This document shows positions 1 through 64,000 of a DNA stretch of 64,000 nucleotides, piece by piece. A model generated the notes under the pieces. That model was not told the DNA's origin. It worked only from the letters and a program-made list of their open reading frames with translations, and did not search any database. The position numbers were made by a program, and so were the translations under genes. Every line of letters begins with the position of its first letter. Position 1 is the stretch's first letter. The DNA comes from Spironucleus salmonicida (lineage: Eukaryota): positions 1,116,001-1,180,000 of the forward strand of contig NC_090596.1 in assembly GCF_000497125.1 (NCBI RefSeq), written 5' to 3'.

Positions 1-329
1 TCATAGGTAGCGTCATTCGGTAGTGAGAAGTCTGGAGATGTGATCTCATCAATAGGCTGTTCTTCAAGGGTTGTCTAGATTTCAATTTTCTAGTTTTCGG
101 CTTCTTATAAATTTTAGACTTAGATGCATCTTTAAAGAGCAAATGTACGAGATACAATATCTATTGAGTATCTACCTAGGAGATATCCTAAAAATGTTAT
201 TATAGTGATTAAAATCAAAGATACTACTATTGATGCTCTCGCTACAGTTTATGGGAGGTTAAGAATACCAACACCTATTGTGAAATTGATTAAAACAGCA
301 GATGCCGTGAATGCCTTATAATTAGGCAT
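1..329 (-). CDS. Amino acid transporter (AAAP/Aa_trans family), N-terminal part; continues beyond the window start
   Basis: With TAR=Gln: MPNYKAFTASAVLINFTIGVGILNLPQTVARASIVVSLILITIITFLGYLLG...; N-x-x-IGVGILNLP matches the TM1 motif of AAAP permeases, followed by a hydrophobic helix. Confidence 0.8.
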
Positions 330-562
330 TTTGGTTTAATATAATTTACTATATATAAGTATACTCAATTGGTTAGTATTACATAATAGCTCCCTAAGCT
401 AATGGTATAAAAAGTATATAAGCAATAATTTATAGTATATGTGGTTTAATTTGTAAAAATAATACTTCTTTGATTATTTATAATGTAATATTAATTGTGG
501 TTTACAAAGTATAGTTAATGTAAATTATAGGTTATTATGGATGATATAAAAATAAAATTGGT

Positions 563-1417
563 TCATTATCTCCTATATACATTCAAATCCCCACCATCTC
601 TTTTACCACCTAAACATACAGGCTTTTCTCCATCTCTTTTTTACTTAAAACCGTGAGCAATACTTAAATCAGTATCTAAATTTCTAGTAACTTTAACAGT
701 TAAGTCAAAATTAGGAAGTTATGTACCATAACCAGTACTAAGAACATTTTTAGCTCTATCCCCCTTATCTATAATTACACCAGCTGCCGACATTTCTTAT
801 TTGTCTAAGGGAATCTCTTCACTGAATGTTTTAATAAGATGTCTTTTAATTGTTTCAGGAACTATTTCACCACGATTTTTAATTACATATCCTTTGTCAA
901 GATAGACCCCTGAAAGTTATTCTGATGCAGTATCGCCTGCTAGCTTTTTTGTACTAATACCACAAACTTTGGTGAGATCCGCATCATAATTACGTTTGAC
1001 AGACTCTCCAATATCAGCATACTCAGAATGAAGAGTATGCAATAAAGGGTGCTTGTGACAAGGGTCTGGTGCTGGATTCTTAAATAAAAGAGCAACCTCA
1101 CAAGGACGATATGGTGGCATATCGGGTGCACATTCAGGATGCTGAGTCAAATCATAGTATTCTGAATTTGGATTATCTGAAGTAGGATCGCGCTTATTCG
1201 CAATTTCTTTATACGTAAATTCACGCTCTGGGATCCATGGTGTATCTCTTTCTGGTTTAAGTCCATGACGGAACTATGGATCTTCTGGGTTGTGAGGTAG
1301 TGAGAATTTTGGCTTGGGGTTATTATAACTTGGATTGTTGGACCAGTCTTCAGCATCCTTAACTTTCTGCGAAGAACGGAACTTTAATGCTACAGCACGA
1401 CGTTCTGCAGCGTTCAT
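563..1417 (-). CDS. Hypothetical protein, 284 aa
   Basis: ATG at 1417 to TGA at 563 is open when TAA/TAG are read as Gln (MNAAERRAVALKFRSSQKV...); contains track ORF 917..1150. Confidence 0.75.
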
Positions 1418-1538
1418 AATTTGCGGAAATGTATATAACTATATTAAATATATATTTATTAATAATATTAATAAATTAATATATAATTTATATGTTTTAT
1501 GTATAAAATCTAGTTTTAGGCGCACTCCATTATTAATA

Positions 1539-1700
1539 ATGCCTATCAAATTTGAAGATGTAGTTCATGTTGACCCTTTGAGCAGAACCCAGAGAAAGCA
1601 AATTACAGCAAAAACTGCTTGCTAAGAAGTTGAGAAAAAAGTACAGTAAACTAAACCTCATTTTTATGAAGACGAGAACGCATTCAAGAGAAAGGTCTGA
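1539..1700 (+). CDS. Small hypothetical protein, 53 aa
   Basis: MPIKFEDVVHVDPLSRTQRKQITAKTACQEVEKKVQQTKPHFYEDENAFKRKV*; C-rich CACTCC upstream, AT-rich flanks. Confidence 0.55.
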
Positions 1701-1857
1701 TTTTATTATTTTTTTGTATCAAAAACCACGATATTGGTGTTAAAATGAACATCTATTATCAATATTTTACTAACTCACCTTAATTCCTATCCATAAATAA
1801 TTTCAATAATTAATTATAATTATTATATAATTTTATTAGTTTGTTCCACTTCAGATT

Positions 1858-2220
1858 ATGGAGGATTCATATCAAAAAGAACTGGACAGCTTGTCAATAG
1901 AAATGAAATAGTAGCTTATTAAACTAGAGGAACTAACATCTGAATATCTTAACCTTAAATCTTCCTCATTTAGATAATTCTTAAAGAACGAGATTGTTCG
2001 TTTATCTGAAAAGCACTTAATGTCAGCAAAGTATGCCGTCACAATCGAAAGATCTGCTGCTAATTTCTATGAGTTTTCGCATAAAAGGTCTAATCCAGTC
2101 ATCGATACTGCATATCAGAGGTTGCAGCAAAGCCACTTATTAAAAGCAATAGATGCTGAAAATTATAGAAGCAAAATCTAAATAGTAGTAGAGGGCAAAA
2201 TATTTGAAGCATGGGTGTGA
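1858..2220 (+). CDS. Hypothetical protein, 120 aa
   Basis: MEDSYQKELDSLSIEMKQQLIKLEEL...IFEAWV*; open with TAR=Gln. Confidence 0.6.
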
Positions 2221-2557
2221 TGGTATCTTATTATAATATATAATACAAAGGACTTGAAAAATTCTACAATCATAAATTAAAACATAAATTTAATGTGCAA
2301 ATAATAATATTAATTACTAGTAATGCGTTAATTATCAACTACTAACATTGTCTTTTATTCATAATAGTTATAAAAGATGATAAATTAGGCGTTATTTGTT
2401 GAACAGGTAAAATGAATAATAACTTTTCAATATAAAATATTATATTTCTAAAAGAACTATACTAAGAATCAGATGATAAATATCGTTTTACAGCATTATA
2501 TAAACTTTGCAAGCAAAATTCTGATTTTTGCTAAGCGAAATACAATTTTAAACCCCA

Positions 2558-3160
2558 TCACTCATTTTTCTTAATATCAGTTCTCTCTTCTAATTAAACC
2601 TTATTAATGAAGCAATCTTTCAGGTCAACTTTAACACCCTAATTTTACATTTCGCGCTCTTATTTGAAGTATTCTTCATGCCTTCTTTAGCGATCTTCAA
2701 AAGTTTCTACATGCACGTCTTGCTTTTTAGTTCCAAAATATCTTGCATAGAAGTAGAAACATGGACCAAAAATTAAAGCTACAGTGCAGCCAATTCCTGC
2801 ACTTAACTAGACTTGATTATATTCAATAGACTTATCAGCAAATCGCTCAAAAAAGTTTTTGGGGCTAGCTAAATATATTTAAAGTGATCCCTCAAAAATT
2901 TTATCATTGAAGCTGAGTTCTGTTATATTTTTATGAACATATAAAAGAACTTTTGGAAATACTGAGATATTTTATCTGGCACAGAAAAGGTCATAGAAAG
3001 CGCAATTTATAGAGAGAAACGGGAGGGGAGATTTCTAATAAAATTGTTTTAAAATATGCTCTGAAAGATTTTCATTATGGTAAATTACTAATTTTGATGG
3101 ATATGCAGAAAAATCTTTTGGGTTAAATTCGATTAGCTATGATAACATTAATGTTAACAT
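2558..3160 (-). CDS. Single-pass membrane protein with a probable degenerate thioredoxin-like domain, 200 aa
   Basis: Short hydrophobic N-terminus; INCAFYDLFCARQNISVFPKVLLY resembles the PDI vdC..lC...I..fP segment; TM segment AGIGCTVALIFGPCFYFY; stop in AGTGA. Confidence 0.6.
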
Positions 3161-3218
3161 TTTTAGGAGTAGAAATAATAATTAGTTTTATATAATTTTA
3201 TGTGCATCGTTTTAAAAA

Positions 3219-4361
3219 ATGCAAAATTCGATTTATATGGAGAACTTACCTTTAAATCATTAAATGGAAATTTAAAGAACGCTAACAATGCATGAAAGTA
3301 ATTTTAATACTCTTGTAAATTAACATGATAATCTTATTAAATTTAATAAAACGCAAAAAACATTTGATACAAATTTTGGAAAATAAAATTTTGTGCCAGG
3401 GCTATAATACACTGAATTTAAACCACAGAATGATATTTCTGATCACATAAAAATAAATTTGCCTTTTAATCCTCCACAATTGTAGCAATAATAGTTTAAT
3501 CCAGAAAAGTTAACTTAACAAATTATCGCACAGACATAATCTAAATAACAAATGAACCAATCAGATATAATTAATAACTATGTGATGAATCCAAATTTGG
3601 ATTAAAAAGTTGAACAGGTTATAACAAACTTTGAAGTAAAGTAAAATTAGATCAATGTCTAAGAATAATAGCTTATTTAATAAATTATGAAACAGTAACA
3701 TCCGGGATCATTACCATAGTTTTAGAGCCGAAAAGATATACTTACAATTGAACGATAGTATCCAAATAGTGACTCATAAAGACAAGATACTGTTCACTAT
3801 AACGATTTGATAGTTAATAAGTAACATTCAAATAATTTTAATGAGATTAATGTGAAAAGGAACATGAGGCCATAAAAATCAACAGATATTCATCTTTCAT
3901 AGCCTTAGCAGAAAAATGATGAATATGAGCATCTTTTATTAATTGAATAATAAAAAACCTAAATTGATCAACATATTTTATAAATTAATTAATTATCTGA
4001 AAAATTTTTAATGGTGACATAAGATAACAAGACGCTTTAAAAATAGCTTAAACAGATATTAAAATAATACTAAATTATTGAATCTACTGTAAAATAATCT
4101 ACTTAGGAAAAGATAAATCTAAATTTATAGATAGAGTCAAAAGAGCAAGCTATAAAATAACTTTAATTTGAGAATTAGGAGTTGACTAAAAAAATAAACA
4201 ATACACCATTACCAATATATAAAGTTAATGTAGATAAAGCCTTAGAACATTTATCATTTGATGATGATAAAGAAAATTTAGGAAGAGTGTTAGATAGCTT
4301 GTAGTAGGATAAAAGAAAACTCCTTGATAGTATTAGGTAAAGAGTAAAAATAGGTGATTGA
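3219..4361 (+). CDS. Q/N-rich coiled-coil hypothetical protein, 380 aa
   Basis: Long frame with no TGA seen, many in-frame TAR, heptad-like C-terminus. Confidence 0.65.
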
Positions 4362-4666
4362 ATTTTATATTTTATATATTATCTGTTATTGTAGGAAATA
4401 GTAAATTTAATTTGTTACAAATTTAAACATTAGATAATTGTATGCTTTATATTCATTTAACTCAATAAACTGTTAAAAGATAGCCAATTTTAAATTAGTG
4501 TTAATTGGTAGGATTATGGATAAACCTTTAAATTAAAACTTTAAATTACTATTTTATTATTAGAAGTATGTAATATTTAGTATATTCATGATATTGAATT
4601 TTTAATAATCTAATTAAAATATATTTATTTATAATTTTGGATTATTGCTATTGTACTTTTCCTAAA

Positions 4667-4918
4667 ATGAAAAACCAAAAATCTACGATTTCACTGAGAT
4701 ATGTTAGTAACCTTAGAGCTTAACATATTTAGGGTCATACCAATAAAGATGAAATAACTGAAATATATCATGATTTATAGTTTGTACGAAAATAATCACC
4801 CAAAAGAGAGTTATCTTTTATAAAAAGGGTTCCATCGATATTACAAAAGTCAAAAATGAATGAAGATGAACTATAGTTAATAACTAGAATGGAATTTCCA
4901 CCCAGTCTATTTGACTGA
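4667..4918 (+). CDS. Small hypothetical protein, 83 aa
   Basis: MKNQKSTISLRYVSNLRAQ...MEFPPSLFD*. Confidence 0.45.
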
Positions 4919-4973
4919 TAATACTTATCCGCTAAATGACCTATTACGAATTTTCACTAAATATGTTGAAATA

Positions 4974-5219
4974 TCATAGATTTTATTTCTCAGTTTGTAT
5001 AGTATATATAAGAAAGTTATTTTCGGAGTCAGATTCCTACTCATCACCGTTGAATAAGGTTTTAATTCCAAAATTTGCTAAACTTTCATCTGATTCTACA
5101 AAAGAAAAATTATGGAATTGCATCATGGATATTTAGTTACAATGCTCTAATAGAGGCGAACTTTACTACTAAAGTTTTTTCTTAGATAAGCGATTAATAC
5201 CTTTTTTAATTGGTTTCAT
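4974..5219 (-). CDS. Small hypothetical protein, 81 aa
   Basis: MKPIKKGINRLSKKKLQQQSSPLL...; basic N-terminus and acidic C-terminus. Confidence 0.4.
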
Positions 5220-5586
5220 TTTAAAAAATAAGAAATAATGATATACTAAATTATTAGGTGTTCAGATATACTGAAAGACGAAACCTAATAATACTAATAT
5301 TATACATTTTAAATTTATTATAATATTTAATGATTGAATTATCTACTCAATAAAAATATTGAACGATTAATGTGAATGTCTAATTTAATTATTATTATAT
5401 TTTAAAATTACAATACATTTTGATTATAAGTTAACATAGGTCTAGAAAAATATACGCATTCTACTATTGTAAATACTTTGATTATTTTAAATAATAATAA
5501 TAATAATTGTATTGCAGATAATATAAAGTTTTTCTGTAAAATATTATTAAAAAAACTATAAAAAACTATCCATTAAATATAAATGA

Positions 5587-6210
5587 TCACGCACTCTTAA
5601 TACCCTATGATTTGAGAACAGCATTCTTATAACATTTGTTAACTATATACCAAGTAATGCCAATGGCATGGAGAACAAAAATTATGACTAGTATTGTCAC
5701 AGCTACTATTTCTGATTATTTTCTAGCTGCTTTTGTACCTTTTTCTTAAACACATTCAACACCAGTTAGTGCTACAACCTCAATAAAACCAGGGATACAT
5801 TTACAAACGTTCTATTTTACTATCATATTTCTATGACAAGTTTCACATTTATCTTCATCTGTTAAAAATCTATTAGTCAATAATCCAGATTCAGAGCATT
5901 TATTAATACAACTTTAATTATTTGATGTTGACAATTCATAATTTTCACATTATTTGCATTTTTCATTACCTGCAGATGGTTTAAACATATCCTTTTTACA
6001 TTTAGCACATTTTATAGGACTTTCCTATATCATCTCAGCTCCTGCAACACAAGCACAAATATTACCTATACGAGTATACTACAATAAAGGAAAAGTTGGA
6101 CACGCCACGCACTTCTACTTTTCTATATCATATATTTAGACAACTATTCCAGCACATTTGTGAACACATTTATTATTGCTATTCAGGTTCTCGTATGTTT
6201 CGCATGTCAT
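5587..6210 (-). CDS. Cysteine-rich membrane protein (CRMP/VSP-like), 207 aa
   Basis: Multiple CxxC (CVAC, CAKC, CKQC, CETC) and CxC motifs, C-terminal TM IVAVTILVIIFVLHAIGITWYIV, short basic tail. Confidence 0.85.
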
Positions 6211-6415
6211 TTTTAACTAAATTATTTATCTTGATTTGCTAAATTATTATATTTTATATATTTTTGTTTTTTCGTACAAAATTACTTGAATCTGTATTGT
6301 TAAAATAATATTAATAATATAATAATCTATATTATTAGTTTTTATTACTTTCAGTTATTTACATTATTATTTCATAATAATGATCCAATATATAATTTTT
6401 CAAAATTGTTCCAAA

Positions 6416-6964
6416 ATGTCATTTTACGAAACCCACTTCGGGAACTCTGCAATCTTGCATCCAAACACACGAGGTGCGCAGACTCCAATGGGAGCATTTT
6501 AATCGTCTCTTTTAAGCGACCGTAGCTCTTCAATTTTCGTTCCAAATACTCATAAGGCTCCATTTTACGCTAGCTTTATCTAACACAGTGACTTTAAATT
6601 CCCTGTTAGGAACTAAGTTTTCGAGGCATAGTCTGAAGACTTACACTCATAGATTCTATGTCTTTCTAAAAAATTATATACGAACTAAGAAAGGTTACAT
6701 ACCGCAGAAGCTGAAATCGATGCTTTAAAGCGAGAGATTGGTACGAAAAATGATGTAATTGAGGAACTACGAATTACAATTAATGAGATTGAGCATATTT
6801 TCATCCTGATGAATTCGGAAAAAACGGATAAAATATGCTAAACACGGTCTATGCCTTAAAAAGAATAAGAATTGGATAGAATTTAATCTAAAGTAAGCTT
6901 TGAAATCCCACTAGATGCCAGCGATTCGGATAATTAAGATTATTTGAAAAATTCAGTTATGTGA
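6416..6964 (+). CDS. Hypothetical coiled-coil protein, 182 aa
   Basis: MSFYETHFGNSAILHPNTRG...AEAEIDALKREIGTKNDVIEELRITINE...; open with TAR=Gln. Confidence 0.65.
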
Positions 6965-7022
6965 AAATTATTTATCACATATTATATTATAATATATACT
7001 AATTCCCTTTCACCTAAGTATA

Positions 7023-7685
7023 ATGTCAGATGACTATCTAGCCTATCTAGCAGATATTCAGCAGGGAATCAACGCAGTTTCAGCTTTTAAAACACAAATA
7101 GAGCGTGCAAAGCATTCAGAGTAGCGTAATGTGCTTATAGAATCAGCTGAAGCACAAATAGAGCAAACGAACGCTGATATTCAGCTCGCAGAAATCGAGG
7201 CGACGATGATTAGACAGGCAGAAATTCGAGTTGAGGCCAAGAGTACTCTCAAAAAGGCGCACGGAGACCTGAAAATCCTGAAATCGCAAATTGAGACCAT
7301 CCAGAGAAACGTCCAGGAAGCAGAACACCAAGATGAGGAGGAGACCCGGTAGACTACAGATTTGCAGAAGGTGTAGATTGCGTCAGTTTTGCTCGAGGAT
7401 GGAAACTTGAATATGGACACCGGGCTCAATAACCTAGACCAGGTCATCACGATTAATAACTAGATTACTGACACTCTTCAGCTAGATTTGTAGAAGTTAG
7501 ATCGGATCAGCGACGAAATTAACGGCATGTAAAGTGATATGATGATGGCCCGAAAACAGCTGAGAAAGCTTTTTAAACGTGTTACCAACAATAAATGCTA
7601 CATGGCGTTGCTTCTGCTTGTGGTTCTCGGGATCTTTATTTTGACAATTTGGGACCTGTCAAAGACGGTTAGCGGGAAAAAGTGA
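7023..7685 (+). CDS. SNARE protein, Qb-type (Vti1/NPSN-like), 220 aa
   Basis: Helical N-terminal bundle, SNARE heptads (ITDTLQLDLQKLDRISDEINGMQSDMMMARKQLRKLFKR) and a C-terminal TM anchor YMALLLLVVLGIFILTIW. Confidence 0.85.
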
Positions 7686-8715
7686 AAATATTTAATATTA
7701 TATGATATTGCGTAAGATATTAATCCAGAAAAGAATAAATTTTACACATGTTCTAGTTTCTAGAAATTTGGATAAAAAAATATAGATATGCTGATTACGA
7801 TGATTTCGGGATTTTTGTGTGATAAGTCTGGGAGCGTTTTAGTAGAAACGAAAATTCTAAAAGAGAGAAAATTAAGTCGGTAGAAATATTAAAATCATTT
7901 ATAACTATATAGAATCTTTATAGTAAATTGTAAAAACTATCTTATTTTCAATACATTTTACTGCTTATTTAGCATCTATTTATGATAATTTAAAGCTTTC
8001 CATAAATATTATCTATTATTAACCTTATTCTGCCTATGGTCAAACTACAAATTTAGTAAACATGTACTGTTTTATGTATTATATTTATAAGCATTAATGG
8101 TATGATTATATCAATTTACCAAATTTTGGTATTCTATAAACTAATAATTTTAGGCAAAAATTTGTAATACTAATTCCTATGTTTACAGTGATTTAAAGAT
8201 ATATCATCTAAATATAGAATTTAATAATAATAATAATAACATATATCAAAATTGGAGAATATGCAAACAAAACTCAAATTACTCAAATCAAATGTCGTAA
8301 AAATTAAAGTTCATGACAAAAATGGATTCAATATCAACTGATTCTGAGCATTCATAGTTTTCCATGTACTGGCATTCGCTTATAATGGAGTCTCGAATTT
8401 TAGGTAGGACACGGTACATTCGAAGGAGGTGAAATTGTATCATAAAAATTACTCACACTTTTACTATTAATACATACTTACTACAATATTAAAAATTTCG
8501 CGTAGCAAATTTGTAAGTTAGTCCTCAATACTAAATTTCACGTCATTTGAGAAAATATATGTTGACGTAAGAATTTAGTATATTCGATTTTAATTAAATA
8601 ATATAGTTATGTATATGTTATTAATTTACACAATGCTATATATAAATAGTACTAGCGTAGATAAAATAATAAATTAATATATTTATATACTATTAATATA
8701 TAATTCTAAAAATTA

Positions 8716-9909
8716 ATGGAATTGCTAAAATCATAATACACTCTTCCATCAAAAATATCGTAAATTGATAAGATACAAACAACTTAAATTAAAATATTTA
8801 ATATTAATAATATTGTTTTTTCAGCTAACTTCATAACTATTTCTCTTCTACTATAGTAAGCATACTTAGTTTCAGAAAAAACTGCGGACGCATTTGCAAT
8901 TGTTTTCAGTTATTAAGTTCTTACTTAAAATTTTATAAATTATATAGCTTATATTAATGTGGATCAGTATAAAATTTATTCTCTTTTAAAATGTTTCACT
9001 TTAATCGTTGTTGCTCAGTTATTGATGTATATTTTATTTTTATCAAGTATCAATTGGATAATTACATCTGATAGCTTGTAATTATTCAGTTATTAAATTT
9101 ATGTTAATTTATTCTACGTTTTTCTGTATGGTATTTTCTTTAGCGGAATACGATTAATATCTGCGGTGGGTGTTAATATCCCTATATCAAGATTAGATAT
9201 TTATAGCAATCTCATATTTATTGTAATTGTTGGAAGTTTTAAAATTTCTTACTTATCATTTCAACTATTTTTTGCAGCATAAGCCATTGTTATGGGATTT
9301 GTGTTATTAGTGTTCATATTTTAAATTAAAACAATATTTTTAAAAGAAACTTAAAGTACTGTAGTATATAGACATAACAAATATTTACTTCTTTAACATT
9401 ATGTTAGAGGGGTAATTTGGAATATTTTAGAAGTGTATTACATTATTTTATATATGCTTTTTTCTATACCAGGAAATGATAGCATACATGTTCAGATTAT
9501 TGGTTATTCTGCTTTTTTTACTATTTTCTACTAGCGTTACAATAATATTTCAGCATTTATAGATTTTTTTCCATTCGCATTTCTTAATTCATGCCTATCA
9601 TCTTTATCAACCATTATTTCTAATGTGAATGTACCTGAAGCTGTATAGTTAAAAATATTTTATTTATCATTCTTAGTATAAATTTTATAATTTTTAAATT
9701 ACTACTTTAGATCTAAATTTTATCCTGTCGTTCAAATATATATTATAATCGCTGTTGTAATAGATAGGCTTGCCCATCCGTATGATAAGTTTTCAACAGA
9801 TACGCTTATGGTGTTATTAGCATGTGCTTTTTGCTCTAATTTTATTCTTTGGGCTGCATTATTAATAAAATAGAGAAAGGACTTGCGAAAGAACTAAATG
9901 CTCAAGTGA
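8716..9909 (+). CDS. Multi-pass transmembrane protein, possible transporter, 397 aa
   Basis: Open frame rich in I/L/F/V segments throughout; stop in AGTGA. Confidence 0.7.
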
Positions 9910-9918
9910 AATATTTTC

Positions 9919-10263
9919 TCACTCTGAATAATCACCTGCTTTATCTAAAATTTAAATCATTACCTAATCTAGATGAGATGATGACTATTAAAATTATCCT
10001 TTGCTTAGTCTATCGGTAATATGTAGACGAATCATATTTTCATCGTATTCATCTTCAATTTCGCTACGATCTGTACTTTAAGTTAACTGATAGATACATT
10101 AAGGAATTGACGATGCACTATTTATTAATTGTAAATTATTGACTAATTATTTAGTAGGCATAATAATTAACGATGATTGCTTCTACTTTGATTGACATTT
10201 ATGTTCTTGTGATTATAAGAATGAATCTGCCTGTAAAATAGCTTATGAAACTCTGATTCCCAT
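9919..10263 (-). CDS. Hypothetical protein, 114 aa
   Basis: MGIRVSQAILQADSFLQSQEHK...DKAGDYSE*; stop in AGTGA, convergent with the previous gene. Confidence 0.5.
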
Positions 10264-10648
10264 TTTTAATTTAATTTTACATAATAATAAATGATACTTA
10301 TATTTTTGATATAATAAAATATTATGAGTATGTGTAGGTTGAGTACAATGTTACTATAATAACTATATATGGTTTACTTAATTTTTTGATTAATATTTAA
10401 GTCTGTTATAGTATTTGTAAAAACACGTAAAAGTTACATAAGTTTTGTAAATTAGATCATTTAACTACATTTTTCTAGTTACTCATAGTCTTCAAATATT
10501 AATTTGCTTTTGTAAGTAAATCAGTTATCCTGAACTATCAACGATAGTTATAGTATATTTGTATTAGTAAATTTTTACTATGTAACATATTATTATATAA
10601 AGAAAAATAATATTAAAATCAAGTCCTCTACATTATACCTTCCACTCA

Positions 10649-10981
10649 ATGTTGATACTCGCACTCTAAGCAGTTCAGGACCTCTCCACTACCTTTGACG
10701 AACATATCGCTACAGGCAAGCCCACCCTAGTTAAATTTTTCGCCCCATGGTGCGGACACTGCAAGAGCCTCGCCCCTAAGTTTGAGGAGCTCTCCACCAT
10801 TACCGACAAGGTTGTCATCGCAGAAGTTGACTGCACCCAGGCAACAGAAGTATGCCAAGCACAGGAGGTCCGCGGCTACCCCACACTCAAGTTCTTCAAC
10901 AACGGCCAGTACGTCGAAAACTACAAGGGCGCCAGAGAGGCCGAGGCGATCAAGGACTGGCTGCACGAGAGAGTTCAGTGA
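10649..10981 (+). CDS. PDI: Protein disulfide isomerase, single thioredoxin domain, 110 aa
   Basis: LVKFFAPWCGHCKSLAPKFEEL...AEVDCT...VRGYPTLKFF; one in-frame TAA (Gln) in the short signal peptide MLILALQA. Confidence 0.95.
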
Positions 10982-12199
10982 AACTTTTCCAACACTGCCT
11001 CTGCTCACAGGACGGCGCTGTCTTCTGTCTGCGACAACATTTAGCACACGCCACGCGCCTCCATCCGGAGCAGCTGGAAGTTGCTGGCCAGGATCTGGGC
11101 GTTATCCTCCAAAATAGTCACGAAGAGGAGCATTTTTTCTACCTTGCGCTGCTGCTTCCGTCCAAGGTGGATTGAGCTCCTGATGCACGACGTCAGCACG
11201 ACCTGCGGGTTCGAACAGCTAATATTGTCTTCTGTGAATCCACAAGTACTGTAAACTACCAGAAAAGGAAGCTGTAATTCCCAAATAAATAATATCGGCC
11301 CAATGAAGGACAAACTACCTATTTATTACGCCAAATTTCTCAATATTCAACATTCTCACGCTTCCTGCACCCTTGAAAAAGATTCCTTCGAAATCGCATT
11401 TTACTGCTATAAATAACCAGTGAAATAGAGCGATTGACAAGAAATTTGCTCACTAAGAAGATACTGGAGATGAGTACCTCTATTTTGAACATCACGCTAC
11501 GTCCTCCTGAACTGCCAGCATCATGATATCCTGTCAGTGTCGCCCCGAGGCTTATATCAGCTACGCCAAACACTGCAGAATTCGATCTATTTCCGCTCCA
11601 TATTTTGATTAGCATATCCCTTGAAGTGATCCAACATCCCAACCCTCAAAATATAAATTTTAACGCCATAATTCGGTCAAAATCCTAGCAATTTGGCCTC
11701 TCGACGACACAGAATGGAACTCTCAGCTGGACGCGACTATTTTATCAAATGCTTTAAAAAAACACCTTTTTGGAATTAGATTCGAATTGAGGGAGTGGAA
11801 AATCAAAATCAAATTGGAATTTTTCCCAAAAATTTGGCGTTTTCTTGAGCGAAAAGAAATTTTGGAGCCGACGCGAAAATTCAAATTTGCATGAAATAGT
11901 AAAATTTTAGCTCAAAATTTGCCAGGATATGTCTAGCGCCAAATAATAATTTTTGAGAGATTTTAGTCCAGGCAGGCAAGTTGCGTAACGTAAAACACCA
12001 TTTGAGCGTTAAAAATGAGATTATTTTAATGCGATTTCGTTTGTTGCTGGATATGATATAATAATGACATTGTTGAGAAAATTTTAGGGTGAAAAAATTT
12101 GGTCGAATAAAGCTTAATCCCGTTCTAGAATCGTAAGGTTCGTAATTGTGGTATATGTTATGGGATCTGAACTTCAAGATAAAGCTGCGAATCTTTAAA

Positions 12200-12586
12200 A
12201 TGAAAGTTAAGTAGTTGATCACTAATCTTTCGTATTTGTTGGGTAATTAGCTCGAAATTGCGTCTGGTTAGATGTTAAATTTGTTAACAACACTTCTTAC
12301 CGACTATGATATATTTCCAGAATTATTGCTAAGAGCATACTTTCTGCTTTAAAATGTCAAAATATAAAATATTGACACGTTTATTACCTTAGTTTTCATA
12401 TAGGCGAAACTAGAGGACGATTTATACGTTAATCTAAAACACTATATTTACATTATTAACATAGCAGAACTAGAAAAACTCGAAATTGAAATTTGTTAAT
12501 AGCTAGACTGGAAGGTCATTATTTTATAGGATCAATTTTGGGATTTATATAAAGTATTTAAATTAAAATGCACTGTCTAGTCTTGA
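12200..12586 (+). CDS. Cyclin-like protein (PHO80/cyclin P-U type), 128 aa; possible earlier ATG at 12155
   Basis: ITLVFIQAKLEDDLYVNLKHY and ELEKLEIEICQQLDWKV resemble the K..dD.y and lE..fL..ldw motifs of the PHO80 cyclin box. Confidence 0.7.
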
Positions 12587-13085
12587 GACTGTAATATATT
12601 AATTGAATTAAATTTTGGCTCTATTGACATCGGAAATAGTTATATTGACAGTTTTAAAAGCTTATAATTAACTATTAATAATAGTGTATGTGGTATTTCG
12701 ATAAAATGGCTAAAACTAGCTTAACAATGAATTAACACATATCAATTGTAATTTTGTCAATAATTTGACTTGCATTATTTAAATGAACATTGTTATTTAA
12801 TTATTATTCATTAAATAGGCTAATTTAGTCATTAGCACTGTACTAAATATATAACGCTCAGCCAAGTGATCTATATTTTACCCATTTTATAATAACTACA
12901 ATAAAAGCAAGTTACACTGCATTAAAATTCTTATAAACCACCAAAATGTATTGTACTCCCAATTGACAAATCTATGAATCCTGCTTGCCTCAATGCCAGC
13001 ATTCTCCAGAAAGCGCATCAGTTCGTTTTTCTGTATTCTAATATGCCTATTATATATGAATAACAGCAAATCACTCCATTTAAGA

Positions 13086-14207
13086 ATGCTTTGCAAGTAG
13101 TAACCGTCCGACCTCGAACAAACACTTCTAGACGCTACACAGCAGATTCAAACCAATATTACACATTTCTAGACGATATCTAGTAGCCTTTTTGACATCC
13201 GCGTGGACATCATTTCGCAGCGCTACGAAAACGACGTCCTACGCTCGAAACACGCGGCGCGAGAGATACTGATTCAGACATTCCGGGATCGCGGTCTTTT
13301 CGACAAGCTGGACATCGCAAAATCAGCGTTGCGGCAGCAGTTACAGGCGAACCACCTCTATAAATCGCTCGCGCGGGAGCTAAGGGGCGCGACATCGAAG
13401 AAGTAGGTAGAGACAATACGTGCTGTTTTTGATGTTCACGCAGGTGCGGCGTTCGCGGTAAAGACAAAAATCTCCAAAAATACGCCAGAAATGGCGCTCG
13501 CGACGCTGCTTACGGCAGCCGATTTGGGCACCAAAATTGACCAAAACCGCCGTCTAGCGGAGATCTACAACCAGCATATTATTACATACCAGAACGAGCC
13601 CCAGGAGCGCCTGTTCGGGGCCGCAAAAAGCGCTCTCCGGGAAGCCGAAAACGCCGTACGGAACAGCGTGTTTTCGGATCCAAAAATCACCAGAAATTTA
13701 AGCAAGCACGTGGCCGTTTTGCGGGGTGAGCTGGTAGTTCTGAACGATGTATGGGCCGTCTTCCAGGCCGCGGAGGACGTTGACGGGGTCGAATTTGGGG
13801 TCCAGAGGGTGTACAACGACATTGTCGCCAACGACGTTTCAGAGCAGATTAAACGCGGCATGCAGCGGTTAAAAGGGCTCCAGACTGTAGGGAATATTGA
13901 CATTTTGACAGAAAATGACTCTCTCAAAAGTAAATTTTAGGTAATTTTGGACAGTTTGGATTTTGAAGGAGAAGGAACGGAAAATGAAAATATAATTGAA
14001 GTTCTAGATCATTATTACTAGGTGAGAAACGATGTAGTAAAGTTGACTGAGAACGTTGCTTTGCAAAAAAGGCGACTTGGTGTCGATAGCTAAAAGGATC
14101 TTATCTTTAAAAAACAAAGTATCAGAGTATAAAATTTGTAGAAATTGAGACATTAAGTCGAACAACTTTAAAAAATGAGTCTTAATGAGCTTAAGAACCA
14201 ACAGTGA
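13086..14207 (+). CDS. Hypothetical helical protein, 373 aa
   Basis: Joins track ORFs 13203..13406 and 13491..13940 in one frame via TAR=Gln; GC3-biased; stop in AGTGA. Confidence 0.8.
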
Positions 14208-14377
14208 GCGAATGACATTGAATTATAGGCTAGTTTTTCACAATTAAGTGAAAAATAATTCTTATTGTATATAACATATACTATTTTCCTTATTTAAAAT
14301 TTATATAATTTATTAATAATCAAATTATAATTGATTGTTACTTTAGGTAATTAGTTATATTATACGGTAATAAGCAT

Positions 14378-15151
14378 ATGGTATCTACAAATTCCATTCA
14401 CTTCAAAAATTTAATGTCAATCGAACTATAAAATCTTGAATAACAAAACGAGTTCCTAGTTAAAGAGAATCAGAAGCTGAAAGAGCTTCATTAGACATAT
14501 TAAATAGAGTTTGCAAACTATGAAGAGCAGATTATATAGTACGAGGCCCTTCTCACTGAAAGAGAAGTATTCAGTAGCTAGCCTTGTTAGAGCTCAGTTA
14601 CAGTATCAGACCCATAACTTGAGAGATAATTTTAGGAGATAAAACTTAAATATGAAACGTGTTAAAAAGAGTTGTTTACTGAATAAGAAAAAGGTAAGTT
14701 AGCATTAAAACAACAACAAAAATATAAATCATAGATTGAAAAGTTAATCGATACTATTAAAGACTTGGAAAAAGAAAATTACGGTGTTAATTAATCCAAA
14801 AGGACAACATCTCAGGAAATGGAATAGCTCAGCAGGTAGGTTAAATAGCTTGAGGGTGACAAGAAAACTCTATCAGACCTTCTTTCTCAATCTCATGCAA
14901 AGTGCAGCAAAATGGAGTTTGAAGTAAGGAGATCTAACTGGAAAGAGTAAGAAACTACCCAAGATGAATGGAAGCTTGAGAAAGAAACTAAGTTCTTAAA
15001 AGCTGAAGTTGACCGTTTAAAGAACGAAAATACTTTCTTAAAAACTAAGAAAACTTAAAAAATGAACGATTTTGTGGCAGACGCACCAGTTGCAGATTTT
15101 GCTACTTAAATGAGAGCCAGCAGTAACAATATTAGAAGACTAATGCAGTGA
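14378..15151 (+). CDS. Coiled-coil protein, 257 aa (alternative ATG at 14414)
   Basis: E/Q/K-rich heptads; stop in AGTGA. Confidence 0.75.
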
Positions 15152-15160
15152 ACTTTTTAA

Positions 15161-15364
15161 TCACTTGGAACTTATTTCACCGTTTCGCATTCTCAAGTGT
15201 GCGGAACGCACAGGTGATAATGGTTTCAGATTTGGCAAAGACGGGATTGGATATATATCACTGATTGTGGGATCTTTAAAAACTGTGAGTGTAGCTTTAT
15301 GCTGTTTTTCAAGTGGGCGATAAAACTTCTACAGGTACTTTCTCGTATAATCCAATGTGCTCAT
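15161..15364 (-). CDS. Small hypothetical protein, 67 aa (alternative ATG at 15403)
   Basis: MSTLDYTRKYLQKFYRPLEKQHK...NGEISSK*; stop in AGTGA. Confidence 0.5.
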
Positions 15365-15523
15365 TTTTGCTAAAGAAAGAAAACTAACAAGTTCTAAAAG
15401 CATCTAATATCAATTAAGTCAGTTTTAGTTTTTTATTTATTACTACAATTGTTATTATATAGTAATTAATATATATCATCTATCACACTTAGTCAATAGT
15501 AATATAATATTAACATCTTAAAA

Positions 15524-16075
15524 ATGCCAATTTCTCCAATTTCACTTACCCCTGTGGTTTCTCCTTCAATATCACCATAACTATATGAAGATGACGTTAA
15601 ACTCTTTAAAATTCCTTTACACCACCCAAAAATCCGTTAAAGCGCATGTATTGGTCCTGGTTCATACGACTCCATATAATACAAAAATACTCAGATTTCG
15701 ATTACAATAAACAAAAATGAAGCACGCCAGATTAAAGTTAGCAATAACCCAGCGCCAAACCAGTATAATATTAGTAGCAGAGTACGTTAAAGGCGTTCTA
15801 CAATTTTCACATCTGATCGATTTCAGGCCATACAAAGTTAAAAATCTCCAGCCCCAAATTAGTATAGAATAGCAAATCCAGAATTCAATAAAATAAACTT
15901 AAAACTGAATACTGTTGAGAGGTTTAAGGTTAAAAAAATTGATAAAGATAGATGTGGACCTGGAAGCCACGAAATTACTCATGAATTGTTTGCAAAACAT
16001 ATTTGGTAACGATCTGAGGTTGGACTCCCAAACTAACCAAGGTTTCCAGACTTGGAGACAAATGAAATATTATGA
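15524..16075 (+). CDS. SHIPPO/ODF3-repeat (PG-rich) protein, 183 aa
   Basis: Repeats GPGSY, PAPNQY (twice) and GPGSH at roughly 30-aa spacing. Confidence 0.75.
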
Positions 16076-16107
16076 TTTATTTTTATATAATATGATACTA
16101 TATAAAA

Positions 16108-16941
16108 ATGCAGAAATCTGTAATAGAACAAATCAAGGCTAATACCTTTGAAATAGATGACTTAAAACAGTCACTAATGCCATAAATGATAGAAAATTCA
16201 ACCATCTAGCTTTAAAAAACATAAATTTCACAACTTCAGATCGAGCTTTTGCAGTAGCAAAATCTTATTTCTAAACTATCCGAGTAGTTGAGAAAGGAGC
16301 GAAATAATATTGTGGTTTTACAAACTCCAAATCCGACAATTTCTTATTAAGATAATCAAACGCAAACTACAGAACATGAACAATATTCTCTATCCCAAAA
16401 TACCAATAATTTAACCGAAATAATGACTCTCGCTAAATTATGTTAAATAAATATTCCAGCTCTTTTAGATCCAAAAATATGCGAAACTATTGTTAAAAAG
16501 TTGAAAAATTTGGAGCTAATAACCAAGATGCTCGAAGATTTGGAAATCCCAAAATCCAATTTTCTCTAATGCATGAGCACCTATGATGAGAAACTTAAGC
16601 AAGTTTCGCAAAAACTTAATAAACTTACCTCTAAAGTTACAAAAATAAACCAGATACGCGTTGCACAGAACCTTAATTTTTTGCAGAATTTGCAGGAGTA
16701 GGAAGTAGAAAAAGAGATATTTCAGAAGATCATTTAGCGTGGAAATATAGACCGTTAAAAGTTAGACCATAAAGTAGAATTACTCACTGCATTAGTACGC
16801 AAGCTAGAGGCTGAGCATAGAATGGCACAGGTGAGCGTTGGTGAAAAATTATTTGATAAAGAGAAGGACGAGTTAATTTTTCGTGTTTTAGGTCAGGTTT
16901 AAGGTGGAAATAATGTGCTAGGGACACATGGGTGTCAGTGA
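16108..16941 (+). CDS. Coiled-coil hypothetical protein, 277 aa
   Basis: Open with TAR=Gln; stop in AGTGA. Confidence 0.7.
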
Positions 16942-18897
16942 ATGTTCGAAACAGGGTTATAATAGAATACTACTAATTCATAGTCTTCTTAAAATTAATA
17001 CACTAGTATACTAAATAATGTATTTGAACTTTGCTAGTTATCCAATTAAAGAAAATTGTATTAATGCTTTAGAATTACTTATCTCAGACTCAATTAAATT
17101 ATTAGTTCTGGTAGTTCACTTAACATCGCTATTTAGAATGTTGAAATATTTTTAAATGATTAATTAACATTAAGATAATTGAAAAACTCTATATTGTTGT
17201 TTAAAACAGTTAATAATTTAATACATTTCGAACTTGCGAGTAGTACTAAGGCAGAAAAAATAAATTTTAGCAGTCAAATATAGACTTCAATATTAAAATG
17301 ATATTATAAGGGAAATATATACTATTATTTAGAAATATCACATAATAAACTACAACTAAATAACTTAAACGCCACTATAATGATGTTATATACTAATAAT
17401 TGAAGCTTTCCTTACAGCTATAAATAAATCTATTAATTTTGAACAATTTTTGGCTCATCTGATAGAAAGCTGATTACTTTTATATTATCCGATTAGTGCT
17501 CCCTACAGAACTGGCTGTATGGACTACCACGATTCAATCTGAAATAATTATTCAAATAGAAATAATATTTCAAAAATATATAGCTTTAGTGATTGATGTA
17601 CTATTCCTAATAACCAAATTGGAGTTTTCACTCCTGTACTATCACTATACAGTATCTTGCATCATACCCACCCTTTTGTATGGATATCCCCAGGATTTAC
17701 AACTGTTACTTAGCACAATAATAGAATATTTTCGTATATTTTAGCAGTTAAAAAGACATTTGCAGTTATTCTGAGTCACTAAAATGCATCAGTGACATCA
17801 CTGACCAGCGTGTGCACCGATTTCAAATATGCATAATATACAATCTCCTGCCTTCTCAGCAGACTCTTTATAAACGAATAACTCAGGAATATTCACATAT
17901 TTTAATCATAGGTGCCATCAAGTGAATCCCTGAGCAGCTTATTTTATAGGCCAGATCATTGTGCAAGCAAGAATCATTCAAAGATCTAAGGTTGGATGGA
18001 TAGTAGCAAAACTTATCTGGTATGTTAGTTTACATTAAAGTTTTTGGAGAAACTTCTAATTTCAGTATTATATTTTGGTTTTCAGGTCATATTAATGACA
18101 TTTTTGATTTTAGAAATTACTCTTAGATCAGTATTTTTACTTACTTTGGTGTAAATCTGTCTAATTTTATTTGTCAAAATTATTATTAAAGAATCTATAA
18201 ACTATATTTTAGTATCTCTATGGTTTTACAAAGTTTTAACATTGAAAAGTAAAAATTTACACAAAACACTAGCTTTTATACTTTTCTGATTACCAAATTC
18301 TTAAATTAAAATTATGATGCATCAATATTATTATGAATCGTTTAAAAAATTATGTAGTATATTGTAAAGATCATTTTGTAGCCGTTTAATTTAGTGAAGT
18401 CTAGATGTCCATTAAAAGTTATGGAATAGACTTATCACCGATTTATAACCTAACAGATGTTATAAATTTCATATATATGTATAATATGTATATTAATTAA
18501 TTTTTATTAACTCCACATGATCTCTTAAAGTTTTTCGATTTTAATTTATTGTTATTAATTAAATTAAATAATTATTCTTGGTAGTATATATAATTTCAAG
18601 AATATTTATAGACATGTCATCAAAAACATTTTAATAGAAGCGTCAAGCCAGCTAACGTAAACTATTATATAAACTGTTTAATACTTGGGAGGATAAGTCT
18701 TTACAGTCTAGGACCTTAACTTGCTAACCTGCAATAAATGAATTGTAGTTAGTATAAGTTGATATTATTTAATTTACTCAGAAATTATCGAAAAATAAGG
18801 TAACATAATATCTGTAGATTAATTACAAATATTTTAATACTTACTAAAAATTGTATAAATAAAGGCACATTAAATATGAACTTAAAAATAACTCACT

Positions 18898-19158
18898 TCA
18901 TATATTAATGCGTATTTTTTTGGTATCTATTAACTATTCATCATCAAAATCACAAAGTTGCTCTGCTATCAACTCATTTAACTTTTATTACGTTAAAACG
19001 ACGTAAGATGCCTATTTTCGAATTCCTCGAGTTGATTATGCTAGTATGCTGGCAGTAGATTCTTTTCCCACCTATACTAGACTAATTTACGATTATCCAT
19101 AGCATGAATCCGATGATATTAAAGTTGGTACTTCTGGTGCCACATTTCCTGCTCCCAT
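18898..19158 (-). CDS. Small hypothetical protein with an MG start (possible myristoylation), 86 aa
   Basis: MGAGNVAPEVPTLISSDSCYG...DFDDEQLIDTKKIRINI*. Confidence 0.5.
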
Positions 19159-19701
19159 TTATAAATTTTGACTAATAATTAATATCAAAATAATATCACT
19201 ATTCCTTCAGTCATGACAAAATTTAAATGTTATTATATGATTCTTACTATTACTAATATATATTAATGTAATCTGAAAAAACTAGATAAATTATTTCTTA
19301 TATATTTGTGGTAATCATGGAAAATAAAACTTTAAGATGAAAATTATAATAAATCAACATTTATTTAAAGGTGTTACCTCGGTATAATAATATTGAGATT
19401 ATCAATTATAGGTAAATTTAAAGTGGATTCGTATAACTTAAAGTATACATATTGCTTCCAGCGCTGCAATACGCCACATAGCGATATACTACCAAACCGC
19501 CATAACCCCTTCCAAAAAGCTTGTTATCGCCCCGTTTCCCCCTAAATTGTAAAATCAACCATTTGGGATTTTGCGGATCCGACCGCGCCTGCCGCCGACC
19601 TTCGCGGGCGCGTCCCATCCTCATCAAAACTGCCAATTCACCCCCTCCCATCCTCCGTACAACACATCCACCCCTTAATTTCTTAATTTCTTACTTTCGT
19701 T

Positions 19702-21078
<1,377 letters not shown>

Positions 21079-21119
21079 CTCCCCTTCCCTATTCGCCCTC
21101 CCCATTCCTTCAAATTCTC

Positions 21120-23354
21120 TCACTTCTTATACCCCTTCCTGAGCTCCTCCCTGTACTCGTCGAAGCCGCCGTCGAACTCGCGCAGCGTCCCCTGCTCGAC
21201 AATGCGTATTTCGTCCGTTACGGCGTTCACGAACGGCCCGTCGTGCGAAACGATGATTACCGCGCCGTTGTACGCCTGCAGCGCCTCCGTGAGCGCCTGC
21301 TTCGTCTCCACGTCCACGTGATTCGTCGGCTCGTCCAGCACGAGAATCCGCGCCCGCGAGCGGAACGTCAGCAGCGCGAGGCTGACGCGCGTTTTCTGGC
21401 CCCCGCTGAGCGTCCTGCAAATCTGGTCCACGAGCGTCACGCCGACCCCGAAATCGCCCAAATGGGCCCGAATTTCGCCCTCGAGCGCCTGCTAATTGAT
21501 TTTGCGCAAATGATCGAACGGCGTGGCGTCCAAATCGAGCTGGTCCGCGTGGTGCTGCCAGAAGATCGCGAAGCTGGCCTGGTTGCTGAAATTGACCTCC
21601 CCGGACGTCGGGCGCACGTGGCCCGTAATGAGCTTCAGGAGCGTCGATTTCCCGGCCGCGTTCGCGCCGCAGAGAGCGATTCGCGAGTCGCTGAAAACGC
21701 GCAAATTGACGTTCTTGATCTTGAAGCCGCCGAGCTTCTCCTGCGAGTACGCGAATTCGACGTTTTTGAGCTCCAAAATCGGCTCCGTCGTCGAGTGGCT
21801 GAACTCTTCGGGATACGGCTGCGGGAAATTGAAGCATTCGACTTTCTCGGTCGAAAGCTCGACGACCGCGAGCTTATTGAGCGCCTTCAGACGCGACTGA
21901 ACGAGCGACGCGCGTTTCGCGTTGAAGCGGAAACGGTCGATAAACGACTGGATGTGCGCGCGGCGGTCGTCCTCGCGCGATTTGACTTTCTCTAGGTTTA
22001 TCAGCTCGTTTGAGCGATTTTTGGCGAAAGTTGAGTAGTTTCCTGAGTAGTGTTTTAGCTGTTTGTCGGTTAGCAGGACCACATCCGTTGCGTAGGAGTC
22101 TATGAATGATATGTCGTGCGAAACGACGATTAGGAGGCCTTTTTGGTTAAAATTTTTGAGCCATTCTTCGAGCCAAATCGTCGCTAATAAATCGAGATTG
22201 TTGGTGGGTTCGTCGAGCATCAGGATGTCAGGTTCCGTGAAAAGGGCGCGGGCGAGTGCTACGCGCATTTTCCAGCCTCCTGAGAGCTCTTTTGTTGCTT
22301 TTCCTTGCATTCCTTGCGAGAACATTAGGCCTGTTAAGATTTTGGCCGCGCTGGCACGTTTTGTGTTGTAGTTCGTCTCGTTTTGCTGCTCAAAAAGGGC
22401 GTTGATAGCGTCAGAGACGTGCTCATCTGTGAGGGGAACTATGTCTTTCTATATTAGGGATTGGACCATTTTGACGTTCTCAGAATTGTTGTTAAGCAGG
22501 TCTAAGTCATCGATGAAAAGTTCTAAAAGCTTTTGCTGCTTGCTTTGTAAAACGTATAGATCGTCGGCGGCTAAAACAACATCAATAACACAGTCATCTG
22601 TGCTTGGGACTTCCTGGCTGACATAGAGAACTTTTAATTTTTCTCTATTGGCGATACAGTGAATTTCATTGCTGAAAATACTTCTGAGTAGGCTGGATTT
22701 TCCAGCACCATTTCTAGCTACCAAGCAATATCTATGGCCATAGTGGAACTAAAATGACACATTTTCAAGCAAAATGTTTGCTCCAAACGCGAGTGTTACA
22801 TTTTAAAGTTCAACGGCAGCAGAAATCACACCAGCACCAGATGATGCTGTTGCATTAGCATTAGGTGTTGCGCTTTTGAGCATTTAAATATCTTCGGTAA
22901 AGGCTGAGTTTTTACCATTTTTGATTCTTTTAGCTGTTGAAATTTATTGCTTTTCAGCTATTTTTTAAAGTGAGTACTCTAGTTTCTACTTTTAAAGATC
23001 ACGTGGGGCTTATTTTTCGAGATATTTTTAATTAATGTCAGCTTCCTTTTAAAGAATGGCAGCCGCAGAAAAAGTTCCTGAGATTTGAGCTTAGTTGGTT
23101 TGAGGCTAAAGGGCTGCACAGTAGTCATATATTTCCTGTAAAATATCAGAGGCTGCATCTTCCGAAGCTGTTACATCAAGTGAAGTCAAAATTGGAGCGG
23201 CCGACTGAATAAGTTCAGAAAGCGCGGTCGGAGAGGAGTAATCCAGAGAAATAAATGCAGTCTAAATATACTGCAAAATGAAATCATCAATAAGCAACTG
23301 CTAGGTTTGGGGATGCGTAAAGGACTTAATAATAGTAGGGGTAAGGTTGTCCAT
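21120..23354 (-). CDS. ABCF3: ABC-F family ATPase (ABCF3/GCN20-like), 744 aa
   Basis: Two ABC domains with no TM segments (ARNGAGKS, LSGGWKMRVALARALF, LDEPTNNLD; GANAAGKS, LSGGQKTRV, LDEPTNHVD); N-terminal IDDFILQYI resembles the ABCF3/Gcn20 N-domain; joins three track ORFs via TAR=Gln. Confidence 0.92.
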
Positions 23355-23700
23355 TTTTAAAAGGCTGAAGGAAAGGAAAGAAAATAGAAGGTGAAAAATT
23401 ATATTATTATATAATAAATTTAATGTATTCTTAATCGAATTTCATGGAAAATAGAAATGCAAGCATGACACATATTTAGAATAAATAAACGTTTGATCAG
23501 TCTCGCACGCTGTGGTCTGGTGTAATTACTTGTTTCTTATAATAAGTAATCGGCGAAATATAGTCAATAAACCAGTCATAATGAACCGGTTTAATTACAT
23601 GAATATTGGCACATACTAGAATAAATAGCATGTTCACGGAGGCAATTATGCTCAAAATATCAGCTAAAATCATGGTTCGCATATATCGTAAATATTTCAC

Positions 23701-24810
23701 TCAAATTACTACATCGAGTACGTTTTCAGATTAATACTACTAAACCTATTCAGGGGACGGCTTGAAATTTTAGAAAGCATTTTCGTTCCCAGGCGTATCA
23801 AATTCATCGCCAATTAGCGGAAGCTCATTCTACTTCATAACTATCGTCGGCTGGGAGTCATCGGGTGGTAAAATTCTGTCCATTTCCGGTATTTCTGGCT
23901 TGTTGTCTTCGATAGTTTAATCTGGCATGTTGTAATCCATCCTCTGCAGATTTGCGCATTTCCGGACTATCAGGCCAGTGTTAGGTATTTTAGACCTAGT
24001 ATACAGCGCTAGTGCAACGTCTTAAGCGAATAAAATCCCTATAATAATCACAGCTTTTTTAAGATACCAAGGGACGTAGCCTGATGTGATGAAATTATGC
24101 TCTGTTAGGTTTGGAACAACTTTTTTGGTTGTAATAGTGATCATCTAATCTCTGCCTCTGTTTTGCTCGTATGCTGTTTGTTCGTAGTATGCTAAAATCT
24201 AGCCTGAGCTCTGGTACATGAAAATATCTGTTTTGAGGTCGAGGGATACTATTGAAAATTCAGAGTAGGCTTATGGCAATACAAGGGATGCTGTTTAGTC
24301 AAACCATCCGGTAATGTGCACTTTTCTAGTTTCCACAAATGTGGTGACATCACGCTCATGTCTTACTTGTCTGGAATGTGTATTCCCATTAGAATCGCGG
24401 TGTGTTTCATATGTATAATATACTTCAATATGCCAACATCTTACGAATATGTTAATTGATGGTGCTGTATTTCGAAGTGATTGTAAAAAATTCTGCATAT
24501 TTTTTTCGGTCTTGATATTTTTTATTTTTTTCAATTCTCTATGAATACACGTGATGACGATTAGTCGGATGACGAACCAAACGGCAGCTACAATCAATAT
24601 TATTGTTCCTGATGTATCAAATAGCAATGTACCTGAGCAAATTAATGCGGCTAAAATAATTTATGCAATAATACCAAAAACTGGAAACTTTTCTCTTTTA
24701 ACTTTTTTATTTCGGCTTATACAACTAAAAAATATAAGAGTTATTAACATTGGGATAACTAAATAACATGTAACTAACGATCCAGCAATTATATACGTTA
24801 ATTCTATCAT
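23701..24810 (-). CDS. TMEM151-like transmembrane protein, 369 aa
   Basis: N-terminal TM helices, then LRNTAPSINIFVRCWHIEVYY...RDSNGNTHSRQVRHERDVTTF...WFD and NRGRD, recalled as TMEM151-family motifs. Confidence 0.65.
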
Positions 24811-25309
24811 TTATAAAAATAATTAATTTCTATTATTATATACCAAATAATAGAATCTTATTTTAATTTTTTTATAGTATAACTTATTATTATGAGTAAT
24901 TTCAAATTAATTTCCAATTAATATTTTACCTTTAATAATATATATTTAACTCATTTATCGGAAAAATGTATATAATCGAAAAAAATTATAAATCTGATTA
25001 TTACTAGCAATATAATTACAAAAAATGGTACTATGGTGTATAACTATTTTAAAAAACTAGTAGTTTTTCTAAGTACTTATTAGTTCAGCCATATTAATCA
25101 AGGTATTGAAAATAAATAAATATATTAAAGGTAGATATTGTAGGATACCTAATAGTTATACATATATAAATAATGAATTATAATTTACAACAAAGTATCA
25201 ATATAATTAAATTTAATTATAGAATAGAAAAAAAAATTAAAAATATAAAATCAGCATTTAACCAATTATTCTATATATAATACGTTTATTTTTTGTGGTC
25301 ACTCTAATA

Positions 25310-25732
25310 ATGACTATGCACGCAAAATGGACTTTGGCCGAATAACAACTTCTTCGTGAAGCTATTAAGGATTAGTGCCATACTATGGAGATAGATTGGA
25401 CATAAATATCTCTTAAAATACCTGGGAAAACTCCTAGACAATGTTCAATTCGTTATCACAACATAGAAAAGTTTTCCATTTAAAGCGGATTCTTTTCTTC
25501 TTCTTAAAAAACGAAATGGACTACTTTTATGGACTAGAAAGTAATTAATGTCGCTGAAAATAGCGGTAGAAATTGGAAACTAGTATCTTAAGAGTTAGGT
25601 CTTGGGGTGTCTATAGTAAAAAACCGTTTTTACGTTTTATAAAGAAAACAAGAGCAAAAGATCCCCTAAATTGGGGTTCAGCCTGTTTGCTTAACCTATA
25701 GTCCCTTTGTTTTCGATCTGCTCGATATCTGA
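25310..25732 (+). CDS. Myb-like DNA-binding protein (two repeats), 140 aa
   Basis: KWTLAEQQLLREAI...IDWTQISLKIPGKTPRQCSIRY and KWTTFMDQKVINVAENSGRNWKLVSQEL...VKNRFY. Confidence 0.9.
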
Positions 25733-26193
25733 GTAGATTTAGTAATTGATTCTATTTATTATATTAATTAAATTATTTATATATTAAAGTTTATAATTAA
25801 ATTTTCTACTTGCTCTTTTTTTATTATTAATATAATAAAAGATACATAATCTCAGCTTTAAATGTATATTTTATATGACTTAGTATTTCTCCTTACCTGA
25901 ATGTATTAATCATCACTTGCCATCTAATCCTATTGCTAAGCACAATTACCCAGTTCAACTTTGATTAACACAAAATCATAGCACGTATGAATACTAAAAA
26001 TTTACTGATATTTATTGTTATTATTTGCGATTTTTTCAGTACCAATTTCTATTACACGATTCCATCATATATGACAGGAATTCTCAATCATATAATTCTT
26101 CTAAAATTAGTTTAACCCGAGATTTCAAAATTTCAAAATTTCAAAAACACATAAAACACTAATTATTATATTTATATTTTTACTATTATTTAA

Positions 26194-29100
26194 ATGTCAG
26201 AACCCAGTTTGTCGGAAATTGCGAACGCCAAACTGGCCTCTGCAACACGCTTGACGGCGAACACGCGCACTTCCTCGCGGTTGCGCTAGCTCCCTCAACC
26301 CATGTCGTAACTGAAGGACCAACTGGCAGCGAAGGACTCCGTATCAGCCTACACGCGTTTTTTCGGTTAAAAGCCGCTAAACGACCATTTCTGCGCAGTA
26401 TTCGATGAAAATGGCATTCTAGGCTTCGAAACTGCCGCAGGTACTGTGGAGCTGTACCTGAATGCCGCAGCTGCAGCACTCACGCAGGTGGACATCTACG
26501 ATACGTCTGCCGCGCAGACCTTGTAACAGGTTATCGCCTATTTTGCAGCGCAGCTGCGTGCCATGTATAGCCAGAAGCTGGTTTTTGAGCAAAGCATCGA
26601 TGGTCTCGTACGCGGGAATGAGGCGCTTCAGCTCCAGCTACATGAAGCCAATACGGCCAACTTGCAACTTCAGAGCGCATTAAAAGAACTCAAAACCGGC
26701 AAAATTAACGCGGAAATAGAGTTCGACCGGATGAATATCGACTACGTAGCGATGCAGAAGGAGATGGAGCGAAACGGGACTTACCAGACGTCGCTTACAG
26801 CGTAAATACAGCAGTATCAAGCGGAGCTAGAAGCCACACGGTCCACTAACTCGCATGCGACGAAGCAGAACAACTACTACCACACGGAGCTGAACGACCT
26901 ACGGACGCGCTACGAGCAACTACTTATCACACACGAATACGTCTATAAGACGAACCAACAAAACGAGCAGGATCTGGGCGATGCGCGCCTGCAGATATCG
27001 CTCCTGAGCGAGTCCCAAATCGGCGACAGGCTGCGCATCGACGCGCTGCTGCGCGAGCACAACGAGGAGCTCAACTGCCTGCACAAGGAGAACACGAGCC
27101 TCATAATGCAGTCGCAGCTCGCCGAAACTGACGCGCTGCAGAAGGAGCGGCAGCAGCTCATTTTGTATAATCTGAAGCAGAGGGAGCTGGCGGACGTCAA
27201 TGCAAGCAAATAGCAGCAGCTGATCAAGCACATCGAGACGCAGCGCTCCCTGGCGAATCTGGGCCAGCGGCCGTCCGCAAACGTCAGAAATAGCTCCGTA
27301 TCGCGCTATTCGAGCGACTAAGAGGAATACGAAATCGAGGAAGAATGCGAAATCGACGCGGAAGGAAATGTGCTAATCCGACAGAAAAAACGGAAAAGGA
27401 ACGGAAAATGTACTCAATTTTCGAGGCCCAAAAAGCAGAATTTGATGCAATCTAGGACCTGCAGCCAGGCGAATTTGGGCGCGGAATTTGATGGTAGTGA
27501 GGGGGCGTTTTCGTCGGTCGCAACGCAGACGAATTTAACGCTAAAAGACGTGAATTTGCTGCTCAAAATTCGCTAAAACTTCGAAAAACTCGTCCCGGAC
27601 GCGAAGCAGCGCGCGAAGGTCCTGGGGGTGCAAATTAGGGGCGAAATGGGCCAGTCAGGGTCGCTCCAGAGCCTAATGAGCAAAAAGGAGCGGTAGAAGA
27701 AATAGGAAGTGGATTACGAGCAGAAAAGGGCGAACCTGAAATAAGCGATTGGGAACGCTCAAATTCAGCGCGGGAACTATCAGCAGCAGCTCACGGCTCT
27801 GCAAAAGTGGATGGAGGCGAATCCGGACAAGATTAGCGAGGAGGCGATTAGGCAAATGGAGGATTTGAAAATGAGTCTAATTAACACAAATCACGACATC
27901 GAAGTGCTGCAGGGCGAGTACAAATACGTCAAAAAGCAGGAAATCGAGGCGCGGCTGGAAAACGGCGATTCAGGCTCCGAGGAATCGGACAAAACGCACG
28001 AAGACGGGTATAGAATCAGCAAAAATTCAACATTTTAAGACCAATATGGATACAAAACGCAGGCGGTAAAATAGGGTACCGTTTAAAAATCATATATTAC
28101 AAGGGAAATTAATGCGTATCAAAAAGTTAATATAGATGGATAGTTTAATATGGAAATAGATGGTATGTAGGAGTCTAACTATATTGATGATAGGAATATT
28201 TAAATGAAGAATTTTATCTTAAATTAGAAGGAATTACCTCTAATCAAAGGAGTATACAAAAATTTGGCGAAGATCGAAGAAGATAGAGTCAGATATCTTA
28301 AAGAATTGCAAACTAACCTCCGGCAATCGTAAAAATAACAAAAATTATAAGCTTATTAATTGAAATAATAAGCATAAAATATATTAAAGAACCATCTTTT
28401 AAATTCAAAACGAGGAAAATCCAATATCACTGGTTTAGTCGTTAAAACAGAAGAGGATATTCGAAACGGTAAAAAATTGTATTAATAGAACTAAAATCAC
28501 GATTTTGAAAATCCATTTAAGCAAATTTTACGTAATCGTAAAAAATAATAAATCTAGTAAGAATTATAAACTAAAATTACAATGGATAATTTACGAAAAT
28601 TCAGAAATAAAGATATTGAAACACAAGATAATTTCGAGAAGAAATTATTTAGCTTAATTGCAAAAATTAAAAATCGAAAGAATACAGAAAGTTCGATAGA
28701 AAAATAGGACCCTGAGGAAACATCATCATCAGACTATTATGATTCAGAGCATTCTTCTGAAATTGATGCATCAGCTAATACAAATTAAGACGACAAAATA
28801 GATGAATCTACTCCTTATAATTTACTGCTTGGAGGCTCTTTACCTGCAGATGTTATACTTGCACCAGAAACCATATTATAATCTTCTACGACATCGCCAA
28901 TTCATTAAAATTTTGGAATTGCTTAGTCTCATTCTCCAAATAAACACCGCTTTGTTGCATCATCGCTTTTAGCGCTATAAAATGCATCGCCCTAATTCGA
29001 GAAAGCTATTTTTTCAACGTCAAAAACTTCAGTTTTCATGTATAAGAATTTATTTTCTTTCTTTGAAGATTTTGACTCTTTGAACACAAATTTAACATTA

Positions 29101-30183
29101 GACTCCGAATTTTCTGATATTATAATAGACGAAATATCAGCACTTTTTTATAAAATTATTAAGCCTTCTGCAAGCTCGAAACATCTTCTTTAAGAAAATA
29201 CAAAAATAGTTAAGATTGAATTTCATGAAGATTTTGATTCTATTTTCAATGATTTTAAGCTATAGAAGATAGTTACTAATGGGAAAACATACGCTCTTAT
29301 GCCTTATAACATATAATTAAAATCTTTGACATGGATTCTCAATCTTACAAAATAAATTATTGAATTTATTTTTGATGATTTCGCTTCTAAAGCTTTCAAA
29401 TTCATGACAAATCCTAACTAATAGTATAATACTTAGGGGTTAATATTAAATTTTGTATAAACAACTTATGGGCTTGAAATTTTATCCTAAAATATTGTTT
29501 TACATTTAATATCTAATTTAATTTCCCACAGGAAAAATAGTTCTAAAATTGAACTGTTATATCTTCTATTAACGAATAAAATTAGTATTCTGCAACTCCA
29601 GTTCCTTTCATTCCTTTAGAACTTAAATATAACATCTCTTACAAAACAGGATTTTTAGTCTCTTATACTTGTAGTATTTAGTGGTATTTCCATATAAAAT
29701 AATGATATATTATTGTTAAATTTCGATAAAAACTAGAAAGATAATGTTTTATAAAACGATTAGGTTTCTTTATTATTTTTACGATTCTTCTCACTTTAAA
29801 ATGTTCGTAAAAACATTAAGATGGTATCATTTTTTCCAGAATTTTAACGATTTACAGAAAGTTAAAAGAAGGGGTTTTAAGCCTTAATCGCTCCGTTTTT
29901 ACCATACCAAAAAATAAATGTTGTTGAAGAATTTTTATCGATTTTTGCATTCTCAGCAAAGCTGGATAAACTAGGTAATGCTGAACTTGTAGGACTATCA
30001 GAAGTTATATTAAAATAAATTTCAGAAGCACTTAGTGCTCAGAAAATGGAAAAAACTGCAAAACGGGCATTTATAAGATTAATTCGCAGCGTTCGCGCAA
30101 TTACTGAAGCACGTGAGGGTGTACGAGCCTGGGCATGCTGTAATTAGCTAATATGGCGTTGGTAGGAAGGAGTTATTAAGTGA
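26194..30183 (+). CDS. Large coiled-coil protein, 1329 aa
   Basis: Single frame containing track ORFs 26563, 27370 and 27811; N-terminal coiled coil, helical C-terminal domain; stop in AGTGA. Confidence 0.85.
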
Positions 30184-30501
30184 TTTTCAAGTTTAATATA
30201 CCTATTATTTATATAAAAATTAACTAACCTATCTATTTTTTCTAAGATTTAGTTATTTAACGAGATCAAGTTAGATATTTAACCATTTTATACTGATTTA
30301 AACCATAATAATCGACAATTCAATTTAACAATAATTTTTTAACTGTCTCAACTTATATTATTTTAAATATAATTTCAATAGGTTTGTAACTAATTTAATT
30401 TTAATCACATCATCTAAAAAATTATTCCTTTTACAAAGTTTCACCATACTAACTTATTCAATTCATTTTTTATATTACCGTCAAAATTGCAAATAAAACC
30501 C

Positions 30502-31272
30502 TCACATGAACACCGTACTGCCGAGCCAGTAAATCTCCTTCTGTTCAGCGATGCTGACAACGATTTTCTCGCAGCAGAAGCACACGCTCTGTGGAACACC
30601 GGGCAGGTTAACCACTGCCGTTGGGACACCGTATCTGCTGATAACTTACAAGAATCCGCCTTCGCTGATACCCTCGCAAACTGCCAGAATGGATCCTGCC
30701 GGCCCAGTACAAATATCTACAATTCGGCTGCAACCGAAAAGATTTTTTGCCCAAATTACTGGTTCATACCCTGGTCTGAGGCAGAATATCACGTTGTCCT
30801 GGGAGCAAGCTGCAAAGATTGATTCATGGTTTGTGGTCAGAGCTGTGATACCGCGTATTTCTGCCAGTTTTTGGAGGAACTTATCTGACGAAAGCGAGTA
30901 AATTCCAGTTTAATCGGAAATATATAGGTATCCATTCAGACCGGTAATTGAAAGTGGGAAGTGTAAGCCAGAATCTGGCTCTAGGAGGGCGTTCGATGTT
31001 CGTTTTTCGATAAAAAGGACGTTGTTCCAGGTGACATCGACGATAAAAAGCCTCTCATTGAGTGTGTAGCAGTCTGTTGGCTATCCTTTGGTTGATCCAA
31101 CTAATTCTATGTTTGTGGTGTGAAAATCGTACTTTTGGATTGTTCCATTAATTGACATAATATTGATTGATTCATCTTCACATGCTCTAATACGCACTGG
31201 TTAGTTTGGACAGGTAAATAAAAGCTGAAATTGATGGTTGTGTGTAGGAGGCGAAGCAGTGAAAACGTTCAT
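30502..31272 (-). CDS. Probable beta-propeller protein (NHL/SGL-like), 256 aa
   Basis: GQPTDCYTLNERLFIVDVTWNNV and LHFPLSITGLNGYLYISDQTGI resemble NHL blade motifs. Confidence 0.7.
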
Positions 31273-31874
31273 TCTCAAAATGCGGAAAGCTATTTATTTT
31301 AGTATAATATATAAAATACATAATGAATTGAAAATCGTCCTTTAATAGTTTTGTCTTGAACATTAGTAAAATAAACTACTAATTTTAAGTAGAACTGATA
31401 ATAATTTTAAGCATAAGAAATAATAGTGTTTAGTAAAAAGTTATTAATATAAATGAGTTTTAAGATATTAGTTATTACACAGTGACTAATTGGTCTCTAA
31501 TATTTTTTTAATAATTAACTTTTATACAATAACAAAAAAAGTAATAATAGAGAATATTTATATCAGTCTAAGTACACCAAATTATGAAATATACTAAGGA
31601 ATATCATTGTTGTCTTTATATCATAGTATAATATTAGTTTTAATTAATTAAAATTAAAAACTAAATATTATAACATTTTCGACAAATCATGGTAGAAGCT
31701 TGTATAGGGAGGCAACATAATTTTTCATAGACCTATAAACAAGGAGTTATTTATACTTATTAAAAAGTTAAATATTATTCATTATACTAGTATATTCGTT
31801 TTCCACTAAAATTGATGGTTTCAATTTAAGAAATTAAGCAAATAATATATATAATAACTAGATAGACTTTCAAA

Positions 31875-33995
31875 ATGAACAGTAATAAAATAAGATCTAT
31901 TGGACTTAATTGTACATTTAACCAAATCATGTAGATATTTGGTGTTGATACAGCTATGTTTTTCTAATACTATTTTATATTTATCATTCTTTTGTCAATA
32001 TAATTTGTATGTCTTATTCCTTTTTTGATTATTTATCTAAATTATGATTTGTCTAAAATAAATTTTAATAGACAGCATAATGAATATATAATACTATATG
32101 ATGTTGCAACTGGGTCATTATCATCATTTTATTGGTGTGTTATTCTTTTTATGAATATACTTTACTTTTTTTTTATCAAAAGACTACATCTGAAAATTCT
32201 TCATCATGATGACTTACTATATAGAATAGAAGATTATTCGGTAATTATTCATAATATCCCAAAAAACTTATCATCATTTGATATATGTTAGTAACTAGAA
32301 AATATTATAGAATAAAATTCTATAGTAACTACATTACGTGTCGAAGATCCTTCAATTTTAAGATAGAGATAAAATTACTTCGAATTATAAAAGAAATACT
32401 ATGATGACCTTTAATATAATAAATAAAATATATTTAACAGTTCAAGGCTTTAAAAATTTATAATGAGATTATCGGATAAGCACAAAATGTTTATTAAATT
32501 ATAAAAGCTTAGAATCTAAAAAGATGCACTATATTATGATACAAAATTATTGAAATTGCGAGATAAAATAAATAAGAAGGTTGCTAAAAATTTAAGCGAA
32601 AAAGAAGGTATCGTTATTGTTTTTAATACTGTACAACAAAAGTAATATTGTTTAGCTTTAAAAAAACTTAAAATAAATGATGATTGGGTTAAAATTAAAA
32701 AATCTTATAGTCCAGATGATATTATTTATCCGAATATATCCATTACAAATAGATATAAAAAACGTCAATCTATACTTGCATATTTTATTTTAATAATAAT
32801 ATCAGGATTTTTGTTTATAACAATTAAGTTGGCAAGAGACAAACAGTATAATTATATTACCGCACAACGAAGCTTGTTTATGCGTACAATAGTTAACGGT
32901 CTTACTATTTTTGGAATAGTACAAATACCAGTTGGTTTTCGACCACTAGTTACATATTTAGCGGAATAAGAACGTCATGCATCTTATTCAGGGTTTTTGA
33001 AATCTAAATTTGTTAAATATTATATCTTTACAATGTTTAATAAATTATCAATTTTGTACTATAGAGGTTTTGCAGATCTTATTAGTGTTGAATAAGAGAA
33101 TGTTGATCCTTATGAATAATTAAGAGGTTATTTCGGTATTTTTTCGAAATCTCGCAGTTGGAGATTTGGTCCTAATACCCCAGGCCGAGATTTAATACTT
33201 ATTATGATTTCGTATATTTATGGATATAATTTTGTATTATGGTTAATATTTTAAATATCTTTATGGGTATAAAAAATATAAAACTAACATATAACAGGAA
33301 TATCTGTCTAAATATCTTAAGTATATGTAAACAATTTTGTTGTATTTACTTTAGTATAATGCTACGCATTTTAATAGCCTTTGATGATTCCATTCGCAAT
33401 AATTTATTATATAACAAATTATTACTTAGTCAAATATTACCAAGTTTATTATGGTAAAATTCTCCCAGATACTAATAAATTGACAATTACCGCTTAATTT
33501 ACCAGCATATCTATAACATGTGGCTCATTTATTGCTTTGATATAATTTAATTTTGGAGAAGTAATATTTTTATGGCTCATCCTAATGTTACTATGCTGTA
33601 TCATGTCATATATTAGTTATTCAGATTGGTTCAATAAATTTATAAGTAAATATATGAAGTCTACGTTTACTGATGATTAATATATCCTAAAACATAACCC
33701 ACCATATCATCAAGTTGAATTTGACAAATATTATTAGTTACCTGAACAGTTACACAAACAATATTTATAGAATATGCAATCTATTATAATCCATACCAAA
33801 TATTAAATAGCAAAAGAAATTGAAAGAACATTCTATAGCTATAGAACTATTGAATGGTCAAAAAATTAATATAACCCTTAATATAATCTCCATAAGAGGG
33901 ATATTTCAATTTTAGTATCAACATAAGCAGAACTTACAGATATAGTAACTTCGACAGATACACATGTTGACTAAGAGAAGATAGCCGAAAAGTGA
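31875..33995 (+). CDS. CSC1/OSCA/TMEM63-like membrane channel, about 706 aa (start uncertain)
   Basis: IFGVDTAMFFQY, YSVIIHNIPKNL, SPDDIIYPNI and EQERHASYS..KSKFVKYYIF match RSN1_TM/CSC1 family motifs; many TM segments. Confidence 0.8.
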
Positions 33996-34230
33996 GCATA
34001 TATTATTCATAAATTCACAAAAATAATGTGATTTAGCATATATTTAAATATTTTGAATTATTCCAACAACGATACTCTAAATAATCATAATTCCATCCTC
34101 CATTCTTTCAGCATCATTTTACCTATAATTATATATAATATTAGTATTATTAGCTTTATTTTTTCTGCTTAAAATTTTCCTATTAATTCTATTTAAATAT
34201 ATAATAACCAAATTTTCAATTTCCACACTT

Positions 34231-35457
34231 ATGGGATGCAGCCCGGCCCAGTAGTTGGTACACCCAACGTCAACAAGCGGCCTGGAGACCTACCAATACT
34301 CTGAAAACGTCATAACTCTCCCTACGAAGCTCCTAGCTTCCACCCCCTTTGCCTCGCTGTCGACTTTGGCGCAATGTCAGCACCCCGTAATCGAAGCGCT
34401 CGCTACTTTCGCCATCGCGCAGTTCGAGTCCGGGAGGAGCTCATTTTTCGTCCGGTTCGAGCCGACAATCGCGCCGCCGCAGCAGGAAAAGTTCGTCCAA
34501 ATCGCCCGGAAATCGCTCGAAATCGCGCTGCGCGGCACGTCAACGGGCCGCGTGCCGGGCATACATTTGTAAGGCTTGGAGCTCGTTTTCGCTCGCTGGC
34601 CATGCCAGTTCGCGCGCGATGCCAGCGACTTCGAGGCGCTGCTGGCCGCCGAAAAGCGCGACGTTTTCGCGATATATTTCGACCCGCACGCGCTGCCCCG
34701 CGCCGCCGTGGAGGCGTTCCTGGAACGGCTGCGGGGCGGGCGGTTCCTGCGCAAAACGACAGATTTCTGCGTCGTTTTCGTGCGCTTTCAGGCCGATTTG
34801 GTAGCCCAAATCGCAGGTTCCGGGCGCAGCGTCCTCAGCGAGGCCTTGGTGAGCGCGGAAATGCGCAGCGCGGAGGAGCAGGTTCTGCGCGCGCTGGCCG
34901 CTGGCATCCACAGCGTCCGGCTCCAAAAGCCTCTAGATGGCGCGTTTCTGGGCGTTTTGTCGCAGCTTCTCTCCATCTAGCACCTCGAAATGCGCGATTT
35001 TCGGCTTTCGGGGAGTGGGGAAAGGAGCGAAAACGGAGATAATATGCTAATCGAGCTCTCCTGGCATCCGGCAGACGAGAAGTACAAAAGCAGCTATTTG
35101 GAGCTTTACCAGTACATCTTGAAGCTGCTTCCGGCGAGGGAGCAGACGAGAATCCGGTAGCTTTACAATTTGGACATAGAGAGGCCCGTAGAAGTGGATT
35201 TTGCGTTCGTTTAGCAGGTCACAGCTGAGGCGGTTTAACAGTACCTTTTTAGTAATTAAAACATTATTGACGTCGGAACTAGCTAGTTCAACGCTGAGAA
35301 GATAGAGCTGTTTAAGACCACTATCCAGTAGGAGATAGAGAAGCAGTTGCTGGGAACTGATAAATGCGAGATTAGCGAAACTGCTGAAGGGGAAATTCAG
35401 CTGGTCATCTATAGGACCGATAAAAGCGGTGAATCTAAATTTAGTGGCCTTCTATGA
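34231..35457 (+). CDS. Hypothetical protein with an MGC start (possible dual acylation), 408 aa
   Basis: Joins track ORFs 34255 and 34576 in frame via TAR=Gln; strong GC3 bias. Confidence 0.8.
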
Positions 35458-35612
35458 GCTTTTGTAAAGTGTTATATAAGTTAAGGCAGTGCATCAGAAT
35501 AAAATAAAAATGCAAAAGTATTTACTTATTATTATACATATATAATATTATAATGGTATTTCTTTCAGAGATTAAATAAAATAATAAAATAATTATTAAT
35601 ATTTTTCTCCAG

Positions 35613-36647
35613 ATGGAAGATATAAAATACATAACCAAGCTACTCGCACATGCAACAGACGAACAGGAAACTGCCAACTTTCTTAATTCCCTGCTTGCTA
35701 TTTATACACGTCCTGCGAACAGATTAATTCCACGATTTTCGTACGATGAAGATATAGTCGATGCACTGGCACACCAGTATTTCCGATATACACTATCTAC
35801 AAGGCAAATGATACTAAAACTAGCAGTTTAACTCACTTCCTTGCAGGCAGAAAATCCTAATTTTACGTCGTTCATCGACCGCACTGCGCTACTTATGCAG
35901 ACATAGAACACAAACACGCTCCTCATGAAGCTTACTCTGCAGCTTCTTACAAACATTATATCAGAAATCTCGTATTTGGGTGAACTGGATGAGTTTATCC
36001 GGGAACTTCTGCCTGTCAAGAAGGGAGAGATCTAGGAATTAGTTTTTACGCTATTACAATAGTTGATTATTATACGTTAATATAAGTTTTTTGATTAGCT
36101 GGAAATTGAGTTTGAACAATACGATTTGCGGTTATTGTATGGATTTTTGTCTTAGTATATGATGATATATAACGTTGAAGTTGGTAATTTTATAAAAATT
36201 TTTGAAAAACATTATCAGCAAGAAGAAATAGGCAAATTCGGCTAAATTTGCATTTTAAGGGGATATTAAGTTAATATAGACAAAGATTGGTTGCTGTATT
36301 AGCTTTCAATTCCATATAAATCTGCAGACGAAACTAAGAATTTGCTTAGTTTATGTTTTTGCATATAATTCAATTAGGAAGATATGTAAATACTATATAA
36401 TAAATATTATATATGTAAAAACTTATTTTTGGATTTAATAGAGCATATTGTATCCGATATAATATTAAAAATTGATTATGAAACTGTATTTGAATGGATA
36501 GTTTACTGCGTGAGATCTTAGCCGAGCCTAAAAATATGTGTGCGTAATATTATCCAAAATCTAAAAAATGTAGACGAGATAATACGGATACTTGAAGAAG
36601 ATGACAGAATATTGGCAGACGAATTAGCGGCTTTAGAAATATACTGA
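35613..36647 (+). CDS. Hypothetical alpha-helical (ARM/HEAT-like) protein, 344 aa
   Basis: Extends track ORF 35613 through TAR codons to TGA at 36645. Confidence 0.75.
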
Positions 36648-37298
36648 GCTTAAAAATTCCGATTAATTAATTTATCAACACTTTATTTACTTATTAATTT
36701 GAAAAAACTTATAAGAAACTAACTTATTTAACTAAATTATTAATTTATGTAATCATTAAAGTAGTAAGAAAAGGGCTCAAGCAATATAAAATATTAATAT
36801 AAAAAAAGTAGTTTGTTTTTTATGTTTTTGTAAAACTAGTTTAATTATACTAAATATTATTTATAGTTTTGCTCTTCGTCAAAAATGCATACAACTGACA
36901 AAAATTATCACGAGATGAAAGATTTATCTGTAAATAGTTAATCTATAGGTAATTTATTAGATGAGCGCACACCCTATAAATTAAGCTCACTAAGATTGAA
37001 TTATAAATGTAAAATAAAAAAATCAAATACAATTAGCAAAATTTAATTTATTAATTCTTCGTAGCATGTTAGTGAAACTTCAGTTGAATAATCTTAGTGA
37101 ACTATTTTAATAATTTATATTATTTTATATAAACTAGTCTACGCAGCATTAAATAATTGTTGCGTTTGATTTAATTTATGATAAGTAAATTAAAACAACA
37201 ACTACATTTATTATCATTATTATTTAATATTAATTAATTTAAAAGTTTAATTATTTTCGTAGAATTAACGATTAAATTATATACTAAAATAATATTAC

Positions 37299-37913
37299 TC
37301 ATACAAGATTTTCATTAAGTCCAACGGCCTCTTGTCCACCTCTCTTTTCATAACTAATTGATGCACAAAAACTTATTAATCCTAAAGCAAGCTCTGATAT
37401 AATTTAAACGTAAGATAATCCTATAAAAATAGACAGTAACACATAGTATATTTAATTATTGACCATCTGCTTACCTGCATAAAATGCTAATCCAAAATTG
37501 CAAGCAAAAATAATTGCTCCATTGAAAAAATGTATAGTACCTAAAATTGCTTTTACTTATGCGATTGTCAATGTTTATTTCTTATTGAAATAATGAATAT
37601 TATTGTTTTTAACGCTTAATTACTTAAAAGATAAGAATATATATACATTTAGCAAGCAATACGTGATAGTAATTAATGTGAAGCTTGAAGTGAATGTTAA
37701 CAGTCCAACACTAACTAGTAGTGTTAAAAACGTACATATCATGGCAAACGGATAATGTAGTTTAAATGCACTCAAGCTGTTATTTTTTTCTTTAGCTAGA
37801 ACAACTGAATAGTGGATTATAATAGCTAGCAAGCCTACCGCAAAAATAGACTAAAAAATGATATTCTATTTTATTAGGTACGTAAAAATGTTCAGAAACC
37901 AGTTGCTCTGCAT
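37299..37913 (-). CDS. Multi-pass membrane protein, 204 aa
   Basis: Several hydrophobic segments; contains track ORF 37620..37832. Confidence 0.7.
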
Positions 37914-38063
37914 TTAGGGAGGTGCCAAAATAATTATTTAACATATTTAATATTTAAAATAATATAATTATTTTTATACTAATAATTTAAAAATTAAAAT
38001 AATTATTATCATCCCATGCTAATCACTTTATATATTCGTATTTTTAAAAAGAAACAAATCCCC

Positions 38064-39284
38064 TCATTCTGTCCGCCAGGCCCGCTTCGTCTTCAGATGG
38101 ATGCTAGGCCCTCTAGTGCTCAAAGTGCTGGAATTCCAGTCGTACGCTCCGGGACCCGGGACGCTGTCAGGCTTCCCGGTACGGTGCCGTTCGTGGAAAT
38201 AGACCCCCTGCTGGTTCAGGCTGCGATCGATATTGTAGCCACCAGGGCCCAGTTTCCCTGTTGTGCTGGTCGTCTTAGTCACCCTACTCTGTCTGTTAAA
38301 CTTGAACCCGCAGTTCGGCTGTTGCGTCAAAATCTGCTAATACTCGTTCCCAGCGGGCGTCCGGTCCCTCTCGAACCCAGAAAGCTTCTGTCCAATGCTG
38401 AATCGTGGGGCCGACCGCGCGCCGACAGAAACCGTTTCGTAGGTCCCAGGGCCCGGCACGACATCTGGGCGCCCGAACTGATGCTTAAACGACATAGAAT
38501 TCGTCTTCGGGTTTGGCTCAGTATACTCAAATTTCGAGTTGTAGGCCCCCGGTCCCGGGTTCGAGTTCCGGTCGCCCAGATAATGTTTGAAGCGCATTGA
38601 AAACTGCCGCCCGGGGGTCTCAGAGAGGCTCTAGTACTCGTTGGGGCCCGGGACGCCGTTCGCGTGTGCGATTGGAAGGTGCCCGACGCGCGGAATCTGC
38701 ACCGAAATAGACTTAGCCGTTGGTGGAAGTTCGTACGCGTTCGGTGCTGGGTTCTCGTTGGTGCGCTCGCTGCCCAGCTTAATTCCCATCGAAAAAGAAG
38801 GGGCCTGTGTGAAAACGGCGTTTGGATCGTACGCACCAGGGCCTGGATTCATGTTTTTAAGGTTTTCAGCTGGGCGCGACGTAAACGAGTACGCTGGAGC
38901 GGACTCCTGAATCGAATTAGGAGTGTAGTCAGCGGGGCTCGGACCCTGAAAATTCGTTTTTAGTGCGTACTTTGGTGCTATTGTTCTTATGGGCTATTGA
39001 TATTTGAGCTACTTGAATGCGTCGACTTCGTAGGTTCCAGGCCCGGGGACCGTGTTTTTAAATGGAGAATCATACTTAGAGCTCATGGAGAAATCAGGGG
39101 CGCGGGGCAGGATCTTCTCCGGCTTGTAAGCGTTCGGTGCCGGGTTCTTGTTAGATGGGCCCGATGGGTATTTGTTTTTGATTGAATAATCGGGATTATG
39201 TTATTTTAGTTTCGTGTAGTCCGGGTTGTAAATGTTTGGGGCCGGTTTGTACAGGTCAGACGTAAGGTCAGACTGAATTGACAT
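38064..39284 (-). CDS. SHIPPO/ODF3-repeat (sperm-tail PG-rich) axonemal protein, 406 aa
   Basis: About 12 PGPGxY/PAPNxY repeats; joins three track ORFs in one frame via TAG=Gln. Confidence 0.92.
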
Positions 39285-39344
39285 TAAGAAGTGTATTGCG
39301 CGAAAATAAATAAACTAATAATATGTATAAAATAATATATTTGC

Positions 39345-40208
39345 TCAGTCTTCTCTTTAAATTTTTTTCTTCGGTGACTTTGGTATCATCTCTTCCATCT
39401 CCTCAGTTTCTTCAGTAGCTTCTATTTTGTTAAAATCCTCATCGGAATCAGATTTCCAGATTTCTTCTTCTTACACATCATCTGCAATAATTTCCTTTAC
39501 TTCTTCAACATGTGTAACAACATTAGAAAATAATTCGTCGCTTTCTTCCTTTTGGCCAATAGTTTCTTATTGCTTATTTTCTTCAATGTCGTCTAATAAC
39601 GGGGCTGTAGGTGTTTCCTCTACAATATTTTCAACTTCGGCGACTTAATCAACTGGAGGCAAAACAAGATCCTCTTCCTTCTAAAAGGTATGAGATGTAA
39701 GTTGAGGTGCATCAAACTTTGGGGTTAATTTCATATTGTCATTATTGAATATAGAGTTCTCTACATTAGGAGTATTATCAGACTTGGGCAAAATAATTTT
39801 TGGAGAAATATTGGTCTTATTAATTTTCTTGAAAGATTAAGTAAAATCAAATTTTCCAGATTTTACATCAGAAAGTTTAGATTTTAATGTTTTTACTAGG
39901 TCTTACTAGTAATCCTTATCTTCGACAAGTTTTTAAACGTAGTGGAAGTTAGGTGAAATAAATTTGTCAAATAATATTTAAGCTCCATTGAAGTGAATTA
40001 AATATATCGAGAGTCCGAATTTTGACATATAAACTATAAAATTATCTCTTAAGAAAGGGAGCAATATCTCAACTAGTTCTAAAAGGCCAAAGATAACCCA
40101 AAATGCCAACCATTATGAGTCATCGTTAGTCTCTCTAGATACTAATGCCTTATTAGACTTATAAACTGCAATGACAATGCAATAAAGTACAGTAAGGTAT
40201 CGCAACAT
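39345..40208 (-). CDS. TB2/DP1/HVA22 (REEP/Yop1) family protein with an acidic tail, 287 aa
   Basis: VYKSNKALVSRETNDDSQWLAFWVIFGLLELVE...FNGAQILFDKFISP matches the HVA22 consensus. Confidence 0.88.
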
Positions 40209-40561
40209 TTAGAGTAGATGAAGTGGAAAGATTTTGACTATATTTATCAAAAATTTATATAATAAATGTCATCTTTAACACTGCTTAAGAAATATATATG
40301 CAAATATTATACATTTCTACTATATCTAAATCAAGTAATTTGTGCTGTATTTTATTTTATACTTTATATAGTATTAATAATTTTATTTAATATTTCTCCA
40401 TCTCACGAAAACTCATCTATCCACGATTGTTTATTTTTAATTATACAATTAATACATAAATATTATATATTTACTATCATAGATTATATGCTTCACCTTA
40501 TTTTCTAACAAATTACTTTATTATTATATATTTATATAAATATATTAGATTTTCTTCTATA

Positions 40562-41722
40562 ATGAAATGTTGCTAACAGGACCAGGCAGGAATACTAACT
40601 GCCATACAAGAGACGCTTAATGAGGATTTTGATGAGCTAACAGCAGAAACGCATCTATCGTCACAGATTTTCGCCGAAATCACCAAAATTCAGGCCGAAA
40701 ACTCTCGTTTAAAGCAGAATTTTACTAAAACGATCGCATTCCTGAAAGACACTGATTCGACTTCCCTGAAGGGTGATATACAGAAGGTCATAGATTTCCA
40801 GCGGCTCCGAAATGCGCAGCTGAGAAAGCAGCTCAAAGGCCTCCGAAAGTGCGACCCGAACGGCCAATTGCCGGTACTCATCAAGTAGCTCAACGTGCAG
40901 CCCCTTATGCTCGAAAAGCGGCAACTGCGGAATCCTGAAATCGGCAGGGGGCTCCCGGGGTTGTTGAGGCTCAAAAGCATTCAAAACGATATCATGTTCG
41001 TCCGCGCGCAGATAGCACACGAAAGCGCTAGAGATGCTCCCATAGGAAAGGGAAAATACGCCAAAAACGAGCTTTTAGGAATAGAAAATCAATTTGTAAG
41101 CGTATTCTAAAATATCCAAAGCTATCCAATTTTGGAACGAATTTCCGAACTGAAAATGTGTGAAAACGAGCTGAAAGAGGAGAAACTGGCACTTATTGAC
41201 GCAATTTTCGAAAAAATCGAAGAAACTGAGAAACTAGTCGATCCGCAACAGCAGCTGCAGCTGGGCGCCGTGGAGGCCACTTTCAACAAAATTCTGATTC
41301 TGGGTCCCTAGGCGCTCATCGGAAAACAGGAATTGACGCAGATTTAGCGCGAAATTGACATTTTTACGAAAATTGATGAATTAGGAGTGGAAAATCAAAT
41401 TCTAAATGAACAAATTTCGTTCCACCACGCACCTGCAGTACGAATTCTGGCCAGGCATGCCCTCGAGAAATCGACGAAAACGCAGTTGGCCAAAATCCAA
41501 AAGGAGATAGTTTCCCTGAACTGCGCGAAAAACGAGCTGTAGGGCGTCACAAATCAGCCCGAATTAATAGAGGAAATCGCAGGGTTCCTGAACAACGAAA
41601 GCCAGACCCAGTCCGAGCACTTTAAGGAGGAGGTTGAAAAAATCTGCAGCGGGGTGGGCCAGATGGGTATCAGGGGCGATCTGGTTAAAAAATACAAGAA
41701 ATAGTGTCTTATTCTGAAGTGA
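40562..41722 (+). CDS. Hypothetical helical protein, 386 aa
   Basis: Open with TAR=Gln; contains track ORF 40895; stop in AGTGA. Confidence 0.75.
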
Positions 41723-41935
41723 GGAATGGTTTAAAAATTTGAAAAGTCGTGTGGGTAAAATTAATATTATATCATATATAAACTAAACCCAAATTAAGTT
41801 TCTGTAGAAATCTTAATTATATGTATTTAAATATATAATAATCATATAATCAAAATTAATTTTTAGTTTTTATGGGGTCGAAATTGCTTAAAATTTAAGC
41901 CGAATCGGCAGCGTCGCAAAATTTCTAATCGTTGC

Positions 41936-42853
41936 TCAGTCGATCGAAATGATCTCCAAATCATCGCTTTTCTCCCTCTTGTCTAAAACTGGCGTCTGCT
42001 GCGGATTTGGTGCGAAATCCGCAACATTTAAATCGGGGCTGGCCAGGGCGCTCATCGACAGCGCCAAGTTGGCTTGCAGTGCCTCAAAACTTCCATTTCG
42101 CTCGTCTGATTTCTATGAAATTTCGTCTTCGCCGCTCGCTTCCCAGCCGCCGAACGTCACGTTGTTTCGCTTGGAGCACATCTGCTAACTTTTCCGCTCC
42201 AAAATATCTTTCCACTCCACCTCCGCTCCACAAAGACACCTTCCTTTTACCGGAACTATCTAGTTTCCGATGCAGAGAATTTGCGCAAAGCAGGGCATGC
42301 AGAAGTCTTTTTTGCAGACGTGGCAGACAACGTTGTAGTCTGAAACCTATTATTTGCAAAATTGGCACTTTGCTACTTTGGGGGAGTGGAAAATCAAATT
42401 CGCAGCAATATTTTGGCCTTTTTCGATTAGAAAATTAGTCATAAATTGACCCTTCAGCTACGACCCGAACTGCTGAAACGCGCCGTAGCTGACGTACACG
42501 ACCCTCAGCGGCTGCCGGCTCCAGGTATCCAGCGCGAGCAGCTGCACGACGATCTAGACGCACTTTTCGGTGATTTTGGAGGACCTCAAATTCGTCTGAA
42601 TTTTCGTCAGCTTCGTCTTGTTCGGAAGCTACCACTACCGCTCGAACTGCAGTGCGGCCACCTTCGTGGAGAATCCGTACACGAAAAACTAGAGCTCCCA
42701 GGTTTTATTTCGCGTCGCCCGTGCGCCTCCAGCAATCTCGCGATTATGCTTCCGCAGACGTTATAGCGGGTCTGGTGTGAAGCCTATGTACGTGGACGTG
42801 TCTGACGTGATCAGGTAGCACGCGAAAAGACCTGATGGACCTGTTAATGTCAT
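41936..42853 (-). CDS. SLX1: Structure-specific endonuclease SLX1 (GIY-YIG plus RING-like), 305 aa
   Basis: FACYLITS..TYIGFTPDPLQRLRKHNREIAGGARAT..WELQFFVYGFSTKVAALQFERQWQ, then CQFC..CHVC..CMPC..IVPVKGRCLCG..W; missed by the track because of in-frame TAR codons. Confidence 0.93.
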
Positions 42854-44373
42854 AATTTTGAAAATACTAAATTATATAAAATATAGTATAATATTAAGTA
42901 AAATAAATTTAACATTTTGGGGTGATGTGATTTTTCTGTAGATTTTGCAGTAGTATGACTAAGGACTGCCAGTTGCAATAATAGAGTGGTGGTGATTTAC
43001 TGAGACTTAGAAATTTTATGGGAAAATAGGAGAGTTCGGTATTTATGGTAACGAGCACATTAAAATGGAAGTTAAAAAATATGTTAATGATTTTAATTTG
43101 ATTTAAGCCAAGGATTTTATCAGTTAAATACATGCTAATATTTAATGATAAATATATCTATACGGAAAACAATAATTTTAATTAATATAGGTTATCTTAA
43201 TGTTTCTAATATAAAAATATTTCCAGTATTGAGTGTGATTTATATGTAATGGTTTTGGTTACGATAAATTTAATAAAACAAAATATAATTACACTAATCA
43301 TAGGTTATAAACTAACCTTGATAGAATTAAATTTAATTATAATTGCATCTACAAATTGAGATTTTGAATAAAATAAATTTATTATATGATAATCCAATAA
43401 ATTAAAATATCGAGTTAGTAAATTTATGTAATAACAGATCTTAAATATCAATCAGAGCATAAAATTGCCAAACAATATAAATAAAGCATAGTTTTATTAA
43501 TAGTACTAATGGATTTGAACTTTAAGTTTTTTCCTCGAAATAATTGACAGACTTTTTAATTTAGCCAACATCAGCTAAATATCGTTAGTTATATATAAAA
43601 TCATAAATTAATAATAAGAATATTTAAAATAAATTAAGGATTTTTTTATTAGTTTATTATTTGTTACGTAAAGTATAAAATTTATTAATTACTTATTATA
43701 TCTATTTATCACTTTTTGCATATGGCATAATCACATAACTAAACATAAATAAATACTATAGATAAATCACAATAAACGATAGTTTTATATTACGGTATAC
43801 AATCAATCATTTTAATTTAATTTATTTTTACTAAGATATATTAATAAATAAAAATTTAATTGTAACCAAAGAAAATAAAATTAAACGATATACAACTATC
43901 ATGTATTATTGTGATAATTGGTTTTAAAATATTTTGGTTTCATAAAAAGTAATTTTATTGGGTACTTTATACCTTTAACTTGAAATGAATAATTACTGAT
44001 ATTTGGTAAATATTTATATTTATAGAAACTCTTTGTATTAAAAAATTATAAATAGAAAAATAAATATTATAAATAATAAAAACATATATTCATTAAAAAT
44101 AAGGTGTGCTAGGTATATAATATTGATTTAAGTATATCTCCTCAATAAATTTTTATCGGTAAGATATCACATTAATATGATATAGTTAACAATAAAAAAT
44201 TTATTTTATGAAATTTATTATATTTTATAATATATTATAATATACATAATATTTTATTTTTATATATTAAATTTATATATGATTAAAAAGAGTATGAAAT
44301 TGTCTTTGAATCCATTATTTTATACGGGTTATTACTTTTATATTGGCCGCTCCAAATTTCGCCACTCCTCAAA

Positions 44374-47300
44374 ATGTCTAACGCGACCTCCTGGTTTACA
44401 GCAGCTCGTACAGGCGATTGTCGCTATATACTTTAGCACAAATAAGCTTTTGCTAAGACTGTTGATTCTACATTCCCACATTCTTCAGCATTAATACTTG
44501 CAGCTCAGTCATCATAAACACCAGCTGCAAAACTTCTTCTACCATCTGAACGTGGTATGTAGAATAAACATGGTTGGTCTGCACTTCATTTTGCAGCATA
44601 TCAAAATAACTAAATTTTGGCTAAGCTTTTAGCTCCATTTGAAAATAATTTAAAAACTTCTTCACAATTCAAAAATATACCACCAGGTGCCTCCGCAGCC
44701 CAGGTTGCAGCTATATCTGGAAATAACGAAATTTTATCTATTTTTGGTTAAGAATTTGAGTACTTAAATCTACCATTTGACCTTTCACTCTCCGCAGAAA
44801 GGGATAATTTAGGTAGAACTAAACTTCATTATTATGCTGTAAAAGGTTAATTAAATAATTTTTAAGATGAAAACTCCGCATTCATCAAAGTTGTTGATAA
44901 TTAATAAAAAACCGCACTTATGATAGCTGCTGAATCTGGCAATATTTCAGTAGTTTAAGCATTAATTAACTATGAAAGTGGAATATAAGGTGGTATTTAG
45001 GGCAATACTGCGCTTATGATTGCAATTGAAAATAAAAAGAATGCACTAGTTTAAATATTAGCTGAAAAAGAAGCTAAGATTTAAAATTAAGTTGGTCTGA
45101 CCGCTATGATGTTAGCAGCTAAAGATGGTAATTTAGATGCTGTTAAATTACTAGTTGACCAAGAAAAACGAATTTAAACAAGCTAATAATTTAACTAGTT
45201 CCCGGCTGGAACTACTGCTTTAATGTTAGCTGAGTTTTATGGTAGAAATGAAGTAGTTGTATTTTTAAAGGATCATGAGTAAGATTTAGTTAACTCTAAA
45301 AATCAAACATATAAGCAAATTGAAAAATTATCCAGTTCGAATGTTAGATAGTATAGTCCAAGAAGGAATTTCAATTATGAAGTGGCTCCTTCGAATGTTT
45401 TACCAGCTCAATAAAGTAACTTAATCAACCAGTTATAAAATAGTAATGGTCCTAAGGACAATTAATTAGAGATTACCAGGGAAGTATTAAGGAGTATTTC
45501 TACTTAAAATGATAATTCTGAAGTTATTTTGACTATTTAGGAAAAATTGGGATAAACAAAAGAATAAATGGCAACTATGGAAGCAAGATTATAGTTTAAA
45601 GAAAAAGAAATTTCAGAACTAAAATAATTTGTTCATATGAAGCCATGCGAATCTTGTAAAGATAAATAAGATATAATACGTGAAAAAACTTCGGAAATTG
45701 AAGTTCTTAAAAAAGATCTTAAAGAGGTTGAACAAGAACTTAGACATTCTAAAGAAAGAATTATGGAATTATCTGTTCTCGCTGATAAATAACAACGTTT
45801 GGAGTTATAGTTACAATAAATTTATGATTCTCTTATTAATGGAGATTTAATGAATGCTAATTCAATCGCATATGACAATGATGCCGTTGAGAAGATTAGA
45901 TTATATAAGGATGAAATTTATAATCTTAAAGCAGAAAATTTAAACCTTACTGATAGAGTTAACAATATGAATTAAGAATTAATATAACTTAAAGATAAGA
46001 TTGAGCATTTGGAATAGGAAAATAAAGAACTTATGGAATAAAATTTAGCTCTGAAATCATAAATTCCGACAGATATGGCTGAGTAGCTGGAAGAGCTAAT
46101 TCGTGAAAATGAAGATCTTAAAGACCAGCTGGCCTCTTTCCAAGCTACTTAGATGGAAACTCTTTCCTCTGCTCCCGAGCTCCAGTCCGAGCTTACCACT
46201 CTCAAGGAGTAAGTCGAACAGCTCAAGCAGGCTGATCCTATGTTACTCACCCGACTTAATAACGACAGGTAACAGTTAGCCGCTCTCAAGAACGAACTCG
46301 CCCAACTTGACCCCCTCAACGAGGTCGTCGAAGAGAACATGGAGCCCGAAGCTGCCGCTATGTGCGCCGCTGACAACACCGCCGATGAGCTTACCAACTA
46401 ACTCGCTGCCATCAGTGTTGCCGACCCGACCGCCCCCACTTAAGCAGCTGAGATCGAACGCCAGATTGCTGATCTTACGAAGTCGGTAGAAGCACTGAAG
46501 GGTGCTCCAGTTGACCTCCCAGTCTCCCAGTATGCCGACCAAGCTGAGCTCGCCGCTCTCAGAGAAGAGCTCGAACAGCTTAGAGCTGCCCCCGTTACTA
46601 CCGAGCCTCTCGCCGCCGCTGAGTCAGCCGACCAGGACCTTGCCGAGAAGTTAGCTGCTTCCGAGCAAGAACTCACGGCCCTCAAGGAAGAGCTCGAACA
46701 GCTTAGAGCTGCCCCCGCCCCAATGGAAACTCTTTCCTCTGCTCCCGAGCTCCAGTCCGAGCTTACCACTCTCAAGGAGTAAGTCGAACAGCTCAAGCAG
46801 GCTGATCCTATGTTACTCACCAGACTTAATAACGACAGGTAACAGTTAGCCGCTCTCAAGAACGAACTCGCCCAACTTGACCCCCTCAACGAGGTCGTCG
46901 AAGAGAACATGGAGCCCGAAGCTGCCGCTATGTGCGCCGCTGACAACACCGCCGATGAGCTTACCAACTAACTCGCTGCCATCAGTGTTGCCGACCCGAC
47001 CGCCCCCACTTAAGCAGCTGAGATCGAACGCCAGATTGCTGATCTTACGAAGTCGGTAGAAGCACTGAAGGGTGCTCCAGTTGACCTCCCAGTCTCCCAG
47101 TATGCCGACCAAGCTGAGCTCGCCGCTCTCAGAGAAGAGCTCGAACAGCTTAGAGCTGCCCCCGTTACTACCGAGCCTCTCGCCGCCGCTGAGTCAGCCG
47201 ACCAGGACCTTGCCGAGAAGTTAGCTGCTTCCGAGCAAGAACTCACGGCCCTCAAGGAAGAGCTCGAACAGCTTAGAGCTGCCCCCGCCCCAATGGAAAC

Positions 47301-50300
47301 TCTTTCCTCTGCTCCCGAGCTCCAGTCCGAGCTTACCACTCTCAAGGAGTAAGTCGAACAGCTCAAGCAGGCTGATCCTATGTTACTCACCCGACTTAAT
47401 AACGACAGGTAACAGTTAGCCGCTCTCAAGAACGAACTCGCCCAACTTGACCCCCTCAACGAGGTCGTCGAAGAGAACATGGAGCCCGAAGCTGCCGCTA
47501 TGTGCGCCGCTGACAACACCGCCGATGAGCTTACCAACTAACTCGCTGCCATCAGTGTTGCCGACCCGACCGCCCCCACTTAAGCAGCTGAGATCGAACG
47601 CCAGATTGCTGATCTTACGAAGTCGGTAGAAGCACTGAAGGGTGCTCCAGTTGACCTCCCAGTCTCCCAGTATGCCGACCAAGCTGAGCTCGCCGCTCTC
47701 AGAGAAGAGCTCGAACAGCTTAGAGCTGCCCCCGTTACTACCGAGCCTCTCGCCGCCGCTGAGTCAGCCGACCAGGACCTTGCCGAGAAGTTAGCTGCTT
47801 CCGAGCAAGAACTCACGGCCCTCAAGGAAGAGCTCGAACAGCTTAGAGCTGCCCCCGTTACTACCGAGCCTCTCGCCGCCGCTGAGTCAGCCGACCAGGA
47901 CCTTGCCGAGAAGTTAGCTGCTTCCGAGCAAGAACTCACGGCCCTCAAGGAAGAGCTCGAACAGCTTAGAGCTGCCCCCGCCCCAATGGAAACTCTTTCC
48001 TCTGCTCCCGAGCTCCAGTCCGAGCTTACCACTCTCAAGGAGTAAGTCGAACAGCTCAAGCAGGCTGATCCTATGTTACTCACCAGACTTAATAACGACA
48101 GGTAACAGTTAGCCGCTCTCAAGAACGAACTCGCCCAACTTGACCCCCTCAACGAGGTCGTCGAAGAGAACATGGAGCCCGAAGCTGCCGCTATGTGCGC
48201 CGCTGACAACACCGCCGATGAGCTTACCAACTAACTCGCTGCCATCAGTGTTGCCGACCCGACCGCCCCCACTTAAGCAGCTGAGATCGAACGCCAGATT
48301 GCTGATCTTACGAAGTCGGTAGAAGCACTGAAGGGTGCTCCAGTTGACCTCCCAGTCTCCCAGTATGCCGACCAAGCTGAGCTCGCCGCTCTCAGAGAAG
48401 AGCTCGAACAGCTTAGAGCTGCCCCCGTTACTACCGAGCCTCTCGCCGCCGCTGAGTCAGCCGACCAGGACCTTGCCGAGAAGTTAGCTGCTTCCGAGCA
48501 AGAACTCACGGCCCTCAAGGAAGAGCTCGAACAGCTTAGAGCTGCCCCCGCCCCAATGGAAACTCTTTCCTCTGCTCCCGAGCTCCAGTCCGAGCTTACC
48601 ACTCTCAAGGAGTAAGTCGAACAGCTCAAGCAGGCTGATCCTATGTTACTCACCCGACTTAATAACGACAGGTAACAGTTAGCCGCTCTCAAGAACGAAC
48701 TCGCCCAACTTGACCCCCTCAACGAGGTCGTCGAAGAGAACATGGAGCCCGAAGCTGCCGCTATGTGCGCCGCTGACAACACCGCCGATGAGCTTACCAA
48801 CTAACTCGCTGCCATCAGTGTTGCCGACCCGACCGCCCCCACTTAAGCAGCTGAGATCGAACGCCAGATTGCTGATCTTACGAAGTCGGTAGAAGCACTG
48901 AAGGGTGCTCCAGTTGACCTCCCAGTCTCCCAGTATGCCGACCAAGCTGAGCTCGCCGCTCTCAGAGAAGAGCTCGAACAGCTTAGAGCTGCCCCCGTTA
49001 CTACCGAGCCTCTCGCCGCCGCTGAGTCAGCCGACCAGGACCTTGCCGAGAAGTTAGCTGCTTCCGAGCAAGAACTCACGGCCCTCAAGGAAGAGCTCGA
49101 ACAGCTTAGAGCTGCCCCCGTTACTACCGAGCCTCTCGCCGCCGCTGAGTCAGCCGACCAGGACCTTGCCGAGAAGTTAGCTGCTTCCGAGCAAGAACTC
49201 ACGGCCCTCAAGGAAGAGCTCGAACAGCTTAGAGCTGCCCCCGTTACTACCGAGCCTCTCGCCGCCGCTGAGTCAGCCGACCAGGACCTTGCCGAGAAGT
49301 TAGCTGCTTCCGAGCAAGAACTCACGGCCCTCAAGGAAGAGCTCGAACAGCTTAGAGCTGCCCCCGTTACTACCGAGCCTCTCGCCGCCGCTGAGTCAGC
49401 CGACCAGGACCTTGCCGAGAAGTTAGCTGCTTCCGAGCAAGAACTCACGGCCCTCAAGGAAGAGCTCGAACAGCTTAGAGCTGCCCCCGCCCCAATGGAA
49501 ACTCTTTCCTCTGCTCCCGAGCTCCAGTCCGAGCTTACCACTCTCAAGGAGTAAGTCGAACAGCTCAAGCAGGCTGATCCTATGTTACTCACCAGACTTA
49601 ATAACGACAGGTAACAGTTAGCCGCTCTCAAGAACGAACTCGCCCAACTTGACCCCCTCAACGAGGTCGTCGAAGAGAACATGGAGCCCGAAGCTGCCGC
49701 TATGTGCGCCGCTGACAACACCGCCGATGAGCTTACCAACTAACTCGCTGCCATCAGTGTTGCCGACCCGACCGCCCCCACTTAAGCAGCTGAGATCGAA
49801 CGCCAGATTGCTGATCTTACGAAGTCGGTAGAAGCACTGAAGGGTGCTCCAGTTGACCTCCCAGTCTCCCAGTATGCCGACCAAGCTGAGCTCGCCGCTC
49901 TCAGAGAAGAGCTCGAACAGCTTAGAGCTGCCCCCGTTACTACCGAGCCTCTCGCCGCCGCTGAGTCAGCCGACCAGGACCTTGCCGAGAAGTTAGCTGC
50001 TTCCGAGCAAGAACTCACGGCCCTCAAGGAAGAGCTCGAACAGCTTAGAGCTGCCCCCGTTACTACCGAGCCTCTCGCCGCCGCTGAGTCAGCCGACCAG
50101 GACCTTGCCGAGAAGTTAGCTGCTTCCGAGCAAGAACTCACGGCCCTCAAGGAAGAGCTCGAACAGCTTAGAGCTGCCCCCGCCCCAATGGAAACTCTTT
50201 CCTCTGCTCCCGAGCTCCAGTCCGAGCTTACCACTCTCAAGGAGTAAGTCGAACAGCTCAAGCAGGCTGATCCTATGTTACTCACCAGACTTAATAACGA

Positions 50301-53300
50301 CAGGTAACAGTTAGCCGCTCTCAAGAACGAACTCGCCCAACTTGACCCCCTCAACGAGGTCGTCGAAGAGAACATGGAGCCCGAAGCTGCCGCTATGTGC
50401 GCCGCTGACAACACCGCCGATGAGCTTACCAACTAACTCGCTGCCATCAGTGTTGCCGACCCGACCGCCCCCACTTAAGCAGCTGAGATCGAACGCCAGA
50501 TTGCTGATCTTACGAAGTCGGTAGAAGCACTGAAGGGTGCTCCAGTTGACCTCCCAGTCTCCCAGTATGCCGACCAAGCTGAGCTCGCCGCTCTCAGAGA
50601 AGAGCTCGAACAGCTTAGAGCTGCCCCCGTTACTACCGAGCCTCTCGCCGCCGCTGAGTCAGCCGACCAGGACCTTGCCGAGAAGTTAGCTGCTTCCGAG
50701 CAAGAACTCACGGCCCTCAAGGAAGAGCTCGAACAGCTTAGAGCTGCCCCCGTTACTACCGAGCCTCTCGCCGCCGCTGAGTCAGCCGACCAGGACCTTG
50801 CCGAGAAGTTAGCTGCTTCCGAGCAAGAACTCACGGCCCTCAAGGAAGAGCTCGAACAGCTTAGAGCTGCCCCCGCCCCAATGGAAACTCTTTCCTCTGC
50901 TCCCGAGCTCCAGTCCGAGCTTACCACTCTCAAGGAGTAAGTCGAACAGCTCAAGCAGGCTGATCCTATGTTACTCACCCGACTTAATAACGACAGGTAA
51001 CAGTTAGCCGCTCTCAAGAACGAACTCGCCCAACTTGACCCCCTCAACGAGGTCGTCGAAGAGAACATGGAGCCCGAAGCTGCCGCTATGTGCGCCGCTG
51101 ACAACACCGCCGATGAGCTTACCAACTAACTCGCTGCCATCAGTGTTGCCGACCCGACCGCCCCCACTTAAGCAGCTGAGATCGAACGCCAGATTGCTGA
51201 TCTTACGAAGTCGGTAGAAGCACTGAAGGGTGCTCCAGTTGACCTCCCAGTCTCCCAGTATGCCGACCAAGCTGAGCTCGCCGCTCTCAGAGAAGAGCTC
51301 GAACAGCTTAGAGCTGCCCCCGTTACTACCGAGCCTCTCGCCGCCGCTGAGTCAGCCGACCAGGACCTTGCCGAGAAGTTAGCTGCTTCCGAGCAAGAAC
51401 TCACGGCCCTCAAGGAAGAGCTCGAACAGCTTAGAGCTGCCCCCGCCCCAATGGAAACTCTTTCCTCTGCTCCCGAGCTCCAGTCCGAGCTTACCACTCT
51501 CAAGGAGTAAGTCGAACAGCTCAAGCAGGCTGATCCTATGTTACTCACCCGACTTAATAACGACAGGTAACAGTTAGCCGCTCTCAAGAACGAACTCGCC
51601 CAACTTGACCCCCTCAACGAGGTCGTCGAAGAGAACATGGAGCCCGAAGCTGCCGCTATGTGCGCCGCTGACAACACCGCCGATGAGCTTACCAACTAAC
51701 TCGCTGCCATCAGTGTTGCCGACCCGACCGCCCCCACTTAAGCAGCTGAGATCGAACGCCAGATTGCTGATCTTACGAAGTCGGTAGAAGCACTGAAGGG
51801 TGCTCCAGTTGACCTCCCAGTCTCCCAGTATGCCGACCAAGCTGAGCTCGCCGCTCTCAGAGAAGAGCTCGAACAGCTTAGAGCTGCCCCCGTTACTACC
51901 GAGCCTCTCGCCGCCGCTGAGTCAGCCGACCAGGACCTTGCCGAGAAGTTAGCTGCTTCCGAGCAAGAACTCACGGCCCTCAAGGAAGAGCTCGAACAGC
52001 TTAGAGCTGCCCCCGCCCCAATGGAAACTCTTTCCTCTGCTCCCGAGCTCCAGTCCGAGCTTACCACTCTCAAGGAGTAAGTCGAACAGCTCAAGCAGGC
52101 TGATCCTATGTTACTCACCCGACTTAATAACGACAGGTAACAGTTAGCCGCTCTCAAGAACGAACTCGCCCAACTTGACCCCCTCAACGAGGTCGTCGAA
52201 GAGAACATGGAGCCCGAAGCTGCCGCTATGTGCGCCGCTGACAACACCGCCGATGAGCTTACCAACTAACTCGCTGCCATCAGTGTTGCCGACCCGACCG
52301 CCCCCACTTAAGCAGCTGAGATCGAACGCCAGATTGCTGATCTTACGAAGTCGGTAGAAGCACTGAAGGGTGCTCCAGTTGACCTCCCAGTCTCCCAGTA
52401 TGCCGACCAAGCTGAGCTCGCCGCTCTCAGAGAAGAGCTCGAACAGCTTAGAGCTGCCCCCGTTACTACCGAGCCTCTCGCCGCCGCTGAGTCAGCCGAC
52501 CAGGACCTTGCCGAGAAGTTAGCTGCTTCCGAGCAAGAACTCACGGCCCTCAAGGAAGAGCTCGAACAGCTTAGAGCTGCCCCCGCCCCAATGGAAACTC
52601 TTTCCTCTGCTCCCGAGCTCCAGTCCGAGCTTACCACTCTCAAGGAGTAAGTCGAACAGCTCAAGCAGGCTGATCCTATGTTACTCACCCGACTTAATAA
52701 CGACAGGTAACAGTTAGCCGCTCTCAAGAACGAACTCGCCCAACTTGACCCCCTCAACGAGGTCGTCGAAGAGAACATGGAGCCCGAAGCTGCCGCTATG
52801 TGCGCCGCTGACAACACCGCCGATGAGCTTACCAACTAACTCGCTGCCATCAGTGTTGCCGACCCGACCGCCCCCACTTAAGCAGCTGAGATCGAACGCC
52901 AGATTGCTGATCTTACGAAGTCGGTAGAAGCACTGAAGGGTGCTCCAGTTGACCTCCCAGTCTCCCAGTATGCCGACCAAGCTGAGCTCGCCGCTCTCAG
53001 AGAAGAGCTCGAACAGCTTAGAGCTGCCCCCGTTACTACCGAGCCTCTCGCCGCCGCTGAGTCAGCCGACCAGGACCTTGCCGAGAAGTTAGCTGCTTCC
53101 GAGCAAGAACTCACGGCCCTCAAGGAAGAGCTCGAACAGCTTAGAGCTGCCCCCGCCCCAATGGAAACTCTTTCCTCTGCTCCCGAGCTCCAGTCCGAGC
53201 TTACCACTCTCAAGGAGTAAGTCGAACAGCTCAAGCAGGCTGATCCTATGTTACTCACCCGACTTAATAACGACAGGTAACAGTTAGCCGCTCTCAAGAA

Positions 53301-56300
53301 CGAACTCGCCCAACTTGACCCCCTCAACGAGGTCGTCGAAGAGAACATGGAGCCCGAAGCTGCCGCTATGTGCGCCGCTGACAACACCGCCGATGAGCTT
53401 ACCAACTAACTCGCTGCCATCAGTGTTGCCGACCCGACCGCCCCCACTTAAGCAGCTGAGATCGAACGCCAGATTGCTGATCTTACGAAGTCGGTAGAAG
53501 CACTGAAGGGTGCTCCAGTTGACCTCCCAGTCTCCCAGTATGCCGACCAAGCTGAGCTCGCCGCTCTCAGAGAAGAGCTCGAACAGCTTAGAGCTGCCCC
53601 CGTTACTACCGAGCCTCTCGCCGCCGCTGAGTCAGCCGACCAGGACCTTGCCGAGAAGTTAGCTGCTTCCGAGCAAGAACTCACGGCCCTCAAGGAAGAG
53701 CTCGAACAGCTTAGAGCTGCCCCCGTTACTACCGAGCCTCTCGCCGCCGCTGAGTCAGCCGACCAGGACCTTGCCGAGAAGTTAGCTGCTTCCGAGCAAG
53801 AACTCACGGCCCTCAAGGAAGAGCTCGAACAGCTTAGAGCTGCCCCCGCCCCAATGGAAACTCTTTCCTCTGCTCCCGAGCTCCAGTCCGAGCTTACCAC
53901 TCTCAAGGAGTAAGTCGAACAGCTCAAGCAGGCTGATCCTATGTTACTCACCCGACTTAATAACGACAGGTAACAGTTAGCCGCTCTCAAGAACGAACTC
54001 GCCCAACTTGACCCCCTCAACGAGGTCGTCGAAGAGAACATGGAGCCCGAAGCTGCCGCTATGTGCGCCGCTGACAACACCGCCGATGAGCTTACCAACT
54101 AACTCGCTGCCATCAGTGTTGCCGACCCGACCGCCCCCACTTAAGCAGCTGAGATCGAACGCCAGATTGCTGATCTTACGAAGTCGGTAGAAGCACTGAA
54201 GGGTGCTCCAGTTGACCTCCCAGTCTCCCAGTATGCCGACCAAGCTGAGCTCGCCGCTCTCAGAGAAGAGCTCGAACAGCTTAGAGCTGCCCCCGTTACT
54301 ACCGAGCCTCTCGCCGCCGCTGAGTCAGCCGACCAGGACCTTGCCGAGAAGTTAGCTGCTTCCGAGCAAGAACTCACGGCCCTCAAGGAAGAGCTCGAAC
54401 AGCTTAGAGCTGCCCCCGTTACTACCGAGCCTCTCGCCGCCGCTGAGTCAGCCGACCAGGACCTTGCCGAGAAGTTAGCTGCTTCCGAGCAAGAACTCAC
54501 GGCCCTCAAGGAAGAGCTCGAACAGCTTAGAGCTGCCCCCGCCCCAATGGAAACTCTTTCCTCTGCTCCCGAGCTCCAGTCCGAGCTTACCACTCTCAAG
54601 GAGTAAGTCGAACAGCTCAAGCAGGCTGATCCTATGTTACTCACCCGACTTAATAACGACAGGTAACAGTTAGCCGCTCTCAAGAACGAACTCGCCCAAC
54701 TTGACCCCCTCAACGAGGTCGTCGAAGAGAACATGGAGCCCGAAGCTGCCGCTATGTGCGCCGCTGACAACACCGCCGATGAGCTTACCAACTAACTCGC
54801 TGCCATCAGTGTTGCCGACCCGACCGCCCCCACTTAAGCAGCTGAGATCGAACGCCAGATTGCTGATCTTACGAAGTCGGTAGAAGCACTGAAGGGTGCT
54901 CCAGTTGACCTCCCAGTCTCCCAGTATGCCGACCAAGCTGAGCTCGCCGCTCTCAGAGAAGAGCTCGAACAGCTTAGAGCTGCCCCCGTTACTACCGAGC
55001 CTCTCGCCGCCGCTGAGTCAGCCGACCAGGACCTTGCCGAGAAGTTAGCTGCTTCCGAGCAAGAACTCACGGCCCTCAAGGAAGAGCTCGAACAGCTTAG
55101 AGCTGCCCCCGCCCCAATGGAAACTCTTTCCTCTGCTCCCGAGCTCCAGTCCGAGCTTACCACTCTCAAGGAGTAAGTCGAACAGCTCAAGCAGGCTGAT
55201 CCTATGTTACTCACCCGACTTAATAACGACAGGTAACAGTTAGCCGCTCTCAAGAACGAACTCGCCCAACTTGACCCCCTCAACGAGGTCGTCGAAGAGA
55301 ACATGGAGCCCGAAGCTGCCGCTATGTGCGCCGCTGACAACACCGCCGATGAGCTTACCAACTAACTCGCTGCCATCAGTGTTGCCGACCCGACCGCCCC
55401 CACTTAAGCAGCTGAGATCGAACGCCAGATTGCTGATCTTACGAAGTCGGTAGAAGCACTGAAGGGTGCTCCAGTTGACCTCCCAGTCTCCCAGTATGCC
55501 GACCAAGCTGAGCTCGCCGCTCTCAGAGAAGAGCTCGAACAGCTTAGAGCTGCCCCCGTTACTACCGAGCCTCTCGCCGCCGCTGAGTCAGCCGACCAGG
55601 ACCTTGCCGAGAAGTTAGCTGCTTCCGAGCAAGAACTCACGGCCCTCAAGGAAGAGCTCGAACAGCTTAGAGCTGCCCCCGCCCCAATGGAAACTCTTTC
55701 CTCTGCTCCCGAGCTCCAGTCCGAGCTTACCACTCTCAAGGAGTAAGTCGAACAGCTCAAGCAGGCTGATCCTATGTTACTCACCCGACTTAATAACGAC
55801 AGGTAACAGTTAGCCGCTCTCAAGAACGAACTCGCCCAACTTGACCCCCTCAACGAGGTCGTCGAAGAGAACATGGAGCCCGAAGCTGCCGCTATGTGCG
55901 CCGCTGACAACACCGCCGATGAGCTTACCAACTAACTCGCTGCCATCAGTGTTGCCGACCCGACCGCCCCCACTTAAGCAGCTGAGATCGAACGCCAGAT
56001 TGCTGATCTTACGAAGTCGGTAGAAGCACTGAAGGGTGCTCCAGTTGACCTCCCAGTCTCCCAGTATGCCGACCAAGCTGAGCTCGCCGCTCTCAGAGAA
56101 GAGCTCGAACAGCTTAGAGCTGCCCCCGTTACTACCGAGCCTCTCGCCGCCGCTGAGTCAGCCGACCAGGACCTTGCCGAGAAGTTAGCTGCTTCCGAGC
56201 AAGAACTCACGGCCCTCAAGGAAGAGCTCGAACAGCTTAGAGCTGCCCCCGCCCCAATGGAAACTCTTTCCTCTGCTCCCGAGCTCCAGTCCGAGCTTAC

Positions 56301-59300
56301 CACTCTCAAGGAGTAAGTCGAACAGCTCAAGCAGGCTGATCCTATGTTACTCACCCGACTTAATAACGACAGGTAACAGTTAGCCGCTCTCAAGAACGAA
56401 CTCGCCCAACTTGACCCCCTCAACGAGGTCGTCGAAGAGAACATGGAGCCCGAAGCTGCCGCTATGTGCGCCGCTGACAACACCGCCGATGAGCTTACCA
56501 ACTAACTCGCTGCCATCAGTGTTGCCGACCCGACCGCCCCCACTTAAGCAGCTGAGATCGAACGCCAGATTGCTGATCTTACGAAGTCGGTAGAAGCACT
56601 GAAGGGTGCTCCAGTTGACCTCCCAGTCTCCCAGTATGCCGACCAAGCTGAGCTCGCCGCTCTCAGAGAAGAGCTCGAACAGCTTAGAGCTGCCCCCGTT
56701 ACTACCGAGCCTCTCGCCGCCGCTGAGTCAGCCGACCAGGACCTTGCCGAGAAGTTAGCTGCTTCCGAGCAAGAACTCACGGCCCTCAAGGAAGAGCTCG
56801 AACAGCTTAGAGCTGCCCCCGCCCCAATGGAAACTCTTTCCTCTGCTCCCGAGCTCCAGTCCGAGCTTACCACTCTCAAGGAGTAAGTCGAACAGCTCAA
56901 GCAGGCTGATCCTATGTTACTCACCCGACTTAATAACGACAGGTAACAGTTAGCCGCTCTCAAGAACGAACTCGCCCAACTTGACCCCCTCAACGAGGTC
57001 GTCGAAGAGAACATGGAGCCCGAAGCTGCCGCTATGTGCGCCGCTGACAACACCGCCGATGAGCTTACCAACTAACTCGCTGCCATCAGTGTTGCCGACT
57101 CGACCGCCCCCACTTAAGCAGCTGAGATCGAACGCCAGATTGCTGATCTTACGAAGTCGGTAGAAGCACTGAAGGGTGCTCCAGTTGACCTCCCAGTCTC
57201 CCAGTATGCCGACCAAGCTGAGCTCGCCGCTCTCAGAGAAGAGCTCGAACAGCTTAGAGCTGCCCCCGTTACTACCGAGCCTCTCGCCGCCGCTGAGTCA
57301 GCCGACCAGGACCTTGCCGAGAAGTTAGCTGCTTCCGAGCAAGAACTCACGGCCCTCAAGGAAGAGCTCGAACAGCTTAGAGCTGCCCCCGCCCCAATGG
57401 AAACTCTTTCCTCTGCTCCCGAGCTCCAGTCCGAGCTTACCACTCTCAAGGAGTAAGTCGAACAGCTCAAGCAGGCTGATCCTATGTTACTCACCCGACT
57501 TAATAACGACAGGTAACAGTTAGCCGCTCTCAAGAACGAACTCGCCCAACTTGACCCCCTCAACGAGGTCGTCGAAGAGAACATGGAGCCCGAAGCTGCC
57601 GCTATGTGCGCCGCTGACAACACCGCCGATGAGCTTACCAACTAACTCGCTGCCATCAGTGTTGCCGACCCGACCGCCCCCACTTAAGCAGCTGAGATCG
57701 AACGCCAGATTGCTGATCTTACGAAGTCGGTAGAAGCACTGAAGGGTGCTCCAGTTGACCTCCCAGTCTCCCAGTATGCCGACCAAGCTGAGCTCGCCGC
57801 TCTCAGAGAAGAGCTCGAACAGCTTAGAGCTGCCCCCGTTACTACCGAGCCTCTCGCCGCCGCTGAGTCAGCCGACCAGGACCTTGCCGAGAAGTTAGCT
57901 GCTTCCGAGCAAGAACTCACGGCCCTCAAGGAAGAGCTCGAACAGCTTAGAGCTGCCCCCGTTACTACCGAGCCTCTCGCCGCCGCTGAGTCAGCCGACC
58001 AGGACCTTGCCGAGAAGTTAGCTGCTTCCGAGCAAGAACTCACGGCCCTCAAGGAAGAGCTCGAACAGCTTAGAGCTGCCCCCGTTACTACCGAGCCTCT
58101 CGCCGCCGCTGAGTCAGCCGACCAGGACCTTGCCGAGAAGTTAGCTGCTTCCGAGCAAGAACTCACGGCCCTCAAGGAAGAGCTCGAACAGCTTAGAGCT
58201 GCCCCCGTTACTACCGAGCCTCTCGCCGCCGCTGAGTCAGCCGACCAGGACCTTGCCGAGAAGTTAGCTGCTTCCGAGCAAGAACTCACGGCCCTCAAGG
58301 AAGAGCTCGAACAGCTTAGAGCTGCCCCCGTTACTACCGAGCCTCTCGCCGCCGCTGAGTCAGCCGACCAGGACCTTGCCGAGAAGTTAGCTGCTTCCGA
58401 GCAAGAACTCACGGCCCTCAAGGAAGAGCTCGAACAGCTTAGAGCTGCCCCCGCCCCAATGGAAACTCTTTCCTCTGCTCCCGAGCTCCAGTCCGAGCTT
58501 ACCACTCTCAAGGAGTAAGTCGAACAGCTCAAGCAGGCTGATCCTATGTTACTCACCCGACTTAATAACGACAGGTAACAGTTAGCCGCTCTCAAGAACG
58601 AACTCGCCCAACTTGACCCCCTCAACGAGGTCGTCGAAGAGAACATGGAGCCCGAAGCTGCCGCTATGTGCGCCGCTGACAACACCGCCGATGAGCTTAC
58701 CAACTAACTCGCTGCCATCAGTGTTGCCGACCCGACCGCCCCCACTTAAGCAGCTGAGATCGAACGCCAGATTGCTGATCTTACGAAGTCGGTAGAAGCA
58801 CTGAAGGGTGCTCCAGTTGACCTCCCAGTCTCCCAGTATGCCGACCAAGCTGAGCTCGCCGCTCTCAGAGAAGAGCTCGAACAGCTTAGAGCTGCCCCCG
58901 TTACTACCGAGCCTCTCGCCGCCGCTGAGTCAGCCGACCAGGACCTTGCCGAGAAGTTAGCTGCTTCCGAGCAAGAACTCACGGCCCTCAAGGAAGAGCT
59001 CGAACAGCTTAGAGCTGCCCCCGCCCCAATGGAAACTCTTTCCTCTGCTCCCGAGCTCCATTCCGAGCTTACCACTCTCAAGGAGTAAGTCGAACAGCCC
59101 TTGTTAACCACTGAATAACCAATTGAGCTTACTAATTTAGATAGACTTAATAAGTCTAAAGATCAATTGGCCACTCTTAAGGATAAGGTTAACAGCGTCG
59201 CTAATGATGAAAAAATTGAAAACTAATTGGATACAGTTTAAGAATATATAGACGATATTGACGCACTCGTTTTAGCTATAGATGCAGTTTAGCCAGAAGC

Positions 59301-59904
59301 TGATGAATAGCTTCAATTACTCGACGAAAAACTTGATAACTTGAGTTTAGCTGTAAATGACTTAGTTATGGATGATAATGATGTAGAACTTGCCAATCTC
59401 GCAGATTCATTAGATAACTTAAAGAATGCACCAATTACAGAAAATCCAGAAACCCTCAAATAATTAGCAGATGCCCGTGCTAAAATTGAGGATCTTTCGA
59501 AACGTCTTTAAGACGTTCAAGAGGTCAAATAGGACATCTTTGCAGATGTTAATTTAGAAGAATTGCCAGCCCCCATTGCGGAGAAAATAGTGGAGGCCAA
59601 TAAGCAGTTGAACGAAGCAAAGAACTAAATAGATGACGCTAAGGTAGAGGTTGCGGAGACCAAAGCCAAGAGAAAGAGCGACAAAAAGAAGGTTAAGAAG
59701 TTAATGGATTAATATAATGTTGATAAGGCGAAACTGAGAGAATAAATGAAGATGGCCAAGAAAGCAGAGGCTTAATTGGCATCTATTAAGAGAATGATGG
59801 ATGAATTAGCTGGAATAGAGTAAAGACAAGAGTCAACTGATGCTAGTTAAATTGAAAGTTCTGTTGCTTTAGAGCCTATTGCATTAAGCGATTCAGCAGA
59901 GTGA
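44374..59904 (+). CDS. Giant ankyrin-repeat / coiled-coil (head-stalk, Protein 21.1/GASP-180-like) protein, about 5176 aa
   Basis: N-terminal WFTAARTGD and ankyrin motifs (GWSALHFAA, TALMIAAESGN, GNTALMIA, GLTAMMLAAKDGNLDAVKLL); the frame continues without TGA through 570- and 123-bp repeats (both multiples of 3) to GAGTGA. Confidence 0.88.
46153..59097 (+). repeat. Nested coding tandem array: 20 full units of 570 bp (plus extra 123-bp subunits) and one partial unit
   Basis: Unit spacings of 570, 693, 939 and 1062 bp; units are near-identical. Confidence 0.97.
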
Positions 59905-60210
59905 TATATGAAATGAAATTGCTTTATTCTTATTTTACTACTTTTATCTACAATAAAACAAATACTTTTATTTTTAAATAAAATATTGAATTTTATATTA
60001 TGATATAATGTACTTAATTTCTAAGAAATACGAAGATAATTGTGACATAATAAAATTTTGATTTTTATGTATTGTTATGTCCTAATTTAATATTCAATAT
60101 TATTGTATAAATAATATAATAATATATACTATAAATAATTATAAAAAAAATTATTAGTATAAAATATATATTAATCCATCTATTTTTAAATCAAGACCAT
60201 TCCTTTAAAT

Positions 60211-63150
60211 ATGGTTAAATCTGAGCCAGTACCTTAAGAAATTATTGATTGGCGTGAAGCACTATCAAATCCTAAATCAATTGAAAAAACGATGCAGGAG
60301 ATTGTGAAAGCTATGTCTAACGGCTTTGATGTTTCCCCACTTTTTTCAGATGTCCTGAAACACATGCAGACTACTAATTTGAAGCTCAAAAAGCTCATTT
60401 ACATCTTCTTAACTTCAAATGCGTATTAAAACTCAAATTACACACTGCTTGTAGTCAACGGTGTCGAAAATGACTCCCACAACGAATCACCCTTTATCCG
60501 CGCTCTTGCAATCCGCGCAATGGGCGCAATCGTGACAGCTGATGTTGCAGAACATTTCTGCCAGTCATTTACCCGTTTCGCATCCGATTTGGACCCGTTC
60601 GTCCGCAAAACAACATGCCCCGCTATCGCGAAGCTCTACAAGGTCAACCCCCAGCTCTGTACGGACACCAACTTGGTCCAGGTCCTCAGATCTCTAATTT
60701 TCGACTCAAATACTGCCGTCGTCTCAGCCGCAACGGCGTCTCTAGTGACCGTCTACTCGTCGACTCACCAGACGATTTTTTCGGCCGAAGAGACCAACCA
60801 GCTTCTTCTCGCGCTTTCTACCGCTAACGAGTGGTCAGCCCAGACAATTTTGTCTGCAATTTCGCAATTTTCGCAAATCAGCGAACCACAAATCGCAATT
60901 CAGCAAATTACACCGTTTCTACAGCATGCAAATCCTGCCGTCTCGTTGAGCGCTATTAACCTCATGAACAAATTTGGTCAGAACAGCGAGAGCTCTATCG
61001 TCAGTTTGATCAGTCAGGCAAGCTCCAGCGAGGTGTAGTTCGTTGCAATGCGCGCGTTACGCCTTGCGATGGTCCACAAGGAAAGTTTCAGCAGAAATTT
61101 GAAGCTCTTTTACGTTAATTTCAAGGACGAAATTTACGTTAAGTTGGAGAAAATTGAGCTTTTGGCGAGTTTTGCGACTTTGGAGGTCGTTCAGGACATC
61201 ATAAACGAGCTTACTGAGTATTGTCAGGATGTTAACGATTAGATCGTCAGAAAGAGCCTTTACGCGCTTGCAAAAATTGCGTGTAACGTGCCTCAGTCTG
61301 CCGATATGGTCGTGCAGACGTTTATTTTACTACTGACCGGTAAAAATGCTCAAAAAGATATTTAATTTAGATTGTAGCCTTATGCTGCTTAGGAATTGCT
61401 GGTTCAGATCCAAATGATCTTTAGAGCGTTCCCTGATAGATATGAAGGCGTTATAGGTGAGTTGACCGAAGCAATCGTCTAATATGATGATTACAGAGCT
61501 AAAAGCGCTTTAATTTGGATTTTAGGCGAATACAGTGACAGAATCGAAGGCGTTGAAGAAGTTATTTTGGATTTGTTCGACTAAGACGTAAAAACTGTTA
61601 AAAATGAGCACTGCGATGTTTAGTTCAGCTTATTGAATGCATCTGCCAAAGTTTATCTTAGCAACCAAAAGGATGCTACTTAAACCTTGTTTTTAGACCT
61701 TGTTGATGAAATGAAAAAATCTGACGAGCCTGGTGTTAGACAGAGAGCTAATTATCTTTCTAAGTTATTTAAGATGGATCCTACTCTTTAGCTTGCTAAG
61801 AGTGTTATTTATGTTTAAAAATCTATTCCAGTATTCACTGACGGTATTAGTCCAGTTTTGCAAAGCAAGCTTGTTTAGAGATTAGGGTCAGTTGAGGCGA
61901 CTATGCGCTAGGTTATTGTTTTAAATAACGTTGTAGGCGTTCATGATGCGGATGATGTTGTTGATTAATTCTAAAATGCTGAAAATGAGCAGCCAACACC
62001 AACGAGCATGCAATAGTAGATACCTTCACAAATTTCCTAACCACCTATGTAAGTACCTACTCCACCCATGTAATAATAGGATCCAGCACCTGCAATTGTC
62101 TCAAAACCAGTTGATCTTCTCGATGACGTAATGGGCGGTCCTCCTCCTAAACAGGCTCAGTAGAAAGTAGATCTAGTTGATGATATCTTTGGATTTGATA
62201 GCCCAACAGTTTCTGCACCTGCTACTGCTTCCGCAGTTGCACCTGTTTTTAATGCTCCTAATGCATAGTAGTAAGTTTAGTAAGCTGCTCCAGTATAATA
62301 GTAGTCATCTGAGCACCCAAATACGTAAACTCCCTAAGGAAATTACATGTTTGCTAACTGCCCAGTTCGTCCCAAAGATTAATCCTATCCTTTAAAATTA
62401 GTAGTTGGTTTCACTAGAATTAACGATTCCCCAGTTATGTTAGTTTAAATTAAAAATACTGCTTAGACTCCTATTATGAAACCTACTTTCGTATTTTAGT
62501 CTAATGCTTTTGGTATATAAGCATAAGAGTTAAATATCCCAGTTATCCCTGCATTAAACATGTTCAACTAAGGTAAACCAGTATAAATTAACTTTGTAGC
62601 AGAATCTCCATCTAATACTCTTGCTAATAAATTTAACATGCCTGACCTCAAGTTATAGTCTCAGCTTAACGTTCTCACCTTCTAAGTCAATACTTCTTAG
62701 GGAACATCTTACTTCTATTAGGTTAAGCTTCCAATTTCTATAGTATTCAACTCTTCTGGCTTTTGGCATAAATCTCGTCTTCTTACTGATTTCAATGGTG
62801 CTCAAAACGTTCTTTCTTAATCAAACTAATGGCCTGAATTTATCGAAATTCAAAACGTTTTCTTTGGCTAACTTCAAGCCACAGATTTTTCAACTTCTAT
62901 CAGCTCAGCTCTTATGAAACTTTAGGAAGCTAACTTCTTGCTTATTTAAACTACGAACGAGTCTGCTGATTTAGTTATCAACTCGACTATTCTTGGGTAA
63001 CAGGTCATTGCGGTCACTAATGTTTCTTGGTAACTGAGCCATAACCTCTAAAGTGTCGATTTCAGAGTTGTTTCTAAGGTTTAGGCTAGCCAGTCTCTTG
63101 TTGGTTAATTTGTTGTCAATGCTGCTGCTTAAGTTGTCTCTGGTAAGTGA
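60211..63150 (+). CDS. Adaptor protein complex beta subunit (AP-1/2 beta-adaptin), 979 aa
   Basis: GFDVSPLFSDVLKHMQTTNLKLKKLIYIFL, SPFIRALAIRAM, DPFVRKT, DEIYVKLEKIELL, AKSALIWILGEYSDRI; Q/P-rich hinge and C-terminal ear. Confidence 0.95.
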
Positions 63151-64000
63151 TACTTTTTCTATTTTCTTATTCGTTATTATTTCGTGCATAAACTATATAT
63201 TCAGTAAATAGAATATCGAATATAATGCGAATATGCATCAGATCAATAATAGCAGTAATATCATTGATTAGATATTTATTTTTGAGTGAAAAGGTATTCT
63301 AATAATGAAATTTCTATAAAAATAATCTGATCAAACTATTAATCTGTACTTTGCAGAATTGGAGATTTTACTAAGACAAGTTCGGCATTCGCATTTTACA
63401 TATAGTATATAGAGTTAGTACAGTCACTAATGATCCTAAAATCTCTAAATAATCATCGCTTTCTTAGGACAGTAAGGTATTTAGCTTCACATATTCTAAA
63501 TATCCGATGCTAATTAAATAAAGTTTGGTTCATTATGGAATTTCTAAGCCACTATGTGAATTCTCTTCATACTACTGCTAGTAAAACGCCTATCATAGAG
63601 AAAATCACTATATTCAGATTTTCGTAATAATAAATAAAGACTTTCCAGCTACAAAATAATATTTTTCAGCGGAATTTTCAAAAAAAAGTAAAACAGTGAT
63701 TTGGTCAAAAATATTATTATAATTTAATGATACACTATATTTTCTCTATCCAGCAGGCCTGATTATGACCATTCAGCGTCAACATTCATCTCTTCATTCC
63801 ATTTGTTAAATAATAATATTATATAATATCATATAATAATGTCATATTTTATTTTAATAAATTAATCTAATTATTCCAATTTTGACAGTCTAAACGCGCA
63901 TAACAAACGTCTATCTACAACGCTATTTCCCTTATTAAACCGTCCCCTACAGGCAACAAAACGAAGAACAGATCACTTCTTTGCATGTACCCCACCCTCA

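Follow-up and report, generated by a model that had tools for sequence, protein, structure and literature searches.

The window analysed here comprises 64,000 nucleotides of the Spironucleus salmonicida genome and carries on its forward strand an open reading frame of 5,176 codons, which runs from an ATG at position 44374 to a TGA at position 59904 and contains no internal TGA when translated with NCBI table 6 (Table 1). A preceding sequence-only reading had described one uninterrupted frame of about 5176 residues at this place, and both its coordinates and its length proved exact. The predicted product has no transmembrane segment, the highest 19-residue hydropathy (1.34) lying within an ankyrin repeat.

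Within the frame 138 codons are TAA or TAG, and with the standard code translation would stop at the first of them, codon 21. According to passages of PMC3916229, S. salmonicida reads TAA and TAG as Gln and uses TGA as the sole stop. Opposite the TAA/TAG positions of the head, Gln occupies 32 of the 87 alignment cells across four relatives, compared with a background of 6.6% elsewhere. The neighbouring ABC-F gene, translated with TAA and TAG as Gln, matches a public database entry letter for letter. On the basis of these two results and the published statement the diplomonad code was assigned to the organism. Introns as the reason for the TAA codons are ruled out, since the intron motif of the species is unmatched anywhere in the window. 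The frame had been thought hidden by the standard code, and the 138 codons agree with this, but the databases already translate the species with the correct code. The gene is therefore known already but truncated on file, rather than concealed by the genetic code.

The likeness of the stretch around the start codon to the promoter pattern described for S. salmonicida in parts of PMC3916229 was judged by eye and is unscored. The AGTGA context of the stop codon was found in 9 of the 12 ORFs checked within the window.

Upstream lies a divergent gene for an SLX1-like GIY-YIG nuclease (window 41939-43060, -), which is about 2-fold down in an RNA-seq table of PMC6397501, and downstream a beta-adaptin gene (60067-63150, +). 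Elsewhere in the window an ORF of 1,398 codons (25987-30183, +) ends in AGTGA and has no Pfam family; its N-terminal half is coiled-coil-like, with a GC-rich stretch. Directly 3' of the ABC-F gene (21120-23354, -) about 348 copies of CTTA form an internal array (19674-21078) that shades into (CTAA)n at its right end. The array lies far from the contig end, and its unit differs by one base from the telomere repeat (TAGG)n reported for the species in PMC9509377. Its 40-mers gave 194 overlapping genome matches, all forward, and the 100 matches listed are all in the window array.

Table 1. Features of the 5,176-codon frame (window positions) and its paralogs (genome positions).
Feature	Position	Strand	Basis or remark
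Whole ORF	44374..59904	+	5,176 aa, 560 kDa, pI 4.15
C-rich stretch, then AAAA, then start ATG; promoter-like	44347..44376	+	sequence; published pattern of the species
Ankyrin-repeat head, residues 1-305, ~8 helix pairs	44374..45288	+	Pfam Ank_2; AlphaFold2
Low-confidence linker, residues 320-385	45331..45528	+	pLDDT < 50
Unique coiled coil, residues 386-593	45529..46152	+	models as in-register parallel homodimer
CxxC neck motif (Cys425, Cys428), preceding heptad run	45646..45657	+	shared with relatives
Array, residues 594-4885 (4,292 aa)	46153..59028	+	20 A + 32 B modules
Antisense open frame, 4,509 codons	45633..59162	-	judged a shadow of the array
Diverged extra A+B unit opening the tail, residues 4886-5067	59029..59574	+	alignment to array
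Basic patch, residues 5097-5140 (17 K/R, 5 D/E in 44)	59662..59793	+	composition
AGTGA: stop codon overlapping putative polyadenylation signal of the species	59900..59904	+	sequence; PMC3916229
Paralog KAH0577459, 524 aa	C1:1202467-1204041		array-free; CxxC neck
Head-stalk paralog KAH0570434, 807 aa	C7:87325-89748		AT-rich, array-free
Head-stalk paralog, unnamed, 716 aa	C4:1619508-1621658		AT-rich, array-free

Head, neck and tail

The ankyrin head matches Pfam Ank_2 with an E value of 1e-36 (125.8 bits, cut-off 27.3) and was modelled by AlphaFold2 from 7 sequences with a pLDDT by block of 62-92. It is 50%, 41% and 38% identical to the heads of two paralogs and one Hexamita inflata protein. Ankyrin families alone exceed the Pfam cut-off on head and neck, and none does on the tail. 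Both the head of about 300 aa and the unique coiled coil behind it had been recognised in the sequence-only reading; the latter is helical and was modelled as a dimer.

For this model, two copies of residues 380-593 were folded together with zinc and without an alignment. The in-register, parallel dimer scored 0.38, compared with 0.00 for the best of 3 controls; contact agreement in the runs was at least 83% and pLDDT at least 72. Of 30 solved homodimers 21 attained the same mark, as against 0 of 23 single chains; among eukaryotic proteins it was attained by 17 of 29 homodimers and 0 of 30 single chains, but by just 1 of the 7 without an older solved relative. The model spans the neck only, and its run included a zinc ligand, with none comparable in the calibration. 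It supports, but does not show, that the neck forms a parallel coiled-coil dimer, and the score may mirror a likeness to solved coiled coils. Both neck cysteines sit in the modelled interface, which makes the CxxC motif a candidate inter-chain zinc clasp, whereas a ligand site for zinc was not reported by the model.

Two of the three paralogs read, two G. muris proteins and the H. inflata cluster have a CxxC followed by heptads; the C4 paralog lacks the motif. The motif occurs in 9 of 27 proteins with the head motif versus 37 of 214 others, but no significance is claimed for this enrichment, since four of the nine come from a single H. inflata cluster and another is the database entry of the query itself.

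The tail, residues 4886-5176, was previously called K-rich. This applies to one 44-residue patch with 17 K/R, a candidate second binding end, whereas the tail overall is acidic (net charge -27).

The two-module array and its reading frame

The array is composed of A modules of 441 nt (147 aa) and B modules of 123 nt, the last B of each run having 129 nt (41-43 aa). Successive A modules are followed by 1,1,2,1,4,2,2,1,1,1,1,2,2,1,1,1,1,1,5,1 B modules, i.e. by runs of 1-5. Every module length is divisible by 3, and all 52 modules and 20 of 20 junctions into A are in frame. Each of the 20 A modules contains four in-frame TAA codons, as had been noticed before for the repeat unit, and B contains none. 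Fifteen of the 20 A copies are identical, four (units 2, 4, 6 and 7) carry one silent change and one carries a Pro-to-Ser exchange, giving two variable sites; B copies differ only in the 6-nt end. One Cys is present in each A module. A pattern search of the genome returned 20 matches for A and 32 for B, all at the array locus; the module count is taken from one assembly. In a metagenome scan, 0 of 287 pattern matches were confirmed.

An acidic, helical and Pro-hinged region of about 4300 aa had been proposed. The 4,292 residues carry a net charge of -584 and include 132 Pro-free segments of at least 18 residues, which cover 3,443 residues; the helicity of these Pro-hinged segments is a matter of modelling. 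Single-sequence AlphaFold2 of two repeat units predicted helices throughout at low confidence (pLDDT 61.5, pTM 0.21), and a fold search with this model gave 0 of 124 rows at E <= 0.001. Structure prediction, suggested earlier as a check, thus yielded helices but no fold match for two units. Axonemal-doublet rows in the same search were discarded (E > 1, TM about 0.1). Against Pfam, the two units reached 41.7 for DUF6779 (cut-off 28.1) and 26.6 for an MTR4-like stalk (cut-off 24.2), both as summed scores with 0 passing stretches, which we read as helical composition. If wholly helical the array would be 644 nm long, a maximum that the hinges would cut. The strongly acidic 3-heptad helices may also stay unpaired or fold back on themselves.

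An open frame across a tandem array is, taken alone, weak evidence of coding. In 20,000 simulated 570-nt units a given frame was free of TGA in 3.3%, any of the six in 33% and two or more in 4.9%. Such chance openness in short units, and the 4,509 open codons on the opposite strand, could be taken to mean that the array is non-coding satellite DNA or that the antisense frame is the encoded one. The heptad pattern, however, occupies 38% of windows along the + frame, a value reached by 0 of 300 shuffles; the other five frames reach 0-6%, none clearly over shuffles, and the antisense open frame 0%. The + frame also has the best amino-acid fit to the genes of the window, the antisense frame being poorer and Ser/Ala-rich. 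Together with the codon-position pattern and a diverged protein-level copy in the tail, these results leave the satellite or antisense reading a negligible probability. The antisense ORF was rejected as a gene because it lacks the heptad signal and fits the amino-acid usage less well. The + frame is singled out since it is continuous with the head, carries heptads and ends in the AGTGA stop context.

The diverged copy is the A+B unit with which the tail opens. Its first 23 codons are identical to A in 69 of 70 nt. Past these, 46 of 137 aligned residues are identical, with a score of 115; four other stalks score 42-60, and none of 1,000 shuffles exceeds 92. At the 46 identical residues, codons of tail unit and array differ at 34, and third-position G/C counts are 29 versus 14. 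Judging from this diverged unit, the repeat is native to this gene, and recombination maintains its uniformity. Presumably the array has been homogenised long enough for its GC content to drift, which is 0.58 versus 0.28-0.38 in the flanks; this agrees with the GC-richer duplicated regions of S. salmonicida described in PMC9509377.

Database record, relatives and expression

Among 1.84 billion representatives the best match is an S. salmonicida protein of 898 aa (EST47092.1, V6LQY7, SS50377_12798), filed as 'Ankyrin repeat-containing protein'. It is identical over residues 1-783; from 784 it follows the +1 frame of the second A module until it ends at 898, so that 19 units and the tail are missing. 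Its neighbour in a published table is the GIY-YIG gene, which is likewise its neighbour in the window. The exact 5,176-aa protein is absent from the sequence collection searched. No full-length version was found at 1,039-2,965 aa among 7,999 candidates listed, and at 2,846-9,058 aa 3 of 1,146 candidates listed scored, all of them generic ankyrin proteins; very long proteins may be missing from both sets. Unit and tail scored with 0 of 8,000 candidates listed at 264-842 aa. The three identifiers occur in no main text searched, a scope that excludes subscription journals and most supplements. Words of the gene were found in 9 public sequencing runs from 3 studies, none recorded as RNA; the fraction of the words is 0.30-0.43 in four runs presumed to be RNA by guess and 0.11 in one run with a different label, and none of these values serves as evidence here.

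It is conceivable that the real gene is much shorter, either because the assembly has the copy number wrong or because the frameshifted 898-aa form is the true product. Near-identical arrays are difficult to assemble, the record departs from the frame at 784, and neither a record of 1,039-9,058 aa nor one with the tail appeared among the candidates listed. However, the frameshift falls at a repeat junction and the gene starts a new accession run, which suggests a break of the draft within the array. The 20 in-frame junctions into A likewise argue against a shorter gene, and the irregular module order is hard to obtain from collapse or simple over-expansion. Moreover, the silent variant is confined to units 2, 4, 6 and 7 (chance of this span 3.2%, calculated post hoc). 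A much shorter gene is thus highly improbable.

A genome search for paralogs gave 20 ankyrin matches among 25 candidates, of which the three best were read through (Table 1). The H. inflata CAL6050604 cluster (665 aa) has the same head, CxxC neck and coiled-coil stalk, and is array-free. One-to-one orthology of these relatives with the giant gene is a presumption, and no sister Spironucleus species is among the matches. In the 524-aa paralog similarity ends at residue 488, and an inverted duplication of 5.9 kb begins at codon 489 (98.7% identical; arms 1203932-1209805 and 1185390-1191263). This paralog has probably been cut short by the duplication boundary, and it is therefore a weak witness for length. 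An arm of the duplication seemingly carries membrane-transporter-like ORFs. Matches past the hexamitid relatives are generic ankyrin proteins, with Giardia NEK, Protein 21.1 and ARP proteins at the top.

Since relatives of 665-807 aa do without the array, it may be a largely neutral, unstable expansion whose extra length is tolerated while head, neck and tail do the work. The almost identical copies and irregular B-runs would fit this, as would the richness of the genome in recent duplications (PMC9509377, in part). On the other hand, the divergence between array and tail copy and the GC shift imply a long-lived array, 52 of 52 modules keep the frame, and an induced transcript of 15.5 kb and a 560-kDa protein would be costly. 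We consider neutral expansion unlikely; if true, it would add a further example of a coding repeat under concerted evolution.

In the RNA-seq data of PMC6397501 SS50377_12798 rises by log2 +3.80 after 1 h of oxygen and by +3.76 without antioxidants (padj 5e-10), an induction of about 14-fold in four replicates according to the supplement. The counts were made on the truncated 898-aa model and hence reflect the 5' part of the gene; the main-text passages of that paper do not mention it. A GC-rich paralog falls in the same data (log2 -1.35 and -0.76), so that a simple GC bias is unlikely to be behind the induction, and the 807-aa paralog is unchanged (not significant). A constitutive structural part would hardly be expected to respond so strongly to oxygen. 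The induction could instead point to a stress-induced soluble scaffold, whose CxxC neck would sense oxidation or zinc and whose acidic array would offer a multivalent binding surface. The rise under two oxidative conditions, with paralogs falling or flat, the CxxC at the modelled interface and the one Cys per A module are in line with this proposal. Yet the induction is unspecific, as 623 genes are up in both conditions (PMC6397501), the model reported no zinc ligand site, and uninduced paralogs possess CxxC too. A soluble scaffold is accordingly very unlikely in our view.

A table of PMC6397501 groups SS50377_12798 by OrthoMCL with Giardia GL50803_115478/115479. According to passages of PMC8552679, the F-actin-enriched protein GL50803_115478 is located at the marginal plate and at flagellar exit sites as well as in axoneme-associated puncta. 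The grouping may reflect generic ankyrin or coiled-coil similarity; in our protein searches no Giardia protein is close across the coiled coil or the repeat.

Interpretation and known systems

We prefer the reading, to which we give about an even chance, that this is an expressed diplomonad head-stalk gene coding for a flexible dimeric linker of the cytoskeleton or cortex, whose length is loosely constrained and whose presumed location, partners and role are part of this proposal. The stalk would owe an approximately tenfold gain in length to the tandem amplification of a segment of its own. From the neck the dimer would run on along some 130 short, acidic heptad helices with proline hinges between them, forming a flexible rod that measures at most about 0.6 micrometre. 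With its paired ankyrin heads the protein may attach to one structure of the cytoskeleton or cortex, and with the basic patch close to its C-terminus to a second one, and would so serve as a long, compliant linker or spacer. Through unequal exchange and gene conversion the copies would stay identical while changing in number; for this reason array length is likely tolerated over a range, not fixed.

A stricter version would make the protein a molecular ruler: a single molecule would reach from one structure to another, at a distance dictated by the number of repeats. Its architecture resembles that of T. brucei p197, a spacer of the tripartite attachment complex with about 26 near-identical helical repeats of 175 aa, distinct ends and a mass of 660 kDa, which was first annotated in collapsed form and has relatives without repeats (PMC9546609, in part). 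Both are giant protist proteins with distinct ends and a long central region of near-identical repeats, helical by modelling in our case; the likeness is one of architecture alone and does not imply homology. The maximal array length of 644 nm would also suit a ruler. However, the irregular A(B)1-5 order has no fixed period, and the closest relatives found (524-807 aa) are about 7 times shorter, whereas passages of PMC9546609 describe p197 orthologs as all of high mass. The sequence-only reading had proposed a giant segmented filament or molecular ruler with length set by repeat number; array-free relatives and B-runs of 1-5 speak against the ruler, and we regard a strict ruler or spacer as quite unlikely. 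Similarly doubtful is the most far-reaching proposal, an oxygen-induced, zinc-clasped dimeric tether of about 0.6 micrometre that would set a cytoskeletal distance in steps of 6 nm and 28 nm tunable by recombination, p197-like but evolved independently from a head-stalk protein. If true, a diplomonad family so far unexplained would be tied to cell architecture in host colonisation. S. salmonicida can be tagged, and the spacer idea is thus directly testable. Unlike the Spironucleus protein, p197 is built from a single type of repeat, its anchors are known, and the effect of its length has been measured.

The Giardia head-stalk proteins (GASP-180, GHSP-115), for which Elmendorf 2005 is said to be the defining paper, and Protein 21.1/ARP-1 likewise consist of ankyrin repeats followed by a long coiled coil. 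Head-stalk proteins are defined by ankyrin repeats and a subsequent lengthy coiled coil in a table of PMC3499766; further descriptions of head-stalk or ankyrin proteins are given in parts of PMC13315228, PMC3243723, PMC7641422 and PMC7000408, and many Giardia ankyrin proteins are cytoskeletal according to PMC3243723. In the protein described here an N-terminal ankyrin series precedes the modelled coiled coil 386-593 and the heptads of the array, and ankyrin families alone are recognised, as in the ARP-1/Protein 21.1 class, which PMC7000408 defines by ankyrin repeats with neither a kinase nor a zinc-finger domain. New here are the diverged tail unit, the shared CxxC neck, the modelled neck dimer and the oxygen induction taken from published RNA-seq data; the 898-aa record is corrected to a probable 560-kDa protein. 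In contrast to the Giardia head-stalk proteins, this one has 5,176 residues, a near-identical two-module array and a stalk broken by prolines every 20-35 residues, and it is without a C-terminal ankyrin block. The hexamitid subfamily (KAH0577459, KAH0570434, the C4 paralog and CAL6050604) shares the head and coiled-coil stalk without the array; compared with these, the giant gene suggests that the stalks of head-stalk proteins can grow about tenfold by an internal homogenised array.
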